Assembly (NCBI RefSeq): GCF_021028975.2
Contig: NC_059439.1
Coordinates: 23,570,294-23,624,000 of the forward strand
Origin: Sphaerodactylus townsendi
Lineage: Eukaryota
Direction: 5' to 3'
DNA length: 53,707 nt
This document shows positions 1-53,707 of this stretch, one piece after another; position 1 is the stretch's first letter, and each line of letters starts with the position of its first letter. The notes under the pieces are model-generated. The model was given only the letters and a program-made list of their open reading frames with translations, was not told where the DNA came from and made no database searches. The position numbers and the translations under genes were made by a program.

Positions 1-774
1 GATCCTCAACTACACACCCCAATGTATTTCTTCCTTAGTAACTTATCCTTCCTTGACATCTGCTATTCCTCTGTCACAGTTCCCAAGATGCTTGAGAACC
101 TCCTTGCGACAAAGAAGACCATTTCTCTCAGTGGCTGCATTGCTCAAGTCTTCTTTTTTATTTTCATGGTTGGAACAGAGATTTTCCTGCTCTCAGCAAT
201 GGCATATGACCGTTATGTAGCCATATGTAACCCACTGAGGTACAGCACTGTCATCAGCCACCGTGTGTGTGTCCAGATGGTTGTGGGTGCCTGGGTATCT
301 GGTTTCTTGGATTCTCTGGTCAATACTCTCTTTTTAATTGGCTTGCATTTCTGTGGTTCCAGCTCCATTAACCATTTCAGCTGCGAGCTGCCTTTACTCT
401 TGCAGCTATCTTGCACGAGTACATTCTCCAACGAAATGGTGATTCTCACCTTCAGCATGACACTTGGGTTCGCCGCCCTCCTCCTCATTGTAGCTTCCTA
501 TGTTCGCATCATTAGCACCATTCTCAAGATCAGCTCCTCAGAAGGGAGGCAAAAGGCCTTCTCTACTTGTGCTTCCCACCTCACAGTGGTCCTCCTGTTT
601 TGCGGGACAGCTTTCATTAGGTACATGCGTCCTGCCTCAGGGTACTCAGATACTCTAGATAAGCTGGTGTCAATTCAGTATGGCATCCTCACCCCCATGT
701 TAAACCCCATCATATACAGCCTGAAAAATAAAGAGGTGAAGACAGCTCTAAGGAAATTAGCTCTAAGGAATTAA
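1..774 (+). CDS. Olfactory receptor, 5' end outside the window
   Basis: Frame 1 reads DPQLHTPMYFFLSNLS from base 1; motifs MAYDRYVAIC, KAFSTCASH, PMLNPIIYSLKN; stop at 772-774. N-terminus and TM1 lie upstream of the window. Confidence 0.95.
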   Translation, partial: DPQLHTPMYFFLSNLSFLDICYSSVTVPKMLENLLATKKTISLSGCIAQVFFFIFMVGTEIFLLSAMAYDRYVAICNPLRYSTVISHRVCVQMVVGAWVSGFLDSLVNTLFLIGLHFCGSSSINHFSCELPLLLQLSCTSTFSNEMVILTFSMTLGFAALLLIVASYVRIISTILKISSSEGRQKAFSTCASHLTVVLLFCGTAFIRYMRPASGYSDTLDKLVSIQYGILTPMLNPIIYSLKNKEVKTALRKLALRN

Positions 775-849
775 GCAATTGGCTGGGGTTAAAGTAACAT
801 ATTTCTTACCAACTTATTTCTTACTAGCATATTACTATCTTCTGTTTTG

Positions 850-1163
850 TGGAGGAGAAGTTGATCTATGGCTACCAATCTTGAAGTCTTCCAATCTAGA
901 AGTCGATCTATGGCTACCTATCTTCTGTTTTGTGGAGAAGTCGATCTATGGCTACCAATCTTGATCCTCCTTGATCTCAGATTGCAAATGCCTTAGCAGA
1001 CCAGGTGCTCAGGAGCAGCAGCAGCAGAAGGCCATTGCTTTCACATCCTGCACGTGAGCTCCCAAAGGCACCTGGTGGGCCACTGTGAGTAGCAGAGTGC
1101 TGGACTAGATGGACTCTGGTCTGATCCAGCAGGCTAGTTCTTATGTTCTTATGTTCTTATGTT
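850..1163 (+). mobile_element. CR1 LINE 3' fragment
   Basis: Near-identical to the 3' end of the RT-encoding CR1 at 26772-27000 (reverse complement); ends in a (TTCTTATG)n tail. Confidence 0.85.
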
Positions 1164-2019
1164 GGTTTAAAGAAGAAGATGGGTGGCACTATTCTTTTCT
1201 CTTTTTTAACAGGACTCCCTAGCAGCCTGCGGCAGCTTACTTTTGTCACTCACCATTGGTAGAAACCCCATGAATAAAAAAAATACTATATTTCTATTGC
1301 ATATTTATCCTACCCCTCACTCATCCAATGAGCTCAGGATATGGCACAAGACCCTCCTCTCTTCCATTTGACCCCAACATCAACTCTAGGAATTTGTTTA
1401 GATAGAGGAAAAGCAACGGGTCAAGATCATTCAATAGAGTTTTTTTTAAGCTATAAATTTCTGATTGGGTATATCCAGGTCTTCTGTCTGGGGTGACCAG
1501 AAGGACAATTTATAAAGGTAACATCGAACTGGAACTTCTTGCCCTGATACTCAATATACAGTGATAAATTGTAAGTCATCTTTCATGGCTTATGAAAAAA
1601 GAAAGGGGGAGACCCCTACAATCACCCCAAAAGACTTCTATGGGAATCAGGAAAACAGAATTGGCAAAATACATGGGATGTAGATTGTGGTAAGGATAAG
1701 GATTAGGTGAGATTGTTTGAAAAAGCTGGCTGGATTAACCTTTTTGTGTTTCTTTGTATGGACTGTGTAATTTTCTTCTCGTTATATCTACTTCCTATGT
1801 CATGTGGACTACCAAAGCATCGTCACAAGGATTAAATTTAGTTTATATACTACTTTTAGCAACAGAAGCATCATTTGTTCATGCCCTGGTGAAAACTGCC
1901 AGAATCAAACAAGAATTAAACAGATATTATACCCAATTCCCAATTAAGTCAGCTTTGATCGTCCAAGGGAATCCTTCATTTCTTTTTACCAGCAGACAGA
2001 CTGATTGGATCTAACCTCC

Positions 2020-2510
2020 TACCTTTGGGACCACATTACCCCATATGTCCCTACAATCTGCTGGTAGTCCCTGGCCCTTCAATAATGCGGCTGGCCTCCA
2101 CTCGGGCCAGGGCCTTTACAGCCCTGGCCCCTGCCTGGTGGAATACTCTTCCTCCAGCTGTCCGAGCCCTGCGGGATCTTGGTGAGTTCCGCAGGGCCTG
2201 TAAGACAAAGTTGTTCCACCGGGCTTTTGGAGTGTCCAGTCGCTGACAGGTGCCCCCTGCTCCCTCCTCCTCCTCTTCTTTTTATCTTTCTGGGTCCCTC
2301 ACCATTTGTGGGACCCGTTTTCTTCCCCCTTTTGGGAGGTTTTTAATTAGGGTTATTGCGGACATTGTTTTACTGATCGCTGCATTTTAAACTGTTTTAA
2401 TGTATTTAAGGGTTATTGTATATGCGATTTATGTTGTTCACCGCCCAGAGCCCTTCGGGGGTAGGGCGGTATAAAAAACCCAATAATAAATAAATAATAA
2501 TAAATAAATA
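2020..2510 (+). mobile_element. L2-type LINE 3' fragment
   Basis: ORF 2025-2246 RAFTALAPAWWNTLP...FRRACKTKLFHRAF resembles the L2 ORF2 C-terminus; (TAAA)n tail; TAACCTCC occurs on both sides as a possible target-site duplication (TSD). Confidence 0.75.
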
Positions 2511-3095
2511 ACCTCCAATCTGTCAAAAATGGAAGTATGGATTTGAATGGTTTCCCCACTGGTGCAGTTGCTGATAAAACACAGTGGTGACATGGCTTTC
2601 CATACTGGCAGGCTTCACTGCAGCATCCCTAAATCAAGCTCCCAGCAATGGCTACCCAATCCCCTCTACTGAACCAACAGAGCTTTTTTCATTTTTTAAC
2701 AGGCTTTAACAGGTTCTCTGAATTCCCAGCTTACAAGTGATGTCACAGTGCACACAACACCATTTCTCCACCCTCAAGGTCTCACTGGTTGACAGGCATG
2801 GCAACTGTATCAGCCACCCAGGCTGACAGGTTAACAGACTGTCCTCTCTCCATCAAACTGTCTCTCAGCTGCTGCCTTTTAAAAGAGAGATCGACTCAGT
2901 TCAAAATGGAACACCTTTTGAATGTTGCTTTCCTTTTATTATAATATTTCTTCCCCAACAGTGGTTCCTTTGTTTAAAGGAGAAGAACCTGATGTTGACT
3001 TGCAAAATGACTCTTTATTTTGTCAAATTGTTTCTCTTTCCTCAGTAAACGTATGTGGTAGGATGATGGCTCAACATGACATTTTGTTTCAAAAA

Positions 3096-3270
3096 NNNNN
3101 NNNNNNNNNNNNNNNNNNNNNNNNNNNNNNNNNNNNNNNNNNNNNNNNNNNNNNNNNNNNNNNNNNNNNNNNNNNNNNNNNNNNNNNNNNNNNNNNNNNN
3201 NNNNNNNNNNNNNNNNNNNNNNNNNNNNNNNNNNNNNNNNNNNNNNNNNNNNNNNNNNNNNNNNNNNNNN
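3096..3270. other. Assembly gap (175 N)
   Basis: Run of N. Confidence 1.
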
Positions 3271-4459
3271 CGGAGGGCTCTGGGCGGTGTACAGCATAAA
3301 ACAAAATAACAAAGAGAGCTCAATCAGAAAAAATTAATAGAAATATAGAACGGCTCTAACATTAAAATAACTAAACCCATTTTAAATGCAGCAATAAACT
3401 ATAGATAGCGTCCAACAGTCTAAAAACCCCACCTTTGGAGAGGGGAACGGTGGGTCCTATAGATGTAATAGGGACCACCTAAAGTAGGAGAAGAGGTATG
3501 ATTGCAATGCAAATTGCTTTGAGGTGTATGTAACACAAAAGTTGATGGACTTTGCTGCTAAAGCATTGCCATCTGAGGGTGGGACTGGCACTGCTCAGAC
3601 TGGCACTGCTCAGAGTTCCCAACCAAAATAACGACACAACACTCTTGTCTGTGGGTAAAAAATTTTGGCCATAGCTGAACCGTTTTATTGACAAAGAATA
3701 AAAAGAAGCGTGAGGCGCAGCATGGGATCTGATCTGAACACTGGGCAGCCCAACTGCTGTCCCCCAGTGAAAACTTTCCCCCAACCCACCTGTTGGAGGA
3801 AACCGTTAACCTTGCACAGCAACCATGGAACCCTGTTGGGTGGAGGCCACTTTCTGAGGATCCATTTTGCGCAGCACAGTGATAGTGGAACCCACGTGGG
3901 CACCCAGCCCCTGTCTGAAGATCCATTTTACCGCTAAGGGGTGCAAGCCTCAGTAACCTCTGGCTGGGTGTCCTGACCCACGCCTTGCTCCACCCCAAAC
4001 CTCTTAAGGAGGTGTCACCAAAGAGCGTTAGCTCTGCAGCTCCCCTCACCATCAGATCAGTTCCCATGCGCAACTGCTGGCTTGGCTATGAAATCATACA
4101 CATGCATTAACATTGTCCAAAGGGGAGAGGTGGGTTGGAAACTCGGCACCACTCTCCTCCAGGGAGGGGCTAAAGGCCGGGTCGAAGCCTCATATAGGCT
4201 CCCAGACAACCCTTCTGCTGACGTCCATAGTGGGCATGGCCACAGCCTGCCTTCGGCCCTTCTAAGGTGTCCATCCCGAGTATTGCCTACCCTGGGCAGC
4301 AATTGCTGGTCCCCCTGATTCAGGGCCACTCTTCATGTGTAAGAGAGATTGGGCCGGATGCAGCCAGCTTTTCTGCTATTGAAAAAAAAAGGTGAATACC
4401 CCTTTAACCATCCAAATACGCCTTTTTCCATCCATAGGACCTGAATGGACAAAAGCAGC

Positions 4460-4672
4460 TATAGTACGGAGAGGAACTGAATAACCAAGCTAGGGGCATC
4501 CAACCTATTCCAAAAGGAAATTAATGACCTAAAGGAATATCCAATATATTCTGAGAGAAAATTAATGATCCAGTTAGGTGTATCCAACATTCTGCGAGGA
4601 ATTAAATGACCAGGAGAAATATCCAACATATTTTGAGAGGAACTGAATGACTGAACCGGGTATATCCAACAC
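4460..4672. repeat. Degenerate ~40-bp minisatellite, about 5 units
   Basis: Recurring ATCCAAY..ATT....AGGAA.T.AATGAY at 39-43 bp spacing. Confidence 0.75.
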
Positions 4673-5371
4673 ATTGTATTATCTCATTTCTTAGATTAAA
4701 TCCTTTGCTGTCATTGTAACTTTATTAAAAATACAATTTTGGTAAAATCACTTTCAACATTACAAATTACACAACAATAGTTTAACAATAATTTTCAAGC
4801 ACTATTGCAGATGACAGGAGAAAATTTATTCAGTGCTGGTCTAATTTTTTCGGACAGGATAAACAGTCCTTTTAAATATCTGAAAACAGAAAGTCATAGA
4901 GACAGGCATCTATCCTTCACATCATCTTCCACCGGACAATCAAGAGGGTTGAAGGTTGGTAGTCTAATTCACATCTTAAAACAGCACATTTTATTTAAAA
5001 TGTCTTGAATCCAATTGCTGGACATGATAAATTCTTTTACATCCTCAATTATACATTTTAAGTGATGCTGCCTGTCAGAAACCTTTGGCAGCTTATAATG
5101 GTCATGGTAGCCACAATTTCTTCTTGTTTGCGTTAATATATTGGAACCAAAGCAGGGTTCCCTTCTTTCCCACAACCCCTGTTCTCCTCCTCTCTCTCCT
5201 CCCAACCTCACTTCCTATGCAGCTGGCCACCCTGGCAGTTGGTTGGTTAGACAGGTGACCTCCCACTCAGTCTGTCATTGTGTGATCCAACAGACATAAT
5301 CTCTCCCTTCCTTCTTCTCCCATCCCTGACTCTGTTTTAAAAAACCTCTGAGTTGTACTACAAAAGACTCT

Positions 5372-5511
5372 GGCTGATTCCGCATTGGCCAAAAACAGCA
5401 GTGTGAAAATGGTGTGAAAATGGTGTAAAAGAGTTTAAAATGGTATAAAAGGGTTTATACTGTTTTCACACCGTTTTCACACAGCTGTTTTTGGCCCATG
5501 CGGAATCAGCC
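5372..5511. mobile_element. Palindromic MITE, PIF/Harbinger-like (family B)
   Basis: Terminal inverted repeats (TIRs) GGCTGATTCCGCA/TGCGGAATCAGCC, 3-bp TSD TCT; related copies at 10265 and 52178. Confidence 0.8.
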
Positions 5512-6523
5512 TCTGAGAAATGTAAGTTGTCACTGTGCTTGATATTAAGATAACCTATATATTGAGACCTACACTTTTCAGGGTGAATTTAAGAGCTGCG
5601 CTCAATGCTACAGCACCCTCTAGTCTGCTATGGAGACTTGCCACCACTTTGGAATTGAGAGTACCTAGTGGGAACACCTTGTAACAGCTCTGTGAGGGGC
5701 CCTGTTTGCCTTGAAGTCAATGTGCGGGGGGAGGAAGGGGTTGCTGCTTTCTTCCCATGCTGTTCTTCTGAACTGAAATAAAACAGGGACATTATTTGCC
5801 CTGTTGAAGAGGCTTCATGATGTCCCCAGGAACAATATAGGGAGCTTCCCTTCCTCCCATGTTGTGAACCAAATTCGGATCTGGATCCTGCTGTTCTGTT
5901 GAAGTCTAAAATGGCACTGTCATGTGGTGGCCCTGGGTGTTGGGAAAGGCAAGGGAGAATGAGAGACAGGTTCCTTTTGCCCAACTCTCTGACAGTTTTC
6001 AGACTGGTCAGCTAGATGCCCTTGTAGCTGCTGCCCCCAGTCTCTGGCAATCCCATCACCCCCATGACTCCAGCACAGCAAACTGTGAGATTTGCTCACA
6101 CTTTCCATGAAGTCTGAACTTAGAATTGGCCTGAGAAACAAATAGGTATTTGCTGATCTTTTGACAAATAACACAGTTCTGTTTCCAGTTCTGGAGGGTC
6201 AAATCATCTCTCGTTTTCTGAACCTAACTGAATTATTTCCTAAGTGAATTATTTAAAACATTGCTTAACAAATACTGACACTCTTTTTGCTGCAATTATT
6301 TTGGAATAGACATTCATTCTTTTTTAAAAACAAACAAACAAACCTTTCCACACTTCTGCCCTTTACATCTGGGCAACCCCCCTATGGAGGGGTTTAGCCG
6401 TTCCCCCTTTTTGGGGGGGAGGGCTTGAAACATGGGTTTATTAGATGCCTTTTCTTGTATTAATGTATTGGATGCCTCTTCTTGTATTAATCACTGTTTT
6501 TAATGGAATTTTAGTAAATCTTA

Positions 6524-7050
6524 GGCCGTTTCTGCACGGAAGTTTCAGTACCTCATTGCCATGACAGGGAGTTCAATCGGAAACGTCTTCACTGCAAAGC
6601 TGTCGCGAACGAAGGCAACGGGAGGTCTGCAGATCGAAGGCAGAGGCTCCAAGCGCGGGAGCAGCCTCTCATGCTTTTCCCCGCCTTCACTTGGGGTGAA
6701 ATCCCCCTCGTGCAGCCTGCGGTCGCCCAGCCCAGGCCACGCTCCGACCCCACGGAGGCTCCGGAGGACGGTGTGGGTGGGCTGCTACGCCCGTAGGCGC
6801 ACAAGGAGGACACCGGCAGAATTAATGAAGCGTCTTCCGGTGGCGGCCCGGTTGCGCAGCGCCGCGGGAAGGCGATCCTCCCCAACAACAACCCTTTAAA
6901 GGGTTGTTGTTTAGAAGCGGCAATGCGACGCCACCCCTGGGAGAGGAGGAGGCATCAGTCGCCGCTGCTGCGTTGCAGCAGCGGGCGCTTCATGCTGGCG
7001 GGCGGCCTGAAACCTTTTTTGCGCCCAGGCGGTCATTGCAGAAACTGGCC
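6524..7050. mobile_element. GC-rich MITE, Harbinger-like, inserted in an L2 3'UTR fragment
   Basis: Termini GGCCGTTTCTGCA...TGCAGAAACTGGCC; flanks 6370-6520 and 7070-7230 resemble the L2 tail at 2300-2510; no matching TSD. Confidence 0.6.
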
Positions 7051-7289
7051 GATACGGCAATCACGGCCTTAATGATTTCATTTAAACGGGATGGAGCCTA
7101 TGTATATTGTTGTTGTGGATTTGTATGGTTTGCTCCCCTATTTAATATTGTATTGATTTTATGTTGTACACCGCCCGGAGCCCCTTGGGGATAGAGGCGG
7201 TATAGAAAAATCTAAATAATAAATAAATATATTGGTCGGCTAGCTTTCACGGTCAGATTATTAGTGTTGTATTTGGTTGGCTGGTTTAA

Positions 7290-7750
7290 TTTAGCATTCT
7301 TCTCCTGACGTTATTCTGTGGTCTAGGGTTGGTATTTTCTGATGTTGCTGCGGAGTATATATATATCTATTCACCCACCCTGGACACTCCAGCAGATATA
7401 TATACTCCACTTGCTTTCCCAACATCAGATCCTCTGAAGATGCCAGCCACAGATGCAGGCAAAACATCAGGAGAGAATGCTGCTAGAACATGGCCATACA
7501 GCCCAGAAACCACACAGCACCCAAATAAATCAATATGTTATTCGAGAAGGCTTTCCGGCGGAGAATCGCAGGTGCTATTGTGGTTTCCGGGCTGTATGGC
7601 CGTGTTCTAGCAGCATTCTCTCCTGACGTTTCACCTGCATCTGTGGCTGGCATCTTCAGAGGATCTGATGTTGGGAAAGCAAGTGGAGTATATATATATC
7701 TATTCACCCACCCTGGACACTCCAGCAGATATATATACTCCACTTGCTTT
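7290..7750. mobile_element. Penelope-like terminal repeats in alternating inverted orientation
   Basis: 7395-7525 (+) and 7578-7700 (-) are inverted copies; block 7352-7417 is repeated at 7686-7750; contains hammerhead cores. Confidence 0.75.
7621..7663 (-). ncRNA. Minimal type I hammerhead ribozyme motif (Penelope-associated)
   Basis: Minus strand reads UCCU-CUGAAGA-U-GCC agccacagaugca GGU-GAAA-C-GUC-AGGA: CUGANGA and GAAA core, GUC cleavage triplet, stem I UCCU/AGGA, palindromic ACGU stem III. Confidence 0.7.
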
Positions 7751-8217
7751 AACTATCAAATCTATTCAACGAAGCTCTCAGGAGAATATACTGCATGCAA
7801 TGAAAACCACAGCTTTTCATCATCAATAAATAAACAAATAAAAAGTGTTTTCTTTTGCTTATTACCAAACTTGTGTTCCCAGTATTTCTGTCTCCGCTCC
7901 TAGTGGCCAGGGACATTATCAACTTCAGCTCCATGTCTTTCAACTGTCACTGGGTGGGACCCAACTAGAGTTGGACCCAACAGCTCCATGTCTTTTTACT
8001 GTCACTGGGTGGGACCCAACTAGATTTTAGTATGGTGAAAAAGAAAGGTGCTCACTGTGAACCACTTTAAAAATATGCTAGGGATCAGGAGAGCTGTACT
8101 GAAAAAAAAGCCATGTAGCAAGGAGTAGAATTGGTGAGATGGGTTGCTAAAACTGGCAGAATCTCACCCATTAGGAAATCTCCATGCAAAAACAACGATG
8201 TAAAAAATCTACATAGC

Positions 8218-9153
8218 CTATAAAAAGAGTTTCTCTCCTAGAGTTCTTTTAAGGGATTCCCTGACTTCATAGTTCTTCAGAGAGTAGACAATAGGATTAA
8301 GCATAGGTGTCACAATCGTATAGAGCAGAGACAGCATTTTTTTAACTTCAGGTGAATAGCTGGATTTGGGTCTTAGATAGACGAGGCTCCCACTCCCATA
8401 AGACAAAGTCACCACAATGAGATGGGATGAGCAAGTAGAGAAGGCCTTGCTTCTACCCGCGGCTGTAGACATTTTGAGGATGGTGGTTAGGATATGGACA
8501 TAGGAGATCAAGATGAGCACAAAAGGGAACATCAGGAACACCAGCGTAGAGCCGATGGATTGCATCTCGTATTGGTAGGTGTCAGTACAGACTAGCATCA
8601 ATACCGGTGGTGCATCACAGAAGAAATGATTGACTTTGTTGTAACCACAAAAAGGTAGATTGAAGATCCAAGCTGATTGCAGCAGTGAGACCAGAATTCC
8701 AATCACCCAGACTCCACCCAGCAGCTTGTGGCAGAAGGTCCTGTTCATGACAGTGGCGTAGCGCAGGGGGTTGCAGATGGCAACATGGCGGTCATAGGAC
8801 ATGGCGGCTAAGAGGAAACATTCGGCACACCCAAAGTGGAAGAAGCAGTACATTTGAATGGCACAACCAACAAAGGAGATACTTTTGTTCTTCATCAGTA
8901 GGTTGAGCAGCATTTGGGGAACTGTGTCCAAAGTGAAGCAGATCTCAATGAAAGCCAGGTTTCTCAGAAAGAAGTACATGGGTGACTGGAGGGCAGGGTC
9001 CACCAAGGTGATGACAATAATGAGGATGTTCCCTGCCACCGTTGCAATGTACATTACCAAAAGAAGGGGGAACAGAAGCAGCTCTACATTTGGCATGCTG
9101 GAAAACCCAACAAGTATAAATTCAGTCATCACAGTTTGGTTTCTCCACTTCAT
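8218..9153 (-). CDS. Olfactory receptor (family 10-like), intact, 311 aa
   Basis: Start MKWRNQT (N-glycosylation site) at 9153, downstream of a pyrimidine-rich splice acceptor (AG at 9175-9174); LQSPMYFFLRNL, MSYDRHVAIC, KAFSTCSSH, PMLNPIVYSLKN. Confidence 0.93.
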   Translation of the reverse strand: MKWRNQTVMTEFILVGFSSMPNVELLLFPLLLVMYIATVAGNILIIVITLVDPALQSPMYFFLRNLAFIEICFTLDTVPQMLLNLLMKNKSISFVGCAIQMYCFFHFGCAECFLLAAMSYDRHVAICNPLRYATVMNRTFCHKLLGGVWVIGILVSLLQSAWIFNLPFCGYNKVNHFFCDAPPVLMLVCTDTYQYEMQSIGSTLVFLMFPFVLILISYVHILTTILKMSTAAGRSKAFSTCSSHLIVVTLSYGSGSLVYLRPKSSYSPEVKKMLSLLYTIVTPMLNPIVYSLKNYEVRESLKRTLGEKLFL

Positions 9154-10264
9154 TTTCTTTAAGACTATTTTTGCTAGAAGATAGAGTGAGAAGAAGGAGA
9201 GAAGAGAGGAGATAAGTTCTGAATACTGAGAGTGGGTTCCCCACCCCAATCTACCTCTTTATTGTTTCCTCTGCTTTGTGTGCAGTAACCACTCCTGATT
9301 ACTGATGTAGCCATGACCACTTCCATGGTGTTAAGTAGAGTCAGGCCTCTTAGAGGTTCAGAGGGACACAGGTTGCTGGTGAAACTTAACAAATGCCAAC
9401 TAATTACTAAGCATCTAAATCTGAAGCCTGCTTTGATCCCCGGAGTCCCATGCGGTTTCTCTCTGCCCCCCTCTGTATTTCTCTGATTAGCCTCCCAGTT
9501 TCTGAGTATTAAGCTGAGGTAGGGTGGCAAACCTTTGGTACCTCCAGATAGCAGGACAGCATCTCTACCAGTCTCACACTGGCTGCCAGTGGGCTGGGAT
9601 GGGAATTGTAGTCCATAACATCTGGAGTGCCAAAGGTTCGCCACCACGGGGTTAGGGTATGGGAGATGGGAGGAATACATTTAATTCTGTCATTGGAGGG
9701 TGCACAGTTTGTCTTAGCTCCAGAGAAACCCAGACTATTTCCAACTGTTAAGACACAGAGACATAGTATCAATGGGTTTTTAAGATCATACAAACATTGG
9801 CGAAACTTCAGAAATGGCAAAAAAAAGCATCTAAATGTGAAGCCTCCTTTGATTCTCCAGTCTGATGATTCTCCTGGCTGCTTATTTGAATGACCCCAGT
9901 TAGAGTGTTGGGCAAGGATATGAGAGATGTGTACAGATCGTCATTATTTTATGAACCTTGGGCAGTGACTGTCCCTGAGCCCATTCTACCTCACAGAGTT
10001 TTTGAAAGAATGAAATGTATGAAAAGAATGAAAAGAATGAATGAAACCCTGATCTCCTTAGGGGAACGAAATAAAAAAATGCACCAGAGAGAGAAGTAAA
10101 TTTCATTCTATCACTACAGGATGCACAGTTTGCCAGAGCTCTCAGTTCCCTCAACACGTTAATGCTTGCTATTTGTTTTTTTATTGATCAGTGCTTAAAT
10201 TTTATTGATATAATATTGCTTTGAGTTCATTTTTTTTTTGCATGATCGTATCCACGTTTTCATG

Positions 10265-10404
10265 GGCGGATTCCGCATGGGCCAAAAACAGTGGCGTGAA
10301 AACAGTGTGAAAACAGTGTAAACCCTTTTACACCGTTATAAACCATTTTATACCGGTTTCACACCAGTTTCACACTGCTGTTTTTGGCCTGTGCGGAATC
10401 TGCC
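10265..10404. mobile_element. Palindromic MITE, Harbinger-like (family B)
   Basis: GGCGGATTCCGCA...TGCGGAATCTGCC with TSD ATG. Confidence 0.8.
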
Positions 10405-10569
10405 ATGGTGTTTTCTGAGCAGACATAAGGGTTGTTCTCTAACTTGGGAAATTCCTGGAATTTGGAAGCAGTGCCTTAGAAGAGCAGAGTTTGGGGAGAG
10501 AACTCAATAGGAATGTGATGCTGTACAGTTCATTCTCCAAAGCTACCATTTCCTCCAGGGCTACATTCA

Positions 10570-10925
10570 AATCCAATAGCACATTACAAGTATAAGTTTG
10601 TGAGAGTCAAACTTTCCTTCGCCAGACAGAAGTAGGAATGAAGACCCCTGAGCCCTTATTTCCCAGTCAGAAGGGTGTTGCAAAGAAGGGATCCAGGATG
10701 AAAAAGTAGAATGCAAAATCTACTCAGAGAGCAGGGGAGAAATGTTTATGGGTAGAAAATTTGCATCTTTAGTGAGATAAGAATGGTATTTCCCTGTTCA
10801 GACTGGGGAGGAGGGGGTAGAGGTTCATTGTTTGAATTTGTGAATTAACTCAAGTTCCGCAAACTCATGTTGTAAACTCCCCTTGAAGCCTCTCTATTTG
10901 AGGACTGTCATTCTCAGGTCCTGGA
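10570..10925 (-). mobile_element. Penelope-like element fragment (end of GIY-YIG endonuclease and 3' repeat)
   Basis: Minus strand translates DLRMTVLK*RGFKG..QHEFAELELIHKFKTMN, resembling the Penelope endonuclease C-terminus; degenerate hammerhead-like sequence near 10590-10627. Confidence 0.6.
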
Positions 10926-12147
10926 AGATTAAATGTCCTGCTACTGGTTCTCTAATGTCATATATGTCATCAAGTGTCAGCAATATCCTTTTGCTCTCTA
11001 TTTTGGAAAAAATAACCAAGTCATTTTCTATGCAAAAGAATAATGGACATAACTCTGACACTAAAAATCACAACACTCAGAAACCATTCTTCAGATATAT
11101 GAACTCTGCCCTCATTTTGTGGAAGGGAGCCATTGAGGGCAATAAATATTTGGATCAGCTAGATTAAAAGGATTGGGTTATTTTATGTACTTTTCCTGAT
11201 TATTTAGTAACAATTATTAGAAAAAAGGTGAAAAGCGTTGATGTATGTGAGGGAAATTGCGGGCATAAGGGAATGAGGAAATTGAGAATCACCTGATGCA
11301 GATGCTACATCGTACTTGCTGTGGCAATGTCCACAAAGAGAAATTGCCCCTTGTGGAGGCAGCTTGAATATGTTTTATGGAAGGGGGTCTATTCACCTTT
11401 AAATAAATTCTAATGCAGACTTACTGTGTGGTAAGCTGAAATTATTGATATGTTAGAGCTCGTCATGTATCGCATCTTCTATAACACAGCGAAGAACACA
11501 GCCATACAGCCCGGAAACCACACAGCACCCCAGTGATTCCAGCTGTGAAAGCCTTCAACAATACATTGAAATTATTGAGTTGCCAGAAAAAACTGTTGGC
11601 CTGCATGAACAACTCCAAATGAGGTCTCCCATTCAAGGTCTCCCACACCTACCTTATCAATTTGGAAAGTGTTCATTCCAATGGTGATTACACAGTCTGT
11701 GTAAAACCAACTTCTTTCACTGTGATTGTTAGGAAAGTAATTTCCAAGCTTTTTAACAATGGCAAAAATAAAAACAATGAAATGCTACACAAGCATTGAA
11801 CTGCTGTTTCATAGAGAAAAAAAATTTTTTTTCCCATCCATCTGAAGTCCTGGGTTTGTCTGGATGGTGGCTTGGCTGCTATATTCAGTAGGAACTAAGT
11901 AAAATTCAGAGTGCGAGATCATCCTCTCACTTTCTAATTTTCTAATTAGAACTTTGTCTATGGTGTTTTAAAGAACAGAGTTTCATTGCATGAATCCCAA
12001 GTGGCTGGTGTATCATAAGGGAATATCTTCATTTCTTAGTAGAGCAAACAGGTCTGAAAGTTGCCCAGTTTCTACATCTACATTATCTCTTTCTTTTATC
12101 CATAATGACAATAGAGTTCAAACTAAAAAGCACCCAAGACCTCAGTC

Positions 12148-14300
12148 TTGATAAACCTAAACAGGGGGATAGTGCGCAGGAAGCTGAAAGGGAAAATCAA
12201 GAGAGTCAAAAATGTCCAAGATGCTTGGAGGTTATTTAAAAACACAGTCTTAAAAGCTCAACTGGAATGTGTTCCACAGGTTAGGAAAGGCAGCGCCCAG
12301 TCCAAAAGAAAGCCACCATGGTTAACAAGGGACGTTGAGGAAATTATTAGGGAAAAAAAGATGTCTTTTAGAAAATGGAAGTCCAACTTAACTGATAAAG
12401 AATACCAGAGAGAACACAAATGGTGGCAAAAGAGAAGCAAGTTAGCTGTAAGGGAGGCAAAAGGATTATGAGGAATGGCTATTGTGAACATCAAACCAGC
12501 AACAACAGTTCTTCGGCACATCAAAAGCAGAAGCCACAAGGGAAGCGTAGTCTGCTAGATGATTAAAAGGAACAGCAGGTGTTAAAAGATGACAGGGAGA
12601 TTGCAGAAAGTCGAAATGAATTTTGCATTCATCCCAAGAGGAGGAGGAAAAATTCTGCACCTGGAAACTTTCAAGCTTTAGAGGCTTAACTATGAACTAA
12701 CAAAGATAGTAGATAAGCGAAGAAGTCTGCAGCCATTGATAACCAAATGCTACAACCTCTTGCCCAGATTGTCTACCCAAGAGTTCTTAAAGAGCTCCAA
12801 GCATGAAATTGCTGATGTTCACCTAATATGCAACTTATCCTGAAATCAGGTTCATCCGAAGACTGGAAGATGGCCACTGTCACACCAATCTTAAGAAAGG
12901 ATCTAGGGGGACCTGAAATTATGGCAGGCCAGTCAGTTTGACATCTGTTCCTGTAACTAGTGAGAATCTGGTCATTAAAGATAAATGAGAAAACATGTAC
13001 AAAAGCAAACCCGCTGAAAGAGTCGTACATGGCTTTTGCAGAGGCAACCGTCTTACAACTTACTATATTCTTGAGGATGTAAATAGTATGTGGATAAGTG
13101 GGGAACCAGTGGATTGTCTACTTGATCAAAAGGCTTTTGACAAAGTTCCTCAATAGAGACTATTGAGAACCTAGCAATGAAGGAATAAGAGGAAGTCCCC
13201 CAGGATTAAAACTGGTTGAGAAACAGGTGCCAAAGAGTGGTAAATGGAAATTCTCCGCCAATGAGAGATGTGAGTGAAGTCCCCATGATCCGTGATAGAC
13301 CAGTGTTTTAACCTATTCGTTACAATGACTCAAGTAGGGTGGGTAGCGTGGTGGCTAAGCTTGCAGATGCATACCAATTATGGGTGGTGAGGAACCACAA
13401 GGATTACAAGAGCTCCGGCGACCTTTGATAAATTAGGTGAGGCTAAGAATGGCAATGCAGTTCAATGTAGCAAAATGCAAAGTGATGCACATATTAGCAA
13501 AAATCCAAACCACATAAGACGCTTACAGGTCAGTGCTATCAGTCACAGGTCAGAAAGGATTTAAGTGTCTAGTTGATAGTTCCATGGAATGTCAACTCAC
13601 GTATGCAGCCAGAAAAGGCAAACCTCATGCCAGATAATCAGGAAAGAATTGATAATAAACTGCAAAGATTGTCATGTCTTTATATAAAGCCGGTGTGACC
13701 AGCCACTTGTATACCAGGTTCAGTTCTGGTCACCACATCTCAAAGGATATTTGGAAGAGACAGAAAGCGCGAGAAGGCGCAACGATGATTGAGGACTGAC
13801 AATCTTCCTTATGAGGAAAGGCTGCAGCGCTTGGGGACTCTTTTTTTTTAGTTTGGAGAGGAGACGCCTGAGTGGGGATTATGATTGAAGTTCATAAAAT
13901 TGCGCATGAAATTGACAGAGAAGCTTCTTCGTACCAGAACCAGGGCATTCAATAAAAAAAAATGCTGGGGAAGAATTAGGCCAATAAAGGAAACACTTCT
14001 TCACGAACGCGGTGATTGGTGTTTGAATATGCTGCCACAGGAGGTGCAGATGCCACCAACCTGGATAGCTTTAAAAGGGCTGACAGATTTATGAGGAGAA
14101 GTCAATTATGGCTACCAATCTTGATCCTCTTGATCTGAGATTTGCAACGTTCCTTAACAGTCCAGGTGTTCGTGAGCACGAGAAGGCCATTATTATCCCA
14201 CATGTGAATCTCAAAGGCACCCAGGCCACCAAGCAGAGAGCTGGACTAGATGGACTCTGGTCTGATCCAGCTGGCTTGTTCTTATGTTCTTATGTTCTTA
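12148..14300 (+). mobile_element. CR1 LINE, 5'-truncated, heavily indel-disrupted ORF2
   Basis: ORF 12148-12471 (AWRLFKNTVLKAQLECVP..KPPWL) is CR1 ORF2-like; colinear with the 26772-28066 copy; (TTCTTATG)n tail near 14280-14300. Confidence 0.9.
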
Positions 14301-14876
14301 GGTCTGGGTATGGTGAACAACCTGCACCAACCTATGTTACTAGTGGTGGAAAGGTCCCAACTAGCCCTGTTGCCCCCACCATCAGTGTCAAGGGTCTGCC
14401 ACAACAAACAGCAGCTTTGGGAGGTGCCCCAGCATGTGGATGATGGACAGCTTGGTTTTTATTCCTCCATTTGTTTGAAGGTTGTGTTGGTTGTCCCCCT
14501 TCCTTCTGTCTTCCACCTTGCCACCTTGTCATGCATTGACAGGAGGTGAAGATGATAAGCAGAGGCTTCCTTCCTGCCTGTCCTTGCCATCTTGCCTCAG
14601 CGTGACGGGCAAGGGGAATGGGCAGTGGCTTTTACTGCACATTGGTGTGCGGGAGGGTACAATGAGTGGTCTTTTTCCCTCAATGCAGGGGGAGGCAGCA
14701 AAGTCTTTCAGCTAGCTCTGCAAGTACCTGGAATGATGACCTCTAGGATATGCTGTTTATATTGCCTAAAATTCAAATAGAATAAAATGCATAGACAAAT
14801 AAAGGGACATGCAGGGATCTGGGGGTCTCCTATCACTGGCCTTTTATTTTTGCCTTATTTTATTTACAAGATTGAT

Positions 14877-15200
14877 AAGAACATAAGAACATAAGAACAA
14901 GCCAGCTGGATCAGACCAGAGTCCATCTAGTCCAGCTCTCTGCTACTCGCAGTGGCCCACCAGGTGCCTTTGGGAGCTCACATGCAGGATGGGAAAGCAA
15001 TGGCCTTCTGCAGCTGTTGCTTCCAATCACCTGGTCTGTTAAGGCATTTGCAATCTCAGATCAAGGAGGATCAAGATTGGGAGCCATAGATCGACTTCTC
15101 CTCCATAAATCTGTCCAAGCCCCTTTTAAAGCTATCCAGGTTAGTGGCCATCATCACCTCCTGTGGCAGCATATTCCAAACACCAATCTCACGTTGCGTG
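14877..15200 (-). mobile_element. CR1 LINE 3' fragment
   Basis: (CATAAGAA)n tail; WNMLPQEVMMATNLDSFKRGLDRFMEEK. Confidence 0.9.
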
Positions 15201-15328
15201 ATATCCTGCCTTTCAATCTGATGAGGTCCACAAAAGCAACAAGCAGTTAAAACAAAGCATTGTGAAAACACCTCCTAAAAACAAAGTATTTATAAAAACA
15301 AGTACATCACAGCTGCTTATTTAATGCA

Positions 15329-15579
15329 TACCTCTGTTTCTCCCAAAGAATATGGACAATCCTTAAAAAAAAAAAAAAATAAGACATTGCAGGTTTTGCA
15401 GAAGGGAAGTGCAAAATATAAGGCATCACCCGAAAGTAAGACATAGCAAAGTTTTTGTTTGGAAGCATGCCCGATGAACAGAACACAGACAAATAAGACA
15501 TACCCTGAAAATAAAACAGCACATCTTTGGGAGCAAAAATTAATATAAGACACTGTCTTATATTCGGGGAAACATGGTA
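15329..15579. mobile_element. Tc/mariner-like MITE with AATAAGACA subrepeats
   Basis: Right end GTCTTATATTCGGGGAAACATGG-TA with a degenerate inverted left end; repeated AATAAGACA motifs. Confidence 0.5.
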
Positions 15580-16125
15580 TTTCTCACAGTGTTATAAAGT
15601 ATGTCCTTTTACAGATTCCTGGAATCACTGAAAAATAATACAGAGACTGATCCACCAACACTCCATTATTACAGAAAATCAAGGAATATAGAGCAATCAG
15701 CAATTCATAATTATCATCAAGAATAAATGCTTTACACCTGATCCTGATTGCCAATAAAGGTTTCACAAAAACCTTCTGGAAGTGTTCCAAAGAACTGGAA
15801 AAGTTCTGTGAGTGGGTGAGGGTGTGGGTGTGTGCACGCACACACAGCATCATAGATAAGGCAGACAAAAGGGTCTCCCACAATCTCAATCCATGAAATA
15901 TATCGCTCTCCCGTCACAAAGGTAAAAACCAACATTTTGAATTCAACCCAAAACTTATTTTGGACCCAGAGCTAGTTATCCTGCAAACACCAAGAGGTTG
16001 TTATCCTTATCTTACACAAATGTTACCCCCAGACGGAATCCCAACATCTACAGCTTGAAGGAAGTGACAGGAAGTGAGCTGTTATTCCTTTGAAAAGTGA
16101 TGGCTGGCAAAGCAACCCTGTAGGG

Positions 16126-16258
16126 CATAGGTGTCAGTCTTAGAGTCCTTCAGGATAAAGAGTGGATCACAGTTCCTTCATCTCCCGCCAGCATCAGGCG
16201 CAGGATGATGGGAACTACAATCCATAACATTCGAGGTCATGAAGTTTGAGCACCTGTG
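16126..16258. mobile_element. Short hAT-like MITE
   Basis: CATAGGTG...CACCTGTG termini; 8-bp TSD CTGTAGGG/CTGTAGGA. Confidence 0.65.
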
Positions 16259-16802
16259 CTGTAGGATTTCTAAGTGGAAACAGGTGTCTCACAGATACAA
16301 GATCTCCCATGGCTCAAGAACCTACAAGGGGCTGTTATTACTTCCTATGCATTTCTATATGATGATTGTAAAATATGATTCTGATTATCAGAGTTAGATG
16401 GAGAGAATGACTCTGGGAAAGGATCCTATCCCCAGTCCACTGTGGCCCTGCATCCCCATATGAGGGTGGGGGGTGCCTGCCTAACCAGCCCACAGGAGAA
16501 GATGCCTGACCATAGCAGCTGGGAGAGGCAGAAAGTATTATTCCTCACAGCAGCAAGGTGAGGCTGGGTGTAGAGGCCCTTTACCATCCCTCACTGTGGG
16601 ATGCCTGGGACTGGTGATCCCTATCTGCAGCTAAGCCAGTTGAATCCGGTGACTAGAGGGATGGTCCTAGAGGGGAGTGGTCCTGGGGACCAGGTTGTGC
16701 TAATGTATGTCGACAGCCCACCAAACTATCAGGACTCTTCCTGGTGGCCTTAATGGCCCTTCTATTCCTGCTGATTATGGTGGTGATTTCTATCATGACA
16801 TG

Positions 16803-17194
16803 CAGAGGTGGGATCCAGCAGGTTCTTACAGGTTCCCGAGAGTAGGTTACTAATTATTTGTGTGTGCCGAGAGGGGGTTACTAATTGGTGATTTTGCCAC
16901 GTGATTTTTGCCTTAGTTACACCCCTCCTCTCAGCAGTAGTGCGCAGAACTTGAAGCAGTCTAGCAGGAGGTGCACCGGTGTGCGTGGCAGCCTGCGCCT
17001 GCGTGCATTCGTTTCCTGTCCAAGGACCGGTGCAGTGGCTGCATCCTTGCCACAGCCCCGCCCAGGAATGCCACGCCCCTGGAATGCCTGGCCACACCCC
17101 CATCATGCCCCACCCAGCCCCATTGGCGCAACGCCACAGTTTGAATCCCACCACCATGGGAACCTGTTACTAAAATTTTTGGATCCCACCACAG
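16803..17194. mobile_element. Non-autonomous hAT transposon
   Basis: TIR CAGAGGTGGGATCCA/TGGATCCCACCACAG; perfect 8-bp TSD ATGACATG. Confidence 0.85.
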
Positions 17195-17314
17195 ATGACA
17201 TGGACATGCAGTGCCTCCTGAAAATGTCTAGAAAGTGTCCACCTCACTTCCTCATTCCATCAAAAGAAGACACTATCGCATAGGCATTATCTTGAACCAA
17301 TGTAAGCAAGACAA

Positions 17315-17603
17315 GAAGAAGAGTTACTTTAACTTTTCCTAACTGTACTTTTCTTAACTGTAAGGTGTCTCAAAGCAGCTTACAGTCACCTCCACTTCCT
17401 TTTCCTACAACAGATACCTTGGGAGGTGGGGGAGGCTGAGATCATTCGGAGAGAACTGACACCAGCCCAAGGTCACCCAAAAGGCTTCATGCAGGATTGG
17501 AAAAAAAAAACTTGGTTCACCATCACTTAGTCCATCACCCATCTGGAGGAGTGGGCATCAAACCTGGTTCTTCAGATTAGAGTCCGCCATTCTTAACCAC
17601 TGC
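17315..17603 (-). mobile_element. tRNA-derived SINE (Squam3-like), diverged
   Basis: Reverse-complement similarity to the full copy at 42888-43181. Confidence 0.7.
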
Positions 17604-17609
17604 TCAGTT

Positions 17610-18330
17610 TCAACAACTGACTACCAAACAGAGAGAAATGTTGTATATAATCACTTCGAGTGAAATAGCAGCCATCGAGTCACCGGTGGCAGCCATTGCG
17701 GCAGAGGTGAGCAGCACAAGGCAAAAGGGATGGGGCAGCCAGCTTTGAGGGTGCAGTTGCAGGGAGCTGCAACGATTGGCCCGAGCTGCAAAGGCGGGAA
17801 CAGCAGAGCACCACGCCCCGAGCCTCGGCATTCTTGGCTAGCCAAGGCTCAAGAGCGACGTGACCCACCCACCCTCCCAAGTTACAATTGTTAATGGTTG
17901 ACATGTTGCAAATGATTTTATTGTTATACTTGCACTTTTGTCGCAGCCCGGCGGGTTGGCAATGGAATCGCAACATCTGTGAGGAGAAGCCGAGCCGGGT
18001 GGCCGGTCTTCTCCATGGTTGGTGCCCTTAAGGAAAAGCCTGGGGGTGGGGCAGGCCGGTAAGCAAGCTGGTAGGCTTAGCTGGTGCCCGCCACCCCAGC
18101 AGGAAGGGTTGACACCAAGGGTATCCAGCTGCACGGTGGCTCCCTGCATTCCTGCCAACGCCCCGAATAGGGATTACCGTGGACCAGCATGGACTTGGCA
18201 TACAGCAACGGTATTGGACCTGCTGATGTTGCGATCCATTTGTCTCCCAGCTTCTTGATGTTATGTTATTAATTAATAAATTGGGCTGTGGTCCAATCTA
18301 TTTCCAAGCCCTTGTTGTGTTTTATTTGCC
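17610..18330 (+). mobile_element. GC-rich dispersed repeat, possibly a DIRS/Ngaro-type remnant
   Basis: Shares ends (TAAATAGCAGC..GCAGCCATTGCGGC; AATAAATTGGGCTGYGG) with the inverted copy at 46190-46975. The class assignment is inference. Confidence 0.45.
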
Positions 18331-19002
18331 GGGGAAGGGTCTACACCATCTGCACGCAATAAGTGGCAAATTACTCTGACATTAGACAAATAGAAGCTAT
18401 ATAGGATTCTTTATTTTACTCTTTTTTGGTAAGGCTCAAGGCAGGCCACATTTTTTAAAGATGTAACGATAATACTATAAGGCATGACATACCAGTGCAT
18501 TAAGGTACAGCCCTATTTCTTTCATAGAAGCTATAGCCTTAACAATTAGGTTTTATTACATGATAGAGAATCATCAATCTTGTTTCATGGATGAGGCACC
18601 AAAACAGGAGAAATAGCCACATTGTTTCAATGTCCTAGAGCAAGGAGCAAGCCCAAGCAAGCCTGCTCAGAAGTAAGTCCCATGTTGGTCAATGGGGCAT
18701 TCTCTGGGGGAAGTGTTTTTAGTTTTACACTGAATCTTGGAATGTGCTTGCAATTATTGATCCTGTTCTTTCTGGAAGATAAATAAGGGCTTAATTAGCT
18801 AATTCACAATTATCATTAATGCCTCTCCCGAGATGATGACTGTTGAGTGAGGACAATCAAATCCCAAAAGTGTCTAAAGGTAAATCACATAATGAAACTG
18901 AGTAACCAGTGTAAAGTCTTTCCCAGTCACAGGAGTTCTTTGGTGTGTTCAGAGGTAGGTGAATCATGATATCATCTTTCTTTATCATTTAACACTGAGA
19001 AT

Positions 19003-19250
19003 GAAGAAGAAGAGTTTGCCCCCCCCCTTCTTTCCTGTAAGAGACTCAAAGGGTCTTACAAACTCCTTTCCTTTCCTCTCCCCACTGCAGACACCTTGTG
19101 AGGTCGGTGAGGTTGAGACTAGCCCCAGGTCACCCAGCAGGAATGTAGGAGTGGGAAAACAAATCCGGTTCACTAGATAAGACTTGCCACTCATGTGGAG
19201 GTAGGAATCAATCCCGGTTCTCCAGATTAATCCACCACTCAAAACCACAA
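19003..19250 (-). mobile_element. tRNA-derived SINE (Squam3-like)
   Basis: Similarity to 42888-43181; (GAA)n tail. Confidence 0.7.
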
Positions 19251-19352
19251 GATCACACTGGGGAGGAAAGAATGGGTGATACTACCTCAGTTGACAGAGG
19301 AAGTCTTACTTGTTTAATAAACAAGCAAATGCTCCCCTTAATGCTTCACATA

Positions 19353-19493
19353 GGCCCCTTCTGCACACGCAAAATAATGCATTTTCAAACCACTTTCACA
19401 ACTGTTTGCAAGTGGATTTTGCCATTCCGCACAGCTTCAAAGAGCACTGAAAGCAGTTTGAAAGTGCATTATTCTGCATGTGCGGAATGAGCC
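19353..19493. mobile_element. 141-bp MITE, Harbinger-like (family A)
   Basis: GGCCCCTTCTGCA...TGCGGAATGAGCC, TSD ATA; near-identical copies at 32496, 34161 and 48439. Confidence 0.85.
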
Positions 19494-20641
19494 ATAGTAA
19501 ATAAGGACCATACTGAGCCAGGTGGGTTAATAATAATGTGCTAGTTCTTTAAAAAGTGCTTGCCAGGATTACTGCTTATCTGCAATCTGAACGAACACAG
19601 CCTGGTATACTTGCTTTGACATTCTAATGCATTTTGATTTATGTGTCACTTTTGAAACAGAGAAAAGCCACAGGACTGTGGAAGTGCTAGCAAAGGGAGT
19701 CTGGGAAAGGTGTTAGCAACAGACACATATTGCCAAAAAAGATAATGATGAATGTCTATTGTGAAATGAATAAGGAAAATTTAGAAGTGGAGCATTTCTA
19801 TTACATGAATCCTTTATTGGTTCACATTGAATGTACCCATCTAAGATGTAACAAGGTCTGAAGAAGGCGAGGTTGAGGAGGGACATGATTGATCTCTTTA
19901 AGTATTTGAAATGGTATCATTTAGAGAAGGGCAAAGAGCTTTTCAGAGAGCCAGCCTGGTGTAATGGTTGAGCGGTTGACTTAGATCTGGAAAACCCAGG
20001 TTCCAATCCCCACTCTGCCATGGAAACTTTCAGAGTGACCAGGACCAGTCACACATGTTCAGCCTCAACCCTGGCCAGTATTTGGATGGGAGACCTGCAA
20101 GGAATACCAGGATCATGGTGTCAAGGCAGGCAATAGCAAATCTCCTCCAAATGTCTCTTGCCTTGAAAACGCTACAGGGTCACCATAGATCAGTGAGGTC
20201 ATCATCTGGATTAATATAACATCCATTCAGAAACACCACAAAGGGATTGAATCTCACCAGTTTTTCAGCAGTTATTCTTGGGACAGGATGGCAAAAAAGG
20301 GGGGAGCTATTCCTGTTGGCAGCAGAGAGTAGGACTTGCAATACTGACTTTCAGTTTCAGAGTTTTCAAACAAGAATAGTTTAGCAGTGGCATCAGCTGC
20401 CTAGGGAGGTATTGAGCTCCCCCTCATTGGTAATCTTCAAGCTTTGACTAGACAAACACTTCTCAGAGATGATTTAGGCTGATCATGCGTTGAGCAGGAG
20501 AGTTGGATTAGATGTCTGTATGGACCCTTCCAGCTCTGTGATTCTATGGACTGTCCTTCAGCAACTACAAAAAAGGTAATACACAAAGCCTTTCAGTTCT
20601 CAGCAATGGATTGTCCTTCGGTAACTGCAAAAAAGGTAATA

Positions 20642-21457
20642 CTGTATATACTCATGTATAAGTCGAATTTTTCAGCACATTTTTAATGCTGAAAAAGCTC
20701 CCCTCGACTTATATGCTGGTCATTAAATTTTTTGTGTTTTTTTACTTTGCCAGCCAGCAGGGGGCGCAGTTTTAATGCTAGCGTCACCAAAATTTCAGGG
20801 TACCCTCAGAAGACACTCCTGAGGGTACCAGCCAAGTTTGGTAAAGTTTGGTTCAGGGGGCCCAAAGTTATGGACCCCCAAAGGAGGTGCCCCCATTCCC
20901 CATTGTTTTCAATGGGAGATATTAGTAGATGAGGCTACCCTTTTGAGGGTCCATAACTTTGGATCCAAAGTTATTGATCCCCAAAAGGGTGCCCCATCCC
21001 CCATTGTTTACAATGGAAGCTAATAGTAGATTTTCCATTTCTGATAATATCCCTCTTAAAATCTAAGTTAGGTTACATTTGGACATACAGATGATGATGA
21101 GGAATCCAGTTTTGAAGGATTTTAACTCCTGTGTTTTAGCTTGGTTGCTGATTGAACTAAGGTTTTTGTACTTTTAAAGTTACTGTTGAGACTATATTGT
21201 TCTTGTTGACCCTCTTTTCCATTTACAGAGCCAGTTTACTGTTTTTCTTTGAAATAAATATTCAAAAACATTTAACCTACTGATGCCTCAATTGATGTAA
21301 TTGTATTGGTATCTATTTTTATTTTTGAAATTTACCAGCAGCTGCTGTATTTCCCACCCTCGACTTATACGCGAGTCAATAAGTTTTCCCAGTTTTTTGT
21401 GGTAAAATTAAGTGCCTCGACTTATATGCGGGTCGACTTATACACGAGTATATACGG
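20642..21457. mobile_element. Tc2/pogo-like non-autonomous DNA transposon
   Basis: TIR CTGTATATACTCATGTATAAGTCGA / TCGACTTATACACGAGTATATACGG, TA TSD; empty site GGTAA-TA-CCTTTC in the paralog at 34601-34613. Confidence 0.88.
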
Positions 21458-21848
21458 TACCTTTCACTTAGGTTCTTAGCAAGGGAGTGAACAGATCTCT
21501 ATCACATCCCTCTTTCATTTCAATTTTGTTTGTGTCAAGTATGGGTGCAAGGAATCGCTGTCCCATTCTGGTGAAGAAGGATAAAAGTAATGAGAAAAAG
21601 ATAAAACTAAAATATTGGTTGATGAAGGGAAAGACAGGCAATAAAAATAACTTTTTAAGACAAATAACTCAAAATTCATGTTTAAATGCTTTCCATCTAT
21701 CCACATTGTGCACACCTGCAATTATTCTTGGATGGCTACTATAACATGCGTTAGCAGAAATATGGCAGGTGAGTAGATAAAAAAAAAGGTAGAGGCTTGT
21801 TACTACACCTCCAGAAACAATAAACCATTTATCTCTCCTCCAGACACT

Positions 21849-22808
21849 ATGAAACACACAGAAGACACTGAAGAAAATCAGACCAGCATCACAGAATTCA
21901 TTCTTGTTGGGTTTGCCAACCATCCTGAACTTCAGGCCCCCCTTTTCATCATCTTCCTTCTAGTGTACACAATAACTCTGACTGGAAATGTCCTCATCAT
22001 TCTCATCACAACAATGGACTCTGCCCTTCAGAGTCCCATGTACTTCTTCCTCCGGAACTTGTCCTCCTTGGAAATCTGCTTCAATTTGGTCATTGTCCCA
22101 AAGATGCTGGTGAACTTTTTGGTGGAGAATAAATCCATCTCCTATGCTGGTTGTGCTACACAAATGTATTTCTTCTTCTTCTTTGGTGCTGCAGAGTGCT
22201 GCCTTCTTGCTGCGATGGCGTATGACCGATACGTTGCCATCTGCAACCCGTTACGCTATCCTGATATCATGAACAGAAGGGCGTGCTTCCAATTGGCCAG
22301 TGCTTCCTGGTTCTCAGGCTTCCCTGTGTCTACTGTCCAGACCACATGGATATTCAGCTTGCCGTTTTGTGGACCTAACATAGTCAACCACTTCTTCTGT
22401 GACAGTCCTCCAGTACTGGAACTGGCCTGCGCTGATACCCACATGTTTGAACTGGAAGCTCTGACAGCCACCGTACTCTTCATCATGTTTCCTTTCCTCT
22501 TGATTCTTCTCACGTACGTTCGCATCATCACTACCATCCTGAGAATGCCTTCAGCGGAAGGCAGACACAAAGCCTTTTCAACCTGTTCATCTCACCTTGT
22601 TGTGGTTACTCTGTTTTATGGCACAGCCACCTCAACCTACTTCAGACCAAAATCTAGCTATGCTCCAGACACAAAGAAGATCCTCTCTCTCTCCTACACT
22701 GTCATCACTCCCATGTTAAATCCCATCATCTACAGCTTGAGAAACAAGGAAGTAAAAGGTGCATTGAAGAGAACACTGGGCAGGATAATGTTTGTGCACC
22801 AAAAATAA
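21849..22808 (+). CDS. Olfactory receptor (family 10A-like), intact, 319 aa
   Basis: ENQTSITEFIL, LQSPMYFFLRNLS, MAYDRYVAIC, HFFCDSPPVL, KAFSTCSSH, PMLNPIIYSLRNKEV. Confidence 0.96.
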   Translation: MKHTEDTEENQTSITEFILVGFANHPELQAPLFIIFLLVYTITLTGNVLIILITTMDSALQSPMYFFLRNLSSLEICFNLVIVPKMLVNFLVENKSISYAGCATQMYFFFFFGAAECCLLAAMAYDRYVAICNPLRYPDIMNRRACFQLASASWFSGFPVSTVQTTWIFSLPFCGPNIVNHFFCDSPPVLELACADTHMFELEALTATVLFIMFPFLLILLTYVRIITTILRMPSAEGRHKAFSTCSSHLVVVTLFYGTATSTYFRPKSSYAPDTKKILSLSYTVITPMLNPIIYSLRNKEVKGALKRTLGRIMFVHQK

Positions 22809-23802
22809 TTTTGTTTTGCGGTAGTGCCAACTGCATAATCCTGTTTCCCACTTTGTTTCCAGTGTAGTTTGCAGAGGTAGCAGAGGTAGTTTGCCATTGT
22901 CTTTCTCTACAGAGGAAGCCAGTGTAGTTTGCAGAGAAGCAGAGGTAGTTTGCCATTGTCTATCTCTACAGAGGAAGCCATTGACCCTGCTTAGCTTCTG
23001 AGGAGATCAGGCTAAATCATGCCACCTTTCCTCCTACTCTTCCATGGTTCATTTTTAAAGTATTGTGTTATTGACACAATATGGTGGTCTTTGCAGTGCA
23101 TTTCATTTTTTAAAATGTGTCATTTTACTCTACCATTTTCAAATGTTGATGATAAAAGAAATTCTGATAGCGGTGGATAAAATCCACATATAAACTTGCT
23201 CGTTACTGTAGAAATTATTTCCCACCCCTACATTCTACCCTTTAAAAGCAGTGGCTTAAAATGTTGGCAACTCTAAAGCTGAGTGTCATATTCAAAATGT
23301 TGGCTTGTTTTCAAAGTGATCACTTTGAAGTAACAACTAGCTTGTCCATGTTTAATGTACCTCTAAAATTACAAAGAAAATAAATGTACCATTAATTGCC
23401 GAATCACTATCTAAGACAAACTCCCCCTATATACTGTTTGCGTCTACCAAACAAATTAGGAAGGAAAATGTGATGAGTTATGAAATGGTCTTTATATCTA
23501 CAATTAGCTGCATTTATTGTCCCAACAATCTCTAACACAGATGGAAATGTAGCAGATGGTAACCATTCAAATGAACTGATTATAAATATCAGCACAAATC
23601 AAGACAAACATATAGCTTTAAAATAAAACAAATTTCTTCAGATTCATTAGTATTGAAGACACAATGTTAGGACAAAAAGCCTGAGCACATATTTCACAAT
23701 GGTGATCGTTTCAAAGGATCTTTACAAGTGAGTTAGCTTCTGTCTTACTCAGTCTTCTATAACTTCTATAACAGTTAAACCATTTCTATCATTCAAGTGA
23801 AT

Positions 23803-25669
23803 ATGGGCGTCTGGGGACGGCAAACCGCCGCCCCTAGGCCGCCATTTCAGATAGGGCTTGAGCTGCTTCTGCGAAGCTGCGCCAGCTTCTCGCATGTCTC
23901 AGCCTGTGCCGAGCTTCCGGGCGCTTGAAATGTCCAGTTTTCTGAACGCTAGCCCAGTTCCGCCGCCGCAGGTGAATGGCAGCTGGCCTTCCCGGCGCTT
24001 TCCCCACTCTCTCTTCACTTTCACTCACCTGTCGCTCTCCTCGGCCCCTCCGGGCGACGCCACCTGGGCTCCGGGACACGCTCTACTCTGGGTGACATTA
24101 CGGAAGCAGGCGCGCAGGGCAGGGGAGGCGTGTCCCCAGGCCCCGGCGATGCGCAGGAGGGCCGGAGAGCAGGTGAGTCGACCGGGCAACGGTGCCAGTG
24201 GCGTAACTAGGCAAACTGGAGCCCTGGGCAAAACCTGAGTTTGATGCCCCCCGGCGTGTGCCCAATGCAACGTGCGTCCCCCCTTGTAGCTATGCTCAGT
24301 GGCGTATCTAGGCAAACTGGAGTTTGGCACCACCTATGGGCAGCCACCCTCCCCCACTGTGACCAAGCAATGATTTTTTACACCAGGTTGTTTCAAAGTC
24401 ACCATCACATTAAAGAACATGCCCCAACTCACAAATCTGAACACAGCAATAAGCCATGCCACACAGCAGAAATAAATTTTTGAAAACATTTTCAAAATGC
24501 TGTCAAAATGTTTTATTACTGCTATGAAAACATTTTATGGTGTTGTATCCAGTCCCCCCGACTGAGGGAAACAGCATCACTTTCATTGTTTCAAAGGAGA
24601 ATCTGGGCACCCTAGTTTAAACAAGTGATGCTGGAATTCACCCCCAAACAGCATCATTTTCAATGGTGTTTAAACTAGGGAGCCCAGATTCTCCTTTTAA
24701 ATCCACCTTAAAGGGAGAATCTGGGGTTCTCAGTTTAAACAACATTGAAAGTGATGCTATTTTGGGGTTGATTTTCCCCCACCCTGAAACAGCATCACTT
24801 TCAATGTTTAAACTGGGGTCCTCAGATTCTCCCTTTAAATCCATGTCAAAGGCGGTGGGATTTTAAAGGAAAATCTGGGGAAATTTGGGAAGTGCCTGCT
24901 GTTAGGGGTGCAATTGTTAAGCTAGCAGCACCAAACTTTCAGGGTATATTTAGGAGACTCTCCTAATGATACCACCTTTGGTGAAGTTTGCTTGAGCTAT
25001 AGTCCAAAGTTATGGACCCTCAAAGGTGTAGCCCCATCTTCTGTTAGCTCCCATTGGAAACAATGATGATGGGGCACCCCCTTTGGGGAGTCCATAGCTT
25101 TGGGACCCCCTGGACAAAACTTCACAAAACCTGGTAAAGAAGTCAGAGACTCTCCTGATGTGATACCTCCCACCGTGTTTGGCAGAAATTTGGTTCAGGG
25201 GGTCCAAAGTTATCGGAACCCTCAAAGGTGTAGCCTTATCTCCTATTAGCTCCCATTGGAAACAATGGGGGATGGGGCACCCTCTTTGGGAGTCCATAAC
25301 TTTGGACTCCCAGAACCAAACCTCACCAAACCTGGGTGATAGCATCAGGAGAGTCTCTCAAAACATTCCTGAAATTGTGGTGCTGCTAGCCTATAAACTG
25401 CGCCCTCTGCAGGCCAAAGAAAAACACTGAAAATACAAAAAATCCCACAAACGAACCTGCAGTTTTTGCGCCCCCCACAGGGCTGCGCCCAGGGCAACTG
25501 CCCACTTTGCCCTATGGGAGGAACGCCTCTGGACGGCGCCCAGCAGCTTGTCTTCCTGGAATGCCAGGGACCGGCCCATGCGGACGGGTCCCAGCATCAA
25601 GTTGGGTCAAGGCGTCAGAAATGCTTCACTCCAAGCCTTCTTCTGCCTCCTCGGGTATGGAAAAGGGCC
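23803..25669. mobile_element. GC-rich Harbinger-like MITE (left end truncated) containing a nested hAT element
   Basis: 23803-24195 plus 25532-25669 are homologous to the MITE at 41442-41967. Confidence 0.7.
24196..25531. mobile_element. Non-autonomous hAT-like element with palindromic internal modules
   Basis: CAGTGGCGT...ACGCCTCTG termini; imperfect 8-bp TSD AACGGTGC/GACGGCGC. Confidence 0.7.
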
Positions 25670-25719
25670 TTAGTTAGCGTCTGTCTTACTCAGTCTTCTA
25701 TAACTTCATCTGTAATCTA

Positions 25720-26235
25720 TTTTTTAAAAATTTTTATTGATATTTTGGATTGTTACAGATTTATATTATACATCTTTATATTTCATCCTCCATATCCTTT
25801 TCCCCCCTTTTCCCCCTCCCCCTTCTTCTTTTCTTCTTTAAATGTGCAGCAGCAGGTCCATTCTTTCTAATCTTCTTTTCCAGTTTTCTTCTGTGATTCC
25901 AATTTCATTTAACCAGTCTTTGAATTCAGTCCAGATCCACTTCATATCTTTTCGTTTTTCTTGCCATATTTGGTTTCTTGACATTGTGTCAAAAATTTCC
26001 AATTGTATTTGTTCCCATATATATTCCAACCATTTCTGTATTGTCCAGATTATTTTGTCCTTCCACCCTAATACTATTACTGCATGGGCCGCTCTAATCA
26101 TAAGTTTAAAAAGCATTCTCTTTCTTTGTTCTATTATTGTATAATCCAGTATGCCTATAAATAATAGATCTATATGTATCTTTATTTTTACATTCACATA
26201 TTTTTCCATATCCTTTGTAACATTTTTCCACAGGT
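25720..26235 (-). mobile_element. L1/Tx1-type LINE 3' fragment
   Basis: ORF LLFIGILD..LMIRAAHAVIVLGWKD..WTIQKW..W..F..WL resembles an L1-clade ORF2 C-terminus; AATAAA plus A-rich tail on the minus strand near 25720-25740. Confidence 0.7.
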
Positions 26236-26771
26236 GTTTTACCTCTGGACAACCTGTAATCTATTGAGCTAAGAGTCAGGCAGTGATACAATGGTAGGCT
26301 TAATACAATGCTGCTTTCAATGATTGCCTCAAAGTTACATCACCCTTGCCATTCCTGCAGAACTGCCCACCTTCAGGTAAAGTTTGGAGATTTCCTAGAA
26401 GTACAATTAATCTCCAGATGATTGAGATCAGTTCTCCTAGAAACAATGGCTGCTGGAGTAGGGTTGGGTAAACTCCATGGAATTACACCCTGCTGATGTC
26501 CCTGTCTTCCCTAAACCCCATCATCTCCAGTTTCTAACTCCAAATCTCCAGAAATTTCTAATTTGGAATTGGCAATCTTACTTGGTATTCATAACTGAGC
26601 TTGTCATCCATATTTTAACACAATTTTATTTTCTTTTTTTTTAATATAGGGAAGCCTTGCCATAATGACTTGGCTGCCAAGTAACTCCTGAATATCTTAT
26701 ATGAGATAGAAAGATTACAGAAGATTCTGAGGCATTTGTTGTGGTCACCTGCGAGCTACTGTGAGCTTATC

Positions 26772-28066
26772 ATAAGAACATAAGAACAAGCCTGCTGGAT
26801 CAGACCACAGTCCATCTAGTCCAGCACTCTGCTACTCGCAGTGGCCCACCAGATGCCTTTGGGAGCTCGCATGCAGGTTGTGAAAGCAATGGCCTTCTGC
26901 TGCTGCTGCTGCTCCTGAGCACCTGGTCTGCTAAGGCACTTGCAGTCTCAGATCAAGGAGGATCAAGATTGGTAGCCATAGATCGACTTCTCCTCCATAA
27001 ATCTGTCCAAGCCCTTTTTAAAGCTATCCAGATTAGTGGCCATCACCACCTCCTGTGGCAGCATATTCCAAACACCAATCACACGATGCATGAAAAATGT
27101 TTCCTTTAATTAGTCTGAATTCCCCCCCCCCCCCCAGCATTTTCAATGAATGCCCCCTGGTTCTAGTATTGTGAGAAAGAGTGAAAAATTTCTCTCTGTC
27201 AACATTTTCTACCCCACACATAATTTTATAGACTTCAATCAAATCTCCCCTCAGACGTCTCCTCTCCAAACTAAAGAGCCCCAAACACTGCAGCCTCTCC
27301 TCATAAGGAAGGTGCTCCAATCCCTCAATCATCCTCATTGCCCTTCTCTGCACTTTTTCTATCTCTTTGATATCCTTTTTGAGATGTGGTGACCAGAACT
27401 GAACACAGTACTCCAAGTGTGGTTGCACCACTGCTTTATATAAGGGCATGACAATCTTTGCAGTTTTATTATCAACTCCTTTCCTAATTATCCCCAGCAT
27501 AGAGTTTGTCTTTTTCCCATGGAACTATCAACTAAGATGCCCGAATCCCTTTCCTGGTCTGTGACTGATAGCACTGACCCCTGTAGCGTGTATGTGAAGT
27601 TTGGATTTTTTGCCCCTTTGTGCATCACTTTACATTTTACTACATTGAACTGTATTTGCCATTTCTTAGCCCACTTGCATAATTTATCAAGATCCACTTG
27701 GAGCTCTTCACAATCCTTTGTGGTTCTCACCACCCTAAATAATTTAGTATCATCTGCAAACTTGGCCACCACATTACCCACCCCTACTTCCAGGAAATTT
27801 ATGAATAGGTTAAAGAGCACTGGCCCCAAAACGGATCCTTGGGGAACACCACTCCCTACATTTCTCCATTGTGAGAACTTCCCATTTACACCCACCCTTT
27901 GCTTCCTGTTCCTCAACCAGTTTTTAATGCATAGGTGGACTTCCCCTCTTATTCCTTCACTGCTGAGTTTTCTCAATAGTCTTTGGTGAGAAACTTTGTC
28001 AAAAGACTTTTGGAAATCCAAGTAGACAATGTCCACTGGTTCCCCCTTATCCACATGCCAGTTTAC
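26772..28066 (-). mobile_element. CR1 LINE 3' portion with reverse transcriptase domain
   Basis: VYLDFQKSFDKV, SGVPQGSVLGP, KFADDTKL, HLEYCVQFWSP; (TTCTTATG)n tail. Confidence 0.95.
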
Positions 28067-28149
28067 ACCCTTTCTTTTACCATTTTTTATCTTTTTTTCT
28101 TTTACCATCAAATGACAGCTGACATGGTTGCCCCATAAGGCTTCCAATG

Positions 28150-28290
28150 CAAGTGATGTTTAGAGGTGGTTTGCCATTGCCTTCCTCTACACAATGACCC
28201 TTGACTTCCTTGGTGGTCTCTCATTCAAGTTATATCCGGAACCTGTTTAACTTCCAACATCTGACAAGATAAGCCATGTCAGGGCAGACC
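28150..28290 (-). mobile_element. Degenerate 5S rRNA-derived SINE (5S-Sauria-like)
   Basis: 5S-like segment joined to a GGCAATGGCAAACCAC tail; relatives at 20070-20190, 33890-34010 and 42180-42360. Confidence 0.55.
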
Positions 28291-28572
28291 TTATAATTAT
28301 GCTTCAGGTGCTTCAGGTGCTAAGCTTGTTTGGCAGCATCATTCTTTAAGTCAGAGTAACTTCCTTTAGCCTCTAACATTGAAACAACTCTTCCATTGGA
28401 AGATGGGTCTATAAGGTGGGGCAAGACTCCTTGGTTGAAGGAAGCTATCAGACCTATCATATATTACTGTTCTTCTCATTGACAAATCTGATTCCATTCT
28501 GGAGGGATACTTAGATTACCAAGAACACTGACTGAAATGATACATATATAGCAAGTCTGAGACTACATGTTA

Positions 28573-29562
28573 TTACAGATATAGGTCCTTGGACGTCTCA
28601 AGTTTTTTTCTAATAACATTCATTTTCAGAATTATTTTTTTCAAGGCTGTTTTCATATCCTGGTTCCTTAAACTGTAGATCATCGGGTTGAGCATTGGTG
28701 TGACAATGCTGTACACCACAGCTATGATTTTGTTCATGTTAAAGGAAGAACGGGTGGTGGGGCTGACATACATGAAAATCACAGTCCCGTAGTACAAAGA
28801 GACAACTGTCAGATGAGAGGCGCAGGTTGAGAAAGCTTTGTGACGTCCATGCGAGGATGGTATTTTCAGAATGGTTATACTGATGTAGATGTAGGAGACC
28901 ACAGTGGACAGGAATGTGCTCAGAATCACCATAGCTGAAAGCAGGAATACAATCTTCTGGGTAAGAGATGTGTCTATGCAAGCCAGGCGTAATAGAGGGG
29001 GAAGGTCGCAGAAGAAATGGTTTATGACATTGGGTCCACAGAAGGGTAAGTTAATCACCACAATAGCAGCTACTAAAGGGGACAAGCAGCCCCCTGCCCA
29101 ACAGCCCATCACAAGAAGCACACACACTCTTTTACTCATGATGGTAGAATATCTCAGAGGGTAACATATGGCAACATATCGATCATAAGCCATAACTGCA
29201 AGCAGGAAGCATTCAGATGACCCGAGGAAGAAAAAGCAATAGGATTGCAACAAGCACCCAGCAAAGCTAATGGCATGCCTGTTTGTTAACAAGATGGACA
29301 ACAGTTTGGGAACAGTGGAAGATACGTAGCCTATATCCATCAGTGATAGGTTCCCTAAAAAGAAGTACATGGGAGTTTGAAGGTGGCTGTCAGTCTTAAC
29401 TGTGATGACTATGGTGATGTTGCCGAGCACTGTAAGAAGGTACATAATCAGAAAGAGAAAAAAGAGAGAGATTTCGATTTTCCTAGTATTTGGGAAGCCC
29501 AGAATGAAAAACGTTGTCACTGCCGTATAGTTCTGATGTTCTTTAAGCCACTTTTCCAGCAT
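28573..29562 (-). CDS. Olfactory receptor (family 6/11-like), intact, 329 aa
   Basis: NYT glycosylation site, LQTPMYFFLGNLS, MAYDRYVAICYPLRY, KAFSTCASH, PMLNPMIYSLRN; ATG directly follows a splice acceptor (ctcttatag|ATG). Confidence 0.95.
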   Translation of the reverse strand: MLEKWLKEHQNYTAVTTFFILGFPNTRKIEISLFFLFLIMYLLTVLGNITIVITVKTDSHLQTPMYFFLGNLSLMDIGYVSSTVPKLLSILLTNRHAISFAGCLLQSYCFFFLGSSECFLLAVMAYDRYVAICYPLRYSTIMSKRVCVLLVMGCWAGGCLSPLVAAIVVINLPFCGPNVINHFFCDLPPLLRLACIDTSLTQKIVFLLSAMVILSTFLSTVVSYIYISITILKIPSSHGRHKAFSTCASHLTVVSLYYGTVIFMYVSPTTRSSFNMNKIIAVVYSIVTPMLNPMIYSLRNQDMKTALKKIILKMNVIRKKLETSKDLYL

Positions 29563-30100
29563 CTATAAGAGGTGAGAAAAAGTATGTTAGTACCTTTTGG
29601 GGGGGAGGGGGCAGGAAATAAATCCATGAAAATGCAATTAAATGAGCACATTTTTCACTTCTCCTATTAAAGAACAAATTTCACATATTTAGCTAGGGGT
29701 AAACCCAGAAATATGGATTCAGGTATTACCATGTTTTTAGTAGGGAATATTCTACTGGTAAAAGGCTTTTGTCATGTAAGGAAAGGCACTTTCCTCCAAG
29801 GGAGGGACTCTAACCAATGTCCCTGTCTTAGGGGTCGGAAGCAAAAAGTGGAATATAAATCCAAAAAGGTGGAATATAAATCCAAACTTTTCTTCTTCTA
29901 GATACCTATCACATATGGCTTTTGTGAAGACAGGTCCTATAATCCCCAGCATATATTTTTATGTGACCAAAGAGAACGTCCTCCTTAATTCTTGACAAAT
30001 GGGAAAAAAACTTCAATAATTAATGTTATCTTTTGGTATTAAACAGGCTCCCAGTGAGATAAGTGAAAAGGCTTTCTCAAGAGATAAATGTCCCTTCCTC

Positions 30101-30201
30101 CAGAGGTGGAATTCAAATAATTTAACAACTGGTTGTTTACAAGCACCATTTTAACAACCGGTTCTGCCGAAGTGGTGCGAACCTGCTGAATCCCACCACT
30201 G
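30101..30201. mobile_element. 101-bp hAT MITE
   Basis: CAGAGGTGGAATTCA/TGAATCCCACCACTG; perfect 8-bp TSD CCTTCCTC. Confidence 0.85.
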
Positions 30202-30515
30202 CCTTCCTCCTTCGAACTCTGTGGAAGACGGTGATAAGATCAGTTCCAATAATATTAGGCCTAAACTAAATGCTACATTTTTGTTAAGTTTGGCTGCAGT
30301 TCTCCAGACTTTACCTTTTTTTCTTACGTCACTTTAGAGCTGCACAGAGAGTATGCAAGCTACTTCTGGCTGTGATTGTTTTGGTTTAAAAAATGCCTTT
30401 CATCCCCTCATGGTAGAGTTCCAAGCCAGACTGAGCTTCTGTGAACTTTACAAATGCATTTCTCTATAACTGAAGCATGACTGCAGGGAAAGTGTGTCCA
30501 GTCCAGGGAACACCG

Positions 30516-30812
30516 TACAAACTTGCCAAAAAATAAAACCTGCAGTTTAGTCCTTTGCAAAATTTCTCTTGGTGAAGATTCCCATGATCTGAGGATCCCT
30601 GCTTTGATAATAAAATTCACCGTGTGCAAAATACTAAGAAAAACTTGGAAGTTCCTCCTTTATTACAAACGTGCCAAAAAATAAAACCTGCAGTTTAGTC
30701 CTTTGCAAAATTTCTCTTGGTGAAGATTCCCATGATCTGAGGATCCCTGCTTTGATAATAAAATTCACCTTGTGCAAAATACTAAGAAAAACTTGGAAGT
30801 TCCTCCTCTATT
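30516..30812. repeat. 148-bp tandem duplication (2 copies)
   Basis: 30516-30663 is repeated from 30664 with about 3 mismatches. Confidence 0.95.
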
Positions 30813-31062
30813 AAATTATTTCCAAATGAAGGCAGGAATAAGACTTTTGATAAGACCCATGCCATTTTTAAAGGAAGATTCCTGTATCTAAATATGCAAC
30901 TTGATTTTCCACTTCCCCCCCCACACTAATTTTGAGATAGTGTCTACCAAAATAAGCAGGACTTTTGTGATGTCCCTGACCCACCATTCTTAAATTTGAG
31001 AACTATTGCTATACATATATAGCTATCATACTAAGGATTAAGGGGAAGGTACACCCACAATA

Positions 31063-31468
31063 ATAAGAGAAAATTTGTACCCACCAGGCTGAAGACAAAA
31101 AAATCACAAGGTATTTTATAACATCATAGCAATGTTGAAGAATTATTTCAAAACAATTTTGTACAATACAGGTACATAGGAACACAGTAAATATTTTTTT
31201 TCTTTTTTAACACAATAACAGCAACAGCTAGCCAGAATCTAGATAATTACTGGCCTTGTAAAACCTTCAAGGCTGTTCTGTAAAACAAAATAAAAAAACA
31301 TGTTACACAAAACATTTTAGTGTTAAAAAAGGAAATATATTTACTGTGCTCCTATGTACCTGTATTATACAAAATTGTTTTGAAATAATTCTTCAACATC
31401 GCTATGATGTTATAAAATACCTTGTGATTTTTTAGTCTTCGGCCTGGTGGGTACAAATTTTCTCTTAT
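31063..31468. repeat. Long inverted repeat (~150-bp arms, ~108-bp spacer)
   Basis: 31063-31211 is the reverse complement of 31320-31468 with few mismatches. Confidence 0.92.
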
Positions 31469-32495
31469 AATTATACGTATATAGCTAGACATATAAAGTT
31501 TTATGTCATGTACCACATGGCATACCTGAATAATCCCATGCTACCAAGACAAGATAGGTCCACATAGATGCTGGATTTAGCAAGGAGGGCAATCAGGGTT
31601 TATGAACGGGATGGGGTGGAGAACCCTACAATAATCCAAGTTACTAACAGAGTGAATCCCAACCAGCTTTTCTGCTAGTGAAAAAGAGAATGCGACTGCC
31701 ATTTGAACATCTGAAAAGGACATGACATGGATCCTGGGACCTACATTATACAAAGCCATGTGTGATGGGAGCTGTAATGGAGAAGCTATATAGGCAATAT
31801 AGATCCAAACATTGGCTGGATCTTATTGAGTATGGTTAAGATTGACTTACATGTGTTAAAGAAAAAAGGGTCTATGACAGCAAAAAAGACTATGGCTTAT
31901 TCACGACACAGTAAAATGGAATAGGCTTACCTTATGGGCTGAAAACAAAAAAGGCACTTGAAAAGTATCTGATTTTATTTTATTTTCCTTTGTATATGTT
32001 GTAAAACCAGAAGTTAAAATAATAAGGGTTAAAATAATTTTTCTTTGTAAAAATAAAAAGTTATACACAAGGACAGGGTTTTTTAAATCTTTGTTTGGTT
32101 TCACGCCCTTACATTTCCCCAAGAAAGTAAGCAATGGCTCCAATGCCATTTGAAAGCTCTGAGACTACACTCCGTCTCTTGGGGTTTGATGGAATTAGCT
32201 TCAAGCGGGTGTACATATTGAAATGGAAAAAAGTTGATGAAAATAATCCCAGAGTAGAATGTACTGCTAAGGGCTGGCACTAGGGTGTGATGAAGTTGAA
32301 TATTTGCCAGGGCTTACACAGCACGCAGGAGATTATTATTTCATTATTGATTAGATTTCTATTAGATAAAAAAAAATCTCATTTGACAATTCTGGTTTCT
32401 TTCAGCTAAGGGGGTGTTTTATCTCTTCAGAAATGCCAGGGGCTGGACACAACAATTTCCATGGGGATATCACAGTGGCTAATAGAATAAACCAT

Positions 32496-32634
32496 GGCTC
32501 ATTCCGAACATGCAGAATAATGCACTTTCAAACTGCTTTCAGTGCGCTTTGAAGCTGTGCGGAATGGCAAAATCCACTTGCAAACAGTTGTGAAAGTGGT
32601 TTGAAAATGCATTATTTTGCGTGCGGAAGGGGTT
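32496..32634. mobile_element. MITE, Harbinger-like (family A)
   Basis: Copy of 48439-48579; TSD CAT. Confidence 0.85.
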
Positions 32635-33287
32635 CATGATCCATTGAGGTTGTAAGTTCAGATGTCATCCACAAGTACACTAAGCACTCTGAGGAAAGTC
32701 ATTCCTTTTCAGCCTTGGTTCTTCACTGCCAATAGGGCAAAAATCATTCAGACAGATAATGAATATGATAACTCAAGTATGTCAGAGGAAAGGCTTGTGT
32801 TACCATCAGCCCTTTTGGATGGGAAGTACAAAAATGTGGAACGTTCTAAAAGAGTTTGTTCTTGTGATTTGGTTACTGCTGAAACACTTGACCGTTCTAA
32901 TCGTGTTTTTTTTCCTCACTTGTATTTTTTCTTTATTATGCACATCTGTTTTGTAATTTTTTTTTTGCTTTTGTATGCCAATAAAGGACGTTGTTGTTGT
33001 TGTTGTTGTTGTTGTAACTCAAGTATGTGGAATAATTCAAACATTTGAAGTATGATGCCCCGTAGCAGAGAGAGAATGTAAAACTTTGCTCACAACCTGA
33101 GTTTAATCCTGATGGAAACTGGGTTCAGATAGCTGACTCAAGATTGACTCAAAGCTCCATCCAAAGGGGGAGATCAAATCTGCCCGTGGGAGTGGAACGT
33201 GGCTACACTAGTGGATTTTCCCTCCCAAGGTCACTTAACCTAGCAGAGGGATGATTTTTCCAGTGTGCAGCCACCACAACCCTCCCT

Positions 33288-33485
33288 GCAGTGGCGTAGG
33301 AGGTTAAGAGCTCATGTATCTGATCTGGAGGAACCGGGTTTGATTCCCAGCTCTGCCACCTGAGCTGTGGAGGCTTATCTGGGGAATTCAGATTAGCCTG
33401 TACACTCCCACACACGCCAGCTGGGTGACCTTGGGCTCATCATAGTTCTTCAGAGCTCTCTCAGCCCCACCTACCTCACAGGGTG
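33288..33485 (+). mobile_element. tRNA-derived SINE (Squam3-like), 3'-truncated
   Basis: A box TGGCGTAGGAGG, B box GGTTTGATTCCC; near-identical to the 42888 copy. Confidence 0.8.
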
Positions 33486-34160
33486 CGAGATTTACAGCAG
33501 CATTCCTCGATGCACACAATTCCAGACTCATACCCCATCCTTCCTTTCCCCTTCCTCCACCCGTCCCTACACAGCCCCAAATACATCAACACGAAGCCAC
33601 GGAGTTCAGCATCGCCACAGCTCTAGAGTAGAAGCTGTCTCTCAGCCTCTTTGTCCTAGTTTTTATAGACCTGTATCGTCTGCCAGGTGGTAACAGTTCA
33701 AAAAGAGAGTGTGCTGGATGAGACGGATCTCTCAGAATATTTTGGGCTTTCTTTAGGCTTACAGGGGTTCTGCTTCATCTGCTTCAAATGTTTCTTGCCT
33801 TGAAAACACTACAGGGTCACCATAAATCAGTGAGGTCATCATTTGGATTAATATAACATACATTTAGAAACAACACATTCTCAGTCTCGACCCTGGCAAG
33901 TATTTGGATGGGAAACCTCCAAGGAATACCAGGATCATGATGTTAAGGCGGGCAATAGCAAATCTCCTTCAAATGTCTCTTGCCTTGAAAACAGTACAGG
34001 GTCAACATAAATCATTTGGATTAATATAACACACATTTAGAAACAACACAAAGGGATTGAATCTCAGCAGTTTTTCTGCAGTTATTCTTCAGTGACTGGA
34101 TGGCAAAAAGGGGGGAGCTATTCCTCTTGGCAGCAATGAATAGGGCTTGCAATACTCTCA

Positions 34161-34301
34161 GGCTCATTCCGCAGATGCAGAATAATGCCCTTTCAAACTG
34201 CTTTCAGTGTTCTTTGAAGCTGTGCGGAATAGCAAGATCCACTTGCAAACAGTTGTGAAAGTGGTTTCAAAACGCATTATTTTGCGTGTGCGGAAGGGGC
34301 C
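34161..34301. mobile_element. MITE, Harbinger-like (family A)
   Basis: TSD TCA; absent from the paralogous site near 20345. Confidence 0.85.
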
Positions 34302-35029
34302 TCAGTTACAGGCAAAAAAGGTACTGGCTGGATATTAGGAAAAAATCCAGCAGCTAGAGTAGTTCAGCAGTGGAATCAGCTGCCTAGGGTGGTATTTAGC
34401 TCCTGCTCATTGGCAGCCTTCGAGCAGCGGCTGGACAAAACACTTCTCAGAGATGCTTTAGGCTTCTCAGAGTTGCCCTAGAATGGTCTCTCTGGACCTT
34501 TCCAGCTCTGTGATTCTATGAACTGTCCTGCTGTAACTACAGAAAAGGAAATACTTTTCACTCAGGTTCTCAGCAATGGATTGTCCTTCAGCAAAAAAAA
34601 GGTAATACCTTTCGTATAGGTTCTTAGCAAGGGAGTGAGCAGATCTCTATCACATCCCTCTTTTATTTCAATTTTGTTTGTGTCAAGTATGAGTGCAAGG
34701 AATTGCTGACCCAATCTGGTGAAGAAGGATAAAAGTAATGAGAAAAAGATAAAACTAAAATACTGAAGGGACGGGCAAGCAATAAAAATAACTCTTTATC
34801 ATTGAAGGCTGAGGTCTCGAAATTCATGTTTAAATACTTTTCATCCCTCCACATTGTCCATATCTGCAATTATTCTTGGTTGGCTACTACAATATGTGTT
34901 AGCAGAAATATGGCAGGTGAATAGAAAAAAAAGGTAGCAGAAATATGGCAGGTGAATAGATAAAGAAAGGTAGAGGCCTGTTACTATACCTTCAGAAACA
35001 ATAAACCATTTATCTCTCCTCCAGACACT

Positions 35030-35988
35030 ATGAGACACATAGAACACACTGAAGAAAATCAGACCAGCATCACAGAATTCATTCTTCTTGGGTTTTCCAA
35101 CCATCCTGAACTTCAGACCCCCTTTTCATCATCTTTCTTCTCATATACACAATAACTCTGACTGGAAACGTCCTCATCATTCTCATAACAACAATGGACT
35201 CTGCCCTTCAGAGCCCCATGTACTTCTTCCTCCGGAACTTGTCCTCCTTGGAAATCTGCTTCAATTTGGTCATTGTCCCAAAGATGCTGGTGAACTTGTT
35301 GGCGGAGAATAAATCCATCTCCTATGCTGGTTGTGCTACACAAATGTATTTCTTCTTCTTCTTTGGTGCTGCAGAGTGCTGCCTCCTTGCTGCAATGGCA
35401 TATGACCGATACGTTGCCATCTGCAACCCGTTACGCTATCCTGATATCATGAACAAAAGGACATGCTTCCAATTGGCCAGTGCTTCCTGGTTCTCGGGCT
35501 TCCCTGTGTCTATTGTCCAGACCACATGGATATTCAGCTTGCCATTTTGTGGACCTAACATAGTCAACCACTTCTTCTGTGACAGTCCTCCAGTACTGGA
35601 ACTGGCCTGCGCTGATACCCACATGTTTGAACTGGAAGCTCTGACAGCCACCGTACTCTTCATCATGTTTCCTTTCCTCTTGATTCTTCTCACTTACGTT
35701 CGCATCATCACGACCATCCTGAGAATGCCTTCAGCAGAGGGCAGACACAAAGCCTTTTCAACCTGTTCATCTCACCTTGTCGTGGTTACTCTGTTTTATG
35801 GCACAGCCACCTCAACCTACTTCAGACCAAAATCTAGCTATGCTCCAGACACAAAGAAGATCCTCTCTCTCTCCTACACTGTCATCACTCCCATGTTAAA
35901 TCCCATCATCTACAGCTTGAGAAACAAGGAAGTAAAAGGTGCGTTGAAGAGAACATTGGGCAGGAGAATGTTTGTGCACCAAAAATAA
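35030..35988 (+). pseudogene. Olfactory receptor paralog of 21849-22808 with a 1-bp frameshift (possibly a sequencing error)
   Basis: ATG at 35030; 959 bp versus 960 bp; C5 at 35118-35122 versus C6 in the paralog; the rest of the ORF is open and about 97% identical. Confidence 0.85.
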
Positions 35989-36339
35989 TTTTGTTTTGCG
36001 GTAGTGCCGATTTCATAGCTGTTTTCCACTTTGTGTCCAGTGTTAAGTTAATAGGAGCTAGAAACTTAAACTCTTCAAATAAAAAAAGTGAAAGTGATGG
36101 ACAGTCACTGAATGCTGCACTCCCATATTAACTATTAGAAGTGTGGTTGCTTGCTCTATTCAGCAATCTTGCTTGTCTCACAATTATTAACAATACATTT
36201 CTTCCTAGAGGGCCCCAGGATCCAACACAACCTTGAGATTCCAATCTGGATCCAAGGATGTAGGTAAGGGGAGTGGGTTCCTGGGTTTAACATCCCCATT
36301 ACATATCTGAAGCCCCGCCCCTTGTTTGTGGGTGGTTCT

Positions 36340-36845
36340 TTTTTGGTATTTTTAGTGTTTTTTTAATTTTTGGTCTGAAGGGGGTGCTGGTTTTAGGCTA
36401 CCAGCACCAAAATTTCAGGAATTGTTGGGAGACTCTCCTGATTATATCACCCAGGCTTGGGGAGGTTTGGTTCAGGGGGTCCAAAATTATGGATTCCCAA
36501 AAGGGGTGCACCATCTCCCATTGTTTCCAATGGGAGCTAATAAGAGATGGGGCTACATTTTGGAGGGTCCATAACTTTGGACCCCCTGAACCAAACTTCA
36601 CCAAACCTGGGTGGTATCATCAGAAGATTCTCTTAAAGATACTCTGAAAGTTTGGTGCTGCTAGCTTAACAATTGGTCCCCTGACAGCAGGCACCCCCAA
36701 ATTTCCCCAGATTCTCCTGTTAAATCCACCCCCTTCGGCATGGATTTAAAGAAAGAATCTGAGGTCCCCAGTTTAAATATTGAAAGTGATGCTGTGTCAG
36801 GGTGGGGGATAATCCACCCCAAAGCAGCATCACTTTAACAACAAC
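36340..36845 (-). repeat. Palindromic dispersed module shared with 24560-25445 and 20745-21030
   Basis: Reverse complement of the internal region of the hAT element (GGTTCAGGGGGTCCAAAGTTATGGACCC motifs). Confidence 0.8.
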
Positions 36846-37604
36846 AAAATCCTCAGAGGTTGCTCTGGGAGGCAAGCAAGAGCATGTGCAAGAGCTTATG
36901 ACCCACAGAGCCACACCAGCCTAAAGTTGTAGGCTGGCACAGCTGGGGGAAGTCTAGGGGCGTTTCTGGGGGTGAAGCCAACTTTAGTCAGCATTCACTG
37001 TGTATTGGGGCCAGGAATACTCCTGGCACAGTCCTTGGATCGACAGCATCTGAAAGGGTGGCATACGTCTATTTAGCCCTATGGAGGGCTTTCAGATGGT
37101 CAGGGATTTTCTGGAGCAGAAAGGGTGCAGAAATTGGAAGTAACCATCTTCAAATGTAAATAAAATAAAATAAAAATCTGAATGACAAAATGAGACTAAC
37201 AGCTAAGTAGCACAAACACGGAAATATTTACAATTATGCCCCCTCCCATTCAAAGAATGAATAGATTCAGCATGATAGTTCAGTGGTAGACTGCATACTT
37301 CAAATGTTGAAAGTGTGGTACTTCCAGTTGGAAGGATCTCGGTTAGCTTGGCTGAGTTGCTCCCAGTCAAAGCACCCTAAATGAATCACAGGTCATATTC
37401 AACATAAGGCAGCTTCATACTTCTATTATTCAATATCCAATTCTATGATTGCCTATGAAAGAATCCCATTAGTGCTGACCCCACAACAATCCCTTTGGAA
37501 TACCAGTCAGCTCCCACACAGTTGCAAGGTCTTGGTTCCAGTTTTATGTAACATCCCATGTCAAATCATTTGGGTTCACAACAGCTTGTGATGTGCAGAG
37601 GTTT

Positions 37605-38210
37605 CATCTGGTGAATAACCACAGGACACGTCTTAGAATTAAAATGGGCCGCAGCCCTTTTATTGAGGCAGAAGCTGGGCAAGCAATAGGAGCATATCCA
37701 AGCAGCTGGTCAGCACCCCTGGCTGTCCCTGGCACCAACCCCAATCCATATTGGGGGTGACAGAGAAGGTATTGGGCCACCTGGGCGCCCGCCTGTTGTA
37801 GCCCCCTTCCTGCTGGGGTGTCAGGCTCGATTGCAGAGGCCTCCACAGCATGCGCCATGAGCCCGCCCCACCCCAAGCCTCTTATGGAGGCTACCAACCG
37901 CAGGGAGGTCTGACGCGCAATCTAGGCCTCCCCATAAGGTTGCGCTCCTCTGCCCAAACCGCCAAGGCTGTGATGAAGTGAGCAGCAAAAAGCCCTGCCC
38001 AAATAGGGAGGGAGGGTGGGTCAGTTTGCGAAGAAGGTTGGAGCAGCCACATGCTGCCTAATATATAGGGAGCGTGCTCCACCCCTTGAGCTTCTGCGTA
38101 ACACGTTATCAGGCTGGGAGTGGCTCAGCTGCTCAGCCAGCCCAAGGCACGCATGCTCACTGCTGCGGAGCTCACCATGTGCCCTGCTCCCTGTCGCAAT
38201 TGTGGCCTAG
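37605..38210 (-). mobile_element. GC-rich repeat, possible DIRS/Ngaro-like remnant
   Basis: Shares the AATAAA..GGGCTGCGGCCCA end motif with the 46190-46975 and 17610-18330 repeats. Confidence 0.35.
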
Positions 38211-38820
38211 TTGATTCTAGTGCTGTTATTTCTTCAAAAGTATGATCATGCACACACAAATACAGATGCATATTTGATATTGTTGAAAGGATTATGGCGG
38301 GAGGGAGACTGTATTGAAAAATGTCAAACATAATAGTGTCAATGACAGAGCATTCGTCTTTGAGAATTCCTTGGAAATGTGCCCCTCAGTTCGCTAACGT
38401 AGCAATGAAAGGTGCATGAAGTTGTAAGGATAAAATTAAACTGTACATTTTTGAAATATAAAGTGTTGTCAGGAATGGGGAATCAACATTCTGTAGTACT
38501 GCTAATAAATGGCTAAGAGATGGACTGAAATATACATATGTTTATTGATACTTTGACTGCACTTTCACACGGTTTTCTTCTGAGTAGCTCATATTAGCTT
38601 CAAGAGAATTTCACACTGGCACTGTGTAAAGACAGGTTGGAAAAAAGTGTCTCATGTTCCTCAAGACCATTCCTTAAGCAATGGTTATCTGACTTTTTTT
38701 TTAATCATTAGGGAACTCACAATGAAAAACTAAACAGAAAAAAATCAGCTTCAGGATTTACCATGATAAAAACTAATTTACAAACATTTCAGTTGTGTTT
38801 AATGAGATAGACTTCACAGA

Positions 38821-38971
38821 GGCTCCTTCTGCACACGCAAAATAACGCATTTTCAAACCACTTTCACAACTGTTTGCAAGTGGATTTTGCTCTTCCGCAC
38901 AGTAAAATCCAGCTGCAAAGTGCATTGAAAGTGGATTGAAAGTGCATTATTCTGCATGTGCAGAATGAGCC
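38821..38971. mobile_element. MITE, Harbinger-like (family A variant)
   Basis: GGCTCCTTCTGCA...TGCAGAATGAGCC, TSD AGA. Confidence 0.82.
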
Positions 38972-38977
38972 AGAGAT

Positions 38978-39742
38978 TTATTCTTTTGAAGATATCAACT
39001 TTAAAACTGTTTTCTTGAGAGCGCCCTTTACATCTTTGTTCCTCAGACTGTAGATAACAAGGTTTAGTATTTCAGTCATAATGGAATAGAAAAGAAAAAG
39101 CAGTTTGTCCACATGTGGAGAGTAAGTTGATTTGGGGCGTATGTAAATGAATATGGCTGTGCCATAGAATAATGAGACCACAATGAGATGTGAGGAGCTG
39201 GTGGAGAAAGCATTCTGTCAGCTTTTGGCTTTTTCATCCTTAAGACGGTTGCAATGATACGGAAATAGGACAATAGCATCAGCATGAAGATGATGAAGAC
39301 TACAAAGGCAGCTGCCACAATGATTTGGATCTCATTCCAGTAAGTGTCCTCACACAACAGCTTTAACAGAGGCAGGATTTCACAAAATAAATGGTTGATG
39401 ACATTGGAATTACAGAAACGAAGGATGAAGTCGAAGGTAGTATGGCCCACAGCCACCAGGCATCCGCAGACCCAAGAGAGGGCAGCAAGCTGAATGCATA
39501 CCTCCTTTCTCATGATGACCAGGTAATGGAGTGGATTGCAAATGGCAACATAGCGATAGTGAGCCATAAAGGCTAGGAGACAGCACTTAGTAACACCAGA
39601 GCAGTGGTAGAAATGCATTTGAGTAGCACAGGCTTGCAAGGAGATAGTTTTATCCAGAGCAAGGGTGTTATCAAGCAGCTTTGGGATAGTGACAGAAATA
39701 TAGCAGATCTCCAAGAAAGATAAGTTTCCGAAGAAGAGTAAA
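38978..39742 (-). pseudogene. Olfactory receptor pseudogene lacking the N-terminus and TM1
   Basis: Starts at LFFGNLSFLEICY (TM2); decayed motifs [34 protein letters not shown]; frameshift plus TGA near 39218-39232. Confidence 0.92.
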
Positions 39743-39780
39743 AAGTGAGTATCCTCACATAATATTGCCACCAAGTTATT

Positions 39781-40698
39781 CTATGTTATATTTTTTTTCC
39801 TAAAGAACTGGTCTCTGGTGTTTATGTCTGGCCTGAGCAAAATGATATACATTTTAGGGGCAAATATGCAACCCAACAATCCAGCACTGGATGCCAAGAT
39901 AGAAAAGATCTCAACAGCCACCATGTATTTCCCTTTGGTGCTCAGGTAGGTTGGAACAAAGGAGATCCAGACACTGCAGAACACCAACATGCTGAAGGTG
40001 ATGAACTTGGCTTCATTGAAAGTATCTGGCAGCTTCCTGGCCAGGAAGGCAACCAAGAAGCTGACGCTGGCCTGAAAGCCCATGTAACCCAAGCCCATGT
40101 AAAACATGGTGACTGAGCCTTCATTGCACTCCACTATGATTTGTCCAGATTGGGAGAACTTGTCAAGGTCTGGGAATGGTGGAGAAGTACTGAGCCAGAT
40201 CGTGCAGATGCCAACTTGAATAAGAGAGCAAACCAGGATGATGTAATTGGCCAGCCTTTTCCCCAGCCATACATACTCTCTTTGTTGTGGTTTCCTGGAC
40301 TTCAGGGCTGATGAATGCCAGAACCACGGTGATGGTTTTGGCCAAGACACAAGACATTACAAAAGAAAATGCATTGCCAAAAGCCGCCTGTTGAAGAAGG
40401 CAGGTCACCTTGTTGGGTTGTCCCATGAACAAAAAAATGCAAAGGAAGCAAAGCAAGATGGAAATCAGGAGGAGGTGGGTAAGATCCCGGTTGTTGGCTC
40501 TGACAATGGGTGTGTTTTTATATTTGACAAAGGTTCCAAAGACAACAAGGGTGAGCAGAGAAAAAGAGAGAGAAGCAGAAGCCAAACTGATTCCTAATGG
40601 CTCATTATAGGCAAGAAAAGTCTTAACTTTAGGGATGCATCCATTTTGGTTCTCATTTGGATGCTCATCATCTGGGCACAGGATACATTGAAATGCAT
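39781..40698 (-). CDS. V2R exon 6 (7TM), with frameshift
   Basis: [66 protein letters not shown]; acceptor ttttcag|AT. Confidence 0.93.
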
Positions 40699-43600
40699 CT
40701 GAAAAGAAATAGAATGGCAGATATAGGACACAGTGTGTAACAGACTTCCTTCTGTGATACACCTCTGAAGATGCCAGCCACAGATGCAGGTGAAACGTTT
40801 GGAACAAGATCCACCAGACCATAGCCACACAGCCCAGAACACCCACCAGAACCAGCTGGTTCATGAGATCAGAGTCCTCCACTCATGTGGAGGAGTGGGG
40901 AATCAAACCCAGTTCTCCAGATTAGAGTCCACTTTCGAAACACTTTTCTAGGCTGCACATAAATTCTGCATTGTATTTTTATTTAGTTTATTTAGCTTCC
41001 ATACAATATCAGCATCTGTTTCTGTTTTTCTAGTTCAATATATCGTGTTGCTAACATTGTTTGTGTTTCATTAGATAAGGTGCTGTATTTGTTGAATTTC
41101 TTGTCACAGATGGGGGTTTCTGGACAGATGGACAACACAAACTTTTAGTATTATAAACATGAAACTTTTGGGTAGTTGGAAGCCACGTACCTGTCTGATT
41201 TGAAATTGTCCCTTCTGGGCACTGAGAACAATCATAGCAGCAAGATGAACTTTCTTCCCTGAGAACTTTTCTGCTATATCCAGGGTGGCATCTCTCAGTG
41301 CACAGGGAATGAGGCAAGGTCTATCCATAATGAAAATAAATCTGGTTTAATTTAAGGTAATGACTAGGACATTTTTGTACCTTCTTGGATATTCATCTCA
41401 ATGTGGTAAGAGGATTTGAATATTTCAGTGAAGCTGGCTCAGGCCCTTTCCGCACGGGCGGTTTATGGCGCCCTGGGGACGGCAAAAATGCCGTCCCCAG
41501 GGAGCCATTCACACAGGGGTCATAGCTGCTGCGCAGCCGCGCCGCCCTCGCGCCGCCTGACCGGCTGGAAGCCGGCATTTCCCAACCTCGCTTGGCAAGA
41601 GAGGTTGTTGGGAAACGTCGGCTTGGAGCTGCTGCCATGCAAATGCCAGCGGCTTCCAGGCGCCTTCCCTCCCCCCCCCGACCGGGCGACTCACCTGTCC
41701 TGCAGCCCTCCAGCGCGTCGCCGAGGCCTGGGGACATGCCCCCTTTGCCCTGCGACCTTGGAGCGGTCGCGCAGGGCAGGGGGCATGTCCCCTGGCCTCG
41801 GCGATGTGCTGGAGGGCCGCAGGACAGGTGAGTCACTCTGACAACGGCGCAACTCTGCACCGTCGTCCCTGCCGTTTCTGGGACCGTCCATGCGAATGGT
41901 CCCAGAGGGGTCGGGTCGGTGTGGATTGCGCCGACCCGACCCCTTCCGCCTCCGTGTGGAAACGGCCTCAGAGAAGAGAGTTTTTAAGGCAATAGACAAA
42001 CAGAGATGATTCACCGTTACCTGCCTCAGGATAATAACCCTGGAATCCTGTAGTAGTCTCCAATCCAAGTCCTAGCCATGGCTAACCTTGTTTGCTTTTT
42101 AAATCCAAATAAAAAATACTGACAAAGTACACACTACTGACAGAGGGGGGTTTTTTGCCATCAAGTGGTGACATTAGTGGGATATATGGTGACCTTTTAT
42201 AGTTTTCAAGGCAGGAGATGTTCAGAGGTGGCTTGCCATTGCCTGCCTCCAAGTCATAATTCTTGTATTCCTTGATTGTATGCCATCCAGATTCTAGCCA
42301 CGGTCAACCCTGCTTACCTTCTGATATCTGACAAGGGCTAACCTGAGCTTTCCAGGTCAAAGGTAGGACATTTTAATGGTCAATAATTTAGAAAGTTGCC
42401 ATCAGTCAGAAGCAATGTAACAGCATATAACACACACACACATAATGCATTGATTGAACTATTGGTATAGAATAGAATAGAATAGAATAGAATAGAATAG
42501 AATAGAATAGAATAGAATAGAATAGAATAGAATTTATTATTACAGCCTTTCGGCCAGTCATTAAAACCAGAATTGGCATATGTAAGGATACATAATATTC
42601 CAGTTGTACAGCGATCCAAGGTGTGAGATCAATACATTAAATACCATTAACTTAAGCCATTATTGCAAGTTTCATCATACAATCTTAAGCCATTATTGCA
42701 AGTTTCATCATACAATCCGGTTCTCTACCTTAATAATAATCTTCGCTTATCGTATGCCAGCGTACAAAATTTGGCCACCTTCTGTGATTTAGAGGGAACG
42801 CAGTCTTCTAAGAAAATTCTTACAAAATTAGAATCTGAGTTGGCTATAAATGGGTGTACATGGAGAATTTTCAATGGTTGAATTAAAAGCAGCAGTGGCG
42901 TAGGAGGTTAAGAGCTCATGTATCTAATCTGGAGGAACCGGGTTTGATTCCCAGCTCTGCCGCCTGAGCCGTGGAGGCTTATCTGGGGAATTCAGATTAG
43001 CCTGTGCACTCCCACACACGCCAGCTGGGTGACCTTGGGCTAGTCACAGCTTCTCAGAGCTCTCTCAGCCCCACCTACTTCACAGGGTGTTTGTTGTGAG
43101 GGGGGAAGGGCAAGGAGATTGTAAACCCCTTTGAGTCTCCTGCAGGAGAGAAAGGGGGATATAAATCCAAACTCTTCTTCTCTTTTTCTTCCCTTTCGCT
43201 ATTATGAAGCTCACAGTGCAATAGAATTTGTGATACTGAGTCCACTTCCCCTGAGTCACACACACGTGTTCTTCTGTGCCAAGGAATTTTTTGAAATTCT
43301 CCCATCAGATTAACTGATGTCAAGGTATCGAAGCGAGCTCTTGACAAGGCCCATCGGCTTCTTGCCAATGTTATATTAGATAGCTAGGAAGAAGCTAAAA
43401 TAGGAAGAAGCTAAGAAAAACCCATGATTTTAATGGTTTATATGTCACAGGTAGTCAAGGGAAATTTGTTTGCATCTCAATATCACTGAGCCAATAATAG
43501 ACCATGGCCATTGCTCAGTTATCTAATTCCAAAAGTTGCATTGGATCCATACCACACTGATTGAGTTTTAATATGATTTTTTCTAGCCATCCAGGGTGGG

Positions 43601-46600
43601 GTGTCACCCTAACTATTGGTATACATTTTGCATTGTGGTGAGGAACAGAGAAGTGTGGGCTGTGTTTCATGGGTCTCAGCTGAATGTTGTCAGAGAAAAA
43701 AACTCAGTGTTTAACAGCACTATCTGACACAAGAAGTAGTTTACTTTTGTGTTTATTTTGCAGCTTAGTAGTGTTAGATCTCCTTGGTCCTAATAACTTC
43801 CAATGGGAACTGGTTCCCAAGAGAAACAATGAAATCATCTGAAGATAGTGCTCTGTGCAAGGTCTGTGTCACTATTAACCCATTGGGTGATTTCACATTG
43901 CAACATTTATTAGGCAGACTTTGATTACGGGGTGGTTTGCAATTGCATCATGTATCTAATCTGGAGGAACCGGGTCATCTATGTTTTACTCCCAGAAATC
44001 TGGGTACTCAGTTCACTGACCTTGGAAGGCTGAGTCAACCTTGAGCTGAGTACCTGAAACCACTTTCTATGTGAATCAAACACAGTTCATGAGAAGAGCT
44101 TCGACTGCAGTAATGAAGGTTATCATACTGTGCCATGGGGATCTTATCTTTAATAATAATACTACTAATAACTGTAATAGTAACAACGATGAAGATAATG
44201 GTGATGGTTACACTAATGGCAATGAACATTATAATAATAACGGTTGGGGGGAAAAGAACAGTAAATACGAAGATGCTAAAATGTAGGGGGCTCACCTGGT
44301 TAAATCTTTTAGGCCATATGATAGCATCACTTTTGATGGTAAATCTTTGGTCAGATGAGGCCCAGCGATTCACCATTCCAACTCTTACAGGGATAAAGGA
44401 CTTATTGGGGAAATGGACCCAGTTTACGATGTCATATCCAATTGGCCATTCCTGTTGTTCATTGAAATATACTTCCTCCCCAATACTGTTGTTGAAACAC
44501 AGTTTTTGCAAAAATGGATGGAGCTAAATGGGAAAGCAAAACTTCAGAAGCTACAAAACAGGTCAAAGAGTTGCAATCAGGTAAGGATTGTCATGCAACA
44601 GCACATATTCAATTCCAATTCCAAAGCCTTTATTGACATTATAAGTTACAGAATTAGTAAAAAGGGGCATTTATCTACTAACTGAGACATTAAAGCATTA
44701 AAATACATTAAAATACAACGTTGAACATTCACAACATTCACGCACTCATAAAATAATTTAGCCGTTACTACTATGTAGGCAATGATTGCGCCTGACCAAA
44801 TAGTTCCTCAAAAAACTTGCAACATTCTCACATACGAGATCACAGGAACCGCTGAGTAGAAAATTCATAACAGATGGTAGCCTGACATCGTTTGAGCTCT
44901 CTATCAATGGACAGATGTACATAGAGAGTAACGACTCGTATATTGGACATTCCAATAGTACATGTTGAACAGTCTCAGCAACGGCCATATTACATTGACA
45001 TAACCTGTTCTCATATGGAGTGTTATTATACCTGCCAAGAGTCATAGCGTTAGGCAGACAGCACATATTTAAATGATTTAAAGTATGATCACAAAAATTC
45101 ATTGGGTCAAATCCAAAGGTGGGTGCAATCCAAAGGTGGGTGGTCGAAGCTGCATTGGGAGTAGCAGAAGGGTTGTGCTGGTGCCTATGCCACCAGGAAA
45201 CTGGCACAGATACTGACACTAAAAGACTTAGGTGGGCAGCTGCCCATTCAAGTACCTAAATCTGTTCACTGGCCTTTTCAGTTGCTGACCATGAGCACAT
45301 ATGCCCATGCTGACATTTGGGGGCTGTTCCCAGGGACAGAGCTGACTCTAGTTACCTCCCAACATTTTGGCTTGGGAATGGCTTCCTTCAGCTGCTCAAA
45401 CTTACACTAACAAAAAAGGCAGTGTAGGTAATTTCGACTATGGGTTCTCCCAAGGAGAAAAATGTTTCTCCTTCTCTTCTGTTCCCTACTGCAACAAATT
45501 AGCAGTCATGCTGAAGAATGGAGCCCTACAAATCCAGTGTCACCCCTCAAGATAGAATCATGAATGCCAGAGAATTCCAAGAGCTTGAAATAATCTGACT
45601 CTTGTATTGATTTATAACAAGGGTGAGCCAGCATGGTGTAGTTGATACTGTGCCCACTCTGCCATGGAAGCATCCTTCATGAACTTCATTTTCCTGTTTT
45701 GACTAAATGCTCTTTGTCATGGAAGATGCTATTGCTACAGTAAAGGGAAGTCACATATGACTATGAAAAGCATCTTTGCCTTTGATCTCCTGGAGGGAGG
45801 ACAGGAAACTATGCAGAGGTGCCAGGATGAAACTTCAAAGGCCTAAATTACCTCGTGACCTGAACAGAGTTTTCCTGAGAAGGGGAAAACAAAGGTTTTT
45901 GGAATTTCATCTTGAGACGTGGTCAGAGAAGCATCTCTGGGCCATGGGTTCTCGGAATGGGGACAAAGAACCAAAAGAAATGTAACCAGTTGAGCAACTT
46001 TTTTTGTTTTGAACTTTTACAATAAATCCTTGAACGATCAGCTGGTCTGGAGTCATTAGGAGGGAAAAAAACCCAAGACCGAGGTGAGATAAGAGTGGCT
46101 CTCCCAAGCTTAATCTCAACCTCAGTCGTCATATGTGACTTCCCTTTGCATGCAGATGGTGAGACCCTTCTCCGGCAAATGAAGACACTACAACGACAGG
46201 CTTGGAAAAATGGATTGGGCCGCAGCCCAATTTATTAATGTATATGCATATATATATAACATCTATTTACAGAGAAGCTAGGGTAGCAAACAGGTCGCAA
46301 CATTAGGCGATCCCAATCTCCATTGGGGCCACCAGCGGGAAGGGGAGCCCCAGAGGTAACCCTCCGGCTTCGACCCTTCCTGCTCCTGCTGAGGAGGCGG
46401 GCACCGGCTAAGCCCACAGGCCGCCTACCGACCCACCATCCTCCCCAAGCTTGCTGGGGTATCGGGCACCGGCTAAGCCTACCGGCTGCCTACCGGCCCA
46501 CCCTGCCCCACTCCCTGGGGTGTCGGGCAATGGCCAAGCCTAATGGCCTGCCAACTGGCCCGCCACACACCCCGGCCCTTCCACAGGGCACAAGCATGGG

Positions 46601-49600
46601 AGAACCTGCCGGATGGCTCATTTTCTCCCCAGATGTTGCGACTCCCATTGCCAACCCGCAGGGCTGTGACAATTGTGAACTAAGCAACAACCCCTTAAAT
46701 TCTAGGGAGGGGGGGTGTGCCACGCCTTTCCAAGTCTCGCCGCCAAGAAGGACGAGCTCTGGGTGTGGTGCCCCTTTTATACTCAGGCTCCTCCCGCCTT
46801 TACTGGCTCGAAGCCAATCATTGCACCCTCCTACAGCATGCCGTCCGGCCATGCTTTGCAAACTACTTTGCCTCCTTGGCTCACCCCAGCCGCAATGGCT
46901 GCCCCCGTTGATCCGGTTGCTGCTATTTACTTTAGTGATAGCATCTTCCATGACACTCTTCTTGACATATTTAGTACTGCATAAACAGAGGAAATATTTT
47001 ATTTTCTGAAAAGCCACAATGATCTACACAAATCAACATAAAAAAATGCTAGGAGGAATGATTAAAGGCAATAGTGTGGGAGTACCAAAGAAAGAAAGAG
47101 ATACCAAAGATTCAGTACATTTTTAATGTTTCTTTACAGTACTGTGATTTGTCTCACTGGCACATTGATGAGAAGGAAAAGTCAAACATTAAAAGTCAAA
47201 TATTACCTCCCATAGTTGATTTCTGGGATGGTCCATCACAGGGTTTTTGCTCATCGTTTGGTGTCTGAATGTGTAAGAAGCATTTAAAGCATGTGCAAAG
47301 GCATAGACTGCATTGTAGATGCTGTAGCTCTGACCAGACATCTGCATTTCAAACTGATCCCCTCCAAGACTCTCCAGCTTTTCCTCTCCTGTGCATTTCC
47401 ATAAATTTGAGCTTCTACAAAAAAATACAATATCCCAGAACTGTCGCATTAAAAAAGTTGGGTGTTGGTAAAGCTTAAACCCCTGGAGGAAGCTCTGAAA
47501 TCCTGGTACATCATTTCTGTGGTCTGCCATAGACAAGGAGCCATGGAAAAACTGGGCATTCCAGTCTGTCCGAACAATCTTTGAAGACAAGTCCCACTGG
47601 GCTGTTGTGATCCAAATCTTCCTCTGCATATATTGCTTACCAATTTCTTCATTTGTATTTATGAGTATTTGTAAACTATGCATGGAGTAAGTGTCTCCAA
47701 ATGCAATAATCACATTGGCTTCTGTGTTATGTAATGTCCTTAAAATATTTCCCTTAACAAATATGTCATATTTATTATTGAAATCATCATGCAAGGGTAT
47801 TGGGGCCTTCTCTGTGAAGGCAACACAGATTCCACGCCTACTGAGCGAGAGGGTCACAGTTTGAGCAAACAGTTCTCCATTGTCATTGTCAGCAACAACG
47901 AGGCCAATCCATGTCCATTTGAAATATTCTATCAATTCCACTATTCCTTCTAACTGAGCAGCTTCGTTTGGAACCATTTGGTAAAAAAAGGGGAACTGAA
48001 TTTTATTACTCAGTGATGGGTGAGCATAAGACAGCTGTAGAAAAATAACAGATATTTTCTTAAAACCTGACAATTGTCTCCCTGAAATTATGCCTATTGA
48101 AAGTAACCCTCCAGTTCCCCGACTTCACACATGCTAAAAACATGCAGGATCTTCAGACAAGGCATTTTGGAAGCATTAATGAAAAACAAATTACAGTGAA
48201 CTCCTAACATCAGAATGACTTTAGTGGTGGGGATGTTTTTGCTAATAATATTACCACTGTTCCTGCTACTATTAGTGGTACAGTCCTACTACTACTAGTA
48301 CTGCAGAATGACAGTAACATAATTACTGCTGCTGATGTTAGAACTACTACGGGAACACTGTGGCTAAACCTGCGTAATCTTTATAACAGAAAAGCAGCAT
48401 TCACTGTGAGTTTCACGCAGCTATGGAACTCTGACTGAGGCTCATTCCGCACATGCAGAATAATGCACTTTCAAACTGCTTTCAGTGCTCTTTGAAGCTG
48501 TGCAGAATGGCAAAATCCACTTGCAAACAGTTGTGAAAGTGGTTTGAAAATGCATTATTTTGCGTGTGCGGAAGGGGCCTGAGATAATCTTGAATGAACC
48601 TTGATTGAATGCTCCCATCTCCTGTTTTCTCCATGGAGTTCTGCATTTTCTACCCTCAAATGTTTTATTTCCAGCCTCCAAATGTTTTAAATGAATCCCC
48701 TTTTCAAATGATCCTTGGGGCTGAAACATTTTGAAAATGTCTTCAGGTTGCTGTGCTATCTCCTTAAAATGTTTTCCGAGCCACTCTGCAATCCCCAGAC
48801 CTCCATCTCAGTGCCATTTTCTGTGCTCAGTCTCTGTTCCCCCTCTCCTATTCTTGGAGCCTTTCTGCTGTTTGATTGCTATTGGGGGATGCTATTCTTT
48901 GAAGGATTCAGCACAGAAGGCACGCAGAATTACAGCACGAAGGTGTGAGGCATAGAAGGCAGAAATCGACAATGTACTAAAAAAGGGGGCAAAAATTAAA
49001 AAATGCTGGCCAGTATTTGTTTCAAAGCTGTGAATGCAGACATAAATCATGTATAGAGGGACTGGCCACCCTTAAGTTCTGGGTTCGCCTGTGCTTTAAT
49101 TCGGACACTGGTAGCCTTATCAATCATATCCTCCCCAGCTCCATGGATCTAAGTGGTGGCGGGCAGTTGAAATTAAAATACTTTCCCTGGGATTCTCCTG
49201 GGAGTCTTTGCAAATGCTACCTCCTTCCGAACTCTTTTTTCAACTAAAAAGGCGACTCCTTGACCAGGAGCTACAAGTTCTACAAGACCAAGTGCGAAGT
49301 AACTGTTCCCCCTTCTTTTTCAACATCAAATTCAAAACCAATCTGATGGCAAACTATCTGAGTATACTCCAAGAGCCCAAGCTTAGATGGATATACACAA
49401 GGGCTCGTTGTAATTCCTTCCCTTGTTCTGTACTCCAAGGGAGGTTTCTTAAAATTGACTCGCAAGAGCGGAAATGCCCCCACTGTACTATAGTGGTGCA
49501 ATCCATGGAACATATAATGCTTAACTGCCCCAAATATGAAGAAGCTAGGACCAGGCTTTTGACTCTTCTTCCTGCTAAGTTTAAGGAATACTCTGTTGCT

Positions 49601-51164
49601 GGGAAGGTTGCATTCCTACTAAACAACTCTTCTTCTGTGATTTTAAATTCTGTAGCTAGGTTCCTTTTAGGAACTTTGGAATAATACCTGTGGTGGTTTT
49701 ATGTATGGAACTTCTTTCTGGATAATGCTGGTTGTTATATTGGTTTTATGCCTAATAAAGGTTTTGTGTATGTATGTATAGAGGGACTGAAAACATGCTT
49801 TTAGAGTTTTCTGTGGAAAGAGCCATGGATAAACCTTGAAATAGCAGTGCAACAGTCATCAATATTTTCAAAGGCTTTCCTGGCCAGAATCACTTTCATG
49901 GCCGGAATCACTGTGTGATTTCCGGGCTGTGTGGCCATATTCTAATGGCAGTTTTTCCTGACATTTCGCCTGCACCTGTGGCTGGCATCTTCTGAGGATC
50001 CCCAGTCATCAATATTATTCCAATAATATAGATTGGAAAATATAATTGCACAGCTCTGGTGACCATTCATAGCTACATTCGAACATCTTAAGCTCTGTTA
50101 CTGCAGTACCTGCACCATTGTGTGCAGCTTTTACTTCACCATTCACCACTAGGTTAGTTTCCTTACATATCTAAGACGTGAGAATTCATCAACTACATCA
50201 CTGTTAGAATGGAATAACATGACAAAATGTAGACTTAGGTAGGCTGTTTGGGCTCAAGTATGATGGATCAGGAATGAACTGTCATTTTGTGTTGGGACAC
50301 TGTACACTGTACATCCCTACCTGAGGGATCTTGTAGAGGTCAAAGATGGTAGCCATCTGGATGGACGCTTCAGAGCTAAGTCCTCCAACAACTGCTGACA
50401 TCTCATATTGCTTTGCACAGTTGAAATTAGGGATGTTTTCTTTCGGTGAAGACAGCAAGGATAGCGCGATATCATACTCTGATCTTCCTCGTAAGAGGCT
50501 GTCATAGAGGCGGAAGCCCAGTGTGACATTGGGTAAGAGATCTGGATCCTTGTTGATTTCATCAACCGTAAAAATGAAGGTGAGGACATGCTGATAATTC
50601 TTCCTCACAAACCTAAAATGGAAGTAAAGAATTCATTCTTTGTACTGGCAGCCTTCTCCCTTCCCTATTTCCAAAATGCCGAATAGTAAAAGAAAAACTA
50701 TTAAAGATCAAACACAAAGAGTCAATTAAATAACCTGATGATAGGACTGGATTCATCCAGCTTTTCTGTTGATAAGGAAGAAATGAAAGATCCCCTTTGA
50801 CCACCCCAAAAGGCTATATTGAGAATCCTGTGACTTGCTATGGACAAAAATAGTTTGGAACACAGTTAAAAGGAAGGGGGACAAGATCGAATTAAATAAA
50901 ACTAGCATGATCCAACCCAATATTCTAAACATGAATCAAGTTGTACATTTTGTGGGTGGTGAAGCCGTCGATCCTTTTGCATTGTGCAGAACAGTCCCCA
51001 CTTCCTCTGTTCCACATATGCGGTTGTTTGAGCTTTGACTGTAGTGGGGAACGTTCAGATTGGAGTTAATAATGTCAACACGTAAACTGAGATATTTATG
51101 CTATGGCTAAAAAAATTAAAATTTGGATGCCTGTACTTTATTCAAGTTGCATACACATTTACTG

Positions 51165-51247
<83 letters not shown>

Positions 51248-51658
51248 CTCTTGGGCAAAGACTTGAACATATTATCTGGTCAGACAGCGATATGCAGAGA
51301 TAAAACTGCACTTTGCCTTAAGGAATTGACTGTTGTGGAAAAAGGTTGGACTACAGTTAATGTTAGCACGTACGCTAAGATATCCATGCCGTGGCAAAGA
51401 TCCTTAAGATCTGGATGCCTGTAGTTTATTTAAGCTGCATACTCACATATACACATATCTATTGAAATTCTGGGGCAAAGACTTGAACTTCTCTTCTGGA
51501 CTGACAGCCATACGCAGAGATGAAATCGCACCAATAACATGATTTCCTGGCTTTAAATAATCAACTTTATATCGGTGAGCGGTTGCCCTACTAATTCCCT
51601 TCAAATTCTTGCTGACAGCTTGAGGCAGAAACAGGAGAAAGAGCAGCAGCAGCAGCAT
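39781..51658 (-). CDS. Vomeronasal type-2 receptor (V2R, class C GPCR), 6 coding exons, ~866-868 aa if the exon-6 frameshift is repaired
   Basis: Exons 51658-51447, 50612-50321, 48034-47207, 44523-44296, 41320-41191, 40698-39781; all introns GT-AG with compatible phases (2,0,0,0,1); signal peptide, Venus flytrap domain, cysteine-rich domain and 7TM. Net +1 frameshift at ~40270-40312. Confidence 0.93.
40741..40860 (+). mobile_element. Penelope-like terminal repeat fragment with hammerhead core, in V2R intron 5
   Basis: CCT-CTGAAGA-T-GCC..GGT-GAAAC-GTT at 40762-40799. Confidence 0.65.
41191..41320 (-). CDS. V2R exon 5 (cysteine-rich domain)
   Basis: [15 protein letters not shown]...[17 protein letters not shown]; atag| and |gtacgt. 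Confidence 0.92.
41442..41967. mobile_element. GC-rich palindromic MITE, Harbinger-like (family C)
   Basis: GGCCCTTTCCGCACGG...CCGTGTGGAAACGGCC, TSD TCA; internal palindrome 41690-41835. Confidence 0.82.
42467..43400 (-). mobile_element. LINE 3' fragment with CCHC-type C-terminus (RTE-X-like) and (CTATT)n tail, interrupted by a SINE
   Basis: RWALSRARF...[19 protein letters not shown]; (AATAG)n at 42467-42532. Confidence 0.55.
42888..43181 (+). mobile_element. Full-length tRNA-derived SINE (Squam3-like)
   Basis: Pol III A and B boxes, CORE-like GGTGACCTTGGGC segment, (CTT)n tail. Confidence 0.85.
43990..44110 (-). mobile_element. Sauria SINE-like fragment
   Basis: Minus strand GCTCAAGGTTGACTCAGCCTTCCAAGGTCAGTGAACTGAGTACC; related fragment at ~33090-33165. 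Confidence 0.55.
44296..44523 (-). CDS. V2R exon 4 (228 bp)
   Basis: [22 protein letters not shown]...[11 protein letters not shown]...IIWP; catttag| and |gtgagc. Confidence 0.93.
44610..45100 (-). mobile_element. LINE 3' fragment, CCHC C-terminus (RTE-X-like)
   Basis: [28 protein letters not shown]; AATAAA followed by a (GAATTG) tail. Confidence 0.6.
45742..46147. mobile_element. Unclassified ~400-bp element with a perfect 20-bp TIR
   Basis: AAAGGGAAGTCACATATGAC (45742-45761) and GTCATATGTGACTTCCCTTT (46128-46147). Confidence 0.7.
46190..46975 (-). mobile_element. GC-rich dispersed repeat related to 17610-18330
   Basis: Shared terminal sequences; TATAAAA-like box on the minus strand near 46775. 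Confidence 0.45.
47207..48034 (-). CDS. V2R exon 3 (828 bp, Venus flytrap domain)
   Basis: [24 protein letters not shown]...FKWTWIGL...[10 protein letters not shown]...FHGSLS...[15 protein letters not shown]; ctacag| and |gtaata. Confidence 0.95.
48439..48579. mobile_element. MITE, Harbinger-like (family A)
   Basis: TSD TGA. Confidence 0.85.
49010..49780 (+). mobile_element. LINE 3' fragment, CCHC C-terminus (RTE-X-like)
   Basis: [33 protein letters not shown]; AATAAA followed by a (GTAT)n tail. Confidence 0.6.
49860..50000 (-). mobile_element. Penelope-like terminal repeat fragment (mutated hammerhead core)
   Basis: Same family as 7578-7700; CAGTCATCAATATT occurs on both sides (49853 and 50003). 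Confidence 0.65.
50321..50612 (-). CDS. V2R exon 2 (292 bp)
   Basis: [35 protein letters not shown]...IPNFNC...LYKIPQ; ttttag| and |gtaggg. Confidence 0.95.
51168..51244. repeat. (GT)n microsatellite
   Basis: About 38 uninterrupted GT units. Confidence 0.98.
51447..51658 (-). CDS. V2R exon 1 (signal peptide)
   Basis: [16 protein letters not shown]...[14 protein letters not shown]; donor AT|GTGAGT in phase with exon 2. Confidence 0.88.
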
Positions 51659-51832
51659 CTGTGGTCAATGAAATCTATTTTCTCATTGGAAATCTTTGTT
51701 CATGGCCAACAATTGTGATTTCTTACAATGTTTAACACGTTCTGCTGCAAAGAGCCATGGAGAGTTGCACATTGCGCTCCCAGTCTTCGATTTTAACTTC
51801 TCTCGATATCTGACTCAGCACAGGTTTCAGCA

Positions 51833-51838
51833 TTTATA
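51833..51838 (-). promoter_or_regulatory. Candidate TATA box for the V2R
   Basis: TATAAA on the minus strand ~175 bp upstream of the ATG; positional evidence only. Confidence 0.3.
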
Positions 51839-52177
51839 AGAGACTTCACAGTTTATCAGTGAGATTTTGTTGAGTTCTGCAAATGGCTTGTTTGGTGATT
51901 CTGAAAGTTCCTTTTGAAAATCCCCCGGGCTTGTCCCTGTAGAAGACTCAATGATATCCTTGTTCGATAATAACAGGGGAGATAATCACCACCCCCTAGC
52001 TTTGCTTTCTTTTGACTTTCTCTGCTTTAACACTTGATGTGTAAAGTTCTTTATACTCTTTGGTAGGTAAACAGGCATGCTATGAGTGACATTTTACGAT
52101 ATACAAAAGTGGAAATTACCTTTACCATATACATAAATGGAAGTTACCTTCCTCTTTTTCTTCGACTCCCACAGTCA

Positions 52178-52583
52178 GGCTCATTCCGCATGGGCCAAAA
52201 ACAGTGGTGTGAAAACGGTGTGAAAATGGTATAAACCCTTTTATCCTGTTTTAAACCCATTTACACCATTTTCACAGCGGCCCTTTCCCCACTTACCGTT
52301 TGCTGCGCGCTACTGTCCCCAAATAGTGCATGGTCCAACGGTGCTCCCCACCAGTCCGGGCGGCAACAACGCAGCTGCCCCGACTCTGCGCTCTCACATC
52401 CCCTCAGTGCGCGTCATTTCTGATGCTGAAGAAACAGCACCTCCTGACTGCCCTGCGCAGAGTGCAGAGGAACATGACCCCATGGCGGAAATTGCTCACG
52501 CTGGGAGTAGCGCGCCACAAACCGTAAGTGGGGAAAGGCCCACTGTTTTCACACCACTGTTTTTGGCCCATGCAGAATGAGCC
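52178..52583. mobile_element. Family-B MITE with another MITE nested at 52279-52541
   Basis: Outer TSD TCA; inner termini GGCCCTTTCCCCACTTAC / GTAAGTGGGGAAAGGCCC. Confidence 0.78.
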
Positions 52584-53504
52584 TCAGTGTTTTATTAGGT
52601 TAGGTCATTTCAAGGCAACATGAAATACATGGACCAATAAGGGAAGTCATGGCCTTCAGTTTGCAAGATTGGAGTAAAACACTTACTGATAAGAGATTTG
52701 GTGGTGAACCTTCTAGTTTTAGAGGCAGTAGCATTTCTCACTTGTACAGGGCAGATGCAGGCATCATGTGGCAAGTGAATCAGTTTTTCACCCTTTTCCA
52801 GTGAGTTCAAAAAATAGAGTGAAGAAATCTTTCTGAAATAATATCAAAGTGTGTGTGCTAGGAGAGTCAGTTTCTACTATTTGGAAAAATACTTCCTCTT
52901 CCAATTCAGGTATGACTTGAGGCCACTTCCCCCCTTATTTCTCCTTGAATCTACATTGAACATCCCTTGGTAGTTACGCATCGTAGGCATCAGAAACAAG
53001 TTAACAGTAATCTTACTCATGATCCTTTCTGGGTAGTAAAAGAAAATTCTTCTGCTTTTTTTAATGAGCAAAAATATGATGACATCTCATATATTATCCA
53101 CTATGTTACAATATTATTTGTTTTCAGAATGGAAACCTACTGACAAATATCCCCCCTTTTTGGAAACCATAATTTCAGTATCCACAGTAATTATTTTACC
53201 ATTGTTCTGTTAATTTTTCTTACAGCACCCTCCAAAGCCTTGGGGGGGCAGGATGCAGCACCATGGCCACTCCATCTCGTTGCCTCCAAGAGGGCTTTTC
53301 AACAGCACAGAGCACAGCATAGGAAGCTCAGCACAGGGAGGCAAAGAACAAAACAAACTTCCTTATTTCCAGAAAGTCTCCACTGAATCCCATGGACTTT
53401 ACGTATGCATGGTTAATTTACATGATGTAGAAATCAAACCAAAGCTGACTTATGGCAATCATGTAGGGTTCTGAAGGCAAGCGGCATGCACAGGTGGTTG
53501 CCAA

Positions 53505-53643
53505 TGGCTACCTCCATGTGGACTGAGATAGTCTTGAGGGAACTGTGACTGGCCCAAGTTTACTCATCAGGCTTCATCTGGAGGAGTGGTGAATTGTACA
53601 TGGTTCTGCAGATTAGAGTCCACTATTCTTAACCGGTACACCA
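53505..53643 (-). mobile_element. tRNA-derived SINE fragment
   Basis: Similar to 17450-17603 and 40865-40931. Confidence 0.6.
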
Positions 53644-53707
53644 TGTTTCTTCCCCTTCTTGATCCATTGGTCCATGTGTTATGCATTAATTATCTTACTG
53701 ATTCTAA

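Follow-up and report, generated by a model that had tools for sequence, protein, structure and literature searches.

On the minus strand of contig NC_059439.1 of Sphaerodactylus townsendi (assembly GCF_021028975.2, positions 23,570,294 to 23,624,000), the last exon of a vomeronasal type-2 receptor gene (V2R, class C) ends in a TAG codon and is followed, in the same reading frame, by sequence of an olfactory receptor gene (OR, class A). The question raised by this locus is whether the two could yield one hybrid receptor. V2Rs and ORs are unrelated families of GPCR, and separate populations of sensory neurons normally express them. The locus was analysed within the whole stretch of 53,707 nt, referred to below as the window, and compared with the corresponding loci of relatives. 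The arrangement probably arose by a local deletion between two chemoreceptor genes that already adjoined each other, with the shared frame due to chance and no chimeric receptor produced.

The window is an OR array (Table 1). It contains a direct duplication carrying the OR10A4-like gene (21458-22865 and 34606-36043, 86-96% identical) and a retroelement on the minus strand (27033-28147) made up of two adjoining ORFs between two ORs, the second of which matched RVT_1 (reverse transcriptase, E 3.3e-20). The sole N run of the window (175 N) is at 3096-3270. Directly past the OR stop, the minus strand at 38800-38975 holds internal near-repeats (gcactttcaatccactttcaatgcactttgcag) and resembles a short interspersed repeat.

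Table 1. Positions of the features in the window and of the V2R and OR genes at the orthologous loci of four relatives (positions are those of the window unless a species is named).
Feature	Position	Strand	Evidence or remarks
OR	22-774	+	
OR	8218-9249	-	
OR, OR10A4-like, intact	21849-22808	+	91% amino acid identity to Eublepharis
OR	28573-29562	-	
OR10A4-like copy	35194-35988	+	5' part broken
First AATAAA past the V2R stop	38977-38982	-	798 nt downstream; overlaps the OR stop codon
OR remnant, TM6-TM7 and tail	38981-39217	-	Second frame; Pfam 7tm_4 profile 206-278, E 3.8e-08; 74-81% amino acid identity to orthologs
TGA nonsense codon of the OR	39218-39220	-	In the restored OR frame; replaces the R of KSRQKAFSTC in the orthologs
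Out-of-frame run of the V2R/OR frame	39076-39229	-	About 50 non-OR codons, up to the TGA at 39078-39076
OR frameshift	39230-39234	-	A5 run; 5 nt against two codons in the orthologs (RMKSAKSRQKAFSTC), 1 nt missing
OR10C1-like remnant, HTPMYFF (decayed) through TM2-TM5	39235-39757	-	True frame, which is the V2R frame; Pfam 7tm_4 profile 30-201, E 5.3e-21
Junction segment	39758-39780	-	Between V2R stop and OR remnant; would contain the deletion breakpoint
V2R stop TAG	39781-39783	-	Context TAG-A; normal V2R C-terminus
V2R exon 6 part 2, TM4-TM7 and tail	39784-40308	-	Frame B; Pfam 7tm_3 profile 115-251, E 4.5e-48
V2R frameshift	40300-40311	-	1-nt insertion relative to Podarcis and Hemicordylus (GCATTCATCAGCC vs GCATTCATGGC); MAFFT, orthologous exons
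V2R exon 6 part 1, TM1-TM3	40311-40697	-	Frame A; Pfam 7tm_3 profile 1-104, E 6.6e-33; preceded by acceptor ...ttttcag
V2R exon 5	about 41195-41320	-	P0288 aa 503-547; Pfam NCD3G (cysteine-rich), E 2.2e-13
V2R exon 4	44284-44523	-	P0288 aa 431-510; stop-free; no Pfam match
V2R exon 3	47204-48112	-	P0288 aa 124-431; stop-free; Pfam ANF_receptor, E 5.4e-30, ligand-binding region
V2R exon 2	50318-50608	-	tblastn, P0288 aa 50-146; stop-free; Pfam ANF_receptor, E 5.4e-10 (domain start)
V2R exon 1, candidate	51400-51658	-	ATG at 51658 and signal-peptide-like start; 3' limit provisional; ORF scan (ATG, then hydrophobic start)
Sceloporus undulatus (L001)	V2R last exon ends 7461; window OR homology resumes 10912	same for both genes	
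Podarcis raffonei (L002)	V2R last exon open 7524-8420; OR ATG 10001	same for both genes	V2R not called as a gene
Hemicordylus capensis (L005)	V2R last exon 6076-7041; OR ATG 10001	same for both genes	775-aa V2R model
Heteronotia binoei, gecko (L006)	V2R exon remnant 8356-8788; OR ATG 10001	same for both genes	V2R remnant frameshifted and decayed

The junction and its reading frame

The minus strand was translated from 40350 down to 39076 and held a single stop codon, the TAG at 39783-39781, after which the same frame ran open for 234 further codons, through OR sequence and up to the TGA at 39078-39076. The reading past the TAG in the V2R frame starts NNLVAILCEDTHFLLFFGNLSFLEICY. Translation and Pfam searches bore out the initial annotation, which had described a V2R end, a single TAG and an in-frame OR without its head. 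It had put the start of OR homology about 40 nt past the V2R stop, in agreement with the homology found here, which was clear from about 39757-39737, or 25-45 nt after the TAG. V2R homology stopped at about 39793, and clear OR homology reached back to about 39757, in the HTPMYFF region. A caveat made at the same time, that the TAG is at the normal end of a V2R, also held: P0288, the 847-aa full-length representative used as reference, aligned to its last residue at 39793, and the tails of the orthologs agreed (FFKKK* in Podarcis and FFKKGRSVQ* in Sceloporus; the tail of Hemicordylus is about 25 residues longer). The OR frame had further been described as open to 39076, and this stood as far as stop codons are concerned, but the part from 39229 to 39076 is out of frame and is not OR.

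The 23-40 nt at the junction gave no significant local alignment to the spacers or OR 5' ends of six relatives when compared with shuffled controls, the best alignment being to Hemicordylus (p about 0.02, uncorrected). TGGCAAT, at 39770-39764, possibly derives from the 'GN' motif of OR TM1, but the alignment was not significant. A match of frame is expected in 1/3 of cases and the 13 linker codons are stop-free with a chance of 0.52, which gives a combined chance of about 0.17. Continuity of the frame is therefore not beyond chance, and the position of the OR remnant in the V2R frame is most likely a chance outcome. The long open stretch after the linker is what remains of the OR's own frame.

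Condition of the OR and of the V2R

Protein similarity and gene order identify the OR piece as orthologous to a conserved OR10C1-like gene. Its best matches were all OR10C1-like (squamates, turtles, birds and crocodilians), and amino acid identity to the annotated proteins was 68-73% in nine squamates and about 60% in the other three groups. The flanking genes of the remnant are arranged as they are in Sceloporus and Hemicordylus. In the protein collections, identity rose no higher than 73% for the OR piece, 65% for the V2R piece and 91% for the intact neighbouring OR; at the DNA level, the closest OR among relatives, from geckos, was about 81% identical.

As judged from its sequence, the OR is a dead, unitary pseudogene, because it has no start codon or TM1 and carries a 1-nt deletion, a TGA in its true frame and changes at 29 of 156 invariant residues. 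The first ~55 codons, with the start codon, the N-terminus and TM1, are gone. When three OR N-termini were searched by tblastn against the whole window, the missing part was found nowhere and only the known ORs were matched. In place of a seven-helix 7tm_4 domain in one open frame of ~310 codons, the profile was covered from 30 to 201 and from 206 to 278 only, in two frames, the second of which runs to the OR's own stop (TAA, 38980-38978). The 29 altered residues were counted among the 156 that are invariant in nine squamate orthologs; the same count, made for each ortholog by leaving it out in turn, gave 0-13. Hallmarks of the family are among the changed positions (MAYDRY to MAHYRY, KAFSTC to NAFSTS, PMLNPxIYS to EILNLVIYS), and the prolines of the orthologs' PILNPIIYS, including the P of NPxxY, have been lost. 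On the window branch, dN of the OR was 2-7 times that of the orthologs (three-taxon Nei-Gojobori), rates that are rough, dS being near saturation.

The exons of the V2R were searched one at a time against representative proteins. The V2R is a six-exon gene on the minus strand with all exons present, exon 1 as a candidate only; this candidate agreed with the extent of the gene in the initial annotation and received no tblastn confirmation. A retrocopy insertion was ruled out, the gene having introns. The domain layout is that of a V2R, with ANF_receptor in exons 2 and 3, NCD3G in exon 5 and 7tm_3 in exon 6, in the order of P0288. The coding sequence is interrupted once, by a frame switch at about 40311-40300 (40308/40301 by tblastn) in non-homopolymer, non-repetitive sequence, and this is the only visible defect of the gene. 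Past the frameshift, exon 6 also has an in-frame insertion of three codons near 40280-40272 relative to Podarcis and Hemicordylus. The dN/dS of exon 6 on the window branch was 0.16, similar to that of the orthologs. Going by its coding sequence, the V2R is probably a young pseudogene too.

The initial annotation had proposed that readthrough of the TAG, or a single substitution in it, would give a class C/class A chimeric receptor. Such a functional chimera, made by readthrough or from an allele without the TAG, would draw on the frame that continues across a single stop codon, and the join would be compatible with textbook GPCR topology, the V2R tail being cytoplasmic and OR TM2 starting on the cytoplasmic side. 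Against it, no continuous open frame spans the V2R and the OR: besides the TAG between them, there is one frameshift upstream in the V2R exon and another downstream in the OR, which has no TM1 and goes out of frame ahead of TM6. The true frame of the OR is closed by the TGA, the DRY and NPxxY hallmarks, which serve G-protein coupling, are gone, and the match of frame has the chance of about 0.17 given above. Vertebrate programmed readthrough likewise involves an open frame past a single stop codon, and its known context is UGA-CUAG, from which the TAG-A found here differs; the extension of the present case is made of pseudogene and out-of-frame sequence and is absent in the orthologs. Where the end of the V2R could be read, in three relatives, its stop leads into a non-coding spacer only, unrelated to the sequence found here and without any OR-like C-terminal extension. 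The proposal is not supported, a functional chimera is scarcely credible, and no hybrid receptor is expected from the junction.

Orthologous loci and the origin of the junction

The OR10C1-like gene of Sceloporus, Podarcis, Hemicordylus and Heteronotia is preceded by a V2R last exon of the same orientation, the two being separated by a spacer of 1.2-3 kb. The relatives have 1.4-3.5 kb between the place where V2R homology stops and that where OR homology with the window begins again; the window has about 56 nt. In Elgaria, Eublepharis and the turtle Chrysemys, the 10 kb upstream of the OR contained no V2R, and no OR was found within 10 kb after the V2R ortholog of Tiliqua. The pairing occurs in geckos, cordylids, lacertids and iguanians and presumably dates from early squamate history. 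A literature search found no published report of a V2R-OR fusion or of V2R/OR10C1-like adjacency.

A quick maximum-likelihood tree was built from 114 squamate V2R last exons, the window exon being entered without 39967-40021. Exon 6 of the window fell into a clade with exactly the OR-adjacent V2R exons and one Tiliqua model (SH-aLRT 99), and on this placement the V2R of the window is orthologous to the OR-adjacent V2Rs. Some of the models available for these genes are partial. The Podarcis raffonei exon (plus strand) has 299 open codons, and the 7.5 kb preceding it yielded no exon 5; many database models of squamate 'V2R26-like' proteins, of ~299 aa, are the last exon alone. In Sceloporus undulatus an N gap at about 6500-6975 lies inside the V2R last exon, so that the 513-aa V2R model of this species is incomplete.

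The initial annotation had ascribed the junction to a DNA rearrangement that fused a V2R onto an OR. An event at the DNA level did bring the V2R stop beside OR coding sequence; the partners, however, were not unrelated loci, being neighbours in four other squamates. Because the V2R is already upstream of the OR in those four, and because the V2R of the window is orthologous to theirs, the event is best described as a local deletion between old neighbours, with no foreign DNA involved. A join mediated by a transposable element was ruled out, no repeat being present at the junction.

From these observations we infer a single deletion and the following order of events. In the squamate ancestor, an OR10C1-like gene would have been preceded, at a distance of a few kb and in the same orientation, by a six-exon V2R. 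In the present lineage, about 1.4-3.5 kb would then have been lost, from a few tens of nt past the V2R stop to about codon 55 of the OR. The deletion would have removed the near poly(A) signals of the V2R, the promoter and 5' exon of the OR, and the OR start codon, N-terminus and TM1. The 1-nt deletion, the nonsense codon and the many replacements at invariant sites of the OR would have been gained since that deletion, or before it.

The same juxtaposition could also have been created by the assembly, through a collapse or mis-join, in which case the true genome would have the usual spacer and an OR with its 5' end entire, and the frameshifts might be consensus errors. The OR frameshift does lie in an A5 run, a context prone to such errors, and in the best independent sequencing run 74% of the sampled 31-mers of 38900-40800 were present, a figure that leaves room for an artefact. 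There is, however, no N run near the junction, and no pair of repeats capable of causing a collapse was observed. Both sides of the junction are the neighbours expected there, in the expected order and orientation, which a random mis-join would not give. The V2R frameshift is outside any homopolymer, and the OR is degraded over its whole length, independently of the junction, by its nonsense codon and its 29 changes at invariant sites. An artefact is thus very unlikely, and the deletion between adjoining genes is retained as the explanation.

The remnant as a possible 3'UTR, known counterparts and significance

In a further reading, the V2R would be alive or at least transcribed, the exon 6 frameshift being an error or a polymorphism, and the OR remnant would form its non-coding 3'UTR, with the mRNA ending at the AATAAA of 38982-38977. 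In the orthologs such a signal occurs much nearer to the V2R stop (39 nt downstream in Sceloporus and 141 nt in Podarcis), in the spacer that is missing here. The V2R itself is consistent with this reading, in that its six exons are stop-free apart from one 1-nt insertion and its exon 6 has an ortholog-like dN/dS on the window branch. Human OR ORFs, moreover, ride on the transcripts of upstream genes: chimeric transcripts join OR coding exons to such genes, as in TRIM58-OR2W3 and TRIM58-OR2T8, and in PLEKHA7-OR7E14P (Flegel et al. 2013, PMC3566163). Against this reading, the V2R frameshift lies in non-repetitive sequence, and no RNA run containing the stretch was found; the sequencing runs that matched it were DNA runs from 4-5 organisms. 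We regard a 3'UTR role as unlikely. If it were true, the mRNA of a class C receptor would, in vomeronasal neurons, have gained its regulatory tail from the remnant of a class A receptor.

The human transcripts resemble the present case in that the transcript of a gene can carry along an OR ORF or pseudogene that follows this gene in the same orientation. They differ in being products of RNA-level splicing with RNA-seq and RT-PCR support, whereas the arrangement in the window is a juxtaposition in the DNA, known from genomic sequence, and its OR is dead.

The OR remnant is closest in kind to the unitary OR pseudogenes truncated by deletion, with which it shares a single-exon OR in its ancestral place, a lost 5' end, a frameshift and a nonsense codon, decayed motifs, and intact orthologs elsewhere. 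Unlike typical members of that group, its deletion ends a few tens of nt from the stop of an upstream gene; this gene, in whose frame the remnant lies, encodes a chemoreceptor from a different class of GPCR. The V2R corresponds to the squamate 'vomeronasal type-2 receptor 26-like' genes (class C, six exons), having the same ANF_receptor, NCD3G and 7tm_3 domains and the same long last exon, and it groups with the V2R26-like orthologs of Podarcis, Hemicordylus, Sceloporus and Tiliqua. It is unlike them in its 1-nt insertion in the last exon and in its 3' flank, the native sequence having been replaced by the OR remnant.

For the proposed class C/class A hybrid the outcome is negative, and the matter can be considered closed: the arrangement is one of ordinary pseudogene decay, in which two decaying neighbours were joined by a deletion. 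The V2R/OR10C1-like pairing may be of modest use for studies of chemoreceptor gene regulation, and a pair that is so tight and so old could help to show where vomeronasal regulatory domains end and olfactory ones begin.
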